In this document: positions 1-64,000 of the stretch, piece after piece
Layout of the letters: every line of letters starts with the position of its first letter
How positions within the stretch are numbered: the stretch's first letter is position 1
NCBI GenBank assembly: GCA_017302715.1
Contig: JAFLCD010000003.1
Span: 83,154 to 147,153, forward strand
DNA length: 64,000 bases
From: Deltaproteobacteria bacterium
GTDB lineage: Bacteria; Bdellovibrionota; UBA2394
Direction of reading: 5' to 3'
Program-made: the position numbers and the translations under genes
The notes under the pieces: model-generated
Database searches by the model: none
The model's input: the letters and a program-made list of their open reading frames with translations, nothing else
Told to the model about the DNA's origin: nothing

Positions 1-507
1 TGCCCCCATTTCAAAGAAAAAAAACAAATCGCTCCAATTTTAGACGCACTGGCAGGTGGTCAGTCGATCGCTTATGTTTCGGACGCAGGGATGCCGGGAC
101 TCTGTGATCCAGGAGAAATTTTGGTGGCAGCTGTACGTGAAGCGAATTTTAAAGTCGAAATCATTGGAGGAGTCAGCTCGCTTACACATTTTATTGCGGG
201 CTTGGGCGAAGAGCTCGAGAGCTTTTCTTTCGTTGGGTTTTTACCTGCACGTGTTATCGATAGAGAGAAAGTTTTCTCTCAAAAGCTGGCAGCACCTATG
301 ATTTTTTTCGAATCCCCTCATCGAATTCAGAGTAGTTTAGAAATCCTAAGAGATAAGTACCCAGACATTCGACTTATTTTAGCTAAGGAGCTTTCAAAAA
401 TTTCTGAAGACTTTTTTTCGGGAACGCCCACGCAACTTTTAGGGAAGATAAAATCATTTAAAGGGGAATGGATCGGATGTTTATTCCCAGCTAGGTTGGA
501 GAGCTAA
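1..507 (+). CDS. rsmI: 16S rRNA (cytidine1402-2'-O)-methyltransferase RsmI, 5'-truncated at window edge
   Basis: Frame 1 is open from nt 1 (CPHFKEKKQIAPILDALAGGQSIAYVSDAGMPGLCDPGE...). This is the tetrapyrrole-methylase fold with the RsmI C-terminal motifs; stop at 505-507. Confidence 0.8.
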   Translation, partial: CPHFKEKKQIAPILDALAGGQSIAYVSDAGMPGLCDPGEILVAAVREANFKVEIIGGVSSLTHFIAGLGEELESFSFVGFLPARVIDREKVFSQKLAAPMIFFESPHRIQSSLEILRDKYPDIRLILAKELSKISEDFFSGTPTQLLGKIKSFKGEWIGCLFPARLES

Positions 508-509
508 TC

Positions 510-1529
510 ATGAGTAATCTTATTTTAGAAACTTTAGCTTTGAATCCCACTCCCCGCAGACCGGTTTGGATTATGCGGCAGGCAGGCCGATATTTAGCCG
601 ACTTTAGAAAGTTGCGTGAGAAACATAGTTTTGAAGAAGTGAATAATACTTTGGAACTAGCCGTTCAAGTCACATTGATGCCCATCAAAAAATATCCGTT
701 AGATGCGGCGATTATTTTTTCAGATATTTTATTTCCCCTAAAGGCTTTAGGTGCTGGTTTAGCGTTTACCGAAAAGGGCCCGAAGTTGGACGCACCGAAA
801 TCTGTCGAGGATTTAAAAAAATTACGTACAAGTTTTAATCCTCAAGAAAGTACTTCTGCGATTTTAAAAACAATTTCGGCGGTGAGAAAAGAATTGCCCA
901 AAGAAAAAGCAGTTTTTGGATTTGCTGGTGCACCCTTTACGATGCTTGCTTATTTACTTGAAGGAGATTTGACGAGAGAGCTTAAAGTCATGAAGCGATG
1001 GATGGCGGAGCATCCAAAGGTTGTTCATGAGTGGTTACAAAATTTAGCTCTTGTAACGGGAGATTATCTCGACGCTCAGGCGAATGCAGGCGCAGATGCA
1101 GTTCAACTCTTTGATACTTGGGCTGGAGTTTTGAGTCCTGAGGATTACGAAACTTTTGCTCTTCCTTACGCAAGACAGGCTTTAAGCGCGGTAACCGTGC
1201 CATCTATTTATTATGTGAATGGAGTGGCTGGAATTTTACAGCAGGTTTCTTCGGTGGGAGCTCAATGTTTAAGTATCGATTGGAAAATTTCTTTAGGCGA
1301 GGCACGAAAAAAACTTTCGCATGTCACAGCACTTCAAGGAAATCTAGATCCCTATTCTCTTTTACTTCCAAATCATCTTATTCGAGAAAAAGTTTTCGCG
1401 ATGTGTGAAAGCTACGGTCGGGGGGCCGGACATATCGTGAACTTGGGTCACGGCATCGTCCCTGAAATTCCTGAAGATGCAGTGAAGGTGTTTATCGATT
1501 CGGTTAGAGAATGGTCCGAAGGTTTATAG
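510..1529 (+). CDS. hemE: uroporphyrinogen decarboxylase
   Basis: 339 aa with the RQAGRY motif near the N-terminus and URO-D family length and layout. It sits directly upstream of the hemY-like gene. Confidence 0.9.
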   Translation: MSNLILETLALNPTPRRPVWIMRQAGRYLADFRKLREKHSFEEVNNTLELAVQVTLMPIKKYPLDAAIIFSDILFPLKALGAGLAFTEKGPKLDAPKSVEDLKKLRTSFNPQESTSAILKTISAVRKELPKEKAVFGFAGAPFTMLAYLLEGDLTRELKVMKRWMAEHPKVVHEWLQNLALVTGDYLDAQANAGADAVQLFDTWAGVLSPEDYETFALPYARQALSAVTVPSIYYVNGVAGILQQVSSVGAQCLSIDWKISLGEARKKLSHVTALQGNLDPYSLLLPNHLIREKVFAMCESYGRGAGHIVNLGHGIVPEIPEDAVKVFIDSVREWSEGL

Positions 1530-2435
1530 AGAAAAAAGCACATGCATCTCTGGCGGCAGCCAGGTGCGATCAAAATTAATTGAAAGAATATTTTTTAATC
1601 GAATATCATTTGTTAAAGTATCTGGAGCGAGTAAGACTCCTTTAAGAATAGGGCTATCTTGCAGCCGCTGTTCTACAATTTTTCTTACGTCTTCTTCAGT
1701 TTCCATTTGAAGTCTCATCGCTCGAACAAATTCTGATGTTTTTTCATGAAGCTTTGTTGAGGCAAGCATTTGCAGGGCTTTCAAAAGTTCCTGGCGATGT
1801 TGAACTTGAAAGGCCAGGTTTCCAAAATATTCGAGTTTGAGTTCGTTTGAAATTTCGGGTCGATTGGCGTACAGCGCATAAGTGGATGCGACTAAAAAAT
1901 ACTGAATTTGGTCTGGAAAGCTGCGGGCGAGTAACTGAAAGTAAGGAATGGATCCGATAAAATCTTTTCGTTCAAGGGCAAAGTTAAATGCGCCTTTTGT
2001 AATCAGTGAGGGTAGATAGCGATTAATCTTAGCTAAATTTTGGATGCCCTTATCTACAAAGTGGATGGATTCTTCGACGGCTTTTGGGGTGACAGGAAGG
2101 CCATTGTAAATAAAAGCGGTGCCTGCCCATTCATAAAAAACTTTGAAATAGGGATCGAGGTTTAATAAGAGATCACAATAATCATCTATGTAAGTGTATT
2201 TTCTATTTTTATTTCCAAGCTCGTAGCCAAAATAATTAATCCCTTGAATCCAAAAAAAATCGGCTAGAGCGGGCTTAAAACCAAAAGCTAAAATTTTGGC
2301 TGTTTCAGGACTAGGCAAAAGTCTGAAATCGCTTTGATCTTCGCGATGTTTTACGCGCTCATCGAGCTTGGATTTGGTAATTCCATATCCAACCAATAAA
2401 AACACGATAAAAAATATGAGCTTATACGTTTTCAT
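1524..2435 (-). CDS. hypothetical secreted protein (N-terminal signal peptide)
   Basis: 303 aa ORF. Hydrophobic N-terminus (MKTYKLIFFIVFLLVGYG); no recognisable catalytic motif. Confidence 0.45.
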   Translation of the reverse strand: MKTYKLIFFIVFLLVGYGITKSKLDERVKHREDQSDFRLLPSPETAKILAFGFKPALADFFWIQGINYFGYELGNKNRKYTYIDDYCDLLLNLDPYFKVFYEWAGTAFIYNGLPVTPKAVEESIHFVDKGIQNLAKINRYLPSLITKGAFNFALERKDFIGSIPYFQLLARSFPDQIQYFLVASTYALYANRPEISNELKLEYFGNLAFQVQHRQELLKALQMLASTKLHEKTSEFVRAMRLQMETEEDVRKIVEQRLQDSPILKGVLLAPDTLTNDIRLKNILSINFDRTWLPPEMHVLFSL

Positions 2436-2488
2436 TCTCTTGTAAGTACTAGTTTACAGACAGATGAAGGCTCAGTGAAAGTGCAATC

Positions 2489-3718
2489 ATGTCTCGACAG
2501 CGAATTGCGATTATCGGAGCGGGTATGAGTGGGCTTTTAGCGGCCTATTTTGCAAAACGTCAGGGACATTCGGTCCAAGTTTTTGAATCTCAGGAGCGCG
2601 CTGGCGGTTGGGTACAATCCGAGCGAATCGAAAATCGACTTTATGAGCGAGGAGCTCAAACCTTATTGGCAGATTCGGATTGGTTAGAACTTTTAAAAGA
2701 ATTGAATTTAGTTCCTATCGAGGCGTCCACACGCCATCGCTCAAGATTTATTTGGAAAAATGAAAAACGCTGCCAAGCTCCATTGGGATTCATTTTATTT
2801 TTAAAGTCCGATCTTTTTTCGTTTAAGGCTAAGGCTCGACTGTTGACGGAAATTTTTAGAACCACGAAAATTTCTGAGACGGATTTAAATTTAGCTAATT
2901 TTTTTGAGAGGATTTTTCATCGAGATATCGTGGATTATGCCCTCGATCCTTTCGTGGGAGGTATTTTTGCAGGCTCTATCCATGATCTCTCTGCGAAATC
3001 TTGTTTTCCAAGAATCTGGGATGGAATTCAGGAAAAAGGATCTGTGTTTAGATCTCTTTTGTTTAAAAGTAGATCGCCTCAAAAAAAACTCATTTCCTTT
3101 AAGAATGGAATTCAAGAAATTACCGAAGCTCTTCAAAAAAATATTGGATCCGTTGATCTTCAGCATTCGATCGGTCATCTACCTCAAGGATTTGATCAAT
3201 ATATTCTCGCTACTCCAGCTGGTGAGGCTGCGAAATTTTTAGACGCAAAAATCTCCGCAGAGTCCTCTCATTTTCTAAAAAGTATTCCTTACAGAAGAGT
3301 AGCGATTTGGCAGACTGTTTTTGATAGGCCTGAAAATTTTAAATCTGGATTTGGTTGTTTGATTCCACGAAAAGAAGGCCAGGCACTTTTAGGCAGCCTT
3401 TGGACTTCCGAAATTTTTGAAGGACGTTGTTCTAAGGATGAGCTTTTAACGACTCAATTTTTTTCTGGAAGTGATATCCCATCTGATCCACTTATTCATC
3501 TTCCTTTTTTGCAAAAAGTTTTAGGCATTCAGTCGCAGCCAAAAGTCTCTTATTTTAAAATTTATGAACGCGCGATTCCGCAGTTTGAAATTTATCACCG
3601 CGATAAGGTTCAGAAATTGCGCAGTGAATTACCTGCTAGTATTTCTCTCGTCGGCAATTACTTGGATGGAGTAGGTTTATCGGACGTCTTAACGACGGCG
3701 AAAAGGCTATTTGAATGA
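2489..3718 (+). CDS. hemY: FAD-dependent protoporphyrinogen oxidase (HemY/PPOX-type)
   Basis: N-terminal dinucleotide-binding motif (IAIIGAGMSGLLAAYFA...ESQERAGGW), about 410 aa, adjacent to hemE. A coproporphyrinogen oxidase (CgoX) paralogue cannot be excluded from sequence alone. Confidence 0.7.
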   Translation: MSRQRIAIIGAGMSGLLAAYFAKRQGHSVQVFESQERAGGWVQSERIENRLYERGAQTLLADSDWLELLKELNLVPIEASTRHRSRFIWKNEKRCQAPLGFILFLKSDLFSFKAKARLLTEIFRTTKISETDLNLANFFERIFHRDIVDYALDPFVGGIFAGSIHDLSAKSCFPRIWDGIQEKGSVFRSLLFKSRSPQKKLISFKNGIQEITEALQKNIGSVDLQHSIGHLPQGFDQYILATPAGEAAKFLDAKISAESSHFLKSIPYRRVAIWQTVFDRPENFKSGFGCLIPRKEGQALLGSLWTSEIFEGRCSKDELLTTQFFSGSDIPSDPLIHLPFLQKVLGIQSQPKVSYFKIYERAIPQFEIYHRDKVQKLRSELPASISLVGNYLDGVGLSDVLTTAKRLFE

Positions 3719-4878
3719 GCGCAAATAAAAATATCGGAATTTTAGGAAGTGGTCAGCTCGCTCGAATGCTTGTCGAAGCTGGAAATAAAATTGGCGTTTC
3801 ACTTAAAGTCTTGGCTGAAAATCAAAATGATCCAGCTGCTCAGGTCGCGAATCAAGTAGAACTCGGATCTTCAAAAAATCCAGAAGTTTTAAAGAAGTTT
3901 TTTTCTAGTTTAGATCTCGCCATTTTTGAAAACGAATTTTTAGATGTGAATATTTTGCGAGAGGCCTCGAAGGGTTCGAGGGTAAATTTTCTTCCATCTC
4001 TTGAGGCGATTGCGCTTACTCAAGATAAATTATTACAAAAAAAATTACTAAACGACTTAAAAATCCCAACTTCTAAATATTTTGTTGTTCATTCGACGGA
4101 CGAAATTGAAAAACACTTTGCTCAGGAAGCCGTTTTGAAATGGTCGAGAGGTGGATACGACGGCAAGGGAACTTTTTTTTGGAAAAAAGAAAATGATTCA
4201 ACGCCTGCCGAAGCTTTTTTAAAGCAATCTTCTTCGGCCATTTATGCTGAAGAAAAAATTGATTTTATAAGAGAGCTCGCCATTCAAGTTTCTTACTCGA
4301 CTTCAGGAGAATTTATTTCATTTCCGTTGGTGATTTCTGAACAAAAGAATGGAATTTGCCATCAAATGAGGGGGCCGGCGAATAGTTTAGGAGTTTCGTC
4401 AAAACTTGAAGATCTCGCAAAATCTTATGCTGAAAAAATAGCAAAAGCGGTTCCGCTCATTGGAACTTTTGCGATTGAATTTTTTGAAACGAAGTCAGGT
4501 GAACTACTTGTGAATGAACTTGCACCTCGAGTTCATAATTCAGGACATTACTCTTTATTGGCCGCCAACTGTAGTCAGTTTGAAAGTCATTTACGTTCTG
4601 TTTTGGGTCTAAAGCTTCCGACGATCACCACTTCGCCTTATTTTGGAATGCTCAATTTAATCGGGCCTGCTCATTTAAAATCCGAAAAGCCTGCGAAAAT
4701 TCCTGATTTAAATTTGAAAGAATTTTCGAATATGCACCTTTATTGGTATGGAAAATCTGAATTGAGAGCGGGAAGAAAAATGGGGCACATCCATTTTTCT
4801 GCTAAATCTCTTGATGAATTCAATACTGCGTTAGAAAATTTAAAGAAAATCGAAGCGAAATGGATTGAATCTCTATGA
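3715..4878 (+). CDS. purK: N5-carboxyaminoimidazole ribonucleotide synthase (ATP-grasp)
   Basis: 387 aa ATP-grasp protein with a PurK-like N-terminus (IGILGSGQLARML). It is translationally coupled to purE downstream (ATGA overlap). Confidence 0.85.
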   Translation: MSANKNIGILGSGQLARMLVEAGNKIGVSLKVLAENQNDPAAQVANQVELGSSKNPEVLKKFFSSLDLAIFENEFLDVNILREASKGSRVNFLPSLEAIALTQDKLLQKKLLNDLKIPTSKYFVVHSTDEIEKHFAQEAVLKWSRGGYDGKGTFFWKKENDSTPAEAFLKQSSSAIYAEEKIDFIRELAIQVSYSTSGEFISFPLVISEQKNGICHQMRGPANSLGVSSKLEDLAKSYAEKIAKAVPLIGTFAIEFFETKSGELLVNELAPRVHNSGHYSLLAANCSQFESHLRSVLGLKLPTITTSPYFGMLNLIGPAHLKSEKPAKIPDLNLKEFSNMHLYWYGKSELRAGRKMGHIHFSAKSLDEFNTALENLKKIEAKWIESL

Positions 4879-5381
4879 AAAAAACTAAATCTCGTTCAAA
4901 AAAAAATTCTAGGCCGATCGTAGCGATTGTGATGGGAAGTGATTCAGACTTGCCCGTCATGAAGGCGGCTACAGAGCCGCTAAAGCTTTTTGGAATTTCC
5001 TATAAATTACAGGTGGTCTCGGCTCATCGAACTCCTAAAGAAATGGTGACCTTTGCAGAGAGGGCCAAATCTGAGGGTTATCAAATTATTATCGCCGGTG
5101 CAGGCGGAGCCGCTCATCTGCCTGGAATGATAGCTTCACTTTCAAGTTTGCCGGTGATTGGCGTGCCCGTTTCAGTTGGCACCATGAAGGGCCTCGATGC
5201 TTTGCTTTCGATTGTTCAAATGCCTAAAGGAGTTCCTGTGGCGACGGTTGCCGTTAATAATTCTTATAATGCTGGGCTACTGGCTGCAAAAATCTTAGGA
5301 GCTTTTGATTCTAAAATTGCTGAACGCATTTCGAAATATAAAGATCAAATGCGAAAACAAGTTTTAAAAAAGAAAATCTAA
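4875..5381 (+). CDS. purE: N5-CAIR mutase
   Basis: 168 aa with the class I PurE motifs (VAIVMGSDSDLPVM, AGGAAHLPGM). Confidence 0.9.
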   Translation: MKKTKSRSKKNSRPIVAIVMGSDSDLPVMKAATEPLKLFGISYKLQVVSAHRTPKEMVTFAERAKSEGYQIIIAGAGGAAHLPGMIASLSSLPVIGVPVSVGTMKGLDALLSIVQMPKGVPVATVAVNNSYNAGLLAAKILGAFDSKIAERISKYKDQMRKQVLKKKI

Positions 5382-5413
5382 GCTCTTTATCGGGTTTTAA
5401 TGATTTAGCTTAT

Positions 5414-6559
5414 TTATTTTGGCTTGATGACTTCTCTCGCGATAATCATGCGTTGAATTTGAGAAGTGCCCTCGTATATCTGATAAATTTTTGCATCTCT
5501 CATTAATTTTTCAACGGGATACTCTGTGGAATATCCATATCCGCCAAAAACCTGTACGGCATCTGTCGTGATTCTCATGGCAGAATCCGCTGCAAAAGCT
5601 TTGGCCATTGCCGCTTCTAAAGTATTTCTTTCGCCTCGGTCAATTTTCCAACAAGCTTTCCAAGTAAGTAATCTGGCAGCTTCAATATCTCGCGCCATTT
5701 CGGCGATCATAAAAGCAATCGCCTGATGATTTGCAATCGGCACACCAAAAGTCTGTCTTTCTAAACTGTAAGCTACCGCATATTCCATAGCGGATCGTGC
5801 GAGTCCCACGGCACCTGCCGCGACAATCGGTCGGGTATGGTCAAAAGCACCCATCGCAATTTTAAATCCGTCCCCTTCATTTCCCAGACGATATTTTGCG
5901 GGCACGACGACCTCTTCAAAAGTGATGCCACGAGTATCACTACATCTTTGGCCAAGATTTTTTTCTTTTTTGCCGACTTTAATTCCAGGTGTATTTGCAG
6001 GAACTACAAATCCGGTGAGTCCTTTATGTTTTGCAGCAGGATCTGTCACGGCCAAAACAAAAAACCACGAGGCCACGGATGCATTCGTGATCCACATTTT
6101 TTCGCCGTTCAAAACGTAGTCATTCCCTTTTTTTTTCGCAGAGGTTTTGATATTGGCAACGTCGCTTCCTGCGGAAGGTTCGGTCACGCAATATGCCGCA
6201 AAGCAGCATTCTGAAGTGAGTTGTCCGAAGAACTGTTTTTTCTGTTCATCATTTCCACCGACGAGCAAAGGGGCCACAGCTAAATTATTGGCTTCCATGG
6301 CAGTAGAGATCCCCGTGCAAGCCCAGCCGAATTCTTCGGCGACGAGTGCTTCTTCAAATACACTCATTCCTGGCCCACCGTATTCCGTGGGAACGTGTGC
6401 GTTTAAAAGGCCCGCCGCAAAAGCTTTTTCAGCTATTGGCCGAGGGTATTCGCCTGTTTCATCGTAGTGCTTGGCATGAGGGTGCATTTCTTTAGCAGCA
6501 AAATCGTGAGCTAATTCACGCAACTGACTTTGTTCAGGGGAAAGTTCGAATGAAACCAT
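5414..6559 (-). CDS. acyl-CoA dehydrogenase (short/medium-chain type)
   Basis: 381 aa. ACAD family signatures throughout, with the C-terminal catalytic region ([16 protein letters not shown]). Confidence 0.85.
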
Positions 6560-6620
6560 AATGAGCCTCCGACTTGAAGTTTGCTTTATTTCGCCTTTTC
6601 TTAAAAGTAATATTCAAAGG

Positions 6621-7013
6621 ATGAGATATGCATTTGGTTTGTTACTTCTTTCGGTGGTTTTGAGCGGATGTGCATTTGATAAAAAAGCTCGGCTAGAAGA
6701 GTCGATTGATACTTATGTTAAAAGTTTAAGGCGAGGGGATGAAGCGACGGCGCTTGCTTTTGTTCATCCCGATAAACAAGATCAGTATTTTCAGAATCAG
6801 CAAAAATTTGGTGATCTCTATATTTCAAATGCAGAAATCAAATCTATTTTTCCGGATGAAAAATTGGAATCCGCCGTGGCGACTGTTCTACTAGAATATT
6901 TTCCGCAGAACGGATCATCTGTGATGACTCAGAAAAGAAAATTTACGTGGAAGTATGAAGCAAAAGCGAAGGCGTGGTTACTCGACGAAACCACGCCTCT
7001 CGGAAGTCGTTAA
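6621..7013 (+). CDS. hypothetical lipoprotein
   Basis: Start moved to the internal ATG preceded by an AAAGG RBS. Lipobox-like signal (LLLSVVLSGCAF). The upstream part of the tracked ORF overlaps the ACAD start and is probably not translated. Confidence 0.5.
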   Translation: MRYAFGLLLLSVVLSGCAFDKKARLEESIDTYVKSLRRGDEATALAFVHPDKQDQYFQNQQKFGDLYISNAEIKSIFPDEKLESAVATVLLEYFPQNGSSVMTQKRKFTWKYEAKAKAWLLDETTPLGSR

Positions 7014-7019
7014 ATTTTC

Positions 7020-7451
7020 TCAAAATGGAATGTCTTCATCAGCAGACATATCTGGTGGAGTGCTCTCAGGCATTGCTGGAATATCACTGCCCATAGCTCG
7101 ATCGGTAGCTCCAGCTCCCGCTCCTTTATCTAAGAATTGAACGGTCGCAGCGACTACTTCAGTAGTGTAACGCTTGCCACCATCCTTATCATCCCACTGA
7201 CGAGTTTGAAGTCGACCTTCTACAAAAACTTGTCGGCCTTTCGCTAAATATTGTGAGCAAGTTTCTGCCATTTTTCCCCAGACAACGATGCGATGCCATT
7301 CGGTGCGTTCTTGTTTTTGTCCGCCCTTATCGATCCAATTTTCTGAAGTTGCGATATTAAAATTTGTTACACCCACTCCCTGCTGCGTATACCGAATTTC
7401 AGGATCATTTCCTAAACGACCTACTAGTATAACTTTATTTACTCCTGACAT
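7020..7451 (-). CDS. ssb: single-stranded DNA-binding protein
   Basis: 143 aa OB-fold ([16 protein letters not shown]), Gly/Pro-rich linker and the canonical acidic C-terminal tail ...DEDIPF. Confidence 0.9.
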
Positions 7452-7585
7452 ATTTTGTTCCTTTCACGCATTCAGGCTTTGATTCCTGAAGAGCGGCTAT
7501 CATTTATATTTTCGATTTGAACGCATACCCATTCAAATGGTTGGCATTGATGTGATTTCGTGTAAACCGTTTTTAGAGGTAAAGC

Positions 7586-8356
7586 TTGAAAATTCGTCCA
7601 TCGATTGCGTATTCGCTGATTGTCACAGTTCCTAGCATTTTATTTTTTAGTTCTTTAGCTGTTATTTTATATCCACTTGACTGGATCTTTCTTCGTAAGC
7701 GCCAACTTCAGGGCAAATGGGGCGCCACCGTCACCGTCGTAAAATTAGGTTGGGGCTATTGGATGCTCTGGGCGCATGGAATAAAAGTAAAAGTTTCTGG
7801 TCCCGCCGCGCAGGATTTAAAAAAAATGAAGGGCGTTATTTTTGTTCTGAATCACCAAAGTGTGACAGACATCATGACCGTCATTAAAATTCTTCCAAAA
7901 GCTTCAAGTTTTATTTCAAAGAAAGAACTTCGTTCTGTGCCTGTGTTTGGTTGGGCGATGAAAGTTGTGGGGACTCTTTTTGTAGATCGATCTCGGCGCA
8001 CGCAGAATCAAGCGCTCTCTGAAGTAAATGATCTGATGAGAGATGGTTTTAATATTATTATTTTTGCTGAAGGAACGCGTTCGCCGGATGGAAAACTTTT
8101 GCCATTTAAAAGAGGTGCATTTGTGATGGCAATCGAGGCGCAAGTTCCCGTAGTTCCGGTTACGATTTTAGATAGCCGTTTGTGCTGTCCAAAAGGGCAG
8201 TTGGCCATAGCGCCGGGGACCATTCACGTTATCGCTGATAATCCTATCTCGACAAAGGGTCTTAAAATCGAAGATCGGCATCAACTTTCAGACCAAGTTC
8301 GTCATATCATGTTGAAACATCTAGAAAAATTCGAAGAAAATCGTGAAACTAGTTAG
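7586..8356 (+). CDS. plsC: 1-acyl-sn-glycerol-3-phosphate acyltransferase
   Basis: N-terminal membrane anchor, HX4D acyltransferase motif (NHQSVTD) and FAEGTRS motif. Confidence 0.8.
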   Translation: MKIRPSIAYSLIVTVPSILFFSSLAVILYPLDWIFLRKRQLQGKWGATVTVVKLGWGYWMLWAHGIKVKVSGPAAQDLKKMKGVIFVLNHQSVTDIMTVIKILPKASSFISKKELRSVPVFGWAMKVVGTLFVDRSRRTQNQALSEVNDLMRDGFNIIIFAEGTRSPDGKLLPFKRGAFVMAIEAQVPVVPVTILDSRLCCPKGQLAIAPGTIHVIADNPISTKGLKIEDRHQLSDQVRHIMLKHLEKFEENRETS

Positions 8357-8358
8357 GA

Positions 8359-9657
8359 GTGTATCGAAGTCTTATTCTTTTTATAGGCCTCTGGCTGGTG
8401 GTCTTTGGATTGTTTTTTCAATCCAAACTTTATGCACAAGCCACAAAACGCCTCGGTGTTGTGGAGATCGAGGCCGACACTATTTCGAATCCAGATAAAC
8501 AAAGAATTCTGCAATCTATTCGAGACAACCTCAAAGAACAGCGCCTTATGGTTGTTGTTTCTGATGAAGAGATCGAATCAAAGCTGGTCCAAAAAAGTAA
8601 GAATCGAAATGAATTTGAAAAACTTCGAGTCGATTCTCAGCGAAGAAAAAATGAGCTCGAGAGAAAAGTCGAAGAAGGTAAAAAGTTTTATTTGGCTTCT
8701 CAGTTTGAAGAAACAATCGGAGCCTTACATTCTGCATTTAAATCTTTAAAGGAAATAGCTGCGCCAGCTTCTCCGCAAGTAACCGATGAGATTTTAAAGT
8801 TAACGGCTGCTAGTCATTATTTTTTGGGGAACGAAGATCAGGCTAAAGTTTATCTCTCGGCGATTTTAGACATTAATCCGAGCGCAGAATTAAGCGCTGA
8901 GCAATTTCCTCCAAATTTTATTCAAGTTTTTGAATTGCTCAGACAAGAGAATCGTTTTGCGTTTAAAACATGGACGTTTGAAGGCGGTGGCAAAGATGTG
9001 AAGGCCACGATCTATGGATATCCTTTAAATTTTGAAGGTGGCGAAAGTTCATCCGTGAAACTTCCATTGGATCATCCCATTTGGGGGAGAGCTTCTATTT
9101 TATTAGAGAAGGAAGGTGCTTTGCCTGAACTTTTTTCTCTTGATCAGTTGCCAAAAGAAGTTCGATTTCAATCGATGAAAGATCGGCGAATAGCGACTAA
9201 AGGCCTGTTTGCGCCGCTTGGTAAAGAGACGCCCCCTGTCGAACTAAAAAAAATTATGGTACTCTTAAATCTGTCGGCGGTATTTCTGGGGTCCGCTGTT
9301 TTAGATCTCAAGAATCAATGGATTATTAAGGGGCAGTGGTTAGAGAGTTCGACGAATCGAGTGTCGCCCGTGATAACAAAAGCGGATGCAAATTATACGC
9401 AAGCTACAAGGGAAGTTGTTCAAGAGCTTCTTACTTTTATTTCTCCTGAAGGAAGAATTTTAAACGATCGAAAAATTTTGCCTTCGGCGGGAGAACTCAA
9501 CGGTGAGGAAGTGGCGATTGAAAGTTCAAAGCCTTTTTATAAAACTTGGTGGTTTTGGTCGTTAGTCGGTGCAGGCGCTTTAGGAGCGGGTGTTGGAACT
9601 TATTTCGCCGTTACTTCGCAGCAAGATAGATTAAAAGTTCAGGTGCAACGAAAATGA
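8359..9657 (+). CDS. secreted protein with conserved C-terminal 'WWFW' Gly-rich transmembrane anchor (paralogue 1)
   Basis: 432 aa with a signal peptide and a coiled-coil-like charged region. C-terminus: ...PFYKTWWFWSLVGAGALGAGVGTYFAVTSQQDRLKVQVQRK. Confidence 0.55.
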   Translation: MYRSLILFIGLWLVVFGLFFQSKLYAQATKRLGVVEIEADTISNPDKQRILQSIRDNLKEQRLMVVVSDEEIESKLVQKSKNRNEFEKLRVDSQRRKNELERKVEEGKKFYLASQFEETIGALHSAFKSLKEIAAPASPQVTDEILKLTAASHYFLGNEDQAKVYLSAILDINPSAELSAEQFPPNFIQVFELLRQENRFAFKTWTFEGGGKDVKATIYGYPLNFEGGESSSVKLPLDHPIWGRASILLEKEGALPELFSLDQLPKEVRFQSMKDRRIATKGLFAPLGKETPPVELKKIMVLLNLSAVFLGSAVLDLKNQWIIKGQWLESSTNRVSPVITKADANYTQATREVVQELLTFISPEGRILNDRKILPSAGELNGEEVAIESSKPFYKTWWFWSLVGAGALGAGVGTYFAVTSQQDRLKVQVQRK

Positions 9658-10478
9658 TTTTTGATATTTCAAAAAAAATACTTTCTTCGGCTTTAATTTT
9701 TTTGTTTTGCATGCCGGTTTATTCGGCTGATCAAAAAGTAAAAGATTTTAGATCGACGAATCAAAAAGTGGCTTTGCTCGGGATGTTTACTGAAGGAATT
9801 GATGAGCCTACGGAGACAAAACTCGTTCAAGATTTTAGAAAATCAATCAATCGCTACTCTAGAAGTTATGGTACATCTTCGATTGCTGTTTTTAGTTTAC
9901 AGAAAAATGATGGAAAGAAATTTTTTCGACCCTCGGAACAGTCGCTTGTAGAGTCTCAAAAGAAATTTCTTATTTCGGCTGCTAAAGATAATTCGGTAGA
10001 TATCATTGTGCTTGGTAGTTTGCGTCGATTAGATAGTGAAATTGAAGCGGAACTTCAGCTCTATGATCAGCGAATTGATACAGCATCTGCCGTAGAAAAA
10101 GCTCATTTTCCTTTGGCTGATTTTCATAAGGCCATCGAGACTTTAGTTTATCGAACGATGAATTATATGGATCGCGATGGATATGTTCATATGAGCGGCC
10201 AAGATTTCTTGGAACCTCCAGCGTCTTCTAATTCTGCACTCGCTCTTGATTCTTTGAAACCCGCAAAAAATGAATTTTCAATTAATCCTTCTGATTTAAG
10301 TTCGGGCGCTTTGGCTGGAGACGTTTCGATTGGTGGAGAGAAAACTCCCTTTTGGGAAACGTGGTGGTTCTGGACAATTCTTGGGGGCTCTTTAATTACC
10401 GCAGGTTCGCTGACGTATTATTTTGCTGTGGTGGACCAGCCGCCTAAACAAGCAAACGTTCATTTTAATCAGCCTTAA
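9654..10478 (+). CDS. secreted protein with conserved C-terminal 'WWFW' Gly-rich transmembrane anchor (paralogue 2)
   Basis: 274 aa with a signal peptide. Start overlaps the preceding stop (ATGA). C-terminus: ...TPFWETWWFWTILGGSLITAGSLTYYFAVVDQPP... Confidence 0.55.
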   Translation: MIFDISKKILSSALIFLFCMPVYSADQKVKDFRSTNQKVALLGMFTEGIDEPTETKLVQDFRKSINRYSRSYGTSSIAVFSLQKNDGKKFFRPSEQSLVESQKKFLISAAKDNSVDIIVLGSLRRLDSEIEAELQLYDQRIDTASAVEKAHFPLADFHKAIETLVYRTMNYMDRDGYVHMSGQDFLEPPASSNSALALDSLKPAKNEFSINPSDLSSGALAGDVSIGGEKTPFWETWWFWTILGGSLITAGSLTYYFAVVDQPPKQANVHFNQP

Positions 10479-12212
10479 TTATTTTAAGTCTTGGCAGTGA
10501 ATAAAAAGCTGTTCATCTGCTTTGATTTCGATGAATCCAGAATATATTTGCGAAGAACTTTCACAGCGAATCGCATGGCTTCCTTCGGCAAGTGGAATAG
10601 CTCGCGCATTTGGTCCAGGAACGGTGCCGCGAGGTTGGCCATCAATATAGAGTTGAGCAAATCCTGTGGGTGGAGCAATCACATCAATTCTTCCCATCCG
10701 TGTCGTTTTTGGAACAGATGGAAAATGTTCTCTCACAGAGTTTTCATTTAACGTTTGAGTGATCGTAGGTTTTTTCTTCGACTTAGGAGCAGGTGCTGCT
10801 ACCGGCGCCTCTATCGCATCTTTATCTGTAGGCTTTAAAATATTTTGTACATGAGCCGATTGTTTTGCAGGCGACTTATCGGGCAATGGAATATTAATTT
10901 CTTTTGAATTTTTTTGAGTAGCTGGAACTTCTTCAAGTTGCTCCATTTGAGTTTCGTGCGTGGAATCTTGCTTCTTAGGCAAAATAAAAAATCCAATCAT
11001 CAGTAATGCGCAAACCGCGGCTGCAATTCTTACCGGCTTTTTTGCAAAAAAATGAGTGATGGCTCGTGGATTCGCGGTAGCCGTTTTTTCTACCTTGCTT
11101 CTCTGAAATGTTTCCATCTCACTCATCGGAGTTGCTTTAAAAGAAATATGCGTTCTTGCATTTTGAATTTGTTGAGTGGGAGTGGCGGGAACATCAGCAA
11201 GTGCACGTAAGAGCTTTTGCTTCTCTTCGACAATCTCGCTAGCAAATAAAGTCTGCATAAAGGCAGCAAGATCTTGAGAGCCAAACGAATATTTTTTCTC
11301 ATAAGCAAGACGGGTAAGATCGGTCAGCATCTCACCGGCAGTTTGATATCGCTTAGAAGTATCTTTTGTTAAAGCTTTTAAAACAATTTGATCGAGTTCT
11401 ACTGGAATCTGTTCATTCTTTTCAGAAGGCGGATAGACTTTTCCTTCCTTTACACGCTCCAAAGTTTCGAGATCTGTCTTCGATCTAAATAATCTTTCAG
11501 AAGTTAAAAGTTCATGCAGAATCACTCCGCAGGCATAGATATCGCTCGTTTGCGAAACGATTTTTCCTGAAGCTTGCTCAGGAGACATATAGCTAAATTT
11601 GCCTTTAAGCACTCCTGCTTCAGTCTTTGAAATTTTTGATGCGGCTTTAGCGATTCCGAAATCTAAAATTTTAACTTCGCCTTCGTAAGAGAGAATGATG
11701 TTTTGTGGGCTCATGTCTCGATGGACAATCGAGAGTGGCGTATCATCGGAATCCGATTTTCGATGCGCGTAATCGAGGCCCTTAAGAACTTCGGTTAAGA
11801 TCATTACGGATTGCTCAACTGTCAAATGCAGAGATTTTCCAGAAGCTGCGCGAGTAATATCTCTTAAATTTTTTCCCTCTATGTATTCCATGGCGATGTA
11901 GAGAGTGCCATCGACTTCGCCGAGCTCATAAATCTGAACGATATTTGCCTGAGTAAGACGAGCAGCGATTTTAGCTTCGTCTTCAAACATTTCTACGAAT
12001 TCAGGATCTTCGCTTAAGTGCTGAAGAATTTTTTTGATAACGATAATTTTTTCAAATCCGCGAACACCGACTTGCTTAGCTTTAAAGATTTCTGCCATTC
12101 CACCGACGGCAATACGTTCCAAAAGGTAATAATGCCCGAAGGAATGAACACGAAATGATGGGGTTTTTTCCATGGCCTTAGTAGACAGAAACTCCTTTTT
12201 TAAGAATAACAT
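10479..12212 (-). CDS. Hanks-type serine/threonine protein kinase with transmembrane segment and C-terminal PEGA-like extracytoplasmic domain
   Basis: GxGxxA loop (GGMAEIFKAK), catalytic loop (HRDMSPQNIIL), DFG motif (DFGIAK). One TM helix (AAAVCALLMIGFFILP), then a C-terminal beta-rich domain. The start may instead be the second ATG at 12173. Confidence 0.85.
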   Translation of the reverse strand: MLFLKKEFLSTKAMEKTPSFRVHSFGHYYLLERIAVGGMAEIFKAKQVGVRGFEKIIVIKKILQHLSEDPEFVEMFEDEAKIAARLTQANIVQIYELGEVDGTLYIAMEYIEGKNLRDITRAASGKSLHLTVEQSVMILTEVLKGLDYAHRKSDSDDTPLSIVHRDMSPQNIILSYEGEVKILDFGIAKAASKISKTEAGVLKGKFSYMSPEQASGKIVSQTSDIYACGVILHELLTSERLFRSKTDLETLERVKEGKVYPPSEKNEQIPVELDQIVLKALTKDTSKRYQTAGEMLTDLTRLAYEKKYSFGSQDLAAFMQTLFASEIVEEKQKLLRALADVPATPTQQIQNARTHISFKATPMSEMETFQRSKVEKTATANPRAITHFFAKKPVRIAAAVCALLMIGFFILPKKQDSTHETQMEQLEEVPATQKNSKEINIPLPDKSPAKQSAHVQNILKPTDKDAIEAPVAAPAPKSKKKPTITQTLNENSVREHFPSVPKTTRMGRIDVIAPPTGFAQLYIDGQPRGTVPGPNARAIPLAEGSHAIRCESSSQIYSGFIEIKADEQLFIHCQDLK

Positions 12213-12216
12213 AAGT

Positions 12217-13146
12217 ATGGCGCAACTTATTGAACGCTATGAAGATTTCGCGTCAACCAACGGCGTGGCGATTTGCTTAGGGAATTTTGATGGCGTGCAT
12301 TTGGGGCATCAAAAGCTTTTGCAAACTTGTCTCGATGTCGCCAAGCGCCAGCGCTTAGCTTCGATGATTTTTACATTTAAGCCTCATCCCATGAAAGTTT
12401 TGCGTCCGGCGTCAGCCCCTAAACTTTTGATGACTTATGAAGAGCGGCGTGAATTTTTAAATCAGATGGGATTCGATTTTATTTTAGAACAAGAGTTCAC
12501 TAAAGAATTTGCGACAATTTCGGCTGAAAAATTTACGAAAGAAATTTTATCTCAAACCTTATGTGCTAAAGAAATTATTGTTGGCGATAATTTTACTTTT
12601 GGACATATGGCAAAAGGCAATATGGCTTTATTAAAAGCAAGTTCAGATTTTCATACGACTCCGGTGGATGTGCTCACAAAAGAAAATGCCCCTATCAACA
12701 GTACGCGCATTCGAAAAGATATCGCGGAAGGCCGCATAGAGAGTGCTAATGTGTTACTTGGTAGAGAATATTTTTTAAGAGGTGAGGTTGTCGAAGGAAA
12801 AAAACTCGGAGCGCAATTAGGATTTCCTACTGCGAATTTAAGGACTGCTCGAGAGGCTTTACCCAAAAATGGAATCTATTTTTGTCGCGCTAAAATTTTT
12901 AGATCCGAAGTTTCTTTTCCAGCAGCTGTAAGTATTGGCACCAATCCCAGCATTTTGGATGCAGACTCTTCTATTAAAATAGAAGCTTATTTATTGGATT
13001 TCTCTGAAAATCTTTACGGTCAGCAGCTGCAACTCGAGTTTTTAAAGCGACATCGAGACGAAATGAAGTTTTCGAATTTAGAAGAATTGAAGACAGCTAT
13101 CGCTGCGGATGTCTTAGAACTACGCAAATTTTTCAAAGCTAACTAG
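12217..13146 (+). CDS. ribF: bifunctional riboflavin kinase / FMN adenylyltransferase
   Basis: FAD-synthetase N-terminal motif (GNFDGVHLGHQKLL) plus a C-terminal riboflavin kinase domain. Start set at the internal ATG (MAQLIERY) to avoid overlap with the divergent kinase start. Confidence 0.85.
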   Translation: MAQLIERYEDFASTNGVAICLGNFDGVHLGHQKLLQTCLDVAKRQRLASMIFTFKPHPMKVLRPASAPKLLMTYEERREFLNQMGFDFILEQEFTKEFATISAEKFTKEILSQTLCAKEIIVGDNFTFGHMAKGNMALLKASSDFHTTPVDVLTKENAPINSTRIRKDIAEGRIESANVLLGREYFLRGEVVEGKKLGAQLGFPTANLRTAREALPKNGIYFCRAKIFRSEVSFPAAVSIGTNPSILDADSSIKIEAYLLDFSENLYGQQLQLEFLKRHRDEMKFSNLEELKTAIAADVLELRKFFKAN

Positions 13147-13375
13147 TCGACTCTGAAAAAACTGCAGTTTATAAACACCGTCAAAAAAAATTAGGTGATA
13201 TTTGTCGAGCTACCTAAATCTCTGAATTTGCTTTTTATTTTTTCCATTTTTTCGGATTCGGCACCGCAGCATCGAAAATCTTCAGCGCCCGAAATTGGCG
13301 CAAGTCGTCACAAATTGTCTAATTCGCGCTAAACTAAGGAGTCGCATGATGACCTAAGAGGGGGGTCTTTTCACA

Positions 13376-15091
13376 ATGGCTGGAGCACCATCAAATAGAC
13401 TTGGCGAGCTGCTGATTAAAGAAAATTTAATTTCAGCTTCTCAACTTATGAAAGCTCAAGAGGCGTCGCGCTCAAACGGCGGTCGCTTGAGTTTCAATTT
13501 AACAAAATTAGGTTTCATTAAAGAAGCCGATCTTACAAATTTTCTCAGTAAGCAATTTGGAGTTCCCTCGATCGATCTCAGCTCCTTTGAAGTAGATGAC
13601 GAGATCATCGCGTTGATTCCTCAAGACGTCGCAGAAAAACATTTAGTAATCCCTGTTAACAAAGTTGGAAGTAATTTGATCGTTGCGATGAGTGATCCCA
13701 GCAATATTTTTGCTATCGACGATATTAAATTTTTAACCGGATACAATATCGAAGTTGTCGTAGCTTCTGAGCAAGCCATCAAAGAGTCCATCGAAAAATA
13801 TTATCAAAGCGATACGATGAAATTTTCTGAAGTCATGGCCGACTTTGAAGATGATGATATGGAGATTGTCGCTGGTGAGTCGGATCTCGATCTTGCCGAG
13901 CTTGAGAAATCCTCTGAAGATGCTCCTGTAGTTAAACTGTGTAATCTTATTTTAATGGAAGCTATCAAAAAAGGTGCTTCTGATATTCATATCGAGCCTT
14001 ACGAAAAGGAATTGCGTGTTCGCTATCGTGTGGACGGCGTTCTTGTTGAGCAGATGAAGCCACCTGTGAAATTGAGAAATGCAATTAGCTCACGTATTAA
14101 GATTATGTCGTCTCTCGACATTGCTGAAAGACGCCTTCCTCAGGACGGTCGTATTAAACTTAAATACGCTAAAGGCAAAGAAATGGACTTTCGGGTTTCT
14201 GTTTTGCCAACCCTCTTCGGCGAAAAAATTGTTTTACGTCTTTTAGATAAAGGAAACTTGCAACTCGATATGACGAAGCTCGGCTTTGAAGAAGCTGCGC
14301 TTAAAGATTTTAAGAAAGCGATTCATCAACCTTTCGGAATGGTGCTTGTAACGGGTCCAACAGGTTCCGGTAAAACAACGACACTTTATTCTGCACTTTC
14401 AGAGCTCAATCAAATTACAGAAAATATTTCGACTGCAGAAGATCCAGTGGAATTTAACTTGCTTGGTATCAATCAAGTGCAGATGCACGAAAGTATCGGA
14501 CTTAATTTCGCGGCTGCTTTGCGATCTTTTCTTCGACAAGATCCCGACATCATCATGGTGGGGGAAATTCGGGACTTTGAAACGGCAGAAATTTCGATTA
14601 AGGCCGCTCTTACAGGTCACTTGGTTCTTTCGACCTTGCACACGAACGATGCTCCAAGCACTGTCAGTCGACTTTTGAATATGGGTATTGAGCCTTTCTT
14701 AGTTGCTTCTGCTCTCAATGCGATTGTTGCTCAACGTTTGGCTCGAAAAATTTGTACGGAGTGCAAAGAAGAATTGAAAGTTCCTGTTCAGACTCTTCTC
14801 GATATCGGAGTGAATCCAGATATTGCAGCTTCGATGAAGGTTCATCACGGCAAAGGTTGCAGCAATTGCTCGAACACCGGATACAAAGGTCGAGTCGCTC
14901 TTTATGAAGTCATGATCATGAAAGATGAGCTTAAAGAATTTATTTTAAACGGAGCGAGTACGGCTGAACTTAAACGCGAAGCTATTCGCTTAGGAATGCA
15001 AACTCTTCGTATGAGTGCCGTTAATAAAATTCGTGATGGGATAACGACGATCGAAGAAACCGTTCGAACAACGGCAAGCGATAATTCTTAA
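13376..15091 (+). CDS. pilB: type IV pilus assembly ATPase PilB (GspE family)
   Basis: 571 aa. N-terminal GSPII domain, Walker A (GPTGSGKTTT), Asp/His boxes, tetracysteine motif (CTEC...CSNC). Confidence 0.9.
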   Translation: MAGAPSNRLGELLIKENLISASQLMKAQEASRSNGGRLSFNLTKLGFIKEADLTNFLSKQFGVPSIDLSSFEVDDEIIALIPQDVAEKHLVIPVNKVGSNLIVAMSDPSNIFAIDDIKFLTGYNIEVVVASEQAIKESIEKYYQSDTMKFSEVMADFEDDDMEIVAGESDLDLAELEKSSEDAPVVKLCNLILMEAIKKGASDIHIEPYEKELRVRYRVDGVLVEQMKPPVKLRNAISSRIKIMSSLDIAERRLPQDGRIKLKYAKGKEMDFRVSVLPTLFGEKIVLRLLDKGNLQLDMTKLGFEEAALKDFKKAIHQPFGMVLVTGPTGSGKTTTLYSALSELNQITENISTAEDPVEFNLLGINQVQMHESIGLNFAAALRSFLRQDPDIIMVGEIRDFETAEISIKAALTGHLVLSTLHTNDAPSTVSRLLNMGIEPFLVASALNAIVAQRLARKICTECKEELKVPVQTLLDIGVNPDIAASMKVHHGKGCSNCSNTGYKGRVALYEVMIMKDELKEFILNGASTAELKREAIRLGMQTLRMSAVNKIRDGITTIEETVRTTASDNS

Positions 15092-15118
15092 GTTTAATTA
15101 AAGGAAAGTGAGAACACT

Positions 15119-16312
15119 GTGGAAAGAGAAGACGAAAAAGCTATTTCACCAGATATGTTGCCTGATAATTCCTCGCTAACTCTTCAGGTGCTTTTAAAAA
15201 CGATGCTTGAAAAAGGTGCGAGCGATTTGCATATAACTGCTGCAACGCCTCCTGTTCTGCGAGTGGATGGAATTTTGATTCCGTTAAAGTTGCCGGCGTT
15301 GAGTCCGACGGATTGTAAGCGTCTTTGTTACAGTATTTTAACCGACTCTCAAAAATCTCGATTTGAAGAAGATAATGAACTCGATCTTTCGTTCGGTATG
15401 AAAGGTCTTGCTCGATTTCGTTGCAATCTTTTCGTGCAAAGAGGTGTGGTGTCTGGTGCATTTCGACAAATTCCATTTAAAATTTCTACACTTCAAGAGC
15501 TTGGAATGCCTCCTATTGTTGGCGAACTTTGTGAGCGTCCCCGGGGGCTCATTCTTGTAACCGGACCAACAGGTTCTGGTAAATCCACAACTCTTGCCGC
15601 AATGATCGATAAAATTAATCGTGAAACTCATCAACATATTTTAACGATTGAAGATCCAATCGAGTTTTTGCATCCTCACAAAAGTTGCATCGTCAATCAG
15701 CGCGAAGTAAATGCAGATACCGAAAGTTTTACGAAAGCACTCAAATACGTTCTTCGACAAGACCCTGATGTGGTGATGGTGGGAGAACTTCGAGATCTCG
15801 AAACGATTGAAGCGGCACTTGCGATCGCAGAAACCGGTCACTTATGTTTTGCGACTTTGCACACAAACTCAGCTCTTCAAACCATTAATCGGTTAGTGGA
15901 TGTTTTTCCTTCACATCAACAGCCACAAATTCGTGCTCAGCTTTCATTCGTTTTAGAGGGAATTATTTCACAAACTTTAATCGAAAAAGCTTCAGGCGTG
16001 GGACGAGTGATGGCCTATGAAGTTTTAATTCCTACGCCTGCGATTCGAAATTTAATTCGCGAAGATAAAGTTCATCAAATTTATTCGCAAATGCAAATTG
16101 GTCAGGGCAAGCATGGAATGAACACGCTCAACCAGTCTCTTGTTCAACTTTATCAACGTCGCATGATCACGATGGATCAAGCACTCTCTTGCAGTAGTGA
16201 TCCTGAAGAAGTTCGTACGATGATTATGAATCAAGGCGGTGGAGTAACTGCCAATGGAATGCCTGGCGGACAAACAGCTAGAGCAAAAGCAGAAGGTACA
16301 AAGAAAGGATAA
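15119..16312 (+). CDS. pilT: twitching-motility retraction ATPase PilT (with N- and C-terminal extensions)
   Basis: Walker A (GPTGSGKSTT), PilT-type motifs and AIRNLIRE. GTG start after an AAGGAAAG RBS. 397 aa is longer than typical PilT. Confidence 0.85.
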   Translation: MEREDEKAISPDMLPDNSSLTLQVLLKTMLEKGASDLHITAATPPVLRVDGILIPLKLPALSPTDCKRLCYSILTDSQKSRFEEDNELDLSFGMKGLARFRCNLFVQRGVVSGAFRQIPFKISTLQELGMPPIVGELCERPRGLILVTGPTGSGKSTTLAAMIDKINRETHQHILTIEDPIEFLHPHKSCIVNQREVNADTESFTKALKYVLRQDPDVVMVGELRDLETIEAALAIAETGHLCFATLHTNSALQTINRLVDVFPSHQQPQIRAQLSFVLEGIISQTLIEKASGVGRVMAYEVLIPTPAIRNLIREDKVHQIYSQMQIGQGKHGMNTLNQSLVQLYQRRMITMDQALSCSSDPEEVRTMIMNQGGGVTANGMPGGQTARAKAEGTKKG

Positions 16313-16315
16313 TCT

Positions 16316-17536
16316 ATGGCGCTTTATAAATGGGAAGGTGTCGCTCGAAATGGACAAATCAAATCGGGAACTAAGGAAGCACCTACAGAAGCAGCGATGC
16401 TTCAGTTTCTTCGCTCGCAACAGATTCGTCCAAAAAAACTTTCAGCTGTAAAAACGGGTGGCTTAGGTGGCTTCAATTTTGCTTTTGGCAGCGGCGTTTC
16501 ACAGAAAGAGCTTGTCGTTTTCTCTCGTCAGTTCGCGACGATGATTGATGCAGGTCTTCCTCTTGTTCAATGTTTAGAAATTTTGGGAAATCAGGCAGAA
16601 AATCCTGCGTTTAAAAAAGTAATCAAAGGAGTTCAGGTCGACGTTGAAGGCGGTAGCACTTTTGCCGATTCACTCAAAAAATATCCGGATGTCTTTGATT
16701 CTCTCTATGTGAACCTTGTGGCCGCTGGAGAAGTGGGCGGTATTCTCGACGTTATTTTACAAAGACTTTCGGCTTATCTTGAAAAAGCTGCGAAATTAAA
16801 AGGCCAAGTAAAATCGGCGATGGTTTATCCTATTGCGATTGCTGGGGTCGCCGTTTTAGTTATTACCGTTCTTCTTGTTTGGGTTATTCCTATTTTTGAA
16901 AATATGTTTAAAGAATTTGGTGGCGCCGCACTCCCAGCCCCGACTCAAATTGTTATCAATTTAAGTAAATGGACTCAGCATAATTTTATTTTTCTCGTTA
17001 TGTTTGGAGTGGGGATGATCTTTTTGTGGAAGTGGATCAGAAAAAATCCACGTACGCTTGAAATCACAGACGACATTTTCTTAAAGCTTCCAATCTTTGG
17101 TCCGCTCATTCGAAAAGTTGCTGTTGCAAGATTTACGCGAACTCTTGGAACGATGATTTCTTCGGGGGTTCCTATTCTCGAAGCTCTTGATATTACCGCG
17201 CGAGCTGCCGGAAATAAAACTGTTGAGAAAGCAATTTATAGAGCTCGACAAAGTATCTCTGAAGGTAAATCGGTTGCGGAACCTATTGCGCAGAGCAAAG
17301 TATTTCCGCCGATGGTTTGTCAGATGATTAACGTCGGAGAACAAACCGGTGCTCTCGATACGATGCTTGGAAAAATCGCGGACTTTTACGATGAGGAAGT
17401 AGATGCCGCGGTAAAAGGCCTAACGAGTTTGATGGAACCTGCGATGATGGTGATTCTTGGGGGAATCATCGGGGGACTCGTTGTGGCGATGTATCTTCCT
17501 ATCTTCGAATTGGCAGGAAATCTTAAAGCGGGTTGA
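16316..17536 (+). CDS. pilC: type IV pilus inner-membrane platform protein PilC (GspF family)
   Basis: 406 aa with two GspF repeats and 3 TM segments, positioned after pilB/pilT as in canonical loci. Confidence 0.9.
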   Translation: MALYKWEGVARNGQIKSGTKEAPTEAAMLQFLRSQQIRPKKLSAVKTGGLGGFNFAFGSGVSQKELVVFSRQFATMIDAGLPLVQCLEILGNQAENPAFKKVIKGVQVDVEGGSTFADSLKKYPDVFDSLYVNLVAAGEVGGILDVILQRLSAYLEKAAKLKGQVKSAMVYPIAIAGVAVLVITVLLVWVIPIFENMFKEFGGAALPAPTQIVINLSKWTQHNFIFLVMFGVGMIFLWKWIRKNPRTLEITDDIFLKLPIFGPLIRKVAVARFTRTLGTMISSGVPILEALDITARAAGNKTVEKAIYRARQSISEGKSVAEPIAQSKVFPPMVCQMINVGEQTGALDTMLGKIADFYDEEVDAAVKGLTSLMEPAMMVILGGIIGGLVVAMYLPIFELAGNLKAG

Positions 17537-19119
17537 TGATGCGAGAACGAATTAAATGGTTGATGACGTTTCGTGTTGCCTTCGTGCTTGTCATGGGGGC
17601 AACAGGTGCTGCCTTGCAATCGGTCTATCATGATCCGATTGCAGCGGAACTCATTTTTCTTTTGAAAGCTGGAATCGGATTTAGTTTAATTGCGATTCCT
17701 AGCTTTTATTTTTTGAAAAATTCTAGGGCCATTTCAATTCATGCCTGGACTCAAATTATTTGGGATATCGGATACACAAGCGCACTTGTTTACGTCACAG
17801 GTGGACTCTATTCGACCTTCATCATGCTCTATGCAATTCATATCTTACTGACGGCTTCAGTTTTTCTTTCAAGGGGTGCTTTGGTGGCTGGCGCTATTTC
17901 AGCTTTAAGTTTGATAAGCGTTGGCATTTTTCAAGTTGGAAAGCAAATTTATTTAGAACCCAATTTATTTTCGAGATCTCTTTTTAGTGCAAGCGCTCTG
18001 CTTTTGTTTGGAGCCTTCGTAGCATTTTTATTTAAAAATAGAGAGCAACTCGCGAAAAATTTAGAGAAAACTTCCGCCGATCTTAAAGGCTTAAATGATT
18101 TACATTCAGCTATTGTGGACCACGTTCCCTCGGGAATTTTATATTCGGATGCCCATGCCAATGTTCAACTGATGAATCAGGCGGCTCTTCAAATTTTAGA
18201 GCGATCTTATGTGGGAGAAAATCTTAAACGTTCAAATATCGAATTCTTAATTAAAAGCGATGGTCGATTTGAATCAGACTTTAAGAGCGAAAAGTCTCAA
18301 AAAATAATCGGACATCATTTAACCAAATTGCCTAACGGCGGTTGGGTCATTGTATTTCAAGATGTAACTCAGATTCGTGAGCTTGAAACAAAAGTTCAAC
18401 TTCAAGATAAACTTGCAAGCGTTGGGCAGCTAGCCGCAGGGATCGCACATGAAATTCGAAATCCTTTGGCGAGTTTGAGTGGATCGATTCAGCTTTTAAA
18501 ATCTGAAATGTCGATTAAAGAATCTTCTGACAAACTTATGAAAATTGTTTTGCGAGAGACAGATCGCTTAGATCACTTACTCCAAAGCTTTTTAAATTAT
18601 GCGAAGCCTTCGCATCTTCAATTAGAGAGAATTAATGTCTCTGAATTCGTGGATGAAATTCTTAGTCTCATTAAAAATCAGCCTGCGATTCAGTCGCATA
18701 AAATTTCAATTAAAACGAGTATAGATAAAAATTTATTTTGCTTTGTCGATCCTCGACATCTTAAGCAAATTTTTTGGAATCTTATAAAAAACTCAATTGA
18801 AGCGATTCGTGAGAGCGGCGAGATTTTGATTAAGGCGAGTGAGCGAGATCACGATGGTGAAGCGATGATTGTGTTTTCTGTTGAAGATACGGGCGCTGGA
18901 ATTAGCAAAGAAATTTTAGACAAAGTTTTTGATCCGTTCTTTTCTACAAAGGATTCAGGAACAGGACTCGGTTTAGCTTTGGTATATCAGTTGGTGAAAT
19001 CTCATTCAGGTCAAATGGGTGTGGAGAGTGAACCAACTCGCGGAACAAAATTTTGGTTTGCTTTATTGAAAGATGGACCTGCTGAAGAACGTTCTCTCTC
19101 AGCAGCGTCAGGAGGGTAA
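17533..19119 (+). CDS. pilS: sensor histidine kinase PilS-like (polytopic N-terminus, HisKA, HATPase)
   Basis: About six N-terminal TM helices, H-box (AAGIAHEIRNPL), and G1/G2 boxes (EDTGAGIS, GTGLGLAL). ATGA overlap with pilC; sits upstream of the sigma-54 regulator. Confidence 0.75.
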   Translation: MMMRERIKWLMTFRVAFVLVMGATGAALQSVYHDPIAAELIFLLKAGIGFSLIAIPSFYFLKNSRAISIHAWTQIIWDIGYTSALVYVTGGLYSTFIMLYAIHILLTASVFLSRGALVAGAISALSLISVGIFQVGKQIYLEPNLFSRSLFSASALLLFGAFVAFLFKNREQLAKNLEKTSADLKGLNDLHSAIVDHVPSGILYSDAHANVQLMNQAALQILERSYVGENLKRSNIEFLIKSDGRFESDFKSEKSQKIIGHHLTKLPNGGWVIVFQDVTQIRELETKVQLQDKLASVGQLAAGIAHEIRNPLASLSGSIQLLKSEMSIKESSDKLMKIVLRETDRLDHLLQSFLNYAKPSHLQLERINVSEFVDEILSLIKNQPAIQSHKISIKTSIDKNLFCFVDPRHLKQIFWNLIKNSIEAIRESGEILIKASERDHDGEAMIVFSVEDTGAGISKEILDKVFDPFFSTKDSGTGLGLALVYQLVKSHSGQMGVESEPTRGTKFWFALLKDGPAEERSLSAASGG

Positions 19120-19122
19120 CAC

Positions 19123-20616
19123 ATGAGTGCAAGAATACTTGTCGTCGACGATGAATTAAGCGTACGAGAATTTTTCGAAATTCTTTTAGCTAAAGAGGGT
19201 TATGAAGTCGTTACGGCTTTAGATGGAAGTGATGCCCTTCGGCTTTTGAGAGAACAAAGTTTCGATCTCATCATCAGTGATCTTCAAATGAAGGGCGGAG
19301 ATGGGATGACGTTACTTCGCGAATCTAAAAAATTTCAGAACGAAGTTCCTGTGATTATGATTACCGCTTTTGCAACTACAGATTCAGCAGTTGAAGCAAT
19401 GAAAGCTGGAGCTTTTGATTACGTCAGCAAGCCTTTTAAGATTGAAGAAATTAAAGTGGTGATTCAACGAGCTCTCAATACAAAAACATTGGTCGTTGAA
19501 AATCGAAATTTAAAATCTGAATTGCGCGATAAATATGATTTTTCTAATTTGCTTGGTGAATCTGAGCCAATGAAAAATGTTTACGATCTCATTCGCAAAA
19601 CTTCTCCTACTCGTACCAATGTTTTGATTTGGGGAGAGTCAGGAACGGGTAAGGAGCTTGTGGCCAAAGCCATTCATTTTAATTCTCCTCGAAAAGAAAA
19701 GCCTTTTATGACGGTGAACTGTGGCGCCATTCCTCAAACGTTGATTGAGAGCGAACTTTTTGGTCATGAGAAAGGCTCTTTTACAGGAGCGAGTGCTTTG
19801 AAGGCTGGACTTTTTGAAGCAGCACATAAGGGCACTATCTTCTTGGATGAAATCGGAGAGCTTCCTTTGCCGATGCAAGTAAAATTACTTCGCGTGATCC
19901 AGGAGAGATGTTTTCATCGTGTGGGCGGAACAGAGAGTATTGAAGTGGACGTTCGTATTATCGCGGCCACTAATAAAAACCTCGAAGAAGAAGTCAAAAA
20001 AGGAAACTTTAGAGAAGATTTATTTTATCGATTGAATGTCATTCAGATTCAACTTCCGCCACTTCGGTTGCGAAAAAAAGATATTCCACTTTTGTCGGAG
20101 CATTTTCTTAGAAAATTTGCCAAAGAGACCGGAAAGGATGTTCGTAAAATCAGTCCAAAGGCCATGGAACTTTTAATGGCCTATGATTATTACGGAAACG
20201 TTCGTGAACTCGAAAATATTATCGAGCGCTCTGTTGCTCTTGAACCAGGAAATGAAGTTCAATCTGAATCTTTGCCCGGCAATGTCATTCATCCCGAGCA
20301 AAATCGCGAAAAATTTTCACTCAAAGAAGCCGAACTTCATTTTGATCAGGGTGGAGTAGCTTTAGACAATTTAGTCGATGCATTTGAAAAGGATTTACTT
20401 TTAAAAGCTCTCGATAAATCTCATGGCTCACGTTCTCGCGCAGCTAAACTTTTAGGCATTTCGAGTCGGTCGATGCGATACCGCCTCAAAAAGCACCTTA
20501 TAGGCGGCTACGACGACGAGGACTCCCTACTAGACGTTTCTGTGGATGGGAGCGAAAATGAAGGTGTACTTCGAACAATGAAGCTGGAAGACTTTTCTAA
20601 GGAAGGAAAAGGCTAA
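19123..20616 (+). CDS. pilR: sigma-54-dependent response regulator PilR (NtrC family)
   Basis: Receiver domain with the phospho-acceptor Asp region, AAA+ sigma54-activation domain (GESGTGKELVAKAIH) carrying a GAFTGA-like loop (GSFTGA), and a C-terminal HTH. Confidence 0.85.
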   Translation: MSARILVVDDELSVREFFEILLAKEGYEVVTALDGSDALRLLREQSFDLIISDLQMKGGDGMTLLRESKKFQNEVPVIMITAFATTDSAVEAMKAGAFDYVSKPFKIEEIKVVIQRALNTKTLVVENRNLKSELRDKYDFSNLLGESEPMKNVYDLIRKTSPTRTNVLIWGESGTGKELVAKAIHFNSPRKEKPFMTVNCGAIPQTLIESELFGHEKGSFTGASALKAGLFEAAHKGTIFLDEIGELPLPMQVKLLRVIQERCFHRVGGTESIEVDVRIIAATNKNLEEEVKKGNFREDLFYRLNVIQIQLPPLRLRKKDIPLLSEHFLRKFAKETGKDVRKISPKAMELLMAYDYYGNVRELENIIERSVALEPGNEVQSESLPGNVIHPEQNREKFSLKEAELHFDQGGVALDNLVDAFEKDLLLKALDKSHGSRSRAAKLLGISSRSMRYRLKKHLIGGYDDEDSLLDVSVDGSENEGVLRTMKLEDFSKEGKG

Positions 20617-21204
20617 TTGAAAAAGTTTCACTCTCTTTATAGCAAAAGTATTATTGGATTTACGTTGATCGAGTTAATGATCACGGTCGCGATCATTGCA
20701 GTTTTATCGGCCATCGCGATTCCCGTTTATACGAGTTATATCCGTCGCTCGTATTTGTCAGAAGCGACAACTTCGATTTCTGCGATCAAATCAGCCGAAG
20801 AAAGTTTTTTCACGATTAACAATTGTTATATCGAGGCGCTTGCTCATCCGGCGACTGTTCCCGCTGGTGTATCGGTTTCTTGGGATTCGTCGACCTTTTC
20901 TACACCCAATTCTTGGGCTCGAAACGCATTGGGAGTTCGACCTGATAAAAATGTTCGATTTCAATATCAAGTTTACGCTTCTAATTCCCTATCGGGCGGT
21001 GGATGCGGCAGTTCTCCAACGGCAGTTCCCGCAACTTTAGGTTGCGTGGCAAATGCCCAAACCGTTTTTGCTAACGCAGCTCTTTTTCCAAGTAATTGGT
21101 ATATTGTCGTCGCTCGAGGTGATTTAAATGGTGACAATACTTCTTCTACCATCATTTCTGGGATAGATGACTCTCAAATTGTCATGTGTAATGAGCTTCA
21201 ATAA
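20617..21204 (+). CDS. pilA: type IV pilin (prepilin, N-methylation site G|FTLIELM)
   Basis: TTG start immediately after the pilR stop, preceded by an AAGGAAGGAAAAGG RBS. Leader ...SIIG then [23 protein letters not shown]-terminal Cys pair. Confidence 0.8.
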   Translation: MKKFHSLYSKSIIGFTLIELMITVAIIAVLSAIAIPVYTSYIRRSYLSEATTSISAIKSAEESFFTINNCYIEALAHPATVPAGVSVSWDSSTFSTPNSWARNALGVRPDKNVRFQYQVYASNSLSGGGCGSSPTAVPATLGCVANAQTVFANAALFPSNWYIVVARGDLNGDNTSSTIISGIDDSQIVMCNELQ

Positions 21205-21216
21205 TCTTCTTATTAA

Positions 21217-23121
21217 ATGGTGAAAAAGAGTTCTCGATTTCTTTATTTTTCTATTATTTTTGCAGGATTTTGTTTGGCCGCGATTTTGCGCATGTCGAAC
21301 TACTCTTTTGTTTTTCAAAATATCACCGGCCATCTTAACTTCATCGACCCGGATTGTTTTTATCAATTGAGACGTCTCGTTTATTTCTTAGCGAATTTTC
21401 CGCAGACCTTGCATTTTGATCCACTCGCCGATTGGCCCGCAGGTTCATTCGTCGACTGGCCAGATGCCTTTATTTATCTCATCGGCGTGCCACTTAAATT
21501 AATGGGGGTTCGAGATTTTAGAAGTCTCGAAATCGGATCCTGCTTCATGATGATTTTTTACGGTCTCGTCTGTTGCTTTGCTATTTTTAGATTGGCCAAG
21601 CGTCTGATTCCGGATTCTTCGATCGCGCTTCTTGTTTTCTTTTTATCGACGATGAATTTTTTACTGATTCGATTTTCTTGCTTAGGACAACTCGATCATC
21701 ATATTTTTGAAGCTATCTATCCGCCGGTGGTTTTGCTTTTAAGTTTAAAAGCTTTTCAGGACTTCTCTAAGGGATCGAGCGTTTTTCTTGGACTTCTTCT
21801 TTCACTCGCCTTGATGACGAGTTCTTCGAGTATTTTTATCGTCGGAGTGTTTTTTGCCATTTATGGATTTATTCTTGGCAAGAAAGAGAATTTTAAACTT
21901 TATTTTTTAACGGTAGGTTTAACTTTCGCAAGTCTTTTGCCGGCGGCCGTTTTGAACTTGATGGCCTTTGGACGATTTCAAATGATGGAACATCCGTCTT
22001 TTTTTCACATCGGCTTGGTTTTGGTTCTCGCTCTCTTCGCATACCTCGTTGCGAGATTTAAGTCGCAGGCTCCCGCAATTCTTTTAGGTTTCTTCGCTCT
22101 TTTTCTTATTGGCTATGCCCTCAATTGGCCGAGCCTCCTTATGCAGCCGCTTGCCCAAGGATTCGAATATGTATTTGGCCGCTCCGGAGTTTTACAAAAT
22201 GTTTCAGAGGCCTCACCTATTTTTCTGAATTACAATCAAGTTCAACTTAATTTTATTCATCTCAATTTTGGATATTTTGTTTACCTACTTCCGTTGGCTT
22301 GGGTTTTTGGCTTGTTCTATAAAAAGTTCTCCGTTCAAGAGAGAGTTTTGTTTTTGTCTCTGACGATGCTTTCGGCGCCTGGAATTTTTCAAAAAAGATT
22401 TGCGCATATTATGCTCGGCCTCTTTTTAGTTTTCGTCGGTTGGTGCCTTTGGAAAACTCTGGAGGCCTTTAAGCGATGGAAATTTCGTATTGGTCCTTTG
22501 CTGATTTTTACTCTTTTTTGTTTGGCGATTTTTCCCACTCTTCAATTTGGTTTTGCTCCTTCGGGAACTCCTCGAGATCTCGTCGATCTTAATGCTACGA
22601 AATTTTTTCTAGAGCGGCTTAAGCCTGAGGAAAAATCAGATCTCATTGTTTGGGATAGATTGGCGCTTAAGAGAAAAGTTACCGAAGGTATTTGGGCCAA
22701 CCCCAATCTCGGCCATATGCTCAATTATATGACTGGCTACGGAGTGCTTACGAATAGCTTTTATCATTGGGATAGCTTTGATAAAGATTTTAAATGGAGG
22801 TCCATTGAATCGGATTATGATTTCGTGCAGGCCTTAAAAGAAAATAAAATTCGATTTTATATTTTAGCGGATGATTTTAGATTTTTTCAGCTTCAATACC
22901 GCTTAAGAAATCTGGATCCAAAATCTTTTGTAGAAAATAAAGTGATCGATGGCCAAATGGCCACCGTCTTTAATATTCCAGAATTAGAAAAAAAGGTTTG
23001 GGTGCGAAGATTGATTCGAGAAGAAACATTTCCGGATTCTGAGAAATTATTTCAGGTGAAATTTAATACGGATCATTTTTATAATTATCTCAAAGCTTAT
23101 CGATTTACGGCGCTACCTTAG
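21217..23121 (+). CDS. polytopic membrane protein, GT-C-fold glycosyltransferase candidate with STT3/AglB-like first-loop motif
   Basis: 634 aa with at least 11 predicted TM helices. The first extracytoplasmic loop carries IDPDCFYQLRR (compare the D-x-D...Y..R loop of STT3/PglB/AglB and acidic loops of ArnT/PMT). C-terminal soluble domain of about 190 aa; no clear WWDYG. Confidence 0.45.
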   Translation: MVKKSSRFLYFSIIFAGFCLAAILRMSNYSFVFQNITGHLNFIDPDCFYQLRRLVYFLANFPQTLHFDPLADWPAGSFVDWPDAFIYLIGVPLKLMGVRDFRSLEIGSCFMMIFYGLVCCFAIFRLAKRLIPDSSIALLVFFLSTMNFLLIRFSCLGQLDHHIFEAIYPPVVLLLSLKAFQDFSKGSSVFLGLLLSLALMTSSSSIFIVGVFFAIYGFILGKKENFKLYFLTVGLTFASLLPAAVLNLMAFGRFQMMEHPSFFHIGLVLVLALFAYLVARFKSQAPAILLGFFALFLIGYALNWPSLLMQPLAQGFEYVFGRSGVLQNVSEASPIFLNYNQVQLNFIHLNFGYFVYLLPLAWVFGLFYKKFSVQERVLFLSLTMLSAPGIFQKRFAHIMLGLFLVFVGWCLWKTLEAFKRWKFRIGPLLIFTLFCLAIFPTLQFGFAPSGTPRDLVDLNATKFFLERLKPEEKSDLIVWDRLALKRKVTEGIWANPNLGHMLNYMTGYGVLTNSFYHWDSFDKDFKWRSIESDYDFVQALKENKIRFYILADDFRFFQLQYRLRNLDPKSFVENKVIDGQMATVFNIPELEKKVWVRRLIREETFPDSEKLFQVKFNTDHFYNYLKAYRFTALP

Positions 23122-24245
23122 GGCGTGCTTACGGACTTAGTTTTCGTAGCATCATAAATAAAATATCCACCCACTCCCGCTAAAACGGCAACACCTGTCC
23201 AAAACCAAGGAGATTCAAAAATAGAACTTTCGCTTCGATCTTCATTTATCTGACTGTCTTTAGAAAAATCTTTAGCCCACGCAGTCGAAGGATCAGAAGG
23301 TTCTTTTAAAATCGAGCCCATTTGAGCCTGAGAGATAATAAGAGGAACAGCTTGGTTGCTTTCATCCCGAATCATAACGGCAATTCCCGCTGCTCGACTG
23401 AGATCTGTCGGCCGCGTGGCAATTAAATTTTCTTGCAGTTTTCGATGCTCGATATTTTTCCAAATAGATCGGTTCCAAATTTTGTCAAAGTGAGTTTCAT
23501 TTTTGCTAACCGTAAGCCAATAAGCTTGAAGTTCATCTCCATCGAGTAGATGAATTAAAAATTTTCCTTCTGTTAATTCAAGAGGCAAAGCTTTCTCTCG
23601 CCCGTTAATGAGAATTCTTTGTGCAAAATGAGAAGTCGTGGGCGATGGTAGTTGAATTTTATATTTGATATTTTGGTTTTGCTTAAGTTCCGACTGCAAT
23701 TTTGTAGAAAGTCGTGCTGCAAATGCTGGCTCTCCAAAAAATCCACGCACCTCTGGTGAAACTTCGTTGAGTCCTTCCTCGGCATCCCCAATCATTCTTT
23801 GCAGGGCTGCAATCTCGACCAAATCCTCAAATGTTTTTGGATAAGGCATGCTTTGACTGATCAATTGTCTCGCTTCGTTGAGTGAGGATTGCGCATCGGC
23901 GTAACGCAATTCTAAATAAAGCTGTGAAGCACGCTTTATTTTGCTCTCGATGGTCTCATCGTTTTCATCCTTTATTTTGGTTCGATCCAAAGATGAAAAG
24001 AGCGGAACTCGGCGATAAAATCCACTTAACCAAAGGTCTTCGTCTTTTTTAGATAGAGGTAGTCCAACCAGCGATGAAGCCTTTTCATCATGGGGGTTGA
24101 TGAGATAAGTTTGTGCATAGAGATTTTGAAGGGACAAAATGCAAAAGATTATGGCGCTGATGAGGCCTCTAAAAAGCTTATTAAATAAAGAACTAAACCC
24201 TATTTTCATGCTGCGGGTTCTCGCCTGGCAACAGAAGGAAGTCAA
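23118..24245 (-). CDS. secreted protein with conserved C-terminal 'WFW' Gly-rich transmembrane anchor (paralogue 3)
   Basis: 375 aa with a signal peptide. C-terminus: ...FESPWFWTGVAVLAGVGGYFIYDATKTKSVSTP. Same tail architecture as 8359..9657 and 9654..10478. Confidence 0.5.
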   Translation of the reverse strand: MTSFCCQARTRSMKIGFSSLFNKLFRGLISAIIFCILSLQNLYAQTYLINPHDEKASSLVGLPLSKKDEDLWLSGFYRRVPLFSSLDRTKIKDENDETIESKIKRASQLYLELRYADAQSSLNEARQLISQSMPYPKTFEDLVEIAALQRMIGDAEEGLNEVSPEVRGFFGEPAFAARLSTKLQSELKQNQNIKYKIQLPSPTTSHFAQRILINGREKALPLELTEGKFLIHLLDGDELQAYWLTVSKNETHFDKIWNRSIWKNIEHRKLQENLIATRPTDLSRAAGIAVMIRDESNQAVPLIISQAQMGSILKEPSDPSTAWAKDFSKDSQINEDRSESSIFESPWFWTGVAVLAGVGGYFIYDATKTKSVSTP

Positions 24246-25259
24246 GTGAGCATGAAGAAACCTTTGGGGCTTATTTTAGCTGGGGGGCAATCTAAACGGC
24301 TGTTTCCGGTAACCGTTCCTAAACCGCTTTTAAAGGTAAATGGAATTAGTTTACTTGAGCAATCCATTCGCAGATTGAAGGGATTCGATGTCTATATCGT
24401 AACGAATGCTCAAATCGCTGAAGAGATTCGCAAGGCTTTTAGAGCCGACAGAATAAAAATTCCCTCCTTTATTATAGAGCCTGAAGGTCGAGATACCGCC
24501 GCGGCCGTGGGTTATGGAATCCGAATGGCTGAAAAAAAACGAAAGCATCCTTGGGTGGCGGTGTTGAGTGCAGATCAATGGATGCCAGACGATAGAAATT
24601 TTTCAAAATTTTTAAAAAATATGCAGTCGGAGATTCAGAAATTTCCTGATGCTCTTTTTGTGGGCGGAAGTTCCGCTTCGACGAAAGCTCCTCATTCGCA
24701 TTCTCAGTTTGGTTGGATTGCGCCACAAAGGACCGAAAAGAATTCCAGTGCGGTGAAAAAATTTGTGGAAAAACCCAAAGGAACTCTGCTTCAAAAAATG
24801 CGAAAGTCTAAAGCACTCATCAATGCCGGAATGTTTTTTGGACGGCCTGAAGTTTTTTTAAAAGCTTATCAGAAGTTTTATCCTGAGATTTTGAGTGCCA
24901 CTCCAAAAAATTATTATCAATTAAAACGCCAACCGATTGATCGCGCGATTTTTGAAAACTACTCAAAGGTGCGAGTCATTGCCTTGCCCATGCGATGGGA
25001 AGATTTGGGAACTTGGGAGGATTGGTTTACGAATGTAGGTACGCAAGTTTCGACTAAGAATTCTGTGAAATCAAAAAAGATGAAGGTCAGCACGGGCGCC
25101 CAGATCCGCTGTAAAAAAGTTTTGATTTCGGCAGATGAAGATTTTGAAATTTTCGGATTTGATTTAGAAGATTTGGCCATTATTCAATCAGGCTCAAAGC
25201 TGCTTGTGATGCCGCTTTCCAAGACTCGAGATTTAAAAAATTATTTGGAGAATTTATAA
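24246..25259 (+). CDS. mannose-1-phosphate guanylyltransferase (NTP-transferase domain)
   Basis: N-terminal nucleotidyltransferase motif (LILAGGQSKRLFPVT..PKPLL). Length and layout match the GMP domain of type II PMI/GMP enzymes. GTG or ATG start. Confidence 0.75.
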   Translation: MSMKKPLGLILAGGQSKRLFPVTVPKPLLKVNGISLLEQSIRRLKGFDVYIVTNAQIAEEIRKAFRADRIKIPSFIIEPEGRDTAAAVGYGIRMAEKKRKHPWVAVLSADQWMPDDRNFSKFLKNMQSEIQKFPDALFVGGSSASTKAPHSHSQFGWIAPQRTEKNSSAVKKFVEKPKGTLLQKMRKSKALINAGMFFGRPEVFLKAYQKFYPEILSATPKNYYQLKRQPIDRAIFENYSKVRVIALPMRWEDLGTWEDWFTNVGTQVSTKNSVKSKKMKVSTGAQIRCKKVLISADEDFEIFGFDLEDLAIIQSGSKLLVMPLSKTRDLKNYLENL

Positions 25260-25600
25260 TGGATTGGACGGAGGAGCGCCCTTGGGGACGATTCAAAAAC
25301 TTATTGGATGTCGATTTTACCAAAGTCAAAATCATCGAAGTCGATGCAGGTAAGCGTTTAAGTTATCAATCTCACACTAAGCGCCGAGAATCGTGGACAG
25401 TCGCAAAGGGTGAAGCCGTCGTTATTTTAAATGACAAAGAAATCTTTTTAAAAGTAGGCGAGCATATCGATATTCCCTTGGGCGCAAAACATCGTCTTGA
25501 AAATCGAAGTTCAGAAAAGTTGAGCATCATCGAAGTTCAAACCGGAACTTATTTTGGAGAGGACGATATCAAGAGATATCAGGATGATTGGGGGCGTTGA
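25259..25600 (+). CDS. cupin domain protein = C-terminal mannose-6-phosphate isomerase (type II) module, separate ORF
   Basis: 113 aa. ERPWG...YQSHTKRRESWTV..GEAVV...IP.GAKHRLEN...IEVQTG.YFGEDDIKRY matches the C-terminal cupin of bifunctional ManC. TAATG junction with the preceding ORF. Confidence 0.7.
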   Translation: MDWTEERPWGRFKNLLDVDFTKVKIIEVDAGKRLSYQSHTKRRESWTVAKGEAVVILNDKEIFLKVGEHIDIPLGAKHRLENRSSEKLSIIEVQTGTYFGEDDIKRYQDDWGR

Positions 25601-26510
25601 GCGCTCGATTTTTAGAATCTCGAAATCCTCTTTTAAATTCTTTTGCCCAAATTAGATTCAATTGAAAAATTTTGAAAAAATTAAACAAGATCTCTTTTAA
25701 GTAAAAAGATTTTAACTTAATACTACGAGACAAAATCGCAGAAAAAAAAGCGAGTCCTAAAAATTTTCCAAAAATTTTAAATCTTTTTTTAGGTGTAATT
25801 TTAAATTCTTTTGGTAGGTCTCCATCGTAAAATCCTCGCCAGTAACCCATGAACCTTGCTTTTTCTAAAATATTTTCTTTTTTGATGAGGTGAGCCGTAT
25901 GCGTGATAGAGAGCTCTGGGATATATCGAATTTCACTACGAAGATTAGGTAAGTCTTCTATTGTCTTTAAAAATCCGATATCTTCGCAGGCCAACCAATC
26001 TGACCGAAAGCCTCCCACTTGTTTAAAAAAACTTCGCCGAATAAGTAAATTGCCACTATGTAAAAATCGGAGAGATTGATTTTGAGAACTTAGAAATTCA
26101 TGAAACTCCATCAAATGAAGCGCAAAAGCCCAAGAAAATTTGAGATCTTCGAAATGTACGCCTCCATTAAATGCAATCCAGTTGGGATATTTTTTTGTAA
26201 GTATTTGAGCTGTTTTCATCCAATCTGCATTCCAAATGCAATCGCTATCTAAAAAAGCAATCCATTGATTAGTCGCTTGAGACGCCCCAAGGTTCCTTGC
26301 TTCTCCGGCAAACATTCTTCGATTGGGAAAGCTAAATTTGACTCGGTCTTTATATTTTAGAAGTTCGCTGTCAAGATTTTTAGATGATGAGTCGACAACT
26401 ATGATTTCAACTATATCCTCCGATTGAATTTGATTTAAGACAGAATCAATGCATCGAGAAAGAATATATGTAGGGGTTTGAAATGAGGGAATGACGACGG
26501 ATAAGTTCAT
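25569..26510 (-). CDS. glycosyltransferase family 2
   Basis: N-terminal GT-A motif (LSVVIPSFQTPTYILSRCIDSVLNQ) and DSD motif (FLDSDCIW). Confidence 0.7.
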   Translation of the reverse strand: MNLSVVIPSFQTPTYILSRCIDSVLNQIQSEDIVEIIVVDSSSKNLDSELLKYKDRVKFSFPNRRMFAGEARNLGASQATNQWIAFLDSDCIWNADWMKTAQILTKKYPNWIAFNGGVHFEDLKFSWAFALHLMEFHEFLSSQNQSLRFLHSGNLLIRRSFFKQVGGFRSDWLACEDIGFLKTIEDLPNLRSEIRYIPELSITHTAHLIKKENILEKARFMGYWRGFYDGDLPKEFKITPKKRFKIFGKFLGLAFFSAILSRSIKLKSFYLKEILFNFFKIFQLNLIWAKEFKRGFRDSKNRALNAPNHPDIS

Positions 26511-26575
26511 AAACTACAATCAAAATCTTAAACGGGTTATCAATTAGAAAACAATCATGAGTTAAGTAGTGAATA

Positions 26576-27424
26576 ATGAAATCATCTCCAAAATTTTCTT
26601 TAGTTTTATGTACGGTTGGTCGAGAGCTAGAGCCGATCAAGCTTTTGAAGTCTCTATCAAATCAGAGCTACAAGGAATTTGAATTGATTATTGTGGATCA
26701 AAACGAAGACGAGCGAATTTCGAATGTTCTTCGTGCCCATTCATTTCCATTCAAAATTATTTATATAAAAAATCAGAGAGGGCTATCTAAATCAAGAAAT
26801 GTTGGCTTGAAGCATATTTCTGGAGATGTCGTAGCTTTTCCAGACGATGATTCTTGGTATCCCGAGAATTTGTTGAAGGAAGTGGAGAAATGTTTTTTAA
26901 ATGATCCCGCTACCGATGGATTTATTGGTCTTACTGTAGACGAAAAAAATATTCCTTCTACAGGATGTCGTGATACCAACTCCTCTTTGGTCACGCGTTT
27001 TAGTCTTCTCAGAATGTCTGTTTCAAATAGTATTTTTTTAGGAAGGCAAATCATTAAGACCGTGGGAGACTTCGATGAGACCTTAGGTATTGGTGCCGGC
27101 ACGCCCTGGGGAGCTTCGGAAGAGACAGATTACTTAATTCGAGTGTTTGATGCAGGATTTGTATTACATTTCAATCCTGATATTAAAATTTTTCACCCTC
27201 AAATATTTCTTAGTTACGATCAAAAATATTTAGAAAAAGCCTTTTCATATGGAGCGGGCTTCGGACGAATCTTAAGGAAGCACCGGTATCCTTTAGGGTT
27301 TATCGCGTGGAAACTTTTTAAAACATTTGGAGGATGTGTTCTTGCGGTATTGAGATTTAAAATCCCACTTGCTAAATATTATCTTTATTCTTTTCGCGGG
27401 CGATTGAAGGGGGTGATTTCATAA
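26576..27424 (+). CDS. glycosyltransferase family 2
   Basis: FSLVLCTVGRE...LLKSLSNQSYKEFELIIVDQN and a DxD region (FPDDDSWY). Confidence 0.7.
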   Translation: MKSSPKFSLVLCTVGRELEPIKLLKSLSNQSYKEFELIIVDQNEDERISNVLRAHSFPFKIIYIKNQRGLSKSRNVGLKHISGDVVAFPDDDSWYPENLLKEVEKCFLNDPATDGFIGLTVDEKNIPSTGCRDTNSSLVTRFSLLRMSVSNSIFLGRQIIKTVGDFDETLGIGAGTPWGASEETDYLIRVFDAGFVLHFNPDIKIFHPQIFLSYDQKYLEKAFSYGAGFGRILRKHRYPLGFIAWKLFKTFGGCVLAVLRFKIPLAKYYLYSFRGRLKGVIS

Positions 27425-28600
27425 TTTTGGGTTATTTAAAAATCCCATGGTCTTAAATGCTAATTGAAATCGTTGCTTCCAGGTATGGTCTCTTAAGCAT
27501 CGTTCCCGGCCCTTCGAGGCAATTCTATTTCTTAGAGAATCATTTTTTAAATAAAAGTTAATTTTATCTACGAGCTCTTCTCTATTTTTATAGCATTCAA
27601 TCTCGCTTCCTATTTTAAAAAATTCTTCAAGTTCTTGCATATACTCTACTAAATAAAAACCTCCTGACATTGGAACTTCAAAATCTCTTAAGCGAATTTG
27701 CAATATTCTTTGATCGCCTTGCAAATCTCCCACACTAGAGAAACCGAGGTTGATTTTCGATTTACTGAAAGTTTTTACTACGTCCGTATCCGAAAGGACC
27801 CCACCTAAATATTGAGCAGGAATATTTTTAAATTTTTCTTGAATGAGATTGCTCTTACTAAAAGTGTAATTTTTTACAAAACGAATTAAATCTTTTGGTA
27901 ACGATAAAACGGAAAATTCTCTTAAAATTTTTTTAAAGTATCGGTTTGTCTTAGTAATAAATCTTGAATCTAAGTTTTTCCAACCGTAGCCAAAAACAAA
28001 TGTCGGAATTCCCTGACTAAATAAATATTTTATTAAATTTGGCCTTTCTCCATAGCATTGACCAACAAAGGACACATCGTATTCTTTTGGCAAATCATAA
28101 GGTTTATAAAAATTTTCGCTTGCAGCTTCTTGGCAGTAAATGGGATTGGCGCCCAAGGCGCGATAGTCGTCCAATCTAAATTTTTCTGGGACTAGGCACC
28201 AATCATAAATGGGGGAGATCTCTGAAACTAAGTCTAATTGATATGAGGCATTGCAATACCAATTCACTGTTTTAATTCTTAGGTGCTTAATCTCTTCAAT
28301 TGTTTCTTTAGTGATGCAAGCATCATAAAAATAGCTGAAAAAGAGATCGATTCTATCTTTTCTGTGATGGTGAGAGATTTGTTTCAAAATTGCTTCACTC
28401 ACAACAGGCCTATTCTTCTTTATAAATTTCATTTGAATTGCATCAGATTTATCTAAGTTAGAAAAAGTTGCTGCAAGGTCGTAGTCGAATTCAATTACTT
28501 CATGCCCCATTTCAACCAGGGAATTAAATAAATTATTTCTCCATATATTGGAATGTATGGCCGAATTAGGAGAACGATCCGAGGCATAAAAAATTCTCAT
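27419..28600 (-). CDS. CgeB-family (DUF3880 / Glyco_trans_1_2-like) glycosyltransferase candidate
   Basis: The C-terminal region (RLRDFEVPMSGGFYLVEY...ECYKNREELVDKINFYLKND..R..IA..GRERCLRDHTW) resembles the CgeB spore-maturation glycosyltransferase family. Confidence 0.45.
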   Translation of the reverse strand: MRIFYASDRSPNSAIHSNIWRNNLFNSLVEMGHEVIEFDYDLAATFSNLDKSDAIQMKFIKKNRPVVSEAILKQISHHHRKDRIDLFFSYFYDACITKETIEEIKHLRIKTVNWYCNASYQLDLVSEISPIYDWCLVPEKFRLDDYRALGANPIYCQEAASENFYKPYDLPKEYDVSFVGQCYGERPNLIKYLFSQGIPTFVFGYGWKNLDSRFITKTNRYFKKILREFSVLSLPKDLIRFVKNYTFSKSNLIQEKFKNIPAQYLGGVLSDTDVVKTFSKSKINLGFSSVGDLQGDQRILQIRLRDFEVPMSGGFYLVEYMQELEEFFKIGSEIECYKNREELVDKINFYLKNDSLRNRIASKGRERCLRDHTWKQRFQLAFKTMGFLNNPKL

Positions 28601-28621
28601 AAGAATTCTCTTGGTGACATG

Positions 28622-30352
28622 CTATAAATTTTCTTCGTTGTGTTCTAAATGGAATTCAATTTTCTCTGAACAAGAATGAATCACTTCTTCTTTATGAGAG
28701 ACGATAATAAGTGTCTTGTGCCCGACAAGCGCTTTTAATTCTGAAAGAATTTCTTTTTCAGTTTTGGTGTCAAGTCCCGCTGTTACTTCATCAAGAATTA
28801 AAATCTTTGGATCGAAATAAAGTGCTCTAGCGAGCCCCAATCGTTGACGTTGACCTCCTGAAAATCGAATGCCTTTATCGCCAACCAAAGAATTTAAGCC
28901 TTCCGGAAGAGATTTGACATAGTCATACAAGCGAGCACCAGCTAAAGCGCTCCAAATTTGCTTATCATCATGCTCTCCACATTCGATGCCAAAAGCTATA
29001 TTTTCTCGAACGGTTCCATCTAGGACAAAAACTGTTTGTGAAACGTAACCGATATTTTTTCTCCAAGAATTAAGATCATCAAAAATATTTAAACCAGCCG
29101 ATAAAATTTTGCCCTCCGAGGGCTCAAGTAGCCCCAAAAGCAAATTAACCATTGTAGACTTTCCGGAGCCAGACGGTCCAAAAAAGGCGACCGCATGATT
29201 TTTTTTTATCGTATGGGATAAATTTTTTAAAATAAATCGGTTGGTGTTTTTATAGCGAAATGAAATATTTTGAATTTCAATTTCGCTATCAAACTTTAAT
29301 TTCAAGTGATCTTCCTTTGGTCGGTCATATGAAATTTTTATTTGATCTAGCTCTCTTTGCAAAAACTCAATTGATGGTTGGAAAAAAGAAACTTGATTTA
29401 CGCAAGAAATGAATCTGCTGATAGATGGCATAATACGATAGGCAGCAGCTATGAAAAGTCCAAGAATAGGAATTGGCGACTCATTACCTCCACTTCTAAT
29501 AAAAATGATTAAAGATATAAAAAGTGCACCACCAATCATAATTATTTCCATCAAAGGCCGCGGCAACTCGCCTAATACACGCATTTTACGTACAGAATCC
29601 GAATGATCATCTACGGCGGCGGAATATCTTTTGAAGAAATATTTTTGGCTACCGAATATCTTTACTTCTTTGATTCCGAGAAAAGTCTGATCAATCCATT
29701 TATAGATTAAAAAACCTTCGCGCTGGGCCCTTGCTCCTGAATTTGCTAGTTTTCTATTCACATAAAAATAATAGACAAAAAGAAAACCGAGAAGAACGAG
29801 GGCCACAATAATAGTGGATGTGCCACTGACTATGAGCAGAAGAGCAAATATCATAATGACGGTAAGTGCTTCATTTATGAGAGAAAGAATTGGCCATAGA
29901 ATGCCATCAAATATATTTGTCACTTCAAGCTCAATAGTTCTGGAAAGTCGATGAGTTTCGCGTTCTAAATGAATCATGTAGGGCGCATGAATATAAGCCT
30001 TCATAAAACGCTTAGAGAGAGAGTTTCGTTCCTCCGAAACCCATCGAGTTTGGCGATCTATGATAAATAATAAAAAAATATTTTTTGTTAAATATAAAAC
30101 TAAAAGCACTAAACTTAAAGTAAGAAGGGCGTGGTGCTGGAAAAAGGGAATAGAAATTCTGTTAACTCGCTCATACCAAGGAGAATTTTGAATATCATTC
30201 ATCTGACTAATGAAACTAATCAGAGGTAATAACAGGCTCATCACTACTATCTCTAAAAATCCAGAGATAGAAAAGAAGAAGAGGAGAAGTAAGATTCTTC
30301 TTTTAGCTCGAGTGTCCAGAATGTGCCAGAGTTGGCTTACTAATTTTGCCAC
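28622..30352 (-). CDS. ABC transporter, fused permease/ATPase (MsbA/PglK-like type I exporter)
   Basis: 576 aa with six N-terminal TM helices. Walker A (GPSGSGKST), signature (LSGGQRQRLGLARAL), Walker B (ILILDE). Confidence 0.85.
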   Translation of the reverse strand: MAKLVSQLWHILDTRAKRRILLLLFFFSISGFLEIVVMSLLLPLISFISQMNDIQNSPWYERVNRISIPFFQHHALLTLSLVLLVLYLTKNIFLLFIIDRQTRWVSEERNSLSKRFMKAYIHAPYMIHLERETHRLSRTIELEVTNIFDGILWPILSLINEALTVIMIFALLLIVSGTSTIIVALVLLGFLFVYYFYVNRKLANSGARAQREGFLIYKWIDQTFLGIKEVKIFGSQKYFFKRYSAAVDDHSDSVRKMRVLGELPRPLMEIIMIGGALFISLIIFIRSGGNESPIPILGLFIAAAYRIMPSISRFISCVNQVSFFQPSIEFLQRELDQIKISYDRPKEDHLKLKFDSEIEIQNISFRYKNTNRFILKNLSHTIKKNHAVAFFGPSGSGKSTMVNLLLGLLEPSEGKILSAGLNIFDDLNSWRKNIGYVSQTVFVLDGTVRENIAFGIECGEHDDKQIWSALAGARLYDYVKSLPEGLNSLVGDKGIRFSGGQRQRLGLARALYFDPKILILDEVTAGLDTKTEKEILSELKALVGHKTLIIVSHKEEVIHSCSEKIEFHLEHNEENL

Positions 30353-30459
30353 TACAATTCATCCCTAAAAAATTTAAAATACCTCTTTCTAAAATTTAAG
30401 CCAAGCTTGTCTATAGTTTGAAACAACTTTGCTAATTCAGCCAAATTCAGTTTACTAAG

Positions 30460-31110
30460 TTGATGAAAGTTCATCTTGGTTGTGGGGACCGTTATTTAGA
30501 TGGATACCTAAATATTGATTTGCCAACTAGTGATCACAGCGTGATGACTCAGTTAAAAATTGATAAGATTGCAAATGTAACTGAGTTATCTTTTCCCAAA
30601 GTTTCGATACAAGAAGTTCGCCTTCATCATTTGTTTGAGCATTTCAATCGCCCGCAATCTTTTGCTTTTATAGCTGCATGGCGGTCATGGCTAGTCCCTT
30701 TTGGCCTTCTTCGAATTGAAGTTCCTGATTTTAGGCGCACTGCTTGGTCAATTCTTTCTCCATTTTCTTCTTCAAAGACTAAAATGACAGGCATTCGACA
30801 TCTATTTGGATCTCACGAGTCTTCATGGGCCATTCATTGTGAGGGTTGGACCGTTGCTTCTCTGACAGATTTGCTAAAAGCTTTTGATTTTAAGATTATC
30901 AAGTGTCAAAAAAACTCTTGGAAGCATACTTACAATTTTGAAATTTTTGCAATTCGTTCTGAAAAAGAAATAAGTCTAGAAATGGCCTGTCAGATAGCAG
31001 AAAAAAATCTTAAAAATTATTTAGTCGACTTCACTGATTCTGAAGTGAAAATGCTGGCGGTATGGAAGAAAAAATTTCAAGAAACAGCAGTAAATTGCTG
31101 GGGAAAATAG
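30460..31110 (+). CDS. hypothetical protein, possible class I SAM-dependent methyltransferase-like
   Basis: N-terminal VHLGCGDRYLDGYLNID and later LHHLFEHF resemble methyltransferase motif I and post-I. Weak. Confidence 0.3.
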   Translation: MMKVHLGCGDRYLDGYLNIDLPTSDHSVMTQLKIDKIANVTELSFPKVSIQEVRLHHLFEHFNRPQSFAFIAAWRSWLVPFGLLRIEVPDFRRTAWSILSPFSSSKTKMTGIRHLFGSHESSWAIHCEGWTVASLTDLLKAFDFKIIKCQKNSWKHTYNFEIFAIRSEKEISLEMACQIAEKNLKNYLVDFTDSEVKMLAVWKKKFQETAVNCWGK

Positions 31111-31113
31111 ATC

Positions 31114-32292
31114 TTGAAAGTTTTACATACTGTTGAATTTTACCATCCAAGCAAAGGCGGAGCTCAGGAGGCTATTCGGCAAATCTCAGAAGCATTGGTG
31201 AGGCTGGGACATGAAGTCACAGTTGCTACCACTTTTGATCCTGATAGAAACTTTTCGGAACTAAATGGAGTAAAAATTAAGGAATTTTCGATAAGTGGAA
31301 ATTGGGTAAGTGGGGTTAAAGGTGACCTCGAGGGTTACAGAAATTTTGTGCGAAATTCTAATTTTGATATTGTATTGAATTATGCCGCTCAACAGTGGAC
31401 GACGGACGCACTTTTAGATGTATTGCCAGAAATTAAATCAAAGAAAATATTGGTGCCCTGTGGTTTTTCTGGCCTTTATAATTCCCATTACAAAAATTAT
31501 TTTCAAAAAATGAGGGAATGGCTTTTGCTCTATGATAGTTGTATTTTTTTATCTCGGAATTATCGCGATTATGAATTTGCAAAAATTGTTGGTATTAAAA
31601 ATATACAGTGTATTCCAAATGGAGCTTCTCGAGCGGAGTTTGAATTGGAATTTGATTGCTCTCTTCGAAGACAATTAGGAATTCCTAATGACGCTTTTCT
31701 TATTTTGCATGTGGGATCATTCACAAAACTTAAGGGTCAGTACGAGGCTTTAAAGATCTTTTCTCTCTCTAAGATTAGAAATTCTTATTTTTTACTTATT
31801 GGAAATACTTCAAATTACTTTGATTTTCTTCGCTGTAAATTTTTGTGCCATTTTATCAATATAAAATCCTTCTTCTCAGGTTCTAAAAAGAAAGTTTTAA
31901 TTCGAAATCTTCCTCGTGAATCTACGGTCGCAGCTTTTCATGAAGCTGATCTTTTTCTTTTTCCTTCTCGAATCGAATGCTCTCCTCTTGTTTTATTTGA
32001 AGCTATGGCATCTAAATGCGCGTTCTTAGTGAGCAGAGTTGGTAATGCTGAAGAAATTATTTCTTTGTCGAATGGCGGTTTTTTGATTGAGGGAGATCTT
32101 GACCCATTGGGGTATTCTGTCCCGAATCTAAAAAATGGAGCAAAAAAATTATCTGATCTTTGGCAAAATCCTACTTTAAGAAATGAGAGTGCTCAGAATG
32201 GCTTTTTGACTTGGCAAGAGTCGTTTACATGGGAGTCAATAGCTGTGCGTTATGAGCATTTATACAAAAAGCTCATTAGTGAAAAAATATGA
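31114..32292 (+). CDS. glycosyltransferase family 1 (GT4-type)
   Basis: GT-B architecture: N-terminal KVLHTVEFYHPSKGGAQE and a C-terminal EX7E-like region (FPSRIECSPLVLFEAMA). TTG start. Confidence 0.75.
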   Translation: MKVLHTVEFYHPSKGGAQEAIRQISEALVRLGHEVTVATTFDPDRNFSELNGVKIKEFSISGNWVSGVKGDLEGYRNFVRNSNFDIVLNYAAQQWTTDALLDVLPEIKSKKILVPCGFSGLYNSHYKNYFQKMREWLLLYDSCIFLSRNYRDYEFAKIVGIKNIQCIPNGASRAEFELEFDCSLRRQLGIPNDAFLILHVGSFTKLKGQYEALKIFSLSKIRNSYFLLIGNTSNYFDFLRCKFLCHFINIKSFFSGSKKKVLIRNLPRESTVAAFHEADLFLFPSRIECSPLVLFEAMASKCAFLVSRVGNAEEIISLSNGGFLIEGDLDPLGYSVPNLKNGAKKLSDLWQNPTLRNESAQNGFLTWQESFTWESIAVRYEHLYKKLISEKI

Positions 32293-33401
32293 GTTATAAA
32301 ACCCCACCTTTGATTTCAGTTTTGATGCCCGTCTTCAACGGAGAGAAATATCTTGATGCTGCTATTAGAAGTGTTTTGCGACAAAGTTATTCTCATTTTG
32401 AGCTTATCATTTTAAATGACGGTTCTACTGATGGGAGCGCAAAAATAATTCAATCCTTTAAAGATCCTCGAATTATCTATATCAAAAATGATCAAAACTT
32501 AGGGCTCGTCAAAACTCCAAATCTTGGAATTGAAAGGGCTAGAGGTCAGTATATTGCTCGAATAGACAGTGATGACATTCTCTTTTCTGATCGCTTCATG
32601 AAGCAGGTGGATTTTTTAGAATCTCACCCGGACGCCGTAGCGTGTGGAAGCTGGTATTTTACTATGAAGTTTTTACCAAATACCTTAGTAAAAGTGCCAA
32701 CCCGGCCTGAAGACATTGCTTCGGAGCTTATCTTCAAGAATGTAATGGCTCATTCGAGTATGATGATGCGAGCTGATAGCCTTCGGCAGTATAAAATTTT
32801 CTATTCGGATAAATACCCATTTATCGAAGACTGGGAATTATGGTTAAGACTTTCTAAAGTAGGGCGACTCTATAATATTCCGGAGCCATTGTTTCTTTAT
32901 CGGCTGCATTCTCAAAGCGTAAGCTTTAAAAACTTCGATGTTCAAAATCAAAGTATTCAAAAAATTATCGCCTCCTCCTTTGAAAGTTTTGGAATCGATT
33001 TGTCGGTCGAAGAGAGTCAGGCATTGTACGACTTGGTAAATTCTGATCGTAATCTTCAGTTCGATTTATTAAAAAAAGTTGAAAGTTTGCTTCTGAAAAT
33101 AAAACAAAGAAATGAAATTCAAAAAGTGATTGCCACTCAAAGCTTTGAAATGACTTTAGCTCGTCTGTGGTTTCGTATTGTGCTCAAATTTTCTAAGCGA
33201 GGTTTAGATACTTGGAAAACTTATTATCAATCGCCGTTAAGAAGGCAGGATATAGTCTCTTCATTTTCTTTATTCGTTTTTTTTATGCTTTGTTTTTTCA
33301 AGCAGAGATTAAGACTTCATTCTATAAAACAATGGATGGAGTCTTGGACTTCTAAAGCTTTTTATAGAGCTCTATTTGAGATTGTCGCCGTGAGAAAATA
33401 A
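32289..33401 (+). CDS. glycosyltransferase family 2
   Basis: ISVLMPVFNGEKYLDAAIRSVLRQSY..FELIILNDGSTDGS and a DxD motif (IDSDDIL). ATGA overlap with the upstream GT4. Confidence 0.75.
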   Translation: MSYKTPPLISVLMPVFNGEKYLDAAIRSVLRQSYSHFELIILNDGSTDGSAKIIQSFKDPRIIYIKNDQNLGLVKTPNLGIERARGQYIARIDSDDILFSDRFMKQVDFLESHPDAVACGSWYFTMKFLPNTLVKVPTRPEDIASELIFKNVMAHSSMMMRADSLRQYKIFYSDKYPFIEDWELWLRLSKVGRLYNIPEPLFLYRLHSQSVSFKNFDVQNQSIQKIIASSFESFGIDLSVEESQALYDLVNSDRNLQFDLLKKVESLLLKIKQRNEIQKVIATQSFEMTLARLWFRIVLKFSKRGLDTWKTYYQSPLRRQDIVSSFSLFVFFMLCFFKQRLRLHSIKQWMESWTSKAFYRALFEIVAVRK

Positions 33402-33436
33402 AAAACCCCCGAAGATTTCTCTGCGGGGGTTTTGAA
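33402..33436. terminator. bidirectional rho-independent terminator hairpin between convergent GT2 gene and pilin gene
   Basis: AAAAACCCCCGAAGATTTCTCTGCGGGGGTTTTG: a 6-bp GC stem (CCCCCG/CGGGGG) flanked by an A-run and a T-run. Confidence 0.7.
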
Positions 33437-33458
33437 AATACTTTTGCTAACTTGATTA

Positions 33459-34058
33459 TTAGTTAAGTTCGCCGAAGATCTGAATTCCACCAGCATTTGG
33501 TGTGCCATTAGTAACGGATATATCTCTCCAAAATGCAGAGTAAGGAGCTGATCCATCAAGATCTCCTTGAGCAATCGCGGATACGGATTGTGTGCTGCTG
33601 CTACCATCGGTAATAGCTCCAGCTGCTGATGCAGTAGCTAAGTTAGTACTTGCCGCTGTAACTAAAGCTGTACCAGCAGGAGTGCCGCTCAGTACGCCAG
33701 CGTTATAAGCGAACAAAACAGGAGACGAACTTGCGAATCCAAGTACGTTAAAGGCTCCAGCGTCTACGCCGCTTTCCCAGGCTACTTTAGCACCAGTAGG
33801 AGTTGTTCTTGGAACAGAAACTGTTTGAGCCATAAAAGTTGGGACAGCTTCACCACCGCCCGAAGAGGCAGCTCTTGGACGTGTGAAGAAAGTTACTTCA
33901 GCATCAACCAAGTTTTTCAAAAGCAAAGGTGCTTCTGCAGTTTTCGATCGTTTGATGTAATTTAAGAACGCTGGGATCGCCACAGCGGCCAAGATTCCGA
34001 TGATCGCCACAACGATCATAAGCTCGATAAGGGTGAAACCCTTTTTTGTCATTTTCAT
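33459..34058 (-). CDS. type IV pilin, second copy (short 6-aa leader, G|FTLIELM)
   Basis: MKMTKKG then [24 protein letters not shown]..., a classic type IVa prepilin N-terminus. Ala/Gly/Ser/Thr-rich C-terminal domain. Confidence 0.8.
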
Positions 34059-34353
34059 AAAGTCCTCCTAAAAAAATTTATTTTCATCCCTTCTCGAGCG
34101 CGGCTTTGAGATCGCACCGAGAAATTCCTCTACCGACCATCATCTCCTAAAGCATAAGTCATGCCAAAGAATTTCAAGCGAAAATCCATGACGCGCTGCG
34201 GCTCTAAGTTATGAAAATCTCTAGGTAAGTTTAATGTTTTCGTTTCTCTGAACCAAGCTAAATTATCGGCACAAAATGTAACGAAAAATGTCGCTTTTGA
34301 CGTGCTTTAGTCTTTTGTGACAAATTTTGTCGCCCTCTATAAGATCTAGTTTC

Positions 34354-35415
34354 ATGTCGGTTTCGGTAATTATTCCCTGCTTAAACGAAGAAGGCTCCAT
34401 CGAGGAATGTATTCGTTTGGTGAAAGCGGCGTTTGCGGGCGAGGGCAAACTCGAAATTATAGTCGCTGACAACGGTTCTACGGATCGTTCGAGTGAACTC
34501 GCCAAAAAAGCTGGTGCCCGGGTGGTCGAAGAGCGCCGCCAAGGATATGGTTCAGCCATTTTATGTGGAATCCGCGAAGCGACAGGCGAGTTCTTGGTCA
34601 TAGGAGACGCCGACAATACTTATGACTTTAGGGACGCTGCCATTCTTGTTGAAAAATTAAAAGAAGGTGCCGAGTTTGCAATCGGCGATCGGATTCACGG
34701 TGAAGTCGATAAAGGTGCGATGCCTTGGTTGCATATGCATTTAGGTACGCCGGTGTTGACCTGGGTGCTCAATCAATTTTTTGGATGCCGTGTTCACGAT
34801 ATTAACTGCGGACTTCGTGCGATTCGTCGCGAGGCCGTTGAACGTTTGCGCTTACGATCTCCCGGAATGGAATTCGCGAGCGAGATGGTGATTCATGCGC
34901 AAAAAGCCGGACTTAAATTTGCAGAGACTCCGATTCGCTATTACAGACGTCATCACGGTCAAGCGAAGCTCAGAACATTTCGCGATGGCTGGCGACATTT
35001 GCGTTTCATTTTGCTCTGCGCTCCTTTTCCTCTTTATTTTTTGCCGGCGGCGGCGAGTGCTATTTTGAGTGCATATTTTTATACGCAGCCTCGGTTAGGG
35101 TTTTTGGTGCTTGCAAGTTTATTTAGCTTGGCGGCGTTTCAGTTTTTTATTTTCGGCGTTTTAGCCAAAACTTATTTATGGGTCGCCGATTCTTTTTTGG
35201 TCGATAGGGGATTTGGAAGTTTGATAGATAAATTCAAACTCGAATATGGAATTCTCACTTCGCTTTTATTTTTATTGGGCGGAATCGTTTTAGTGAGAGA
35301 ATTCGACATTTCAAATTTGATTCGCGGTGCATCACTGATTGCTCTTTCGCTTCAAATTTTCTTCTCCTCGTTTTTACTCTCTACGATCATGTTTAAAAAA
35401 CGAGACACGATTTAA
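34354..35415 (+). CDS. GT2 polyprenyl-phosphate glycosyltransferase (DPM1/GtrB/ArnC-like) with C-terminal TM helices
   Basis: VSVIIPCLNEEGSIEECI...IIVADNGSTDRS...GYGSAIL.G...GEFLVIGDADNTYD followed by hydrophobic helices. Start set to the internal ATG (MSVSVII). Locally higher GC than neighbouring genes. Confidence 0.7.
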   Translation: MSVSVIIPCLNEEGSIEECIRLVKAAFAGEGKLEIIVADNGSTDRSSELAKKAGARVVEERRQGYGSAILCGIREATGEFLVIGDADNTYDFRDAAILVEKLKEGAEFAIGDRIHGEVDKGAMPWLHMHLGTPVLTWVLNQFFGCRVHDINCGLRAIRREAVERLRLRSPGMEFASEMVIHAQKAGLKFAETPIRYYRRHHGQAKLRTFRDGWRHLRFILLCAPFPLYFLPAAASAILSAYFYTQPRLGFLVLASLFSLAAFQFFIFGVLAKTYLWVADSFLVDRGFGSLIDKFKLEYGILTSLLFLLGGIVLVREFDISNLIRGASLIALSLQIFFSSFLLSTIMFKKRDTI

Positions 35416-35436
35416 TCTCTGCCTTATTCTTAAGGG

Positions 35437-35754
35437 ATGAGTGCGCAGCTTGAATGTGTCGGTGTTGATATTTTTGTTTGGTCGAATGGCGGAATTCCAA
35501 AAGTTCCTGCTGAAATAGCAGGTCTCAAAATGGATTGTATTTCTCAGCGTGGACTAAAATGTTCTCCGGGACCTACGCCCGAAGGTTTGATCGTCGATTG
35601 GTATGTGTGTCGCTACACAAGTAAATCGGATGTAGGTGACGATGCGATTCAAAAATTGTTGAGCGAAATTTCTAAGCAGATGAAGTGGGAAAAAGTTCAA
35701 AAACTTTTTCGCCAAAACAATATCGATTTATTTTCAAAGGTGTACGAAGCATGA
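35437..35754 (+). CDS. hypothetical small protein
   Basis: 105 aa ORF between the GT2 gene and the dehydrogenase; no motifs. May be non-coding. Confidence 0.3.
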   Translation: MSAQLECVGVDIFVWSNGGIPKVPAEIAGLKMDCISQRGLKCSPGPTPEGLIVDWYVCRYTSKSDVGDDAIQKLLSEISKQMKWEKVQKLFRQNNIDLFSKVYEA

Positions 35755-36752
35755 GCATCAAAGTCGCTCTTCTTAAAGGTGATGGCATCGGTCCTGAAAT
35801 TTGTCAGGCGATGATGGAAATTTTTACTCAGCTAAAGGCCCCCATCGAATGGATCGATGTTCCCTGCGGTGAAGATACATTTGAAAAAATGGGTTCATCG
35901 ATGCCGATCTCATCGATCGATGCGATTAAAGAACTCAAGGTTGCCATTAAAGGCCCGACGGCCACTCCCATTGGAGGAGGAAGAAAATCAGCGAACGTAG
36001 TTTTAAGAAAATCTCTCGATCTTTATTCGAATGTGCGACCTGCTCAAAGTATTCCTGGAGTGGAAACTCCGTTTAAAAATGTAGATTTGATTATTATTCG
36101 CGAGAATACCGAAGATGTTTATGCAGCGATTGAACACACGTTGCATCCAGATGTTTGGCAGTGTTTAAAGATTATCACTCGACCGGGAAGCGAGCGCATC
36201 TGTCGTTATGCTTTTGAAATGGCGAGAAACTTAAAACGAAAAAAAGTCACCTGCGTGCACAAAGCTAACATCATGAAACTCACTGACGGAAAATTTTTAG
36301 AAATTTTTCGAGAGGTTGCCAAAGATTTTCCTGAAATCGAAGCGAATGATGTGATTGTCGATAATGTGTGCATGCAATTGGTTTCAAAGCCTCAACAATA
36401 CGATGTGATGGTAACTCAGAATTTATATGGCGATATTATTTCGGATCTTTGTGCGGGTCTGATTGGAGGCCTCGGAGTCGCCGGAGGTGCCAACATCGGA
36501 AAGAAGGCCGCTGTTTTTGAAGCGGTACACGGAACGGCTCCAGACATCGCCGGAAAAAATATGGCGAATCCAACGGCTTTATTGTTATCGAGCGCGATGA
36601 TGCTCGAGCATTTAAAATTATTTGAGGAAGCCAAGCGTTTGCGAAATTCTTTGTTCAAAGTGATTCAAGAAGGCAAGTCCACGACGAAAGATCTTAAAGG
36701 TTCAGGCACAACCAAAGAATTTACCGAAGCGATTTGCAGAAATTTTACTTAA
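35751..36752 (+). CDS. isocitrate/isopropylmalate dehydrogenase family protein, probably NAD-dependent isocitrate dehydrogenase
   Basis: Start at the ATG giving [17 protein letters not shown]. The [19 protein letters not shown] motif is typical of IDH/IMDH. Confidence 0.75.
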
Positions 36753-38739
36753 AAAATTCTTGAAAGCGCTCTTCGACGATTGAGCGCGTTAGCAATTCTG
36801 GAAAAACAGAAGTTTTGTTTTTAGAAATCAGCATCGCAAACGGAATTCCAGCTCGATCATATTTTTTTAAGAATGCTCCGATCGCCTCATCTCGCTGAGT
36901 CCAATCAGCTTTTAAAAAAACGACGTTTTCTTTTTTTAGTAATTTTTGAAACCATTCGTTTTCAATAACTGTTTTTTCGTTAAATTTACAAGTTAAGCAC
37001 CAGTCGGCAGTGATTTCGACAAAAACGGTTCTTCCGTTTTCTAAATATTGTTTAAGTTGGCTCTCCGAAAAAATTTCTGCATTTTCTTTAGCTGCACGTT
37101 CGGCCATTAATACGCGTTTCGAAAATTGCGCAGTATAAACACCAAAAAATCCGATCGCTGCGACTAAAATCCAGCGGAAGGTTCGTCGAAACTCGCGAAC
37201 GGCCACAAATAAAAGCGCGAGAAGCGAAAGCAGCATGAACAAAAATAAATTTTCAGTCTGTTGATGAACCACATAGAGAAGCCAAAGAACAGTGGCTAAA
37301 AGAGAATAGCCTAGAATTCTTTTAAAAGTGTGCATCCAATGTCCTGGCTTCGGCATAAAATGCAAAAGGCGCGGAGAGATTGTAAACAAAATAAACGGAG
37401 TCGAAAGTCCGAGCCCCATCACGATAAAAAATAAAAATAATACGCTCGGTGGTTTTGAAAGAGCAAAGCTAAGCGCAGTTCCTAAAAAAGGTGCACTGCA
37501 AGGAGTGGCGAGAAGAGTGGCGAACACGCCCTCGAAAAAAGGTCCTTGAAATGAAGTAAGTTTTGTTGCGTGAGTAGAGGAAATATGAAATTCAAAAAGT
37601 TCAAATAAATTGAGAGCGAATAAAAAAATCACGACGATCAAAAAAGTGACGAACATCGGGCTTTGAAATTGAAATCCCCAGCCGACTTGATGTCCTAAGC
37701 TTTGAAATAAAATGGTGATCCCTGCGAGAGCTGAGAAGCTCGCTAAAATTCCAGCGATGCTCAAGAGCAAAGAAGATCGAATGTTGGTTGCCTTCTCGCG
37801 CCACTTAAGAAGTGAAAGTGTTTTTAGCATTACAACAGGTAAAACGCAGGGCATGAGATTTAAAATCATTCCACCGACGAATGCAAAAAATAGCGCCCAA
37901 TAAAAATTAATACTCTCTGTTGCCGCTTCGTAAGGATTCTCGACAACACTTCCAGAAATTCCCGTGCGTCCTTCAGGTGTAGACCAAACCGCAGTCCATT
38001 CTAAATTTTTGATGGGTTTAGTAGGGCTGCTAATGATCCAGGCACCATCAGAATTTTGCTGAGGCTTCTTTAGAGAAAATTTTATGTCAGGTGCATAATA
38101 AAAAATATCTTCAACTTTTAAATCGCCAAAATGAAGTTGAAGTTCCGTTTCTGATTTCCAATTGGGCAAAAATTTTGTGGTCGACTGCGGAATCAGACGA
38201 ACTGCATTTTCAATTGTTGAAGCGAGGGGTGAGCTTTTTTCTTCTCCGATGGGCAGCTTAATTTTAAATTTTGCAGATTCAGGAACACATTGAATTTCAC
38301 AGATCAGATAATCCACAAAAATTTCTGCCTCAAATTTTTCTAAAGACTTCGAGTGATTGATAAGAATAAGTGGATAAAGCGCCTGTTTTTCGAAGCCAAA
38401 AGAAAAGTTTTCTGGCGAATTTGGAATCGCCATTCTTATGGGCGCTGGAAATAATAAATTCGAGCTCCACTCGTCTCCCGCGCTGACCACTCGAACCTTG
38501 GGCGGATATCCTATATATCCTGGATTTTTCCAATAGATATGCCAGCGAGGTTTTAGCTTAAACTCGACTGCGAACTTTACTTCTGAAGTCTTTGACGAAA
38601 TTTCATCAAATTCGCCGATGATGCGAACCGAGGAACCTTTGGCTTTGCCGTCGACCCATGGCGATTCATAAGCTTTGGCGTTCGTACAAAAAATAACGCT
38701 GACGAGCGCAATGAAAAAAAATCGCTTAAGAAGGCTCAC
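36745..38739 (-). CDS. dsbD: thiol:disulfide interchange protein DsbD
   Basis: 664 aa with a signal peptide and N-terminal periplasmic domain. Central multi-TM core carries a Cys pair (MPCVLP...CSAP), followed by a C-terminal thioredoxin domain (ADWCLTCK). Confidence 0.8.
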   Translation of the reverse strand: MSLLKRFFFIALVSVIFCTNAKAYESPWVDGKAKGSSVRIIGEFDEISSKTSEVKFAVEFKLKPRWHIYWKNPGYIGYPPKVRVVSAGDEWSSNLLFPAPIRMAIPNSPENFSFGFEKQALYPLILINHSKSLEKFEAEIFVDYLICEIQCVPESAKFKIKLPIGEEKSSPLASTIENAVRLIPQSTTKFLPNWKSETELQLHFGDLKVEDIFYYAPDIKFSLKKPQQNSDGAWIISSPTKPIKNLEWTAVWSTPEGRTGISGSVVENPYEAATESINFYWALFFAFVGGMILNLMPCVLPVVMLKTLSLLKWREKATNIRSSLLLSIAGILASFSALAGITILFQSLGHQVGWGFQFQSPMFVTFLIVVIFLFALNLFELFEFHISSTHATKLTSFQGPFFEGVFATLLATPCSAPFLGTALSFALSKPPSVLFLFFIVMGLGLSTPFILFTISPRLLHFMPKPGHWMHTFKRILGYSLLATVLWLLYVVHQQTENLFLFMLLSLLALLFVAVREFRRTFRWILVAAIGFFGVYTAQFSKRVLMAERAAKENAEIFSESQLKQYLENGRTVFVEITADWCLTCKFNEKTVIENEWFQKLLKKENVVFLKADWTQRDEAIGAFLKKYDRAGIPFAMLISKNKTSVFPELLTRSIVEERFQEFFK

Positions 38740-39241
38740 TCGTCTTAGGATTACAGAGCTTTAGGATTTCATCCACCGATTTTAACTGTTTAGAAGTTTC
38801 GGCATCCGGCGCGTCCGAAATTGCGACCAGATATTGCTGCTCACCGCATTTTCGATAAATATCGTTGATCTCAAACGGAAGTATAAAAAAGAAAAGTCCA
38901 GCGACACGATCTAAGCGCAGATCTGAGCTGATGTCGTAGGCATTATGTGTGCTCATCACCATAAGTGAAGTAAGTAACATGACAGCGACGTCCGCAATTT
39001 TTTCGGCTTCGGTTGGCTCTCGTTTAATAATTTTATCTTTTTTGATCGAGGCGGGATCAGCGGAATATTTTTCTAAGACTTCAGGATTCTGAAGTGTGAG
39101 AGAGAGGTCGTCATTTAAATGAAAATTAATTTTTATTTTTGCGATGCTACCATCGGAATTTTTAGTATAAAACTCCTGCGAGAATGCCGCGCCTGAAAAT
39201 AAAAAGAGCCCAAGAAAAACAGATAGTGAAATAGATTTCAT
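38726..39241 (-). CDS. hypothetical secreted protein
   Basis: 171 aa with a signal peptide (MKSISLSVFLGLFLFSGAAFSQ). No motifs. Confidence 0.45.
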   Translation of the reverse strand: MKSISLSVFLGLFLFSGAAFSQEFYTKNSDGSIAKIKINFHLNDDLSLTLQNPEVLEKYSADPASIKKDKIIKREPTEAEKIADVAVMLLTSLMVMSTHNAYDISSDLRLDRVAGLFFFILPFEINDIYRKCGEQQYLVAISDAPDAETSKQLKSVDEILKLCNPKTSEPS

Positions 39242-39327
39242 AAATAGCCCCCCTCAAAGCTAAAAATATTGGCGTGCATTTCTGCTAAATCTGCACACCG
39301 TCGGTCCACTAAATAGCCTGACCATGA

Positions 39328-40350
39328 TCATCCTAGTCGCAGCGGTGGAGAAGTGGAAAGCAAAGTCTGATGACGCAGCGTGTAAAAATGATCATGCCAT
39401 TGTCTGTGATGGTTTGTGCAGAGTAAGACGAGATTCGCTGGTGAATTCGTACCTCCCTGACTGACCGGAACTCGATGATGAATATCTATATAATGAGAGC
39501 TTTCGCATTTAAGTCCGTTAGCTTTCCTAAACTGACACTGGCTTTTGTCCCTTTGAAAGACAAAGACTCTCGTAACAGGCGAAATCGGAATTCTAACCTT
39601 CAATTTATTTAAGTTCTTCACAAGTGGTCCCGGGACCACTTGTGAAAGCTCTTGTGAGAGCGATTCGGGCTCATTTTTATTCGGGAGAATCTCTGCACTC
39701 TTGGCGCTAATTGATTTTAATTCCTTCTCCCGAGTCGTTTTTGAGACGTCCTTTAAATTTTTCATCAGCGGATCATTTTTTTTCAAAAATTCATCCACAG
39801 TTTTTTCTAACGTCTGTTCAAGATTAAAATTAGTCCGTGATTTATTCGCACACAAAGTTTGAGCTCTCTTTATTTTCTTAAGCAATGAATCCGAAATTTC
39901 AATTCGAAATAGATTTCGATTTTCTGAGACCGGCCGAATAAATTCTCTTTGAATACTTTCTGGAAACTTCTTAGCTACTTCTTTTTCAAGTTCTACTCTT
40001 GTCATCGCAGTCGCCTTTGCAATCCATTCGCTTTGATTTTCTTTGGTTAAAATTGGAACAATTCGCCGCGCCTTTGAGACCGAAATATTTCCAGAAATAA
40101 TTTCTTTCTTGAGCTCAGGGATCTCTTTCACTTTTCGAGATATTTTTGAAAAAGTATAGGCATTCGCTTCAGAGAATTGCAGGGCCTCAACACAATAAGA
40201 AAATAAACTCGAATACCCTAAAGTTAAATAAATTTTCTCTTCGCTTACTTTTTCCAGGGTTTCTATAAGTTCGCCCTCGGTTTTTCGATAACATTGCGAG
40301 AGTGAAATAGCTTTTTCATGAATCTTATTTTGATCAGAATTTAATTTCAT
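39328..40350 (-). CDS. HNH endonuclease domain protein (N-terminal DUF222-like region + C-terminal HNH)
   Basis: C-terminal CQFR.ANGLKCESSHYIDIHHRVPVSQGGTNSPANLVLLCTNHHRQWH (HNH with zinc-ligand cysteines). Start set to MKLNSDQ, which has an AAGGAG RBS 7 nt upstream on the minus strand. Confidence 0.65.
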   Translation of the reverse strand: MKLNSDQNKIHEKAISLSQCYRKTEGELIETLEKVSEEKIYLTLGYSSLFSYCVEALQFSEANAYTFSKISRKVKEIPELKKEIISGNISVSKARRIVPILTKENQSEWIAKATAMTRVELEKEVAKKFPESIQREFIRPVSENRNLFRIEISDSLLKKIKRAQTLCANKSRTNFNLEQTLEKTVDEFLKKNDPLMKNLKDVSKTTREKELKSISAKSAEILPNKNEPESLSQELSQVVPGPLVKNLNKLKVRIPISPVTRVFVFQRDKSQCQFRKANGLKCESSHYIDIHHRVPVSQGGTNSPANLVLLCTNHHRQWHDHFYTLRHQTLLSTSPPLRLG

Positions 40351-40473
40351 TTTCCGCTCCTTACTTTCTCTATTTTTGCTCTCGCGAATTAAAATTTTTT
40401 TCAAAATTTTCTTTCTGGCGCATGGATAAAGCAGCGGTGAGATTTAGCAAGGGAAAAATATTTAATTGAGCGA

Positions 40474-40521
40474 CCAAAAAACAAGAAAAAGATCTTCAGG
40501 AATCTTTTTCTTGTTTTTTGG
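40474..40521 (+). promoter_or_regulatory. perfect 20-bp inverted repeat hairpin followed by T-run in prfC 5' leader (attenuator/terminator-like)
   Basis: CCAAAAAACAAGAAAAAGAT-cttcaggaa-TCTTTTTCTTGTTTTTTGG, then TTTTGG. It lies between the divergent HNH and prfC starts. Confidence 0.5.
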
Positions 40522-40549
40522 TTTTGGAGCCGATAATTCATAAAAAATT

Positions 40550-42151
40550 GTGAGTTCGAATTATCAAACACGCAGAACCTTCTGCATCATCTCTCACCCC
40601 GACGCCGGTAAGACCACGCTCACTGAAAAGCTGCTCCTCTTTGGAGGTGCCATTCAGATTGCTGGAACCGTAAAGGCGAGAAAAGCGGCACGCTATGCCA
40701 CAAGTGACTGGATGGAGATTGAGAAGCAGCGGGGAATTTCGGTAACTTCGAGTGTTCTTCAATTTGAATACGGCGGATGTCATTTAAATTTGCTCGATAC
40801 TCCAGGCCATAAAGATTTTAGTGAAGACACTTATCGCGTGATCACAGCGGTCGATTCGGCGCTTATGGTGGTCGATGGAGCGAAGGGTATCGAAGAGCAA
40901 ACGAAAAAACTCATGGAAATTTGCTCGCAGCGAAAAATTCCTGTCATCACTTTTATCAATAAACTCGATCGCGAATGCAAGTCTCCGATTGAGTTACTCG
41001 ATGAAATTGAATCTGTTTTAAAAATCAAAACTTCTCCGATCACATGGCCGCTTCGGTCAGGAAAAAGTTTTCAGGGTGTTTATGATTTTTATAAAAAAGT
41101 TTTTGCTAAATTTGACCCGGATAAAGAGCGACCTGAAGAAATTTCTGTAGAGGGTCTAAAAGATAAACGCTGGCAGGATTGGCTCGCTCCCGATTTGTTC
41201 GAAGAGTTTCAAGAACAGACCGAACTCGTTCAAGGAGTTTACGATAAGTTTGATGCTCAGAAATTTTTGAATGGTCAAATCACTCCCGTATTTTTTGGAT
41301 CAGCGATTAACAATTTCGGTGTCGAGATGCTGCTTCGAAAATTTTGCGAAGTTGCGCCGGCTCCAAGTGAGCGACTCGCACTCGAGAGAATTGTTGAACC
41401 AGGTGAAAAAGATTTTTCGGGATTCATTTTTAAGATTCAAGCCAATATGGATGCTCGTCACCGAGATCGTATCGCGTTTTTACGCGTCTGCTCCGGAAAT
41501 TTTGAAAAATCCATGGAAGCTTATCATGTGCGCCTTAAGAAAAAATTTCGCGTAGGTAATACCTTTCAGTTTATGGCTTCTCAGCGCACTCAGGTTGAAG
41601 AGGCGACGGCGGGAGATATTCTCGGTCTCTATGATACTGGCGATTTTAAAATAGGGGATACAATTACGCAGAAAGAAAATCTTTCTTATTTAGGTATTCC
41701 AAGTTTTGCGCCTGAGCTTTTTCGAAAAGTAATTTTAACCAGCCCTCTTAAATCGAAGCAACTTCATCGTGGACTTCAACAGCTTTGTGAAGAGGGTGCG
41801 TCTCAAGTTTTTTATCCGGTAAATACAAATGACATTGTTGTCGGAGTGGTCGGCCAACTTCAATTTGAAGTCATTCAATTTCGTTTAGAGAAAGAATACG
41901 GAGCAGGGGCTAAATTTGAAACTTGTGCTTACAAACTTGCGCGCTGGGTTTTGCCTAAACCTGAACATAAAGATAAATTTCAATCGACACTCGATGCGCT
42001 CGCTCGATCATACGACACTCTTCTTTCTAAAGACGCTGAAGAGCGCTGGGCCATTTTGTGTTCATCTGAATATGCACTCAACAAAGCTCAAGAGAGATTT
42101 CCTGAAGTTACTTTTGCGAGAACGTCGGAGCTGGTAAGCCGCGAGGGCTAA
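40550..42151 (+). CDS. prfC: peptide chain release factor 3
   Basis: 533 aa translational GTPase (G1 HPDAGKTT, DTPGH, NKLD) with RF3-specific domains. GTG start. Confidence 0.9.
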   Translation: MSSNYQTRRTFCIISHPDAGKTTLTEKLLLFGGAIQIAGTVKARKAARYATSDWMEIEKQRGISVTSSVLQFEYGGCHLNLLDTPGHKDFSEDTYRVITAVDSALMVVDGAKGIEEQTKKLMEICSQRKIPVITFINKLDRECKSPIELLDEIESVLKIKTSPITWPLRSGKSFQGVYDFYKKVFAKFDPDKERPEEISVEGLKDKRWQDWLAPDLFEEFQEQTELVQGVYDKFDAQKFLNGQITPVFFGSAINNFGVEMLLRKFCEVAPAPSERLALERIVEPGEKDFSGFIFKIQANMDARHRDRIAFLRVCSGNFEKSMEAYHVRLKKKFRVGNTFQFMASQRTQVEEATAGDILGLYDTGDFKIGDTITQKENLSYLGIPSFAPELFRKVILTSPLKSKQLHRGLQQLCEEGASQVFYPVNTNDIVVGVVGQLQFEVIQFRLEKEYGAGAKFETCAYKLARWVLPKPEHKDKFQSTLDALARSYDTLLSKDAEERWAILCSSEYALNKAQERFPEVTFARTSELVSREG

Positions 42152-43047
42152 TCAGCCCCAGTCATTAAATTTTCTTTGTAAGATTTATTTAGTTTTTGTA
42201 GATGAATGAGAACTTCTTTAAGTTCTGCATATTTACTTTCGCTGAATTTTTTTTCAAATACATTAAACAGTTCTGATTGAGCGTATTGTCCTAATAAATT
42301 CAAGACGGCTTCATTTTTATTTTTCACGGCAAGTGCCATTGTCTGTTCGCCCTGAGCCGAAATGCTTTCATAGGCTGCCGCTAAATTAACAGCACAAGAT
42401 TCTTTTAGTTTTTGATTTTCAGTGGTTGCATAGACTCGCTCAATAATTTCTCGGCTCGAAATATTTTCATATGCGGTAGCTTTTAAAAAATCGGCAACAG
42501 GCATTTCAGCATAAAAATTATCTATTTTTACTTCGGTAATGCGAAACTGAGCTTCGGCTGTCGAAATATCTAGACCTTGTTTTCCAAGAGCGAGGAGCCC
42601 TTGCTTCAGTGCCCACGGAGTTGGGATATAATGACCTGACAAATTTGAAATTAATTTTATTTTACCATTCTCGATTGTGATTCTGCCTGCAAGTGCGACG
42701 GCTTCTCCTCGTAGCAAACTGGAATGACGTAAATTTTGATTAGAAATAGAATCAGGTAAAATAATAACGGAGCCGCTAGAATCCATTACAAAAATAGAAG
42801 TTTGATTAAGTAATTCTCCTTGGCTGTTTAATGCCAACCCATTTTTAAATTGAACTCTCCCTTCTTCCGTTTGCTTTTCGTTTAAATAGTAAACATTTTT
42901 TCTATCTGACTCGGAATAGTGGGAGAGCATAGCAGTGGTTCTGAGACAGATATCTGGAACTCGACGAGCTTCAACTTCAAATGGACTGATAGCTCCAAAT
43001 GATAAGAATAAAATGCCAATGGCAAATTTAGCCCACGACTTAACCAC
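42148..43047 (-). CDS. hypothetical secreted protein
   Basis: 299 aa with a signal peptide (MVKSWAKFAIGILFLSFGAIS). No motifs. Confidence 0.45.
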   Translation of the reverse strand: MVKSWAKFAIGILFLSFGAISPFEVEARRVPDICLRTTAMLSHYSESDRKNVYYLNEKQTEEGRVQFKNGLALNSQGELLNQTSIFVMDSSGSVIILPDSISNQNLRHSSLLRGEAVALAGRITIENGKIKLISNLSGHYIPTPWALKQGLLALGKQGLDISTAEAQFRITEVKIDNFYAEMPVADFLKATAYENISSREIIERVYATTENQKLKESCAVNLAAAYESISAQGEQTMALAVKNKNEAVLNLLGQYAQSELFNVFEKKFSESKYAELKEVLIHLQKLNKSYKENLMTGAD

Positions 43048-43148
43048 GAGCTTCTATTTTGCAATTCCGATGCCAGTAAAATCCACACAAACTAGGGTTT
43101 TAACGTCTTTTATCCGTTCATCTTAAATAGCTATGAAAACTTTTCTAA

Positions 43149-43223
43149 GGGGTCGGGTTAAAAAGGTGCCAGGTCGGCACTGAAGATTTAATAGCTGACC
43201 TGGCACCTTTTTAACCCGACCCC
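43149..43223. repeat. 75-nt palindromic repeat element, copy 1 (27-bp perfect arms, 21-nt loop)
   Basis: GGGGTCGGGTTAAAAAGGTGCCAGGTC...GACCTGGCACCTTTTTAACCCGACCCC. A second, imperfect copy lies at 45601..45688. It is GC-rich in an AT-rich background. Confidence 0.75.
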
Positions 43224-43393
43224 TAAAAATTATTGCGGCGCCCAAAGCTGATCGTCATATTATTATATAGTTATACAGATTCTTGCAGATCAACGGGGCC
43301 AAGCAATTCGCACCAGAGATTTTCAAGAGTTTGAAACCGAAAATTTTTAAAAAGGTTCAAGTGATTGAGCTTTTAAAAGATGAAAGGAAAATT

Positions 43394-45595
43394 ATGTCTG
43401 CACGCCAATCGGCTATTGCTACTGCTATTTCACGTCAAATTAGAAAAATCGAAAGACCAAAAGATTTAACCGGCAAGATTCTTGCGGTGAACGAATATTT
43501 TGGTGAGGCCACATTTGGTCTCGATCAAATCAAAGAGCGTCTCGCCAAAGATTCTTATGAATCTTTGATGGCCATGGTTCATAAGGGCGCTCGTCTTCCT
43601 AAAAATGTTTCGGACGAAATCGCCAACGTCATCAAAGATTGGGCGATCAGCCAAGGTGTCACTCACTTTTGTCACTGGTTTCAACCGATGACCGGTTTGA
43701 CGGCCGAAAAACACGATGCGTTTATTTCAACTCGAACTTCTGAAACCGGCCAAACGATGGTGCTCGAAAAATTTTCTGGCGCGGCACTCATTCAGTCAGA
43801 ACCGGATGCGAGTTCTTTTCCCAGTGGTGGAATGAGATCCACTTTCGAAGCTCGCGGATATACGGCATGGGATCCAACGAGTCCACTTTTTGTGATGGAA
43901 ACGACGAACGGAAAAACGCTCTGCATTCCGTCTGCGTTTTTAAGTTATCACGGTCATGCGCTCGATACAAAAACCCCACTGCTTCGATCGACCGAAGCGC
44001 TTTCAAAACACGCTGTAAAATTTTTGAAGATGCTTGGCGATGTGGATATCAACGGAGTGACTACAACTCTCGGTGTTGAACAAGAATATTTTTTAGTCGA
44101 TCGTGCGATGTTTTCGTTGCGACCTGATTTAATAATGACGGGCCGAACTTTGCTTGGTCGAGCTTCGACTCGTGGTCAGCAATTCGAAGATCATTATTTT
44201 GGTTCCATTCCTGCGCGCGTTTTAGCGTTCATGCATGAAATCGAACAAGAGCTCTATAAACTTGGCGTACCGATCAAGACTCGTCACAACGAAGTTGCAC
44301 CTGCGCAATTTGAACTCGCTCCGATTTTTGAAGATTCAAATTTAGCGGTCGACCACAACTCGTTGACGATGGATGTGCTTTGTCGCGTGGCTCTTCGACA
44401 TGATCTCGTTTGTTTGCTTCACGAGAAACCTTTTGCAGGAATCAACGGAAGCGGAAAACATAACAACTGGAGTCTCTCCACTCAAAGAGGCGAAAATCTT
44501 TTGGAGCCCGGAAAAACTCCTCACCAAAATTTGCGATTTTTAGCCGTGCTAGCGACGGTGCTTAAAGGAGTTTATGAACATTCCGATGCGCTTCGAGTGG
44601 GCATTGCCGCTGCAGGAAATGATCATCGTTTAGGGGCGAACGAAGCTCCTCCCGCCATCATCAGTGCGTTTCTTGGCGACAGCTTAAGCAAAATTTTAGA
44701 TCGAATCGAAAGTGGCGCTATCGTTGAAGATTCTGCTGAAGAAGCCATCATCAATCTCGGCGTTTCAAAACTTCCTGTGGTCGCTCGCGATAATACTGAT
44801 CGAAATCGAACTTCGCCGTTTGCTTTCACCGGAAATAAATTTGAATTTCGCGCTGTTGGATCTTCAGCGAATTGCGCTGTTCCCACTTCGATTTTAAATA
44901 CGGCAGTTGCAGATGCATTCGCGCAGATGTCAGAGCGGCTTGAGAAAAAACTTTCGCAGACCAAATCAAGAGATGAGGCCGTGCTTGCTTTGATTAAAGA
45001 AGTGATCAAAGAAACGAAAGCGATTCGTTTTGAGGGAAATAATTATTCAGACGAATGGAAAGCCGAAGCAAAAAAGCGCGGGCTACCAAATCTGACGACC
45101 ACTCCAGAAGCTTTAAGTGTTTTCGAAAATCCAAAGGCCATGAGTTTTTTAACTAAATACAATGTGCTTTCGGAAGATGAAATCAAAGCTCGCCACAATA
45201 TTATGCTTGAGCGTTACATCAAGCAGATCGAGATGGAAGCGGCGACCGTGATGGAGCTTACGCATACTCATGTGCTTCCTGCGGTTGAGGCTGAAGTCGA
45301 GCGATTGGGAAATATGGCGAAGACGATAAAAGAAGCCGGTGAATCGATTTCGCTCGATCGATTAGAAAATATAAAATCGATTTATGAAAATCTTTTAAAA
45401 GCTGAAAGCTCTCTTCAAAAAGAATTTGAATCAGCTGTTCAAATTCATGACGAATCTAAAAAAGCGAGCGCGCTTAGTACAAAAGTTTTACCGCTGATGC
45501 AAAATTTGCGAGATATCGCCGACGACGCTGAAGGCCGCATCTCAGACTCTGCTTGGAGCTTACCTAAATATCGAGAAATTTTGTTCGTGAAGTAA
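43394..45595 (+). CDS. glnN: glutamine synthetase type III
   Basis: About 733 aa from the MSARQSA start. GSIII-like N-terminus (HFCHWFQPMTG) and a GS catalytic core; length matches GlnN-type enzymes. Confidence 0.8.
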   Translation: MSARQSAIATAISRQIRKIERPKDLTGKILAVNEYFGEATFGLDQIKERLAKDSYESLMAMVHKGARLPKNVSDEIANVIKDWAISQGVTHFCHWFQPMTGLTAEKHDAFISTRTSETGQTMVLEKFSGAALIQSEPDASSFPSGGMRSTFEARGYTAWDPTSPLFVMETTNGKTLCIPSAFLSYHGHALDTKTPLLRSTEALSKHAVKFLKMLGDVDINGVTTTLGVEQEYFLVDRAMFSLRPDLIMTGRTLLGRASTRGQQFEDHYFGSIPARVLAFMHEIEQELYKLGVPIKTRHNEVAPAQFELAPIFEDSNLAVDHNSLTMDVLCRVALRHDLVCLLHEKPFAGINGSGKHNNWSLSTQRGENLLEPGKTPHQNLRFLAVLATVLKGVYEHSDALRVGIAAAGNDHRLGANEAPPAIISAFLGDSLSKILDRIESGAIVEDSAEEAIINLGVSKLPVVARDNTDRNRTSPFAFTGNKFEFRAVGSSANCAVPTSILNTAVADAFAQMSERLEKKLSQTKSRDEAVLALIKEVIKETKAIRFEGNNYSDEWKAEAKKRGLPNLTTTPEALSVFENPKAMSFLTKYNVLSEDEIKARHNIMLERYIKQIEMEAATVMELTHTHVLPAVEAEVERLGNMAKTIKEAGESISLDRLENIKSIYENLLKAESSLQKEFESAVQIHDESKKASALSTKVLPLMQNLRDIADDAEGRISDSAWSLPKYREILFVK

Positions 45596-45600
45596 AATTG

Positions 45601-45688
45601 GGGGTCGGGTTAAAAAGGTGCCAGGTCAGCCAATTTGTTTTTCGGTGCTGACCTGGCACCTTTTCTGGTTCCTTTTCCGGCCGACCCC
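45601..45688. repeat. palindromic repeat element, copy 2 (imperfect; right arm carries ~14-nt insertion)
   Basis: GGGGTCGGGTTAAAAAGGTGCCAGGTCAGC...GCTGACCTGGCACCTTTT-ctggttccttttcc-GGCCGACCCC. It fills the gap between the convergent glnN stop and the YiiX-like gene stop, so it probably acts as a terminator. Confidence 0.7.
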
Positions 45689-46396
45689 TTATTCAAAATA
45701 TTTTTCTTTGCCTTGCAAATAAATCCCCAGTGGAGAAATCCCGAGCTTGCCCTCAGGAGTTTTCATTCCGATTTTTTTAAAATAATCGTCCCATGCTTTT
45801 CTGGCGATACTGCCAGGTTTTCCAAAAGTCATCGGGGTTAACGCAAAAAATCCACTGCCTACGCTCGAGCCACTCACGCCAGAAAAAAAAGATTCGTAGA
45901 CCAAACTCGAGCAATAATATTTTCCTCCACCCATTAAAAATTCTGAATCATAAGGCTTTCCCAATAATCTTCTCGCTCGTTGAACTGCCGCTAAAACCTG
46001 TGGGCGAAATTCTCGTTTAAACCGGCCGATATAAAATCCATCTTTTTCATTTTCGCCTCCCTTCACTCGTTCTAAAACTTCTGCCAAAGGTGTACGAATC
46101 ACTCCGCCATTTGGCCAAGCCTCAAACACAAAAGTGCCGTGCTTTCCATTGGACTCTAAAATTCCAACATGACTTAAATCTGGGCCTGTTACTTTGAATT
46201 GGCGTTTTGTCGCGTCGGCGATCGCTGAGCAAAGCCCGCGGCATTTCATATCGAGAAAAATCAGATCGCCCGTGTGGATATTGGCGATCTTTACCGCATT
46301 TGCACTGGCTCTAGAGCCCGCCGGATAAACAACCGGATAAAGAATGAGAGCTAAGAAAACTCTAACCAGAAGGAGTTGGACATACCTGCGATTCAT
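45689..46396 (-). CDS. secreted YiiX/YaeF-like permuted papain-fold protein (peptidase C92 family candidate)
   Basis: Signal peptide, then TGDLIFLDMKCRGLCSAIADATKRQFKVTGPDLSHVGIL, which resembles the GDLIF...SH(V/A)GI core of the DUF830/YiiX family. Start set at MNRRYVQ. Confidence 0.5.
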   Translation of the reverse strand: MNRRYVQLLLVRVFLALILYPVVYPAGSRASANAVKIANIHTGDLIFLDMKCRGLCSAIADATKRQFKVTGPDLSHVGILESNGKHGTFVFEAWPNGGVIRTPLAEVLERVKGGENEKDGFYIGRFKREFRPQVLAAVQRARRLLGKPYDSEFLMGGGKYYCSSLVYESFFSGVSGSSVGSGFFALTPMTFGKPGSIARKAWDDYFKKIGMKTPEGKLGISPLGIYLQGKEKYFE

Positions 46397-46414
46397 GTTA
46401 GTTTTCCGTTCTAC

Positions 46415-46636
46415 ATGGCTAGAGATGATCTCGTAAAGGTAGAAGGAGTTGTAACCGATGTCGCGGCTGGCGGCATTTACAGGGTAAAACTCGATATGAA
46501 CCAGCAAGAACTCAATGCAAAACTCTGCGGAAAAATGCGCCGATTCAGTATTAAAGTTTTACCTGGAGATAAAGTGACCATTGGTCTTTCGCCCTACGAT
46601 CTTACTCACGGGCTGATTCTCTATCGAAACGAATAA
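46415..46636 (+). CDS. infA: translation initiation factor IF-1
   Basis: MARDDLVKVEGVVTDVAAGGIYRVKLDMNQQELNAKLCGKMRRFSIKVLPGDKVTIGLSPYDLTHGLILYRNE aligns along its whole length with the bacterial IF-1 S1-like fold. Confidence 0.9.
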   Translation: MARDDLVKVEGVVTDVAAGGIYRVKLDMNQQELNAKLCGKMRRFSIKVLPGDKVTIGLSPYDLTHGLILYRNE

Positions 46637-46642
46637 AAATCT

Positions 46643-47599
46643 TCACGAATGCAAATCTTCTAGCTTCTCTAAACTTTCAAGCGCCACGCATTTTGCATCT
46701 GGCAAAGTTTTCTTAAGAATACCCGTGAGAACTTTTCCGGAGCCGACCTCAACAAAATTTTTGCAGCCTTGAGCTTCTGCAAATTTTAAACAACTTTCAA
46801 ATCGAACCGTTTGATAAACTTGCTTCACCAGATTATCTACAATCTCGGCAGATTCTGTTTCTGGCTTCGCTGTGACATTCGACAAAACATTTACTTCGGG
46901 CTTATGCCATTTCGTTTCAAAAAGTGCGGGCTTCAAAGCTTCGCCCGCAGATTTTAAAAGCGAGCAATGAAACGGACCTGAAACTTCAAGCGGCATCACC
47001 ATTCGAAGTCCAAATTCTTTTCCTCGCTTCACGGCTTCTTCGATAGCGCGAGCATGACCTGACACCACAACCTGGCCAGGATTATTTAAAACTGATGGCT
47101 CAAGAACTGCGCCCAATGATTTTGAAATCTCCAAACAAATTTTTTCTGCAGTTTCTAAATTGGCGCCGATCAAAGCAGCCATTCCACCTTCGCCAAGTGG
47201 AACTGCATTTTGCATTAAGCGTCCTCGCAACTGAACGAGCTTCACTGCATCTTGAAAAGAAAGTGCGCCTGAAAAAACAAGTGCAGAATATTCTCCGAGC
47301 GAATGACCGATCGCGAGTGTGGCGCGAATGCCTTTTCCTTTGAGCCATCTCGCCATTGCCGTGCTGACGGTAAGTAGAGCCGGCTGAGTGATTTCGGTTT
47401 CTTTTAATTTTTCGGCGGGACCGGTTTCGATGATCTGAGAAAGAGAAAAGCCGATGCTGGCATCGGCTTCTCGTAAAGTTTCTTTAAATATAGCTTCGAA
47501 TTCTGGAAATCGCTGACTTAAGGCGTGTCCCATACCCACAGACTGGGATCCTTGTCCTGGAAAAAGGAACGTGAGCTGCTTTGATTGGTCAGCTGCCAT
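46643..47599 (-). CDS. fabD: malonyl CoA-ACP transacylase
   Basis: FLFPGQGSQSVGMG, active-site GHSLGEYSALV, 318 aa. Confidence 0.9.
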   Translation of the reverse strand: MAADQSKQLTFLFPGQGSQSVGMGHALSQRFPEFEAIFKETLREADASIGFSLSQIIETGPAEKLKETEITQPALLTVSTAMARWLKGKGIRATLAIGHSLGEYSALVFSGALSFQDAVKLVQLRGRLMQNAVPLGEGGMAALIGANLETAEKICLEISKSLGAVLEPSVLNNPGQVVVSGHARAIEEAVKRGKEFGLRMVMPLEVSGPFHCSLLKSAGEALKPALFETKWHKPEVNVLSNVTAKPETESAEIVDNLVKQVYQTVRFESCLKFAEAQGCKNFVEVGSGKVLTGILKKTLPDAKCVALESLEKLEDLHS

Positions 47600-49041
47600 G
47601 TTTTTGCTTTCTCGATAACTTGATCAACCTGAACAATTCCATTTCCGAACTTATTATTCATACCTTTTCCGCGTTGATCAAGAGCTGTCGAGTTGAGAAT
47701 TGTTGCTAAATCCTCAACGCTTAGCTTTGGATTGGCTTGAAGTGCGAGTGCAGCGACCGCTGAAACGTGTGGAGTCGCCATACTTGTTCCCGAAATTCTC
47801 GCCCAATGTCCGCCATTTTTCTCAGGTGTATGCTCAATCACTTCTTTACCCATTCGCTTAAGCGCTTCGACGATTGTAGAATTTTCTGGAAGCGCGGAGA
47901 GCACGTCTAAACCAGGAGCCGAGATATTCGGCTTCGTATAGAAAACAGGATAAAATTTATTCCACCAAATCGTAGGTCCTCGACTGCTAAACGATGTGAG
48001 TTCTAAATTTTCATCCACTGCGCCGATTGTAAAACTAAATGGATAAGATCCTGGAGCATTGACAGAAAAATAAGAGCTTCCTGAATTTCCAGCTGCAAAT
48101 GCAGGAAGAATTCCAAAACGTCTCCATGTTTTTACGATATTACGAAATCCATACATGAATTGAGTTGATCCACCCCAAGAATTACTAATAATTTTTGGAG
48201 CATCATTTTTATTCGCATCACCACTTGGATTAAGCATCCATTCCATTGCACTTAATAAAGTGGCCAAGCTTGCGCTGCCATTACAATCGAGAACTTTTGC
48301 CATGATGATCTTAGCGCCTGGAGCAACTCCAATGGTTGTTCCACTTGCGTTACCGCCGACGATGGTTCCTGAGACATGTGTTCCATGTCCGTTACAATCT
48401 TTGTTGTCGTTATCTCTCGTAAAATCTTTTTTCAATAAGATTTTTCCGACGAGATCAGGATGTGTTTCATCAACACCTGTATCAATCACACCCACTACAA
48501 CACCTGTTCCGTCGATGCCTTTTTCCCACGCGCTTTTGGCATGAATCACTTGCAAACCATAGGTCATCGATGACTCATCCGTTTTTAAATTGTTGTTCAC
48601 AAAGATAGGTTGATCGAGTGTGACAGTTTTGTTTTCAACAATTCCATCTACATCAGAGTTTTTAGAAAGTTGTTTCAAAGAATTTTTATCTATAGAAATA
48701 ACAATCGCATTTGAACTCCACAGAAACTTTGCTTTCTGTTGTCCGATGATCGCAGAAAATTCTGTCGTTTTGTCTTTGAGAAAATTTGTAGAATAATTTT
48801 TCTCTTGAAACAAAGCCATCTGCTGACTGAGTCCCGAGCGATTTTGGTAGCGAGGTGATTTCAGAAAGACAATCACCTCGCGTTTTTCTACTCCAGCAAA
48901 ATGGTTGACAGTTGGCTGTGCCGACCAATCTTGCAAACTCGGATCAATAAAACTTTGAGCTGCAAAAACATTTGAAATTTCTAATAATAAAAGTACGACG
49001 ATACAGATAGGCAGAGTAAATCTGCCCCAATTAATTTTCAT
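47518..49041 (-). CDS. secreted subtilisin-like serine protease (peptidase S8)
   Basis: Signal peptide. Catalytic triad motifs: Asp (VGVIDTGVDETHPDL), His (HGTHVSGTI), Ser (GTSMATPHVS). The 3' end overlaps the fabD start by 82 nt. Confidence 0.85.
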   Translation of the reverse strand: MKINWGRFTLPICIVVLLLLEISNVFAAQSFIDPSLQDWSAQPTVNHFAGVEKREVIVFLKSPRYQNRSGLSQQMALFQEKNYSTNFLKDKTTEFSAIIGQQKAKFLWSSNAIVISIDKNSLKQLSKNSDVDGIVENKTVTLDQPIFVNNNLKTDESSMTYGLQVIHAKSAWEKGIDGTGVVVGVIDTGVDETHPDLVGKILLKKDFTRDNDNKDCNGHGTHVSGTIVGGNASGTTIGVAPGAKIIMAKVLDCNGSASLATLLSAMEWMLNPSGDANKNDAPKIISNSWGGSTQFMYGFRNIVKTWRRFGILPAFAAGNSGSSYFSVNAPGSYPFSFTIGAVDENLELTSFSSRGPTIWWNKFYPVFYTKPNISAPGLDVLSALPENSTIVEALKRMGKEVIEHTPEKNGGHWARISGTSMATPHVSAVAALALQANPKLSVEDLATILNSTALDQRGKGMNNKFGNGIVQVDQVIEKAKTWQLTNQSSSRSFFQDKDPSLWVWDTP

Positions 49042-49256
49042 GAATCCTCCCCCAGATTTGATTCTAAGCGATGCAGAGCTCCATAGGCGAGTAAGTCTTC
49101 ATGACGCACCAAGAGAACTTGTGCGATTTTTGTGACACAAAAAGATAGTGCATTGAGCTAACGAGCGATTGGCCGAAAAATTAAAAAGGGATTAATCTTA
49201 ATTCTTAGGGTGCAAACTGGCTCCAATCCAGATTTGCGAAATGAAGGAATTTTTGA

Positions 49257-50423
49257 ATGTCAAAAAATGCCAATCAAATTCTCGCCAACCAAATTTTGCA
49301 GCAACTTGCCGATGGACGGTTTAAGGCTGAAGGCCCTTTTGTTGGAATCGATCAATTTTTAGATTCGATTATCGAAAATATTCCCGACATGATTTTTGTA
49401 AAAGATGCCGCTGAGCTTCGTTTTGTTCGGTTTAATAAGGCAGGTGAAGATTTGCTTGGTTACAGTCGCGATCAACTCATCGGAAAAAATGACTATGATT
49501 TTTTTCCTGCCCGAGAAGCTGAGTTTTTTATTCAGAAAGATCGCGAAGTTTTGCATGGAAGAAAATTGGTAGAAATTGCAGAAGAGCCTATTCACACACG
49601 CCTTAAGGGAGCAAGGATTCTGCATACAAAAAAAATTCCTATTTACGATGCCAATGGGGAGCCCGCATATCTTTTAGGAATTTCAGAAGATATCACCGAT
49701 CGAAAGCAAGCCGAGGTAAAGGAGCAACGAAATCGAGAGCTCGAACGATCAAATGCCGAACTCGATCAATTTGCTTCTATTATTGCACATGATCTTCGTG
49801 AACCGATGAGAATGATCTCTATTTATATGAGTCTTTTGCAAAATGAATTTCGCGAAATTATTTCGCCGGTAGCGAAAGAGTATGTAGATTTTGCAATTAA
49901 AGGTACGGCACGAATGAATTCTCTCTTGAAGGATTTACTCGAGTATTCTCAGGCGGGGATTACGAGAGAGCCCATAAAGCCAGTCAACACGATAAAGGTT
50001 TTAAATGATGTCGTTCAAAATTTGACGGCATCGATTGAATCTAAAAACCCTGAAATTGAAATTTCGAATTTACCTAATGTACGCGGAAATTACGGACAAC
50101 TCATTCGCTTGTTTCAAAATCTCATCGAAAATTCTTTAAAGTATTCTGGCCCGCAACCCATCAAAATTCGTGTTTATGCTGAAGAAAGCGATCAAGAATG
50201 GAAATTTTTTGTTCAAGATAACGGCCTTGGCATCGAACCTCGCTACCACGAAAAAATATTTCAGATTTTTCAGCGCTTAAACCCCTCTGATGAAGTTGAA
50301 GGAACAGGTATCGGTCTTTCTATCTGTCGTCGCATTGTCGAAAATCACGGCGGAAAAATCGGCTTATTCTCCGAACTCGGAAAAGGCGCCACTTTCTTTT
50401 TTACGCTACCGAAAGAGATTTAA
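49257..50423 (+). CDS. cytoplasmic PAS-domain sensor histidine kinase
   Basis: PAS region, H-box (ASIIAHDLREPMR), and N/G1/G2 boxes (NLIENSLKYS, DNGLGIEP, GTGIGLSI). Confidence 0.8.
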   Translation: MSKNANQILANQILQQLADGRFKAEGPFVGIDQFLDSIIENIPDMIFVKDAAELRFVRFNKAGEDLLGYSRDQLIGKNDYDFFPAREAEFFIQKDREVLHGRKLVEIAEEPIHTRLKGARILHTKKIPIYDANGEPAYLLGISEDITDRKQAEVKEQRNRELERSNAELDQFASIIAHDLREPMRMISIYMSLLQNEFREIISPVAKEYVDFAIKGTARMNSLLKDLLEYSQAGITREPIKPVNTIKVLNDVVQNLTASIESKNPEIEISNLPNVRGNYGQLIRLFQNLIENSLKYSGPQPIKIRVYAEESDQEWKFFVQDNGLGIEPRYHEKIFQIFQRLNPSDEVEGTGIGLSICRRIVENHGGKIGLFSELGKGATFFFTLPKEI

Positions 50424-50445
50424 TGCTCGTGCCCGGAATCGAACC
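50424..50445 (-). other. 22-nt duplicate of the tRNA-Leu 3' end (T-arm + acceptor), att-like direct repeat / tRNA remnant
   Basis: tgctcgtgcccggaatcgaacc is identical to 50592..50613 of the tRNA gene. Further into the 146-nt spacer the similarity is weaker (GACGCCC...GCGGACC echoing the variable arm). Confidence 0.6.
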
Positions 50446-50590
50446 CTGAAGCCGAGTGATTAACGAGGGTTCAGCCATCCAAGTAATTCATCTCGCGGAG
50501 CGAGATAAGATAAATAAGGTGACGCCCGTAGGGCGGACCGGGTCATGAATTAAAAAGTTTTGCAGAATTTTAGAAATTGGTTTTGTTAGT

Positions 50591-50677
50591 TGGTGCTCGT
50601 GCCCGGAATCGAACCGGGACGCCCTTGCGGACCCAGGATTTTAAGTCCTGTGCGTCTACCAATTCCGCCACACGAGC
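50591..50677 (-). tRNA. tRNA-Leu (anticodon UAA), type II tRNA with long variable arm, CCA encoded
   Basis: Reverse complement GCTCGTGTGGCGGAATTGGTAGACGCACAGGACTTAAAATCCTGGGTCCGCAAGGGCGTCCCGGTTCGATTCCGGGCACGAGCACCA folds as a cloverleaf: 7-bp acceptor, 3-bp D stem, CAGGA/TCCTG anticodon stem with loop CTTAAAA, and a TTCGATT T-loop. Confidence 0.85.
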
Positions 50678-50732
50678 TCAAAACATAGACAAGAAAATAA
50701 ACCTTAAAGTCCGGCCGAACTCAAATGAAATT

Positions 50733-53201
50733 CTATTTAAACTTACCCATCAATCTTAAGGTCACGGGCAGCAAGATCAGCGCTGAAGCCAAGCAGGTGA
50801 ATTCACCGATGATGGCCAACGTAGCAAAGCTTACGAGGGCCTGATTAGAGGCGCCGAGGAGGGTGTAGTAGCCGATGATGGTAGTCAAAGAACAAAGAAA
50901 AACTGCGGCTCCCGAAGTTGATAGAATTTTTCCAAAATTTTTGTAGTTATCTTGTCGACATCTCAAAAAAACATTAATCGGATAATCCACGCCGATTCCA
51001 AAAGTGAGCGGCAGCGCAATGAAATTGAAAAAATTATATTTCAAATCCATAAATCCCTGAATGCCGAGCATCCACCAGGTTGCGACGCAAAGTAAAAATC
51101 CCATCATGATGCCGCTGCCTAAACTGCCCGCTAAAAAAATCGCCGTGATGATGACGCCTAAAAAAGCGATCGCAGAAATAACAGGAGCATCTCTTTTTAA
51201 ACCACGCAAAAGATCCGCCAGAATAAAACTTTCACCCGATGCCTGCACCACCGTCTTTGTTTTTGGCAGTTCGATGCGTTGCAAGCTCGCCGTGTAATTT
51301 AAAAGATTAATTCCATCGTTTAAAGGTTTGTCAGAATCTGGATTTACAAAAGCAATGTATCCTGTTCGCCCATCTTTTTCTGAAAATCTTCGCGCAAGTT
51401 GAGGCGGCAATTCTTTAATCTGTGGCGGATCAAGCTTCATATTCTCACGAATATTTTTAGCCATTTCTTTTTGTTCCGAATGTTTGAGTGCCGGATCGCT
51501 TAAAAGTTTTTTCACTTTTAGCATCTCAGTCTGTCGATCTTTTAAGTCAGGAGTATTTTTGGGAAGTAAATCATAAAGACTCGCGCAAGATTTGATGACA
51601 TTTTTTTCAGGAGATAGTGAAGCCGAAAGTTTTGTGATCGCTGGGCAGAATTCTTCAGCCTGTTCGAGTGAATCAAGCATCACCACAGAAGGAGTCATGC
51701 TGGATGAAAAAACTTTATGAATTCTTCTTTCTACGGCCTCCGTTCCTTCGGTGAGGGCGACTTTGTTTCGTAAATTGTCAAAATTATATTCGATGGGATC
51801 TTTAATGAGGCGAAAAAAACCTATACCAGCGATGAGAGAAGCTAGAATTAACAAACTAGCTATGAATTGAGGGTGTTTGGTTAAATAATTTCCAAAAGCT
51901 CTCACAGATTTAGAAAAATATTTCTCAAGTGGATTGGCATAATTTTTAACCGGCCATCGAAGCTCAAGTTGATAGAGCCAAAGTGGAAGAAGTGAATAAG
52001 CAGCTATCCAACAAAGCGCAATTCCTAAACATCCAATAAAACCAAATTGAGAAAGTCCTTTGTTGTCGGCAAAGAGCAAACTTAAAAAAGCGACCACCGT
52101 TGTAATTGAAGCGATTAAAGTTGCTGTGCACGTTGCACCAATCGATTGTTCAATAGCCTCGCGCGCCGAAACTTTTTCTTTTCTCAGCTCGAGATAGCGA
52201 GAAATCAGAATCACTCCGTAGTTGATACCGGTTCCGACGACCAGGCTTCCTAAAAAAGCAGTTTGTGTATTTAAATAGCCGATATGTAATTTGGTTATTC
52301 CAAAAGTCCAAGCCACTGCGAACATAAGATTCACAATTAAAAGCGCGATCGTTCTAAACGACCAAAAAAATAAAAAGACAACTGAAAGAATCAGCGCGAC
52401 TAACAAAAGTGCGGTGTCGATGATGTCACTTCGAATTGTATTAAATTCATAAATCGCGCTTTGCACGCTTCCGGCTAAGTTGACCTTCATCTCTGGATGA
52501 AAAGATTTTGGATCGAGCTCATCGATCATGTTCTGAATTTGCTTTGTAAGTTCAACGCTTCCGCTGAATCCTAAGCTGCTTCCGAGGGGTCGTAGCGAAA
52601 GAACCATTATTTTTCCTTCGTCTGCACTTAAGTAGGCATCTCGGTATTTTAAAAACATTTGCAATCGCGGATCGACTCGCTCAATGGGGCTCAATTTTTT
52701 TTCTGAAGATTCATTTTTGTCGCCCTCATCTAAGCCAAGACCAATCGCAGAATCTTTTGCTGTCGCAATTTCATCCTCGATTTCAGCTTCAAATTTCTTT
52801 AATTCTTCGAGCCCGAGATAATGCAATCCATACTTATGAATAAAATCTTGAACGTCTTGGTAGCGATATTCAAAAAATCGGAGAGATTTTCCAACGAGAG
52901 GTTGAAGTTTTGTCGCTAAAGCTTCTGTGAACTTACGATTGCTTTCGTATTCAGGGCCTTCGATTCCTACAAGAAGCAATCCCGTTCCACCGATTCGCTC
53001 GCCAGCTTTTTTTAATGAAACAACACTCGAAAGTTTTTCGGGTAGAAGTTCTGCGAAATCTGTTCGAAGTTGCAGTCCTGTAGCAACCCAAACGCTAAGT
53101 GCAGTGATTATAAAAATAAATAAGTTGAGCGCTATTCGATGACGATAGAGCCAATCAAAATAAACTTTAGCCGATCGAATTTTCGAATTCTTAAACAGCA
53201 T
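50733..53201 (-). CDS. MMPL/RND-superfamily membrane transporter (two 6-TM bundles with large periplasmic loops)
   Basis: 822 aa with an N-terminal TM helix, a large loop, a 5-6-TM cluster, a second large loop and a second TM cluster. This is the MMPL/HpnN-like sterol-sensing-domain architecture. Confidence 0.7.
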   Translation of the reverse strand: MLFKNSKIRSAKVYFDWLYRHRIALNLFIFIITALSVWVATGLQLRTDFAELLPEKLSSVVSLKKAGERIGGTGLLLVGIEGPEYESNRKFTEALATKLQPLVGKSLRFFEYRYQDVQDFIHKYGLHYLGLEELKKFEAEIEDEIATAKDSAIGLGLDEGDKNESSEKKLSPIERVDPRLQMFLKYRDAYLSADEGKIMVLSLRPLGSSLGFSGSVELTKQIQNMIDELDPKSFHPEMKVNLAGSVQSAIYEFNTIRSDIIDTALLLVALILSVVFLFFWSFRTIALLIVNLMFAVAWTFGITKLHIGYLNTQTAFLGSLVVGTGINYGVILISRYLELRKEKVSAREAIEQSIGATCTATLIASITTVVAFLSLLFADNKGLSQFGFIGCLGIALCWIAAYSLLPLWLYQLELRWPVKNYANPLEKYFSKSVRAFGNYLTKHPQFIASLLILASLIAGIGFFRLIKDPIEYNFDNLRNKVALTEGTEAVERRIHKVFSSSMTPSVVMLDSLEQAEEFCPAITKLSASLSPEKNVIKSCASLYDLLPKNTPDLKDRQTEMLKVKKLLSDPALKHSEQKEMAKNIRENMKLDPPQIKELPPQLARRFSEKDGRTGYIAFVNPDSDKPLNDGINLLNYTASLQRIELPKTKTVVQASGESFILADLLRGLKRDAPVISAIAFLGVIITAIFLAGSLGSGIMMGFLLCVATWWMLGIQGFMDLKYNFFNFIALPLTFGIGVDYPINVFLRCRQDNYKNFGKILSTSGAAVFLCSLTTIIGYYTLLGASNQALVSFATLAIIGEFTCLASALILLPVTLRLMGKFK

Positions 53202-53396
53202 AAGATAAGGCTATTTTAGGCCTCTGAATGAAGAAGACAAAACTCAAAAAACATGAATTGTGAAACTTTTCTCATAATTTAGCTCACTTTTTCATGAAAT
53301 CTGTCTCTGTGCTTGGCTGGCGAAAATACTTGCTCGCGATTTCCTCATATTCCTGCTAGCTGAAAATTCGTTAAGGCTAGAAATGCGTCTAAAAAA

Positions 53397-55670
53397 ATGA
53401 GTAAAGAGATGAATATTATAGAATTTGAACTTCCTGCCTTTGGTCGAATGGCTGCATCTAAATTGCGTGAAACTCCGCAAGTTTCAGACATTATCAATTC
53501 TTTATCTCAACCCATTATTGCTCTCGATAGGCGCTTACATGTGACTGCGATTAATAAAGCTTTTCACGAAGCTTTTTTTCTGTGGACAGGTGTTCGTCTT
53601 TATCTCGGCATGAATTATTTAGAAGTTCTTCCTAAAGAAGTTGTTCCTGAGCGTTTAACTTTTTATCGCCGCGCATTTTCAGGCGAAGGATTTTCTTTAG
53701 AACAGGATTATAATTTGGCCGGAGAAATTCATACATTTCTCGTAACTTATGATCCTATTTATTCTGGCGGCGAGGTCATCGGAATCATTGGAAGCGCAAA
53801 AGACATTACCGAACAAAAGTTAATCGAAAAAAGTTTAAGAGAAGCTAATTTAAAATTTGAAAATTCTTTTAGGTTTAATTCAGTAGGGATGGCGTTGATC
53901 GAACCCACTGGCCAATTTTTAAAAGCAAATGCGACGCTTTGTAAAATGCTCGGCTATTCAGAAGAAGAAATGAAAACAAAATCATTTCCGATGATTACTC
54001 ATCCAGAAGATTTAGAAAAAAGTTTTGATATTTTTCAGAGACTTGTAAAGGGCGAGCTTGAATGGGCTCACATCGAAAAAAGATATCTTCATAAGTCGGG
54101 CAAAGTTATTCAGGCAATTTTAAGTTCTTCATTCGTTCGTGAAGAAGATGGAACGCCTCTTTATTTTATCTCAGTCGTTCAGGATATTTCGGAACGTAAA
54201 CGTGCCGAAGATGAATTGTTAAATAGCGAGCGACGCGTCGTCAATATGATGAAAGTAGCTCCAGTTGGAATTTATCAAACGGATGTCGAGCGAGATTGTA
54301 TCTATGTCAATGATCGATGGTGTGAGTTGACGGGACTTTCTTCTCAAGAGGTGACCGGAAACTCTTGGATTAAATCTGTTTATCAAGAAGATGTCCGAGA
54401 TGTAGAGCAAGAGCTCAAGCGATGCCAAGAATCGAAAGATGTATTTTCTTTAGAATATCGACTGCGCAAATCGACAGGTGAAATTACTTGGGTGCACGGA
54501 CGAGAAATTCCGCTCCGAGATGAAAAGGGAGCTTTGGTTGGCTATATGGGAGCCATTCAAGATATTTCTAAAATTAAAGAGGCTGAAAAAGTTCGCGAAA
54601 GACTTATCTATATATTAGATGCCACGCCTGACATCGTAGGCATCTTTGATATTCATGGAAAAAGTATTTATCTCAATGAAGCTGCGCGAGAGGTTTTGGG
54701 ATTAGATGCAGATGATTTAGATGTTGGACAAACAAGTTGGGAGATGTATCCGACTTGGGCCGAAGAACTTATTCGCAATCAAGGAATTCCCGCTGCTTCT
54801 CGCGATGGTTTTTGGAAAGGCGAAACTTCAATTATTCATCACGATGGACGTGAGATTCCGCTCTCTCAAATTATTTTAGCTCACAAAAATAAAGATGGAG
54901 TTGTTGAATATTTTTCAACCATTGGTCGAGATATGTCGCGACAAAAAGAATTTATGGCAGAGCTTGCAAGATCAAATACTGAGCTCGAGCAATTTGCTTA
55001 CGTTGCTTCTCATGATTTGCAAGAACCTCTGCGGATGATTGTCAGTTATTTGCAGTTTTTAGATTTGGAATATCGCGAGCAATTAAGTCCTGAAGCAGAT
55101 GAATATTTGCACTTCGCGGTCAACGGCGCGAAGAGAATGAGCAGACTGATTAAAGATCTTTTAACTTATTCCAAAGTAGGCCGTAGCGAATTTAAAACGA
55201 AAAGTGTCGATTGCGGAGCTATTTTAGATGTCGTTCAAGAGCAACTTCGCACCATGATTCAACAGGCTGAAGGATTGGTTGAAGTCGGACCATTGCCAAC
55301 AGTGAATGCAGATGAATCTCAGTTGATGAGACTTTTTCAAAACTTAATGGAGAATGCGATTAAATATAGAGGAAAAATTTCTCCCAAAGTCAAAGTGAGC
55401 GCTCATCAACAATCTGGAAAATGGGTTTTCTGTGTTTCAGATAATGGTCGCGGTTTTGAAATGAAAGATGTGAATAGAATTTTTAGACTCTTTCAGCGTT
55501 TGCATGATCGAGAAGAATATCCTGGTAGTGGAATTGGTCTGGCCATCGCGAAGTCTATTGTAGAACGCCACGGTGGAAAAATTTGGGCGGAATCTAAAGT
55601 AAATGAAGGCTCGAATTTTTATTTTACACTTTCTGATTGTATGGCAGCCGAGAAGGAACTTGTGAGATGA
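53397..55670 (+). CDS. multi-PAS sensor histidine kinase (cytoplasmic)
   Basis: 757 aa with several PAS/PAC repeats, H-box (ASHDLQEPLRM), and N/G1/G2 boxes (NLMENAIKYR, DNGRGFE, GSGIGLAIA). Confidence 0.85.
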   Translation: MSKEMNIIEFELPAFGRMAASKLRETPQVSDIINSLSQPIIALDRRLHVTAINKAFHEAFFLWTGVRLYLGMNYLEVLPKEVVPERLTFYRRAFSGEGFSLEQDYNLAGEIHTFLVTYDPIYSGGEVIGIIGSAKDITEQKLIEKSLREANLKFENSFRFNSVGMALIEPTGQFLKANATLCKMLGYSEEEMKTKSFPMITHPEDLEKSFDIFQRLVKGELEWAHIEKRYLHKSGKVIQAILSSSFVREEDGTPLYFISVVQDISERKRAEDELLNSERRVVNMMKVAPVGIYQTDVERDCIYVNDRWCELTGLSSQEVTGNSWIKSVYQEDVRDVEQELKRCQESKDVFSLEYRLRKSTGEITWVHGREIPLRDEKGALVGYMGAIQDISKIKEAEKVRERLIYILDATPDIVGIFDIHGKSIYLNEAAREVLGLDADDLDVGQTSWEMYPTWAEELIRNQGIPAASRDGFWKGETSIIHHDGREIPLSQIILAHKNKDGVVEYFSTIGRDMSRQKEFMAELARSNTELEQFAYVASHDLQEPLRMIVSYLQFLDLEYREQLSPEADEYLHFAVNGAKRMSRLIKDLLTYSKVGRSEFKTKSVDCGAILDVVQEQLRTMIQQAEGLVEVGPLPTVNADESQLMRLFQNLMENAIKYRGKISPKVKVSAHQQSGKWVFCVSDNGRGFEMKDVNRIFRLFQRLHDREEYPGSGIGLAIAKSIVERHGGKIWAESKVNEGSNFYFTLSDCMAAEKELVR

Positions 55671-56110
55671 CCCCATCTGGAAGGCATATTTTACTAGTCG
55701 AAGACAATTTGGCAGATGCCAAATTGGCTATGAAAATTTTAAATCAATCGGCAGAAATTGAGCGCGTTCATCATGTAACGGATGGTGATCAAGCGATGAA
55801 TTTTCTCAATCGAGTGGACGCATTTGTAGAAGCCCCGATTCCAGATTTGATAATTTTAGATTTAAATTTGCCGCGCCGAGGTGGTCGGGAAATTTTAAAA
55901 GAAATAAAAGAGAATCCAAGGTTTCAACAGATTCCAGTCGTCATTTTGACGTCTTCAGATTCCGAAAGCGATGTGATGGCTTGCTTGCGTTTGCATGCAA
56001 ATGCCTATGTCACAAAGGCTTTAGATCTTTTTCAATTTGTTGAAGTTTTACATTCTTTAGAAAAATTTTGGCTAGTGTCTGCAAAACTGCCAATGAAATC
56101 GAGTCAATGA
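55667..56110 (+). CDS. single-domain response regulator (CheY/Rcp1-like receiver)
   Basis: ILLVEDNLADAKL...DLIILDLNLP...T..IPVVILTSS...K: a receiver fold with no output domain. ATGA overlap with the kinase stop. Confidence 0.8.
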   Translation: MTPSGRHILLVEDNLADAKLAMKILNQSAEIERVHHVTDGDQAMNFLNRVDAFVEAPIPDLIILDLNLPRRGGREILKEIKENPRFQQIPVVILTSSDSESDVMACLRLHANAYVTKALDLFQFVEVLHSLEKFWLVSAKLPMKSSQ

Positions 56111-56865
56111 TGAGCGATCAAATTTACACACAACAACTTCTCTTGGTTGAAGATAATCCTGGCGATGCTTTTTTAGTGAAAAAATATTTGTCAGCGCAAA
56201 ATACGAATCGTTTTGAGATTACGCATGTGACTCATCTCGCAGCTGCGATAGATGCTCTCCAATCAAAAGCTTTCTATGCCATTCTTTTAGATCTCTCCCT
56301 CCCTGATTCGCAGGGACTTGAAACTATCCGTCAGATCGCCAAACTTTTTCCTAAAGTTCCTGTCGTCGTTATGACAGGCCTTGATGATGAAGCTACAAGC
56401 ATGAATGCACTCAAAGAAGGTGCACAAGATTATCTATTTAAGTCTGAGAGAGATTTGGTAAATCTTGAGCGCTCCATTAAATATGCGGTGGAGAGAAATC
56501 GTATTCAAGAATCTAAAATTGAAGCAGGCATTCGAAATCGTGAAGGTAGTGCCGAAACCATGACGTCTGTTCAGAGTGGTAACCTTAAATTAAATCTTAT
56601 CAATCAAACGGTAAGCATTACTCATAATGAGCAATCGCAAACATTTGATTTGCCACCTCGGGAATTTAAACTTTTATTTTTTCTTATTAAAAATGAAGGA
56701 AAATCAGTTACTCGTTCCGAAATTTTAAATCATGTATGGAGTGATGAGGGCTCTAAGCCAAATCCTCGATGTATCGATACACTTATTAGCTCTCTTAAGA
56801 AGAAGTCAGACTTTTTTGGAAAACGAATCGAGTCCATTTACGGTACTGGTTATAAATTTATTTAA
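56107..56865 (+). CDS. response regulator, receiver + long linker + OmpR/PhoB-type winged-helix DNA-binding domain
   Basis: Receiver (LLLVEDNPGDAFL...ILLDLSLPDSQG...VPVVVMTG), then a linker of about 60 aa, then trans_reg_C-like TFDLPPREFKLLFFLIKNEGKSVTRSEILNHVW...RCIDTLISSLKKK...IYGTGYKF. Confidence 0.7.
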   Translation: MMSDQIYTQQLLLVEDNPGDAFLVKKYLSAQNTNRFEITHVTHLAAAIDALQSKAFYAILLDLSLPDSQGLETIRQIAKLFPKVPVVVMTGLDDEATSMNALKEGAQDYLFKSERDLVNLERSIKYAVERNRIQESKIEAGIRNREGSAETMTSVQSGNLKLNLINQTVSITHNEQSQTFDLPPREFKLLFFLIKNEGKSVTRSEILNHVWSDEGSKPNPRCIDTLISSLKKKSDFFGKRIESIYGTGYKFI

Positions 56866-57029
56866 TTTATTAACATTTAATAAAATTTAAATTGCGAGTG
56901 ATTTTAAGTACATAAACTTTAGTTAGATGAGCCAATTTCTGGGCGATTTCACTCGACAAGATTTCTAATTTTGCGATCTTAAATTAAACATAGGGTTAGT
57001 TCGTTCGTATCATCGAGAAGGGATAAATT

Positions 57030-58892
57030 ATGGCTGCAGAATATTCAAAAGAAGTTTCCAGCGTAATGGGATTGCATGTTGAGGGTTCTTCTACAAAATC
57101 GGCGAGACCGATTTTGATTTTACTTATCGAAGACCGATTACCTGACGCAAAATTATTTCAGAAAATTTTATCTCAAGCAGGAGACGCAGATCGTTACTGG
57201 TTGATTCATGTAAAAAGATTATCGGTTGCTCTTCGAATGCTTGAGCGCGAGAGAGTCGATGTCGTCATGCTCGATTTAACTTTGCCTGACAGTCATGGCC
57301 TTGGCGCAATCGAATCGATTCGCAGTGTTACACCTGGTTTGCCGATTGTTGTTCTTACCGGTTTAGAGGATGATTCGGTTGGAGTGGATGCGCTCAAAAA
57401 AGGTGCGCAGGATTATCTTTTAAAAGATTCTATTACGGCAGAAAGTTTATCTGCCTCGATCAAGCATGCAATTGAAAGACAAAAACTTTGGTCTAATCTC
57501 GAAGACGAACTTCAAAAAGAACGCTATGTTTCTGATTTTGATGAGCTTACAAAATTAGCAAGCCGCCAACTTTATGAAACGAGATTAGAGTACGCACTTG
57601 AGCAAGCTCACAGAGAGTCCAAGGTGGTTGGCATCTTTTTTATGGATGTGAATGGTTTTCGTAAAGTGAACGAAGACTTTGGTTCTCAGGCGGGGGACTA
57701 TGTTCTTAAAACAGTTTCGGATCGTTTGAGTAAGCTCGTTCGAAAAAACGATACAGTGTCTCGATACGGAGATGATAAATTCGCTCTGACTTTATACGAT
57801 ATTCGCGATGCGGATTCTGCCGCAAAGGTTGCAAAAAAGATTTTGCAATTATTTTCTGAGCCAGTCTTGTGGCAAGATCAAATCATTTCATTAACAGCAA
57901 GCCTCGGGATATCCGTATATCCTGCAGATGATCTTCGAATGAATCGGCTCCTAGGGGCTGCAGAGGCTTCACTCTATCAAGCAAAAGCTCAGGGAAAAAA
58001 TACATATGCCTTTTTTTCAAGACTTTTAAATTTAAAAATTAATGAGTCCAATTTGCTCGAAATAAAACTGAAAGAGGCAATAGAGACAAAAAATTTAAAA
58101 GTTTCTTATTCACCTCTTTTCAATTTGAGTTCTAGGACGGTGAGAGGTTTTGCAGCAAAAATTGAATTTTTAGATTTAGAATTAGAAAACGCTTCAAAAT
58201 CTCAATTGATTTCCTTGGCCGATCAGGCCGCATTAATTCCTGAAATGAATCGATGGTTGTTAAGATCTGTTTGTGGACAAATTGTGGAACTTTATAAATC
58301 TGGCTTTCCAAAAACGATGATGTCTTTGCGGTTATATCCTGAGCAACTTCATCATCCAGATTTCATCGAGAGTGTTAGATCCGCTTTGGCAGAATTTTCT
58401 TTAGAGCCTAGTTTGTTACACTTTGATTTTTCTGAGAGTGTAATTCCAGAGCGCGGAAGTGAGAGAGCCCCTGAAAGAATGGATGAAATTTTAGAACGTT
58501 TAAGTGAAATTGGGGTTCGTTTAAATCTGTGTGATTATGGAGTAGGTCACTCATCATTAACCTATCTGACTCACCTTCGAAAATTTGCGTTGGATGCTAT
58601 TAAGATCCCGCCAACACTTATCCACAAACTCAATCGCTCTAAAGAAGCGCGTGATTTAGTGGAATCCGCGATCGCGATTGCTCACCAAATGAGATTGAAA
58701 GTGATGGCAGAAGGTGTTGATCAGCAAGATTTATTAAGAAAGCTTGAAGAGCTTGGTTGTGATGAGGCTCATGGATCAGAACTCGGAGAAAATCTTCACT
58801 CCGAGTCTATTCCAGAGTTTCTTCAAAGAGAGATTGCAAAACTTTCTGATCAAATTCCTGAGAAATATACTCATCCCGGTCTTTCGACTTGA
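57030..58892 (+). CDS. response-regulator receiver - GGDEF - EAL protein with degenerate GGDEF (RYGDDKF) and degenerate EAL motifs
   Basis: Receiver (ILLIEDRLPDAKLF..VVMLDLTLPDSHG), GGDEF domain with RYGDDKF in place of RxGGDEF, and an EAL domain where the EAL triad position reads AAK and DDFGTGYSS reads CDYGVGHSS. The C-terminal EGVDQQDLLRKLEELGCDEAHG region is retained. Confidence 0.8.
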   Translation: MAAEYSKEVSSVMGLHVEGSSTKSARPILILLIEDRLPDAKLFQKILSQAGDADRYWLIHVKRLSVALRMLERERVDVVMLDLTLPDSHGLGAIESIRSVTPGLPIVVLTGLEDDSVGVDALKKGAQDYLLKDSITAESLSASIKHAIERQKLWSNLEDELQKERYVSDFDELTKLASRQLYETRLEYALEQAHRESKVVGIFFMDVNGFRKVNEDFGSQAGDYVLKTVSDRLSKLVRKNDTVSRYGDDKFALTLYDIRDADSAAKVAKKILQLFSEPVLWQDQIISLTASLGISVYPADDLRMNRLLGAAEASLYQAKAQGKNTYAFFSRLLNLKINESNLLEIKLKEAIETKNLKVSYSPLFNLSSRTVRGFAAKIEFLDLELENASKSQLISLADQAALIPEMNRWLLRSVCGQIVELYKSGFPKTMMSLRLYPEQLHHPDFIESVRSALAEFSLEPSLLHFDFSESVIPERGSERAPERMDEILERLSEIGVRLNLCDYGVGHSSLTYLTHLRKFALDAIKIPPTLIHKLNRSKEARDLVESAIAIAHQMRLKVMAEGVDQQDLLRKLEELGCDEAHGSELGENLHSESIPEFLQREIAKLSDQIPEKYTHPGLST

Positions 58893-58923
58893 GTCTGTAG
58901 CTTAAAGCTGTCAAATTTTTGGG

Positions 58924-60078
58924 ATGAGGGTTGGCGTTTTAAGTGATAGCAGTGATCGTTCGTCTCAAATTTCTGAAACTAGAGTCGCGGCAACGCCCGA
59001 TTCGGTAAAAAAATTAAAAAAATTGGGTTTGGATGTAGCGATTGAAAGTGGAGCTGGTCTTAAGGCTGGTTTTTCGGATGACTTATATAAAGCTCAAGGA
59101 GCTGAAATTTTATCGGCTTCTGATATTTTTAAATCAGATATTCTTTTAAAAGTTCATCGACCGAATGATTCTGAAATTTCTCAGATTAAATCCAAATCCA
59201 CGCTCATTTGTTTGAGCGATCCTTATTCAGGCGCTGAAAATTTTTTTGATAAGTTAGCTAAGCAAAATATCAACGCGTTTGCGATGGAGTTGATTCCGCG
59301 TACAACACGCGCGCAATCGATGGATGTGCTTTCTTCTCAAGCAAACATCGCTGGTTATCGCGCGGTGATCGAAGCTTGCTCTCATTACGGAAGATTTTCT
59401 TCGATGATGATGACGTCAGCGGGGATGGCAAAGCCCGCAAAAGTTTTAGTATTGGGTGTAGGCGTAGCAGGATTGCAAGCCATTGCAACGGCCAAGAGAC
59501 TCGGTGGCGTTGTAGAAGCTTTTGATGTGCGAGCTGCCGTGAAGGAGCAAGTTCTCTCGCTTGGCGCAAAATTTTTAGAACTTAATTTGGGTGAAGAAGG
59601 TTCGGGAACGGGTGGTTATGCCAAAGAACTTTCTGAAGCAGGTAAGAAGAAACAAATGGAATTGCTCACTCAAGAAATAAAAAGATTTGATTGGGTGATT
59701 TCGACAGCGAATATTCCCGGAAGAAAAGCTCCTGTTTTAATTACAGAAGAAGCACTTAAAGGAATGCGACCTGGCTCGGTGATCGTTGATATGGCTGCGC
59801 AAAACGGGGGCAATTGCCCTCTGACCGAAGCCAATAAAACAGTGACGAAATATGGTGTGACTCTCATCGGAGTGACCAATTTTCCTGCGTTAGTTCCTAC
59901 GGATTCGAGTGCGTTTTATTCTAATAATTTAGTGAATCTTTTATCTCTGATGGTGAAGCCAAAAGATGGCAAAGCCGAATTTAATATAGATATGAAGGAC
60001 GATATTTTAGAAGCCTCGTTGGTAGTTCAGGCAGGAGAAAATTCTGGAAGCATTCGATTTGGAAAGAAGGTGAGTTGA
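58924..60078 (+). CDS. pntAA: NAD(P) transhydrogenase subunit alpha part 1 (dI, NAD(H)-binding)
   Basis: AlaDH/PNT N- and C-domains with a Rossmann motif ([13 protein letters not shown]). Followed by pntAB and pntB. Confidence 0.85.
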
Positions 60079-60368
60079 TGTCAGATACGATGGTCGGAGT
60101 TTATGTTTTTATTCTTTCTTGCTTCGTAGGATATCACGTGATTTGGGGAGTAACGCCTGCACTTCACACTCCTTTGATGGCGGTTACGAATGCAATCAGT
60201 GCGATCGTTATTGTAGGCGCCATTTTAGTTTCTGGTGCAAATTCTTCTTCATTTGGAGTTTTTGAAGTTGTTGGTTTTTTTGCAGTAGTTTTAGCGGCCA
60301 TTAATATTTTTGGTGGCTTTGTCGTTACAAATCGAATGCTCAGCATGTTTAAGAAGAAGAAATCCTAA
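60075..60368 (+). CDS. pntAB: NAD(P) transhydrogenase subunit alpha part 2 (membrane)
   Basis: 97 aa with three TM helices. ATGA overlap with pntAA. Confidence 0.8.
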
Positions 60369-60369
60369 A

Positions 60370-61752
60370 ATGAATCCTGATATTTTTTCTCTCATTTATT
60401 TAGTCGCAACTATTCTTTTTATTTTTGGCTTGAAGGGGCTGAGTTCTCCAAAGACAGCTCTTCAAGGAAATTTTTCTGCGATGCTTGGTATGGCGATCGC
60501 TGTTGTCGCTACACTTTGTCAGCCCGAAGTAAAAAATTATGAATGGATTATCGCAGGAATCGTAGTGGGCGGCGTGATCGGAATTGTCGTCGCACAGAAA
60601 ATTAGCATGACGGCCATGCCTCAATTGGTTGCTGCGCTTCACAGTTTCGTTGGGCTTTCTGCAGTGCTTGTTGCGGTGGGAACTTTTCAAACGCATTTAA
60701 ATGGATCGCATATGAATGGGGTTTTAGCTTTGGAGCTAGGGCTCGGAGCGGTGATCGGCGCGATTACATTTTCGGGATCTGTTATAGCGTTTGGAAAACT
60801 ACAGGCGATTTTTACATCTAATCCACTCGTCTTTAAAGGACAGCATTTTTTAAATTTAGTTTTGGGAATTTTTATTCTCGTTGGACTCGTTCAGTTTATT
60901 TATGAGCCATCGTGGATGCCTTTTTTGGTGATCACAGGAGTTTCTTTCTTATTGGGATTTTTGTTGGTTCTGCCAATCGGTGGTGCCGATATGCCCGTGA
61001 TTGTTTCGATGTTGAATTCTTATTCGGGTTGGGCTGCTTCGGCGACGGGATTTACTTTAAATAATCAACTTTTGATCGCGACAGGCGCGCTTGTCGGAAG
61101 CTCCGGCGCGATTCTTTCTTATATTATGTGTCATGCGATGAATCGCTCTTTCATTTCTGTGATTCTCGGTGGTTTTGGTGGAGATGCAGCTGCGGCGGCT
61201 GTAACTTCTTCGGCAGGAAAAAATGTAAAATCAGCTGCGTCTGAAGACGTCGCTTTTGTTTTAGAAAATTCTTCGAAGGTAATTATTATTCCTGGTTACG
61301 GAATGGCTGTAGCTCAGGCTCAGCACGTGATTCGCGAAATTTATGATTTGCTTCACGAAAAGGGAGTCGATGTTCGTTTTGCGATTCATCCTGTGGCGGG
61401 GCGTATGCCCGGGCATATGAATGTGCTTTTAGCTGAAGCTGAAATTCCTTATGATTGCGTTTTTGAAATGGATGAAATCAATTCTGAATTTTCGACAACC
61501 GATGTCGCGTATGTGATTGGAGCGAATGATGTCGTTAATCCGGATGCAAAAAATAATAAGACAAGTCCGCTCTATGGAATGCCGATCTTGGATGTTTTTA
61601 AAGCAAAACAAATTTTTGTCTCTAAGCGATCCATGGGTGTGGGTTACGCGGGCGTAGATAATTCGCTTTTCTATTATGACAATTGTTCGTTGGTGTTTGG
61701 TGATGCCAAGGTAACTTGCGAAAAAATTCTTACCGCTTTGAAGAGCTCTTAA
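60370..61752 (+). CDS. pntB: NAD(P) transhydrogenase subunit beta
   Basis: Start at MNPDIFSLIY two nucleotides after the pntAB stop. Multi-TM N-terminus and a C-terminal dIII NADP(H)-binding domain (GYGMAVAQAQH, ...GANDVVNP). Confidence 0.9.
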   Translation: MNPDIFSLIYLVATILFIFGLKGLSSPKTALQGNFSAMLGMAIAVVATLCQPEVKNYEWIIAGIVVGGVIGIVVAQKISMTAMPQLVAALHSFVGLSAVLVAVGTFQTHLNGSHMNGVLALELGLGAVIGAITFSGSVIAFGKLQAIFTSNPLVFKGQHFLNLVLGIFILVGLVQFIYEPSWMPFLVITGVSFLLGFLLVLPIGGADMPVIVSMLNSYSGWAASATGFTLNNQLLIATGALVGSSGAILSYIMCHAMNRSFISVILGGFGGDAAAAAVTSSAGKNVKSAASEDVAFVLENSSKVIIIPGYGMAVAQAQHVIREIYDLLHEKGVDVRFAIHPVAGRMPGHMNVLLAEAEIPYDCVFEMDEINSEFSTTDVAYVIGANDVVNPDAKNNKTSPLYGMPILDVFKAKQIFVSKRSMGVGYAGVDNSLFYYDNCSLVFGDAKVTCEKILTALKSS

Positions 61753-62692
61753 AAAATTCGTAAGCACCTAAGACAGTCAGCCCCGTAAACAGAGGCAAAA
61801 TATAATAGATTAATCTGAAGACTAGTAAGCTTCCTAAAATTTCTGGTCTCGAAATATTTTCAGATAAAAATCTAACAATCAAAGCTTCAAAAATTCCTAA
61901 GCCTCCTGGGACGTGGCTAATTAAACCTACAATCTGCGCTAAAATAAAAATCTGTAGGATTTGAAGAAAATCCATTCCGTGTCCGGCGGGTAAAAGCACA
62001 AAAAAAACAGATGCCGCCAATATCCAATCCACAGAAGATGCGGCGATTTGTCCCGCGGCCATCTGAGGTGTTGGGATTGGAATATTCCACGAGCCCAAAG
62101 GAACAGGCTTTTTTCTATAAAAAACAAAGACTAAAAAAAGTAGAGTGACGGCGAGTGAAATAAATCCAAGAGGAAGTGTGGTGTGGCCTTCTAAAAATCC
62201 GATCCCGGCCAAACTGACAGGCTCATAGAAAAAAATAATTGCTCCAATAAAAGCAATTCCTGTCCAGCAGGTGACATTGGTGAAAGCGACTACTTTGGCG
62301 GCGTTGAGAGCAGAAATTTTCCAGCGCGAATAAAAGCGGTAACGCATGGAAGTCCCTGTAATAATGGGCCAACCCAAATTATTACTGAACGAATAACCCA
62401 AAAAAGAAGAGATCACGAGACGGCCAAACGAAAGTTTTTGTTTGATATAGTGAAGTGCGAGTGCGTCGTAAGCGGTGAGAGCAAAATAACAAAGATAGGT
62501 AAGAGCAATCGCTAAAAAAATTTGAGTCGAAGTAAAATCATTCAAATGAGCGAGTAGCGTGTCGAGAGTATAGTGATGAAGCTCTCGATAAAGCACGAAC
62601 ATGGCCGCGAAGAAAAAAACAATGGGCAAAATACGCGGCGTCCACTTGCTGATCCATTCCTTCATTCGCGTTAGATTAGCCTTAAACGCCAA
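61730..62692 (-). CDS. UPF0104 / lysylphosphatidylglycerol-synthase-TM-like (flippase-like) membrane protein
   Basis: 320 aa with about 8 TM helices. Resembles the LPG_synthase_TM/UPF0104 family (e.g. YRELHHYT, FLGYSFSNNLG). Confidence 0.5.
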   Translation of the reverse strand: MAFKANLTRMKEWISKWTPRILPIVFFFAAMFVLYRELHHYTLDTLLAHLNDFTSTQIFLAIALTYLCYFALTAYDALALHYIKQKLSFGRLVISSFLGYSFSNNLGWPIITGTSMRYRFYSRWKISALNAAKVVAFTNVTCWTGIAFIGAIIFFYEPVSLAGIGFLEGHTTLPLGFISLAVTLLFLVFVFYRKKPVPLGSWNIPIPTPQMAAGQIAASSVDWILAASVFFVLLPAGHGMDFLQILQIFILAQIVGLISHVPGGLGIFEALIVRFLSENISRPEILGSLLVFRLIYYILPLFTGLTVLGAYEFFKSSSKR

Positions 62693-62780
62693 AAAATAGC
62701 GAGTTATCGAAAGTGATTTCCCATCACGGCCGATGAATTGCTAGGAAAAACTTTAGAATCAGTTAAATTAGAATACAGAT

Positions 62781-63908
62781 ATGAAAAAAACCTATTTCAG
62801 AGCTGGTGGAGATAAGGCAGAGCCTTTCTCACCGAATTGGTTAAATATTTCTTTTGTCGTTCCTATTCACTTAGCAGGTTTATTAGCTTGGCCCATTTAT
62901 GTGGCGATGGGCGGCGGAATCCAGTGGCAAGAATGTGCAGCTTTCGTTTTCATGTTTGCCCTCGGCGCGATTGGCGTTGATGTCGGCTATCATCGCGGTT
63001 TTTCTCATTTAAGTTTTAAGATGTCGACGCCACTTAAAATTCTCGCGCTATTTGGCGGCGCTTCTGTGGCTGAAGGTTCTGTTTTAACTTGGTGTTCGGA
63101 TCATCGTAGACATCATAAATTTCAAGATACAGATCAAGACCCTTACAATATTAAACGCGGTTTTTGGTGGGCGCATATCGGTTGGATTTTTGGAAACGCT
63201 ACCACTACCAATTTTGCAAACTGCCCCGATCTTGAAAGAGACCCTTGGATTAGAAATCAGCACAAATATTATATTTGGTGGTTACTCGTTTCGAGTTTTT
63301 TACTTCCGTTAGGAATTGGATTTTTACTCGGCCGACCACTCGCAACTTTTTTATTCGCAGGTCTTACGCGATTGATGTTCATCGATCATTGTACATTCTT
63401 GATTAATTCTTATGCTCATTATTTTGGTCGCCGACCTTACTCGACTGAAATCACAGCGAGAGATTCTTTAATTTGTGCTCTGCTTGCTCAAGGTGAGGGC
63501 TGGCATAATTTTCATCATCGTTTTCCTTGGGATTACAGAAATGGTCATCGCTTCTATCATTATGATCCAACCAAATGGTTTATTTATTTTGGACAGTTCT
63601 TGGGACTTACAAGAAATTTAAAAGTAACTCCGGCTCCAGAAATTTATCGAGCTAGAATTCAGACCTTAAAGGGAAAGGTTCAAAGCGATTGCCCGAAATT
63701 TTCAAAGGTTTCTGAATCTTTAGATGCAGCACTTTTAAAATGGCATCATCTTTCGATGGAATGGCAGTCATTTAAAAATGGCATCGGACATGCTGGTTCA
63801 GAGCAGATGCAGCAGATTGCCAAAAATCTTGAAGAGGCGAAGCAAGATTTTAAAGAAAAGTTTAACGAGTGGCGAGTCGCTCACCGTTCTCAGCCTTCGA
63901 TCGCTTAA
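62781..63908 (+). CDS. acyl-CoA (delta-9-type) fatty-acid desaturase with C-terminal extension
   Basis: His boxes HRGFSH, HRRHHKF and HNFHHRFPWDY in membrane-desaturase spacing; about 100-aa hydrophilic C-terminal tail. Confidence 0.8.
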   Translation: MKKTYFRAGGDKAEPFSPNWLNISFVVPIHLAGLLAWPIYVAMGGGIQWQECAAFVFMFALGAIGVDVGYHRGFSHLSFKMSTPLKILALFGGASVAEGSVLTWCSDHRRHHKFQDTDQDPYNIKRGFWWAHIGWIFGNATTTNFANCPDLERDPWIRNQHKYYIWWLLVSSFLLPLGIGFLLGRPLATFLFAGLTRLMFIDHCTFLINSYAHYFGRRPYSTEITARDSLICALLAQGEGWHNFHHRFPWDYRNGHRFYHYDPTKWFIYFGQFLGLTRNLKVTPAPEIYRARIQTLKGKVQSDCPKFSKVSESLDAALLKWHHLSMEWQSFKNGIGHAGSEQMQQIAKNLEEAKQDFKEKFNEWRVAHRSQPSIA

Positions 63909-64000
63909 TTTTACTCTAAGTGAATGGGTGGAGACTCTTGATTGTAGAGTTCATCCACCAACGATTTTAATTTCGCGCTAATAGAAACTTTATAAGGCGT

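Follow-up and report, generated by a model that had tools for sequence, protein, structure and literature searches.

The locus and its two palindromes

The gene for a type III glutamine synthetase (glnN) lies between two copies of a GC-rich palindrome in a 64,000-nt stretch of DNA from an uncultured, Bdellovibrio-like Deltaproteobacteria bacterium (hereafter, the window), and this arrangement raises the question of whether the pair belongs to a REP/MITE-like repeat family or consists of RNA structures that serve glnN, namely a regulatory 5' leader and a bidirectional terminator. Both readings had been offered in a first-pass annotation of the window. The palindrome pair is real, and its copies are the two strongest hairpins of the entire 64-kb window; they stand out as had been claimed, in a genome that is only moderately AT-rich (40% GC). 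Pfam domains confirmed both the type III glutamine synthetase and the convergent YiiX-like gene. The features of the locus are as follows.

42148..43047, minus strand, divergent upstream gene, whose product (299 aa) is predicted to be secreted and has a signal-peptide-like segment at its N-terminus
43149..43223, no strand, copy 1 of the palindrome, between divergent genes
43160..43212, no strand, inner terminator-like module of copy 1 (A5 shoulder, 14-bp GC-rich stem, T5 shoulder)
43347..43361, plus strand, arm-like 15-mer TTAAAAAGGTTCAAG, a weak match (13/15) to the arm TTAAAAAGGTGCCAG
43394..45595, plus strand, glnN, type III glutamine synthetase, 733 aa (Pfam GSIII_N, Gln-synt_C and Gln-synt_C-ter)
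45601..45688, no strand, copy 2 of the palindrome, inverted relative to copy 1
45613..45664, no strand, inner module of copy 2 (AAAAGGTGCCAGGTCAGC, 16-nt loop, GCTGACCTGGCACCTTTT)
45665..45680, plus strand, copy-2-specific segment (12-nt duplicate, then CCGG replacing TAAC)
45689..46396, minus strand, YiiX/C92 permuted papain-like amidase gene (Pfam Peptidase_C92/YiiX), convergent with glnN

The GlnN product is 100% identical to MBN8554743.1. The start of the C92 gene was taken from a 235-aa call in the same-species strain L078, and the program-called ORF extends to 46507. A homologue search with the 299-aa protein returned only the protein of the source MAG itself (an ORFan), and the slot of its gene holds different genes in relatives.

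In copy 1, the left arm consists of the outer module GGGGTCGGGTT (43149-43159), five A residues (43160-43164) and the inner module GGTGCCAGGTC (43165-43175), followed by GGC; the right arm, which comes after a 15-nt loop, consists of GACCTGGCACC (43197-43207), T5 (43208-43212) and AACCCGACCCC (43213-43223). Each arm of the element is bipartite in this way, with an A5 spacer between an outer and an inner module that are direct repeats of each other. The perfect 27-bp arms described earlier were found as perfect 27-mers at 43149-43175 and 43197-43223, and the stem in fact reaches 31 bp around the 15-nt loop. This 27-mer has three matches in the window, where none is expected by chance. The predicted fold of copy 1 has an RNA dG of -64.1 kcal/mol (z -13.4) and a DNA dG of -39.3. 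Its inner module reads identically on either strand, with a DNA dG of -21.9 (43158-43214), and the inner stem comes to 17 bp if GGC/GCT, with one G-T pair, is included.

The two copies are mutually inverted, as seen from the global alignment score (102.5 in the inverted orientation vs 85) and from the loops, which align in reverse complement alone. The left arm of copy 2 matches copy 1 as written at 29 of 30 nt and its reverse complement at 30 of 30, which bears out the earlier statement that the arms are common to both copies; the loops are only about 55% identical. Copy 2 forms a three-way structure (RNA dG -53.9, z -7.1) composed of an outer stem of 8-9 bp (GGGGTCGG/CCGACCCC), a perfect inner stem of 18 bp (45613-45630 / 45647-45664, 100% complementary) and a small side hairpin made by duplication. 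The insertion of about 14 nt previously seen in one of its arms is instead a 12-nt duplicate, CTGGTTCCTTTT (45665-45676), repeating the preceding CTGGCACCTTTT in tandem, together with a 4-nt change, and not an insertion of foreign origin; the duplicate segment does not occur in the allele of the same-species strain. The inner module of copy 2 has A4-5, with a TTTTCTGGTT tail on the plus strand (U-rich) and a TTTTTAA tail on the minus strand (U5). The elements are thus 75 and 88 nt long, with stems of 28-31 bp and loops of 15-21 nt.

Two copies were found within the window, both flanking the same gene, and the core word never occurs there singly or within genes. The only ORF spanning an element is a program-called one of 40 aa, and a composite peptide query translated from the arms retrieved no ORF calls crossing other copies from the protein database.

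Position of the copies relative to the genes

The distances from copy 1 to the adjacent genes are 101 nt (start of the 299-aa gene) and 171 nt (glnN ATG). Its assignment to the glnN 5' region is right insofar as it lies upstream of the gene, while the distance to the ATG and the divergent intergenic region do not support a conserved leader; copy 1 is probably upstream of the glnN promoter. It is flanked by TAA...TAA, or by CTAA...CTAA after a one-base shift, which is unconvincing as a target-site duplication. The arm-like 15-mer TTAAAAAGGTTCAAG lies 33 nt upstream of the glnN ATG, is found in L078 too and may be a relic or a chance match.

Copy 2 starts at the sixth base after the glnN stop codon, as had been reported, and is wedged between two convergent stops (glnN, 45593-45595; C92, 45689-45691, directly abutting). 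GlnN and the C92 protein both keep their native C-termini, and a comparison of the copy 2 flanks for a target-site duplication gave no matching sequence. The glnN/C92 spacer is 93 nt long, 88 nt of which is copy 2. Convergent gene pairs in the window usually overlap or abut (-32 to +6 nt) without a hairpin, and there are two exceptions, namely glnN/C92 and a 57-nt spacer at 33401/33459 that has no long hairpin. Upstream of glnN, the spacer is 346 nt long, or 271 nt less the 75-nt element, as compared with 273 nt in the relative L076. Since the spacers without the elements match the compact norm and the length in L076, and the C-termini are native, the positions of both copies fit insertion.

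Comparison with relatives and with a strain of the same species

The glnN flanks were compared at five loci of four relatives (L044, L045, L046, L076 and L077), whose GlnN proteins are 76-83% identical. The synteny prfC...glnN...C92 is kept at all five, and neither the palindrome nor its core word was found near glnN at any of them. Upstream of glnN, only about 50 nt beside the RBS can be aligned with the relatives, whose flanks (78-83% identity) are too diverged to fix exact insertion points beyond the RBS region.

A different picture was obtained with L078, a strain of the same species that is 98-100% identical. Its contig begins inside the right arm of copy 1, which is 100% conserved there. 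At the copy 2 site, L078 carries a 37-nt mini-hairpin that consists of the outer arms only; it is still foldable, and the inner module is gone. This allele is most simply explained by the loss of 47 nt from the centre of the element, between GG microhomologies. The site also lies in a recombined tract, in which the last 76 codons of the C92 gene differ at 26 positions while the first 160 are identical. Site 2 is, thus, polymorphic within the species, with an 88-nt form and a 37-nt form. The comparison of flanks that the first-pass annotation had proposed therefore gave a divided answer, with the palindromes absent from the five loci and, in L078, copy 1 present and site 2 altered.

These sequences show that the elements were acquired within this lineage, being present in the same-species strain and absent from the genus-level relatives. 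Deletions in the interior, duplication of a module and recombination have all shaped them, with the arms remaining identical between the copies and the loops drifting.

Comparison with known repeat classes

According to PMC6006769, canonical REPs carry the guide tetranucleotide GT[AG]G on the 5' side of the hairpin foot, at a distance of 0-2 nt; the hairpin itself is short (21-65 nt), its basal stem measuring 7-20 nt and its top being either a small loop or a bulged extension. Neither GTAG nor GTGG occurs at or near either foot, flank and foot together reading TTCTAA|GGGGTC and AAAAA|GGTGCC on both strands. The elements share with the canonical REP/BIME of Enterobacteria and Pseudomonads the nature of an extragenic palindrome at gene 3' ends, copy 2 lying no more than 5 nt from one stop codon and directly against another. 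However, they are longer (75-88 nt vs 21-65 nt), their stem is 28-31 bp with a loop of 15-21 nt, and their arms follow a bipartite module grammar in place of the GT[AG]G motif. In a REPtron, the gene for tnpA_REP (a Y1 HUH transposase) is flanked by repeats; no transposase, RAYT, Y1_Tnp, recombinase or integrase was found among the 54 ORFs of the window.

REPINs are REP doublets that form hairpins and are mobilised by RAYT/TnpA_REP (Bertels & Rainey, PMC3337134, PMC3116915), and each of their two inverted REPs is itself a short imperfect palindrome (PMC3337134). Both copies have the conserved arms and the variable, non-conserved spacer within an overall hairpin that are expected of a REPIN, as well as A/T shoulders suggesting co-option for termination; the central excision that leaves shorter palindromes in REPINs recalls the L078 mini-hairpin (PMC3337134). 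The near-perfect extragenic hairpin of about 75-89 nt and the long vertical persistence are further points of likeness. The differences are that a single arm is not palindromic (its own fold reaches a dG of only 0 to -0.6 kcal/mol, which shuffled sequences equal), that GT[AG]G is lacking at the foot, that the window contains no RAYT and that only 2 copies occur in 64 kb. On the features compared, the elements fail as members of the canonical REP/REPIN class.

The likeness to miniature transposable elements is of another kind. Bacterial MITEs include Correia/NEMIS, ERIC and RUP elements and the Tn3-derived TIMEs. As in MITEs, the element is non-coding, has terminal inverted repeats (here the perfect 27-bp arms), stands at synteny breakpoints, may have terminator activity, and shows presence/absence and structural polymorphism at orthologous sites. 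In contrast to MITEs, it has no convincing target-site duplication, is essentially one hairpin with almost no internal sequence, and could be traced to no parent IS whose ends match its own.

Inverted pairs of DNA uptake sequences in Neisseria and Pasteurellaceae double as bidirectional terminators. The elements resemble these in the conserved 11-12-mer inverted pair, the variable loop, the A- and T-run shoulders and the location between convergent genes; they differ in the extra outer stem that encloses the U-run and in the position of copy 1, away from gene 3' ends. The core word, which is never single or inside genes in the window, is unlike an uptake sequence in this respect.

Several other readings were tried and rejected. 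Those of a DNA uptake sequence, a tyrosine-recombinase core site and a Tn3-type inverted repeat were ruled out by sequence grammar. An integron attC site has a core pair 5' RYYYAAC ... GTTRRRY 3' and an imperfect bulged stem; here, the words run 5' GTTAAAA ... TTTTAAC 3', in the wrong order and with 6/7 matches per site, and the stem is perfect without extrahelical bases. For the motif CTGGCAC read as a sigma-54 promoter, no GC element stands at the -12 spacing in either copy. A viral origin was rejected as well, since viral contigs contained no match to the bipartite arm or to the shouldered inner hairpin, and the one match to the bare core was unrelated.

Taken together, we lean towards the view that the pair is a lineage-specific REPIN/MITE-like repeat whose inner module (A5, GC-rich stem, T5) is a putative bidirectional intrinsic terminator. 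The earlier proposal of a REP/MITE-like repeat is upheld in part, by the insertion-like behaviour, the polymorphism and the lineage specificity, and not as regards the canonical REP/REPIN features. For copies scattered at random over about 40-50 junctions, the estimated chance of two being adjacent is only about 4-5%, which counts against this view.

Recurrence of the foot sequence in other phyla

Families of hairpin repeats from unrelated phyla also carry the 11-mer foot GGTGCCAGGTC, in some cases together with the same outer module, GGGGTC. A scan of the contigs of a genome collection returned 43 loci, the source genome not being among them, and multi-copy families bearing the foot were seen in Acidobacteriota, Betaproteobacteria, Bdellovibrionota-like low-GC organisms, Chlamydiales, Omnitrophota and others. 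All-against-all BLAST of the flanking ORFs detected no common protein family beside the core-bearing repeats of different organisms, and a literature search for the 11-mer returned unrelated primer sequences only. A 731-aa ORF beside a hairpin of family A (locus L049) proved not to be GlnN. We propose only tentatively, and with considerable doubt, that the window's element is one of a class of hairpins spanning several phyla, which would be defined by a constrained foot GGTGCCAGGTC, often with a GGGGTC-type sister module 16-17 nt upstream of it, and by an interior that varies while pairing holds.

Putative transcription termination

In both copies, the inner module has a GC-rich stem-loop directly followed by a U-run on both strands, and its anatomy (A-run, GC-rich stem of 14-18 bp, T-run) corresponds to that of a predicted bidirectional intrinsic terminator. 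Once the whole element has folded, the outer stem takes up the U-run in its pairing, and this was counted against a terminator. During transcription, the inner hairpin and its U-run would emerge earlier than the 3' outer arm, and each copy would then be able to terminate transcription from either side.

Copy 2 lies at gene 3' ends, between convergent stops, and would act as a shared terminator and 3'-end stabiliser of the glnN and C92 mRNAs; the bidirectional terminator suggested here earlier agrees with its position and anatomy. For comparison, REPs are able to end transcription, to make mRNA more stable and to influence translation (PMC6006769). Copy 1 lies between divergent genes and not at a gene 3' end; going downstream from prfC on the plus strand, it is the strong hairpin that comes first. 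It could stop read-through from prfC as well as antisense transcription ahead of the glnN promoter. With terminators on both sides, glnN would be transcriptionally insulated. Analogous hairpins whose stem has the same start (AAAAGGTGCCAGGTCG) were found on 6 contigs of one metagenome, 2-7 nt past stop codons, half of them (3/6) between convergent genes.

Alternative explanations

The strongest alternative is a purely local pair, in which a native terminator hairpin was copied once across glnN by local duplication, template switching or gene conversion and the pair was kept for insulating glnN transcription, with neither a dispersed family nor mobility. The two adjacent copies are the only ones in 64 kb, the window has no transposase and no clear target-site duplication, the arm-peptide search was empty, and site 2 of the sister strain is still foldable after loss of the inner module, all of which would agree with such an origin. 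Gene conversion between nearby inverted copies could also make the arms identical; diverged loops beside identical arms are nevertheless unlike a simple recent duplication. Moreover, unrelated lineages have arms of this bipartite build, in which both modules recur with an unchanged offset, multi-copy families on the same core exist elsewhere, and the other convergent gene pairs of this genome do without a hairpin. We regard the local pair as unlikely, though as an explanation that deserves serious weight.

A cis-regulatory RNA of glnN, with copy 1 as a nitrogen-responsive leader or attenuator and copy 2 as its 3' partner or a terminator, is improbable. It would account for the low chance adjacency of the two copies around glnN, the single arm difference of copy 1 keeps pairing as G-U on the glnN-sense strand, and a weak sigma-70-like site at 42986-43014 could put copy 1 inside a long leader; such promoter-like sites are, however, at chance level (9 found vs 7.2 expected). 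Copy 1 is not upstream of glnN in any relative beyond the species, the same element also stands 3' of the gene, and the near-perfect palindrome lacks the asymmetry of a ligand pocket. An Rfam scan of the copies gave only matches to miRNA precursors (generic long hairpins) that stay below the gathering score, with no Rfam family, the glutamine riboswitch included, and that of the whole window gave a single match, a tRNA. The conserved 5' leader regulating glnN that had been envisaged is not supported by the relatives or by Rfam.

Sites acting at the DNA level (cruciform or binding targets, or recombinase sites that invert or mobilise the glnN segment as a cassette) are very improbable: although the inverted copies bracket a 2.4-kb segment, fall at the edges of the conserved synteny around glnN and include, in copy 2, the centre of the recombined tract, glnN is vertically inherited and, in every relative, stands at the same place and in the same direction with respect to prfC, its closest homologues are those of the syntenic relatives, no recombinase or integrase occurs among the window ORFs, the attC core-site order is absent, and the arm modules are direct repeats, where a tyrosine-recombinase core site should have inverted ones.

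Significance

The palindrome pair represents a commonplace type of intergenic repeat in bacteria and not a conserved regulatory RNA of glnN. The repeat is non-coding, about 75 bases long with a terminator-like hairpin at its centre, and lies outside any described family. As it stands, what is new is a family of a familiar class and not a new regulatory RNA for nitrogen metabolism. As to how the repeat of this REPIN/MITE-like kind might have spread, hairpin transposition as ssDNA, a DDE-type MITE mechanism, or just local duplication with gene conversion may be considered.

Recurrence of the foot GGTGCCAGGTC beyond chance would be a sign of a hairpin-repeat system that is widespread but so far undescribed, and that falls outside the REP/RAYT paradigm. 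A shared foot that lacks the GT[AG]G guide of RAYT would then call for a trans-acting factor not yet recognised, or for a mobilisation system that spreads horizontally, by which the foot is read on folded ssDNA or RNA.

Within the species, the 88-nt and 37-nt alleles constitute a small natural experiment on the decay and spread of long palindromes. In an otherwise hairpin-poor and very compact chromosome, glnN is a unit bracketed by two strong bidirectional hairpins, and the pair provides a testable case of a repeat co-opted for transcriptional insulation.

Structure of the two palindromes flanking glnN

The palindrome pair reported in the first-pass annotation on either side of glnN was borne out by direct reading and by repeat analysis, as were the perfect 27-nt arms of copy 1 (GGGGTCGGGTTAAAAAGGTGCCAGGTC and its complement). 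The features of the region are as follows.

42148-43047, - strand: ORF for a 299-aa predicted secreted protein, upstream of copy 1, with a signal-peptide-like N-terminal segment
43149-43223: copy 1
43394-45595, + strand: glnN, type III glutamine synthetase
45601-45688: copy 2
45689-46396, - strand: C92, a YiiX/C92 amidase gene convergent with glnN

Pairing in copy 1 runs further than the 21-nt loop originally described between the arms: three more pairs (one G-T), together with an A-T pair outside the arms, give a 31-bp stem and a 15-nt loop. Copy 2 has its left arm in common with copy 1, as had been noted; its inner stem (45613-45630 / 45647-45664) is a perfect 18 bp, and its outer stem is 8-9 bp. 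The insertion of about 14 nt previously ascribed to its other arm proved to be a 12-nt tandem duplicate of the adjoining module in the 3' arm (CTGGCACCTTTT then CTGGTTCCTTTT), followed by CCGG replacing TAAC; the duplicated module folds into a small side hairpin. The copies are mutually inverted, since copy 1 scored 102.5 against copy 2 when reverse-complemented and 85 as written. In that orientation the left arm was identical at 30/30 positions, and only then could the loops be aligned.

The window contains three occurrences of the 27-mer arm, two in copy 1 and one as the left arm of copy 2, compared with 0 in 100 shuffles, and a 13-nt core was confined to the two copies. An inverted-repeat search of the whole window ranked them first and third, and the only other long perfect palindromes were at 40473-40522 and 39617-39646. 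The RNA folding energies were -64.1 kcal/mol for copy 1 (z -13.4) and -53.9 kcal/mol for copy 2 (z -7.1), and the DNA folding energies were -39.3 and -31.2 kcal/mol, respectively. With two copies in 64 kb, the chance of their being adjacent under random placement is ca. 4-5%, and this adjacency suggests that the copying was local or that the copies are functionally linked to glnN. A simple recent duplication fails to account for identical arms with diverged loops, a combination that points to constraint on the arm sequence through factor recognition or gene conversion.

Genes and spacers around the copies

GlnN was 100% identical to MBN8554743.1 (a "Deltaproteobacteria bacterium" MAG, 269-kb contig), and its closest named homologues were from Bacteriovoracaceae and Bdellovibrionota. 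The C-termini of GlnN and C92 end exactly where those of their orthologues end; copy 2 starts 5 nt past the glnN stop codon, and its end abuts the C92 stop codon. The genes on either side of copy 1 are divergent, and 171 nt separate it from the glnN ATG. The start call of the 299-aa ORF is sound because the signal-peptide-like segment is at the beginning of the ORF. The protein matched no Pfam or NCBIfam family and is an ORFan, its sole match among 5.8 billion proteins being the entry for this very protein in the source MAG. The 299-aa gene overlaps prfC by 4 nt, no terminator separates the two, and the slot between prfC and glnN held different genes in every relative examined.

Convergent gene pairs in the window overlap or abut (-32 to +6 nt) without a hairpin, with two exceptions: a 57-nt spacer without a long hairpin, and the 93-nt spacer between glnN and C92, which is occupied by the 88-nt copy 2. 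The 346-nt spacer upstream of glnN is the longest in the window, and subtracting copy 1 leaves 271 nt, as against 273 nt in the relative L076. Both palindromes lie at junctions of the conserved glnN with variable neighbouring content. The compact gene spacing, the spacer lengths minus the element and the position at these junctions argue that the elements probably arrived by insertion and not by evolution in place.

Comparison with relatives and with a same-species strain

Five loci from four more distant relatives (L044, L045/L046, L076 and L077; GlnN identity 76-83%) were compared with the window, which has a GC content of 40% as against 47-49% in these relatives. The layout prfC - variable gene(s) - glnN ... 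C92 - infA was kept in all five, and no palindrome was found on either side of glnN. The core word, an 11-mer at the base of the inner hairpin, was missing from all five loci (up to 22 kb scanned), and the glnN upstream region could be aligned only over ca. 50 nt next to the RBS. Because the five loci carry neither palindromes nor core word, the hairpins are lineage-specific additions and not a conserved glnN leader or terminator. The 5' leader hairpin regulating glnN that had been proposed for copy 1 thus finds no conservation in these loci, and the copies had no match in Rfam.

The same-species strain L078, the second member of the GlnN 90% cluster, is represented by a 5.2-kb contig (Logan assembly ERR1598041) that matches the window at 98-100% identity along most of the contig. 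The contig starts inside the copy 1 right arm (CCTGGCACCTTTTTAACCCGACCCC), which is identical to that of the window, so copy 1 appears to be present in this strain; the assembly probably broke at the palindrome. Only three differences were seen in the 170 nt from the arm to glnN. At site 2, the position of copy 2, L078 has a 37-nt spacer (TTGGGCGTCGGGCACCTTCGTGGCCCGACCCC) that has kept both outer arms and, of the inner arm, the CACCTT end, but neither the inner module nor the 12-nt duplication, and still folds (DNA dG -11.2 kcal/mol). Its simplest derivation would be from the full element by a 47-nt central deletion between GG microhomologies. In the opposite direction, from short to long, an insertion would have to recreate the copy 1 arm exactly.

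Divergence between the strains peaks at copy 2, with 82-92% identity over ca. 600 nt (window ca. 45400-46000, L078 2200-2750) against 98-100% elsewhere. The last 34 codons of glnN have nine differences, eight of them synonymous, and the last 76 codons of C92 have 26, while its first 160 are identical; codon changes in the tract are in frame. The tract, which comprises the hairpin together with the 3' ends of glnN and C92, thus appears to be an imported, recombined allele and not an assembly error. Elsewhere in glnN, smaller patches with purely synonymous differences were also seen. By this comparison, the site 2 element is older than the split of the two alleles, and its long and short forms segregate within the species. 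Lineage specificity, insertion-like spacer fit and within-species polymorphism agree with the suggestion of a repeat element in the first-pass annotation.

Predicted effects on transcription

The inner module consists of A5, GGTGCCAGGTC plus 3 nt, a loop, the mirror image and T5, and has the anatomy of a bidirectional intrinsic terminator; at copy 2 it lies between convergent stop codons, in keeping with the terminator-like structure proposed there earlier. Since the inner hairpin and U-run would emerge from the polymerase ahead of synthesis of the 3' outer arm, termination is predicted to be independent of the outer stem. Copy 2 would terminate glnN and C92 transcripts alike, and a very stable stem-loop would be left at the 3' end of both mRNAs. 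Copy 1 serves no gene 3' end, yet on the + strand no strong hairpin precedes it downstream of prfC; because of this position and the lack of a terminator between the prfC and 299-aa genes, it could keep read-through transcription out of the glnN promoter region. REP elements can affect translation besides terminating transcription and stabilising mRNA (PMC6006769). A hairpin 5 nt past a stop codon might also act on terminating ribosomes.

Other features in the window

Three further features lie near prfC.

39328-40404, - strand: 358-aa ORF whose C-terminal part is an HNH nuclease domain; flanked by the DsbD-171aa genes and prfC
39617-39646: perfect 30-bp palindrome TTCACAAGTGGTCCCGGGACCACTTGTGAA, inside the 358-aa ORF
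40473-40522: third long perfect palindrome, AT-rich, with a 21-bp stem and an 8-nt loop (ACCAAAAAACAAGAAAAAGAT...)

The 358-aa protein weakly matched type IV methyl-directed restriction enzymes, and a match to IscB was limited to the HNH part. The ORF is a lineage-specific insertion because its slot is empty in L044, L045 and L046. The palindrome at 40473-40522, which is missing in relatives, occupies the region that separates prfC from the divergent HNH gene and ends 27 nt before the prfC start. In reverse complement, the copy 1 loop has an 8-mer, ATCTTCAG, that is also present in the loop of this palindrome, perhaps by chance.

A 105-aa ORF (35437-35754, + strand) with a match to the C-terminal domain of bacterial isocitrate dehydrogenase shares 70 nt with the start of the main Iso_dh ORF (35685-36752, + strand); a frameshift, an assembly error or an unusual arrangement of the genes could explain the overlap. 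A type IV pilus cluster (13376-21204) encodes PilB-like and PilT-like ATPases, PilC, a PilS/PilR-type histidine kinase, a sigma-54-dependent response regulator and a prepilin-type protein, the regulator indicating that sigma-54 is in use by this organism.

The core hairpin in other lineages

A search of one genome per species with the inner hairpin pattern gave 43 loci in ca. 22 assemblies, and the pattern with AA/TT shoulders gave 28 metagenomic loci. Several matches were multi-copy families.

Repeat families among the matches to the core pattern
Family A: one marine-type sample, 36-41% GC; AAAAGGTGCCAGGTCGAACTT...AAGTTCGACCTGGCACCTTTT
Family B: 53-nt hairpins, four metagenome samples, 41-56% GC; invariant GGTGCCAGGTCCT foot, co-varying interior
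Family C: ca. 70% GC; GGGGTCAGGTCTTGCAA-GGTGCCAGGTCTTGCA, stacked modules
Acidobacteriota elements: ca. 106 nt; nested within GGGGGACGGGTCTGTTTTCCACAG ends, often with TA...TA flanks

The six Family A hairpins lie 2-7 nt past stop codons, and three of these hairpins separate convergent genes. In Family B (L050, L051, L057, L062-L066, L068, L071, L072 and L074), 11 interior pairs had double changes; the observed score was reached in 0 of 500 shuffles, and slid-partner controls were far lower. A related hairpin with the GGTGCCAGGTCCT foot in a Bdellovibrionales MAG (L016 5188-5291) is followed by a tandem 27-nt array ending GACCTGGCACC. A nested palindrome of 92-107 nt is present at least 10 times in the Acidobacteriota MAG MFD09779 (L004, L006, L010, L015, L017, L028, L034 and L043), with the layout GGGGGAC-GGGTCTGTTTTCCACAG, a co-varying segment, GGTGCCAGGTCTC, a loop and the mirror image; the TA...TA flanks on many copies suggest a TA-duplicating MITE. 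In a Brevinema MAG (L005 5612-5920), the core word ends non-palindromic repeat units followed by T-runs, and in a Chlamydiales MAG (L024 1-260) a 189-nt palindrome, nested in multiple layers of alternating GGGGCCGTGTCTG and GGTGCCRGGTCTC modules, is centred on it.

The sharing of the 11-bp stem across lineages could reflect chance and ascertainment, given the 596 Gb searched and the abundance of hairpins. Among 32 other lineages, however, two share the outer GGGGTC module of the window's copies at an unchanged offset (-16/-17), against 0.06 expected (P ca. 0.002, post hoc test). No common neighbouring protein beside the core-bearing repeats, no viral carrier of them and no literature on the core motif were found. 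A search of 5.8 billion proteins for an arm-encoded peptide gave no ORF calls across other copies, a weak negative.

Class of the element

REPINs are hairpins of ca. 89 bp with conserved arms, a non-conserved yet folding spacer and A/T shoulders, from which central excision yields shorter palindromes (PMC3337134). Copies 1 and 2 have many of these properties, including the conserved arms and the variable, folding spacer, but lack two defining features: the arm here is not itself a palindrome (dG 0), and the hairpin foot is without the GT[AG]G guide (criteria of PMC6006769). The perfect terminal inverted repeats, the lack of coding capacity and the presence/absence polymorphism resemble MITEs, whereas the target-site duplication is unconvincing (TAA/TAA at copy 1, none at copy 2). 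Neither a parent IS nor any transposase was found among the 54 ORFs of the window. Readings as attC, a recombinase core site, a sigma-54 promoter (with the hairpin TGGCAC as part of it) or an uptake sequence were each rejected on sequence grammar.

On their sequence features, we would class the copies as a new family of a familiar repeat class, known here from two copies in 64 kb. The recurrence of its core motif across phyla is intriguing, if uncalibrated, and its polymorphism within the species is neat.

Follow-up and report, generated by a model that had tools for sequence, protein, structure and literature searches.

Within the 64-kb window, by which is meant the whole stretch of DNA that was analysed, ARAGORN identified a single tRNA gene. 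This gene encodes an intact tRNA-Leu(UAA) of 87 nt on the minus strand (50591-50677), is recognised by the Rfam tRNA family RF00005 with a score of 60.9 bits, and includes the terminal CCA in its own sequence (50591-50593). Upstream of it lies an MMPL/RND exporter gene (50733-53201, minus strand; Pfam), and a sigma-70-like promoter match, TTAAGA-18-TAGAAT (50730-50759, minus strand), precedes the tRNA 5' end by about 53 nt. This match comes from a consensus scan only and is weak, one site having been found where 0.7 would be expected. Convergent with the tRNA is a gene for a PAS/HisKA/HATPase histidine kinase (49257-50423, plus strand), whose stop codon abuts a second, orphan copy of the tRNA 3' end (50424-50445, minus strand). 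A spacer of 145 nt without detectable homologue (50446-50590, minus strand) separates the orphan copy from the tRNA; it may be the remnant of a mobile element or the trailer of the tRNA.

The duplicated segment is a 22-mer, TGCTCGTGCCCGGAATCGAACC on the plus strand and GGTTCGATTCCGGGCACGAGCA when read on the tRNA strand, which occurs exactly twice in the 64-kb window, at 50424-50445 and 50594-50615. The copy within the tRNA (50594-50615, minus strand) is an exact match and, placed on the ARAGORN cloverleaf, covers positions 52-73: the last two nucleotides of the T-stem 5' strand, the T loop, the T-stem 3' strand, the acceptor 3' strand and the discriminator A. The other copy, equally exact and attR-like, is an orphan tRNA 3'-end fragment that lies outside any tRNA. 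The two copies form direct repeats, with the orphan downstream of the tRNA in the same orientation, a gap of 148 nt between them (50446-50593, CCA included) and a start-to-start distance of 170 nt. The recurrence and the short gap had both been reported in the preliminary description of this DNA; the repeat is borne out, with the tRNA copy lying 2 nt away from the 50592-50613 given there, and the gap measures 148 rather than 146 nt.

A search of the window that allowed up to three mismatches (Hamming distance, k-mers) brought up no third copy, the next best match having six, so that further copies of the kind that would delimit an island, as envisaged earlier, are absent within these 64 kb. 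The 22-mer had no match in 100 dinucleotide shuffles, and a chance origin of the repeat is excluded. Nor does the repeat reflect a T arm common to several tRNA genes, a possibility raised at the outset, since the second copy lies outside any tRNA. A 22-nt near-match in locus L080 falls in repetitive coding-like sequence and is not a tRNA fragment.

The orphan copy begins 1 nt past the kinase stop codon TAA (50421-50423), in agreement with its earlier placement directly after that stop, and overlaps no conserved-domain coding sequence. On the tRNA strand, the next three bases are TTA in place of CCA; they are the kinase stop codon in reverse complement, and the DNA beyond is antisense to the kinase coding sequence. 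The tRNA genes of Bdellovibrionota in the loci retrieved from relatives encode CCA. A retro-copy of a mature tRNA, or a primer-binding site, was ruled out because the orphan copy lacks CCA. The same arrangement, nucleotide for nucleotide, is present in three independent metagenome assemblies of the same species (L001-L003), and it is thus not an assembly artefact.

Both edges of the identity are well defined. The 5' edge is sharp and lies inside the T stem, 2 nt before the T loop, and the 3' edge is the discriminator base. Beyond the 22 identical positions, five of the next eight nucleotides match (27/30 overall), after which similarity falls to background. In the orphan copy, CAGGG stands opposite CCGGG, which disrupts the T stem.

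The weak similarity that extends past the 22 nt would be in keeping with a truncated second tandem tRNA-Leu(UAA) gene, or a pseudogene, the 5' two-thirds of which had been replaced or had decayed, and the spacer contains a string reminiscent of the variable arm (GGTCCGC...GGGCGTC). However, this echo, to which attention had been drawn before, does not hold up: 48 of 1000 shuffles and 42 of 874 other windows score as well or better, and it stands in the wrong register, about 75 nt from the T arm. The degenerate tRNA-like fragments proposed for the spacer likewise failed to appear, as ARAGORN in relaxed, intron and tmRNA modes and Infernal with Rfam at E<=10 returned none, and alignment revealed no colinear similarity to the 5' 62 nt of the tRNA (p 0.09-0.29). 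The orphan copy also has a disrupted T stem and no CCA, in a lineage that encodes CCA. Finally, a perfect 22/22 match directly beside background similarity argues against the gradual decay of a duplicated gene, and a 5/8 match past the core is what would be expected of similar, non-identical core-type sites. An origin from a second tRNA gene is thus highly improbable.

The spacer is heterogeneous in composition. The preliminary description of a GC-rich, hairpin-rich sequence applies to the 100 nt adjoining the orphan copy (50446-50545), where GC reaches 53%, compared with 40% in the window, and where three hairpins occur, those named earlier among them, but not to the 45 nt beside the tRNA (50546-50590), which are AT-rich at 22% GC. 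The first hairpin, GAACCCT-(18 nt)-AGGGTTC (50441-50472), is apparent in the sequence and in minimum free energy folds of both strands, and the final 5 nt of the orphan copy form part of its first arm. The second, ATCTCGC-GGA-GCGAGAT (50490-50506; sequence and folds), has 7 bp, and the third, CGCCC-GTA-GGGCG (50523-50535; sequence), has 5 bp. A T-rich tract starts 5 nt after the third hairpin on the tRNA strand. This hairpin could be a weak terminator at best and fails the terminator scan, which detected no canonical terminator between the tRNA and the orphan copy.

On the AT-rich side, the trailer of the tRNA, CCA-ACTAAC...TTCTAAAA (50582-50590 and 50562-50569, minus strand), resembles the trailer of a tRNA-Leu(GAG) gene, CCA-ACTAACTTCTAAAAAA, in another Bdellovibrionota MAG (L053, 4258-4271, minus strand). 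The resemblance may reflect a 3' trailer motif typical of the lineage, or chance. It hints that the trailer of the intact tRNA is native rather than derived from an element.

Folding predicts a four-way junction of 125 nt (50424-50548; z -2.7 to -3.1), which is closed by a helix between 50538-50548 and that portion of the orphan copy which derives from the acceptor and T stem. Such a fold raises the alternative of a functional structured RNA of about 125-170 nt, either a trailer of the tRNA or, on the other strand, a 3' UTR of the kinase gene; it might be co-transcribed with tRNA-Leu and released by processing, or might act as a terminator or stabiliser for the convergent genes. Both strands fold moderately better than shuffled sequences (z -2.3 to -3.1), with one of 42 control windows reaching a value as low, and transcription through the region would be compatible with the promoter-like site upstream of the tRNA and with the lack of a canonical terminator between the tRNA and the element. 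The signal is nevertheless equal on both strands, as is produced by inverted repeats in DNA, and a z-score of this size is not rare. Searches with Rfam 15 at E<=10 returned no family in the spacer other than chance snoRNA-type matches (E 3-10). A covariance model of the predicted junction, run against the window and the loci of 27 relatives, returned only itself, and no homologue of the element was recovered from the window, these loci, phages, plasmids or IMG/VR, which leaves no covariation evidence. The earlier suggestion of a small structured RNA thus retains its fold, with a z-score of about -3, but gains neither a family match nor a homologue, and a functional RNA appears very unlikely.

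Further searches for the source of the spacer gave no homologue in the window, in phage and plasmid collections (blastn) or in IMG/VR (exact 20-22-mers). The phage, plasmid and IMG/VR searches matched phage tRNA-Leu genes at the tRNA part only. No IHF consensus site was found in the spacer. A transposon or MITE was rejected, as the two ends of the spacer, on inspection, carry no terminal inverted repeats. Spacer positions 50475-50488 (plus strand) match a distant coding region at 3656-3669 (minus strand) exactly over 14 nt in inverted orientation (blastn-short E 0.058), probably by chance.

The genes flanking both sides of the locus are ordinary chromosomal genes. Those on the kinase side encode release factor RF3, a type III glutamine synthetase, a C92 peptidase, FabD, an S8 subtilase and the kinase itself, whereas those on the MMPL side encode the MMPL exporter, a PAS kinase, two response regulators, a GGDEF/EAL protein and PntAB. 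No integrase or mobile-element domain was detected by Pfam among 30 ORFs of at least 120 aa between 23 and 64 kb, and GC content is flat, with no composition shift at the locus. By protein similarity, the nearest named relatives are MAGs of Bdellovibrionales and Bacteriovoracaceae.

Other features of the neighbourhood deserve mention. Divergent from the MMPL gene, 53397-58892 (plus strand) encodes a multi-PAS histidine kinase of 757 aa, a stand-alone receiver, an OmpR-type regulator and a receiver-GGDEF-EAL protein; this signalling cluster is conserved in L091, L093 and the P0001 contig, with a shorter kinase of 513-523 aa in these relatives. An ORF of 358 aa (39328-40404, minus strand) immediately upstream of prfC (RF3) has a C-terminal HNH endonuclease domain (Pfam E 1.4e-6) and adjoins an ORF of 171 aa without family match. 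Further away, 23118-35415 holds a large glycosyltransferase cluster (GT2, GT4/GT1) with a nucleotidyl transferase, an ABC exporter and, at 33459-34058, a pilin-like protein with an N-methylation motif; by its gene content, this looks like a surface polysaccharide locus.

The histidine kinase next to the orphan copy has a full-length C terminus and no adjacent response regulator. Its closest full-length homologue, with 58% identity (L094, 797-2423), is followed 8 nt downstream by a response regulator, and the other best matches have about 50-51% identity, all named sources among them being Bacteroidota. The missing partner, unlike the situation in L094, and the Bacteroidota origin of the named matches at about 50% suggest that the kinase is a displaced or horizontally acquired orphan. 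Eighty GTDB loci with kinase homologues of at most 51% identity were retrieved, and in none of the 60 scanned for tRNAs does a tRNA-Leu(UAA) lie beside the kinase homologue.

Gene order is conserved on either side of the locus. The block MMPL - PAS kinase - response regulator - GGDEF/EAL - LPG synthase is kept in the P0001 contig, L091 and L093, with the MMPL gene at its end. The tRNA-Leu gene stands at the end of this block, and the L091 and L093 contigs stop inside its D arm; these Logan contigs probably end there because tRNA-Leu genes share k-mers. In both relatives (L091, 8460-10781 and 10905-10928; L093, 1-2477), whose MMPL protein is 57% identical, a second, convergent MMPL paralogue lies between the MMPL gene and tRNA-Leu, and this paralogue is absent from the window. 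The tRNA-Leu acceptor stem reads GCCTCTG in the relatives and GCTCGTG in the window. Further relatives have no tRNA after the MMPL gene, and a search of JGI metagenomes with MMPL gave two distant matches only.

On the kinase side, the block subtilase - FabD - … - GSIII is conserved in the P0242 contig and in L095. A same-strand DEAD helicase gene precedes the subtilase gene in L095, where neither a kinase gene nor a tRNA gene occurs within 7 kb, and the end of a same-strand gene precedes it in the P0242 contig, again with no kinase. In the closest relative (JGI 3300050046), whose MMPL and subtilase are 75% and 67% identical, the MMPL gene is followed by a 241-nt gap and then by unrelated genes, including a DUF433 gene. 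The comparison of strains and relatives thus comprises three identical contigs of the same species, a closest relative with a different gene layout, and other contigs that break inside the tRNA. Sparse as it is, this evidence points in a single direction: the 3' side of tRNA-Leu appears to be a lineage-specific junction of two conserved blocks, with the kinase gene and the 170-bp unit at the junction.

Such a junction could also have arisen without an integrase, through a lineage-specific rearrangement that brought the MMPL-tRNA and kinase-subtilase blocks together and copied or kept 22 nt of the tRNA end, by deletion, translocation or templated synthesis associated with repair. The synteny breakpoint at the locus, the orphan status of the kinase, whose L094 homologue precedes a response regulator, and the lack of an integrase among the ORFs of at least 120 aa between 23 and 64 kb are all compatible with this course of events, as is the position of the kinase gene flush with the fragment, from which neither a trailer nor a CCA nor a terminator separates it. 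Random breaks, however, would not be expected to fall at structural boundaries of a tRNA in an att-like orientation and position, and an exact 22-nt repeat across 148 unrelated nucleotides is unlike the product of simple slippage or tandem duplication. A rearrangement of this kind is therefore regarded as unlikely.

The reading favoured here, at slightly better than even probability, is that the locus is a decayed scar of site-specific integration at tRNA-Leu(UAA). Support for it is circumstantial, and it is the best available reading. It is suggested by the exact terminal 3' fragment (position 52 to A73), which lies downstream in the same orientation with sharp edges, and by the synteny breakpoint on the 3' side of the tRNA. 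An element with a tyrosine integrase would have inserted at the T-loop/3'-end sublocation of tRNA-Leu(UAA). The attP of such elements contains the tRNA 3' end (PMC4383910, PMC9897764), so that integration would have rebuilt an intact tRNA on the attL side (50591-50677) and displaced the other copy downstream as the orphan fragment on the attR side (50424-50445). Later deletions and local rearrangement would then have removed the integrase and the cargo, leaving 148 nt between the att cores and placing the orphan copy next to the kinase gene, a flank not native to it. The model predicts an attP of the form ...GGCTTCAG-core-CCAACTAAC..., or in longer form …CTCGGCTTCAG-GGTTCGATTCCGGGCACGAGCA-CCAACTAACAAAACC…, and precise excision of the 170-bp unit would join the tRNA core directly to TTAAATCTC. 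Both the integrase origin of the repeat and the element origin of the spacer are inferred.

Of the att-like scar put forward in the preliminary description, the repeat geometry fits, but no integrase was found among the ORFs between 23 and 64 kb, the 148 nt contain no recognisable element sequence, and no shift in composition accompanies them. In addition, TTA rather than CCA follows the orphan copy, a point that the scar model leaves unexplained. As TTA and antisense coding sequence take the place of a native trailer, a second event flush with the discriminator base must be assumed.

Islands integrated into tRNA genes typically have a regenerated tRNA at attL and a displaced 3' tRNA fragment at attR, the signature used by Islander, and crossovers occur in three subsites, namely the anticodon loop, the T loop and the T/acceptor junction (PMC4383910). 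As in such islands, an intact tRNA and its cognate fragment are found here on the same replicon, and the fragment is an end fragment that lies downstream in the same orientation without overlapping a conserved domain. The identity starts at position 52 in the T stem/loop, in keeping with one of these subsites. By contrast, the 148 nt between the tRNA gene and the fragment hold no integrase gene, and Pfam detected no integrase domain in ORFs of at least 120 aa within 23-64 kb. Islander requires an island length of 2-200 kb (PMC4383910), whereas the interval is 148 nt here, with no third copy in the window to delimit a larger island. The locus further differs from Islander islands in that it has no cargo and in that TTA and antisense coding sequence, instead of CCA and a native trailer, follow the fragment.

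The locus also resembles CIMEs, cis-mobilizable elements that are decayed remnants of ICEs or IMEs and have kept attL and attR but lost the genes for integration and transfer (PMC5704250). In both cases, recombination genes are absent, and at this locus the direct repeats at the tRNA 3' end, putatively att sites, flank 148 nt of non-coding DNA. CIMEs are, however, kilobases long, derive from identifiable ICEs and are mobilised by them, whereas the present unit is 170 bp, and no related ICE or IME parent element was found in phages, plasmids or IMG/VR. Fragments of tRNA genes are commonly the attR sites of integrated elements (PMC9897764), and the orphan copy is like these in being a partial 3' tRNA sequence presumably generated by the integration of mobile DNA. 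The fragments described there flank about 9-23 kb of viral or ICE DNA and, at 44 bp for example, can be called as tRNAs; the 22-nt fragment of this locus, in contrast, is called by no tRNA finder.

It is highly unlikely that the 170-bp unit is active, whether as a minimal cis-mobilizable element served by a tRNA-Leu-specific integrase encoded elsewhere or as a structured RNA of about 125 nt derived from the trailer. In the latter case, the closing helix would be provided by the tRNA's own 3'-end copy, and the RNA would be co-transcribed with tRNA-Leu and freed by tRNA-processing enzymes. Under the integration-scar reading, the scar would now be inert, and its hairpins would at most give 3' end structure to the convergent tRNA and kinase transcripts.

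The feature is of an ordinary kind, and its one unusual point is how little DNA is left between the repeats. It would illustrate the decay of an island with survival of its att repeats down to an interval of 148 bp, below the size filters of finders such as Islander. There is no evident functional consequence beyond annotation and genome history; both the tRNA and the genes around it are undamaged. In that history, the locus marks tRNA-Leu(UAA) as a past hotspot of integration and rearrangement in an uncultured Bdellovibrionales-like bacterium.

Follow-up and report, generated by a model that had tools for sequence, protein, structure and literature searches.

The window analyzed here is a stretch of 64,000 nucleotides from Deltaproteobacteria bacterium (contig JAFLCD010000003.1), and all positions are counted from its first letter. 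It contains a four-gene signaling module whose last product is a receiver-GGDEF-EAL protein with two degenerate catalytic sites. The module and its neighbors are as follows.

50733 to 53201, minus strand: MMPL/RND-type transporter, divergently transcribed (Pfam MMPL, 1.3e-30)
53397 to 55670, plus strand: sensor histidine kinase, 757 aa, cytoplasmic (Pfam: four PAS, HisKA, HATPase_c)
55667 to 56110, plus strand: Rcp1-like single-domain receiver, 147 aa (Pfam Response_reg only, 1.2e-19)
56107 to 56865, plus strand: OmpR/PhoB-family response regulator, 252 aa (Pfam Response_reg, 5.3e-19; Trans_reg_C, winged-helix, 3.4e-15)
56866 to 57029: AT-rich intergenic spacer, 164 nt, with a weak sigma-70-like site and a ribosome-binding site
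57030 to 58892, plus strand: receiver-GGDEF-EAL protein, both catalytic sites degenerate, 620 aa (NCBI MBN8554753.1)
58924 to 61752: pntAA-pntAB-pntB block, inserted in the window between the module and the LPG_synthase_TM gene
61730 to 62692, minus strand: LPG_synthase_TM-family membrane protein (Pfam 33.1 bits, just under the 33.4-bit cut-off)

An earlier note on this DNA had proposed a multi-PAS kinase, a receiver, a receiver-OmpR hybrid, and a receiver-GGDEF-EAL protein. We found the open reading frames of all four genes where the note had placed them, and Pfam returned the same architectures. The stop/start overlaps that it described are ATGA at both junctions (kinase-receiver and receiver-OmpR), and the spacer ahead of position 57030 is exactly as long as claimed. 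Within this spacer, a weak sigma-70-like site (TAAACA-17-TATCAT, 56985 to 57013) was recognized purely by its match to the consensus, and an AAGGGA ribosome-binding site lies 7 nt ahead of the ATG of the last gene. This gene probably has its own promoter.

The kinase carries an H-box (SHDLQEPLR, residue 538), an N-box (NLMENAIKY, 649), and the G1 (DNGRGF, 682) and G2 (GSGIGL, 710) motifs. Its true start may be the downstream ATG at 53409, which we suspect because the exact 757-residue sequence is not on record. The next gene, directly after the kinase, encodes a stand-alone receiver in which the D/D/T/K motifs (VEDN, ILDLNLP, ILTSS, and YVTKA) are all present. Its best PDB sequence matches are Rcp1 (1i3c, E = 3e-33) and then RcpA (1k68, E = 6.8e-33), and the label "Rcp1-like" given to it earlier was apt. 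With Cph1-Rcp1 type pairs, the two genes have in common an SHDLQEPLR H-box kinase and a translationally coupled, Rcp1-related single-domain receiver; in contrast to those pairs, the kinase has no phytochrome (GAF/PHY) photosensory module and uses four PAS domains as input. The product of the third gene joins a receiver to a C-terminal winged-helix domain, the combination that defines the OmpR/PhoB family, and it reached no NCBIfam equivalog cut-off.

Does this arrangement occur elsewhere? The full module recurs in two other uncultured-bacterium assemblies (L004 and L005) between MMPL and LPG_synthase_TM genes, in the order MMPL (minus strand), PAS histidine kinase, receiver, receiver-OmpR, spacer, receiver-GGDEF-EAL, and LPG_synthase_TM (minus strand). 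The downstream end is also found on two shorter contigs, L006 and L007, where the receiver-GGDEF-EAL gene is followed by LPG_synthase_TM. All four positional orthologs of the last protein are doubly degenerate. The LPG_synthase_TM protein of the window is 46 to 47% identical to the products of the genes directly after the ortholog in L004 to L007. Neither the position nor the orientation of the MMPL gene differs in L004 and L005 (57% identity), and from this synteny the transporter may be functionally linked to the module. The Rcp1-like receiver is 52 to 58% identical to its L004 and L005 orthologs, and the OmpR-family regulator is 51% identical to its own. The kinase orthologs in L004 and L005 have 513 residues and two PAS domains, compared to which the window kinase has about 240 additional residues (roughly 271 to 511); helix 1 of the kinase DHp domain, FAYVASHDLQEPLRMIVSYLQFLDLEY, is identical in three orthologs. 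L004 and L005 likewise have a spacer (140 to 208 nt) ahead of the last gene, with no sequence conservation demonstrable between these spacers and that of the window.

The 57030 to 58892 product is divided into the following parts, all on the plus strand.

57105 to 57479, plus strand: receiver domain, aa 26 to 150; phospho-acceptor D82 at 57273 to 57275
57438 to 57536, plus strand: long helix from receiver helix 5 into GGDEF, aa 137 to 169 (DSSP on the AlphaFold2 model)
57534 to 58013, plus strand: degenerate GGDEF domain, aa 169 to 328; GDDKF at 57768 to 57782
57741 to 57752, plus strand: I-site RxxD, reading RKND, aa 238 to 241, five residues ahead of the GGDEF position
58062 to 58799, plus strand: degenerate EAL domain, aa 345 to 590
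EAL motifs, plus strand: AAKIE, 58152 to 58166; DFSE, 58425 to 58436; CDYGVGHSS, 58530 to 58556; KIP, 58602 to 58610; AEGVD, 58707 to 58721

Pfam recognized Response_reg (E = 5.6e-16), GGDEF (1.4e-39), and EAL (5.1e-45) in this protein, and all three domains are folded in an AlphaFold2 model of its 620 residues (mean pLDDT, 87.8). The window protein and its four orthologs all retain the residues expected of a response regulator (the acidic pair E34 and D35, the phospho-acceptor D82, T110, and K132); across the 20 sequences aligned, D82 and K132 never vary, and E34, D35, and T110 (Thr or Ser) hardly do. As modeled, helix 137 to 169 is a stalk of the DgcR/PleD/WspR type, and residues 26 to 325 (receiver, linker, and GGDEF) are colinear with DgcR (6zxm, E = 9.6e-33). 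DgcR (Leptospira), PleD, and WspR have the same layout of receiver, long helix, and GGDEF, together with an RxxD I-site. However, these cyclases are active and read GGEEF or GGDEF, whereas the window protein has GDDKF and an appended dead EAL domain.

We checked the catalytic motifs by HMMER residue-by-residue alignment to the PA0575 GGDEF-EAL (5m3c) and MorA (4rnh) structures and by multiple alignments with 19 to 29 relatives. The mis-alignment that the earlier note had allowed for was not found. RYGDDKF aligns with RLGGDEF, as had been read, and in PleD numbering G369 is replaced by Asp and E371 by Lys. An active A-site would show the signature GG(D/E)EF, in which E370 and E371 of PleD supply the metal-binding and catalytic Glu. 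The motif reads NDNTF, DENTL, HSDTL, and NSDTL in the four orthologs and GGDKF in a sister protein, P0121. In the EAL domain, GFAAKIEF aligns with GxEALxRW and LCDYGVGHSS with iDDFGTGYSS, and the readings AAK and CDYGVGHSS stand; the accompanying phrase "Glu triad" does not, since EAL holds one catalytic Glu. We scored the seven metal and catalytic residues E175, N233, E265, E268, D295, K316, and E352 (RocR numbering; PMC2952852). Three of the seven are retained in the window protein (E469, K525, and E561), the others being A375, R434, D466, and C501, and two of the seven are retained in the orthologs. The losses that add to those listed earlier are N233 to Arg (R434), E265 to Asp, D295 to Cys, D318 to Pro, Q161 to Ser, R179 to Glu, and Q372 to His (H581). 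Loop 6 reads DYGVGHSS in place of DFG(T/A)GYSS, followed by a clade-specific two-residue insertion. By the published criteria for the GGDEF and EAL A-sites (PMC2952852), the protein and its orthologs are thus predicted to be inactive in both directions, in support of the earlier prediction. The EAL fold itself is preserved in the model, with Foldseek TM scores of 0.88 to 0.92 and rmsd values of 2.0 to 2.9 Å against the active BifA, MorA, MucR, and TBD1265.

Can a dead EAL domain of this kind still read c-di-GMP? EAL-type receptors are recognized by ExLxR and the contacts Q161, R179, D296, and D318 (PMC10333796, PMC2952852). The window protein reads AxKxE (AAKIE) and keeps one of these four contacts (D502, at D296), and its orthologs keep none, which makes FimX/LapD-type sensing through the EAL domain unlikely. 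FimX (P. aeruginosa and Xanthomonas) and Filp (X. oryzae) are c-di-GMP receptors of REC-PAS-GGDEF-EAL layout that, like the window protein, place an N-terminal receiver before a doubly degenerate tandem, and they are non-enzymatic signaling proteins that work through protein-protein contacts (PMC6637768, PMC10333796). They bind c-di-GMP at the very ExLxR site of which three of the four contacts are gone here; they also contain a PAS domain that the window protein lacks, and in sequence the protein resembles FimX only weakly (7lkq, E = 6e-16, versus 2.5e-61 for PA0575). The FimX receiver is not known to have a phospho-acceptor Asp, whereas the window protein retains D82 and the residues that accompany it, and its gene lies near that of a kinase. 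LapD and CsrD are membrane-anchored HAMP-GGDEF-EAL proteins with a doubly degenerate tandem; that of LapD serves as a receptor, and that of CsrD as a factor independent of c-di-GMP. The model matched LapD in Foldseek (E = 7e-23), but the window protein has no transmembrane or HAMP parts, and LapD binds through the EAL site that is lost here. None of the NCBIfam equivalogs was reached (score/cut-off: DibA, 279/980; LapD, 87/1020; CsrD, 95/663; PleD, 146/474; DgcR, 124/500).

Identity to the four orthologs falls from 58 to 64% in the receiver to 31 to 34% in GGDEF and 22 to 29% in EAL, with 65 of 125, 34 of 160, and 25 of 246 positions invariant, respectively. The whole protein is 36% identical to its orthologs, compared to 46 to 58% for the neighboring genes, and is the faster evolving. 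In the closest pair (L005 and L006), pN was 0.056 for the receiver, 0.122 for GGDEF, and 0.185 for EAL, at a pS of 0.65 to 0.73; dS is saturated, so that dN/dS values are rough, upper-bound-type estimates. Reading frames are intact in all five clade members. The degenerate GGDEF and EAL domains are under purifying selection and are not decaying, and the catalytic loss is old and stable. The clade is rare, with two 50%-identity clusters among 1.84 billion representatives.

Within the GGDEF domain, RKND and K270 (57837 to 57839) are invariant in five of five clade members, and the two middle residues of RxxD vary freely in catalytically intact relatives. K270 presumably occupies the position of PleD R390, by the register of a BLAST alignment with PleD; it is a Lys and not an Arg, unlike in PopA and PelD. 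The window protein retains the GTP contacts D206, N214, D223, and R245 (PleD D327, N335, D344, and R366), of which the four orthologs have lost every one but R366. Dead GGDEF domains that keep RxxD act as c-di-GMP receptors, as in PopA and PelD (PMC10333796, PMC2952852). Like the window protein, PopA (Caulobacter, REC-REC-GGDEF) and PelD combine a dead A-site with RxxD five residues upstream of the degenerate motif, and PopA likewise has N-terminal receiver domains (PMC2952852, PMC10333796). They differ in that they have no EAL domain and that their c-di-GMP binding has been demonstrated, whereas binding at the I-site here is predicted. Among hybrid proteins, few of the degenerate GGDEF domains are reported to retain the I-site (PMC2952852), so I-site sensing in such proteins has little precedent. 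Almost every catalytically intact relative has RxxD as well; its retention could therefore reflect inheritance or structural need rather than selection for c-di-GMP binding.

The reading that we favor, with a probability of roughly 55%, is that the 57030 to 58892 product is an enzymatically dead, phosphorylation-gated signaling adaptor and that any c-di-GMP sensing occurs via the I-site. The I-site (R238, D241, and K270) is the only nucleotide site kept by selection; c-di-GMP, if sensed, would thus be bound in the manner of PopA and PelD and not at an EAL site as in FimX and LapD. The receiver would accept phosphoryl groups, most probably from the PAS kinase of the module. Phosphorylation of D82 would be expected to re-pack the receiver dimer and helix 137 to 169, as in DgcR, PleD, and WspR, which would leave catalysis off and present the two dead domains in a different way. 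The putative output is protein-protein interaction. If c-di-GMP is read, the protein would combine the kinase signal with the c-di-GMP level. Doubly degenerate GGDEF-EAL adaptors are a known kind of protein, of which the present form is rare and new. New here are the recurrence of the module, the doubly degenerate orthologs, the gradient of constraint, the invariant I-site, the purifying selection, and the rarity of the clade.

One potential alternative, about half as probable in our judgment, is that the tandem does nothing but interact with protein or RNA (compare YdiV, BluF/YcgF, and CsrD), as a c-di-GMP-independent scaffold gated by receiver phosphorylation, in which RxxD is a leftover. 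The dismantled EAL nucleotide pocket fits this idea, as do conserved, clade-specific EAL features outside the catalytic set (the insertion after loop 6, SSLT(Y/Q)L.HL; H442; P481-x-R483; and H515). Most EAL domains without an A-site also lose c-di-GMP binding and gain other roles (PMC2952852), and CsrD is entered as "no binding" (PMC10333796); both are in keeping with a scaffold. However, the I-site tetrapeptide, including its normally variable middle residues, and K270 are invariant while the other GGDEF nucleotide machinery is lost in the orthologs, and a functional I-site would account for this pattern more readily.

It is improbable that the receiver serves merely as a phosphate sink or competitor, draining phosphoryl groups from the kinase and so shaping OmpR-family signaling, with the C-terminal 470 residues functionally irrelevant. 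The receiver is by far the best conserved part, the protein as a whole evolves faster than its neighbors, and one kinase stands beside three intact receivers, all of which would suit a sink. However, pN in GGDEF and EAL is far under pS in the closest pair, and both domains remain full-length and confidently folding across orthologs at 22 to 34% identity, when sequence without a function would have suffered truncation or frameshifts; moreover, a single-domain receiver able to serve as a sink is already part of the module. The earlier choice of "sensor, scaffold or phospho-sink" is thereby narrowed: sensing of the EAL type is unlikely given the loss of ExLxR, and a pure sink is disfavored by purifying selection. 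Residual or unconventional activity, such as GTP sensing as in PdeA/CC3396 or other nucleotide chemistry, is very unlikely: the GTP contacts and the EAL residues E268, K316, and E352 retained in the window protein, and GGDKF in P0121, speak for it, but the catalytic Glu is Lys and G369 is Asp, the EAL residues E175, N233, E265, and D295, all of which the published criteria require for metal binding, are absent, GTP binding cannot be the conserved function of a clade whose orthologs have lost the contacts, and, with a dead EAL domain, GTP would have nothing obvious to regulate.

In the adaptor reading, the same PAS kinase would probably also serve the Rcp1-like receiver and the OmpR-family regulator, in a one-to-three branched phosphotransfer. 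The earlier note had suggested a branched phosphorelay; no Hpt protein is present, and the branches would thus be fed in a single phosphotransfer step, which is not a phosphorelay. Branched signaling from one kinase to three receivers is consistent with the conserved four-gene grouping at 36 to 58% identity. Given the separate spacer and the probable promoter of the last gene, its co-regulation and cognate pairing with the kinase are not assured. The phospho-acceptor residues are intact in all three receivers of the module, and the first and third share the helix alpha1 motif DAKLxxK(I/V)L.

The protein of interest is encoded by the last gene of a four-gene cluster. The earlier note had claimed four open reading frames here, and all four are present, with the following coordinates and Pfam domains:

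53397-55670, + strand: sensor kinase (four PAS stretches, HisKA and HATPase_c)
55667-56110, + strand: single-domain receiver (Response_reg alone)
56107-56865, + strand: OmpR-family regulator (Response_reg and Trans_reg_C)
57030-58892, + strand: REC-GGDEF-EAL protein, degenerate at both catalytic sites (Response_reg, 5.6e-16; GGDEF, 1.4e-39; EAL, 5.1e-45)

At each of the two upstream junctions the genes overlap by ATGA, as expected from the overlapping stop and start codons first reported, and the spacer before 57030 measures 164 nt. The description of the 55667-56110 receiver as Rcp1-like was borne out by its top PDB matches, Rcp1 and RcpA (E of about 3e-33). NCBI annotation (MBN8554749-54, 'Deltaproteobacteria bacterium') gives identical starts for the three response regulators. 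The annotated start of the kinase probably differs from the 757-aa form, because that exact sequence is not on record at NCBI; an ATG at 53409 has AAAGAG ahead of it. The H box (SHDLQEPLR) and the N, G1, and G2 boxes of the kinase are intact.

Could the 57030-58892 protein still act as an enzyme? The motif register was set by residue-by-residue HMMER alignments to the PA0575 GGDEF-EAL unit (5m3c) and MorA (4rnh). In both, RYGDDKF lies opposite RLGGDEF, GFAAKIEF opposite GxEALxRW, and LCDYGVGHSS opposite iDDFGTGYSS, which agrees with what had been claimed for the GGDEF motif, the EAL motif, and the loop. The earlier note had proposed an alignment as a check on these readings, and multiple alignments with 19 to 29 relatives gave the same register and showed the readings to be right. 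The GGDEF numbering was compared with a PleD GGDEF sequence; its register, which is provisional, agrees with the other alignments. In the GGDEF domain, G369 (PleD numbering) is replaced by D and the catalytic E371 by K; the GTP-contact residues D206, N214, D223, and R245 survive. For the EAL domain, published criteria (PMC2952852; RocR numbering) place E175, N233, E265, E268, D295, K316, and E352 in the A-site, with Q161, R179, D296, and D318 as the contact residues. The window protein keeps three of the seven A-site residues (E469, K525, and E561) and a single one of the four contacts (D502). The EAL losses listed from the first reading are real, and the degeneration is broader than that list. 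The receiver of the same protein is intact at E34, D35, D82, T110, and K132. Judged by these residues, conventional cyclase or phosphodiesterase activity is excluded for the protein; both sites fail the published residue criteria, which supports and sharpens the predicted catalytic inactivity.

The exact 57030-58892 protein forms a singleton cluster, and its next relative is 38% identical. Among its closest matches, four proteins (P0002, P0003, P0007, and P0016), all from Logan assemblies and found by protein search, are likewise doubly degenerate. With the window protein they have in common a derived receiver string (IEDRLxDAKLFQK...DAxRYWLIH), a derived I-site (RKND), and a two-residue insertion after loop 6. 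Two Logan contigs, L004 and L005, carry the whole module in the order MMPL (-), PAS histidine kinase, REC, REC-OmpR, a spacer of 140 to 208 nt, the degenerate REC-GGDEF-EAL gene, and LPG_synthase_TM (-), and two shorter contigs, L006 and L007, keep its downstream half. The four relatives are positional orthologs, because their contigs carry the same gene arrangement, and the gene travels with the kinase and the two other receivers. The window has the same frame with one difference: pntAA/AB/B (58924-61752) forms an insertion ahead of the LPG_synthase_TM gene (61730-62692). Identity to L004/L005 is 50 to 56% for the shared parts of the kinase, 52 to 58% for the first receiver, 51% for the OmpR-family regulator, 57% for MMPL, 46 to 47% for LPG_synthase_TM, and 36% for the REC-GGDEF-EAL protein. 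The kinase alignment matches at the two N-terminal PAS domains and the HisKA-HATPase core; the extra middle part of about 240 residues (about aa 271 to 511), by which the window kinase exceeds its 513-aa orthologs, corresponds to two more PAS domains. A scan of genome contigs with the 57030-58892 protein found no orthologs and returned only distant paralogs of 25 to 29% identity, in a Gammaproteobacteria, a Thermoleophilia, and a Parvularculaceae MAG.

Conservation within this clade of five falls along the protein. Identity between the window protein and its four orthologs is 58 to 64% in REC, 31 to 34% in GGDEF, and 22 to 29% in EAL, with 65 of 125, 34 of 160, and 25 of 246 positions invariant, respectively. 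The four orthologs have lost the A-site and GTP-contact residues apart from R245. Invariant in the GGDEF domain are RKND, R245, K270, and the strings EQAxRESK and GKN. All clade members have KN as the two middle residues of RxxD, positions that vary freely among catalytically intact relatives. Synonymous sites were saturated in all pairs, with dS coming out as NaN for most of them, which leaves the closest pair, L005/L006, as the sole usable one, and its values are rough: pN was 0.056 for REC, 0.122 for GGDEF, and 0.185 for EAL, against a pS of 0.65 to 0.73. Since pN lies far below pS, purifying selection acts on all three domains, and it becomes weaker towards the C terminus. An AlphaFold2 model built from a 30-sequence alignment (mean pLDDT, 87.8) has three folded domains, with a continuous helix (residues 137 to 169) joining REC to GGDEF. 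In Foldseek comparisons, the EAL part superimposes on active EAL domains with a TM score of 0.88 to 0.92 (rmsd, 2 to 3 Å), and the best match of the whole GGDEF-EAL unit is PA0575 (E=1.5e-38). A pseudogene or decaying relic was rejected on the intact reading frames, the folding of all domains, and the low pN relative to pS; the protein is maintained by selection.

How rare is this arrangement? When 1.84 billion representatives of 50% clusters were searched exhaustively with a profile, the clade amounted to two entries, which scored 1015 and 939 bits, and the next match scored 421 bits. Under the published site criteria, 205 of the 266 nearest relatives keep both sites, 26 lack the EAL site alone, 25 lack the GGDEF site alone, and 10 lack both. 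Five of these 10 are the clade itself, two are the sister proteins, and the other three are marginal cases that read AGDEF and have 5 or 6 of 7 EAL residues. The next tier (P0121 to P0124 and P0004) has the receiver signature DAxRYWLxH in common with the clade and shows intermediate states, with the EAL Glu changed to Gln or His and the GGDEF motif intact or reading GGDKF or GYDEF. The nearest relatives form a clean natural series of stepwise enzyme loss, from intact enzymes through proteins with the EAL Glu alone changed to Q or H and one GGDKF to the doubly dead clade, with the receiver and the I-site under strong constraint all along it. A paralogous cluster (L008, same sample as L004) carries tandem REC-GGDEF-EAL genes, P0004 at 10001-11875 and a second at 11872-13521 (+), next to a different kinase/receiver/hybrid-kinase/Hpt/OmpR cluster. 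The second gene reads EQNRF in place of GGDEF, has lost 9 residues from the GTP-binding region, and reads KIL in place of EAL; it keeps R..D and an intact receiver. Loss of catalysis with the receiver retained is therefore recurrent in this lineage, as this gene is independently doubly degenerate.

What might a dead protein of this kind do? D82 would be phosphorylated by the adjacent kinase. DHp helix 1 is identical in the three kinase orthologs, each class of receiver has retained an alpha1 of its own, and the first and third receivers have DAKLxxK(I/V)L in common; these patterns are consistent with such phosphorylation, without proving it. The REC-helix-GGDEF unit is colinear with DgcR (E=9.6e-33), and structural work on DgcR-type proteins has established that phosphorylation re-packs the dimer and its stalk. 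Such a movement in the dead protein would gate not catalysis but an interaction surface. Dead EAL domains such as those of FimX and LapD sense c-di-GMP by an ExLxR route, and dead GGDEF domains such as those of PopA and PelD by an RxxD route (PMC10333796; PMC6637768). From its residues, the ExLxR route appears closed in the 57030-58892 protein and the RxxD route open; for this reason we favour a phosphorylation-gated adaptor that would read c-di-GMP, if at all, via its I-site. Its strongest competitor is a scaffold of the YdiV/CsrD type that acts independently of c-di-GMP; the dismantled EAL pocket would suit such a scaffold, and the fixed RKND would have no evident use in it. A pure phosphate sink is less likely: the receiver is intact, and the GGDEF and EAL domains behind it are also folded and selected. 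Residual enzymatic activity, with GTP contacts still in place and both catalytic sites failing, is likewise improbable. A bolder extension of the adaptor, which we consider rather unlikely, is that the clade is a class of coincidence detector not described before. It would be a true response regulator that can be phosphorylated and has the I-site as its sole remaining nucleotide site, and in it kinase input and c-di-GMP would jointly expose a re-purposed dead EAL surface for a new partner. Such a partner is possibly linked to the flanking envelope/lipid genes (MMPL transporter and LPG_synthase_TM protein). If true, this would be PopA-style sensing within a GGDEF-EAL hybrid, at a one-kinase, three-receiver branch point.

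Membership of LapD, CsrD, DibA, PleD, or DgcR was rejected, with scores far below curated equivalog cut-offs. FimX/Filp resemble the window protein in architecture save for a PAS domain, which it lacks; they differ in binding site, and the window protein has a live receiver. PopA has a like I-site logic, to which the window protein adds a dead EAL domain. GGDEF-EAL proteins without enzymatic activity already form an established class (among them FimX, Filp, LapD, and CsrD), so the finding leaves the view of c-di-GMP signalling unchanged. The clade is a rare form of an already known kind of protein, not a new kind, because hybrids that lack both sites have been noted as a small minority, and the I-site is kept by few of the degenerate GGDEF domains of hybrids (PMC2952852). 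Among the papers searched, three use the term 'REC-GGDEF-EAL', and none of them describes a doubly dead, phosphorylatable example. Absent together from characterised examples are the three features of the clade: an intact phospho-acceptor whose gene adjoins that of a kinase, a hybrid with a retained I-site, and a fully dismantled EAL pocket. Confirmed I-site binding would mean that hybrid proteins can become PopA-type receptors, and would also provide a tractable one-kinase, three-receiver system for the partitioning of phosphoryl flow.

Alignments of the spacer upstream of the REC-GGDEF-EAL gene (five loci) and of the MMPL-kinase divergent region (three loci) revealed no convincing common operator, and a repeat search of the two regions gave only short AT-rich chance matches. 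A promoter and terminator scan, uninformative in its outcome, gave promoter-like sites in smaller number than in shuffled controls and detected no terminator within the 164-nt gap. Between the OmpR-family and REC-GGDEF-EAL genes of L005 (about 7880-7930), and in the matching part of L006 (1-195), lies a GC-rich hairpin, CCCCCCTT...GGGG(A/G)G, with a T-rich run behind it; the window shows no equivalent. This hairpin resembles an intrinsic terminator and, as such, would suggest that the last gene is transcribed separately. Rfam found no riboswitch near the cluster; its sole match in the 64-kb window was a tRNA gene at 50594-50677 (-), between an orphan PAS kinase and the MMPL gene.

This orphan PAS histidine kinase (49257-50423, +; 388 aa) has no adjoining response regulator and is absent at the equivalent place in L004 and L005. 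Its H-box region (AHDLREPMRMI...) marks it as a paralog of the 53397 kinase, with several DHp positions different, and it might provide the three receivers with a second input. A type IV pilus block at 13376-20616 (+) encodes a PilB-like ATPase with an N-terminal MshEN, a PilT-like ATPase, a PilC/T2SSF protein, and a PAS histidine kinase with a REC-sigma54-HTH regulator (PilS/PilR-like). MshEN is a known c-di-GMP-binding module. This block suggests that real c-di-GMP targets exist in the organism, and it is a candidate output for the dead GGDEF-EAL protein. For the RF3 encoded in the window, about 35 uncultured relatives are 65 to 81% identical, including a 'Bradymonadales bacterium' MAG at 65%. 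The pntAA-pntAB-pntB genes (58924-61752, +), for a proton-translocating transhydrogenase, start 31 nt past the REC-GGDEF-EAL stop; in L004 to L007, the LPG_synthase_TM gene directly follows the ortholog, with no pnt block between. A 375-aa open reading frame at 62781-63908 (+), with no Pfam match at E<=1e-5, contains histidine-box strings typical of membrane fatty-acid desaturases (HRGFSH, HRRHH, and HNFHH). It adjoins the LPG_synthase_TM gene and adds to the lipid/envelope flavour of the neighbourhood.
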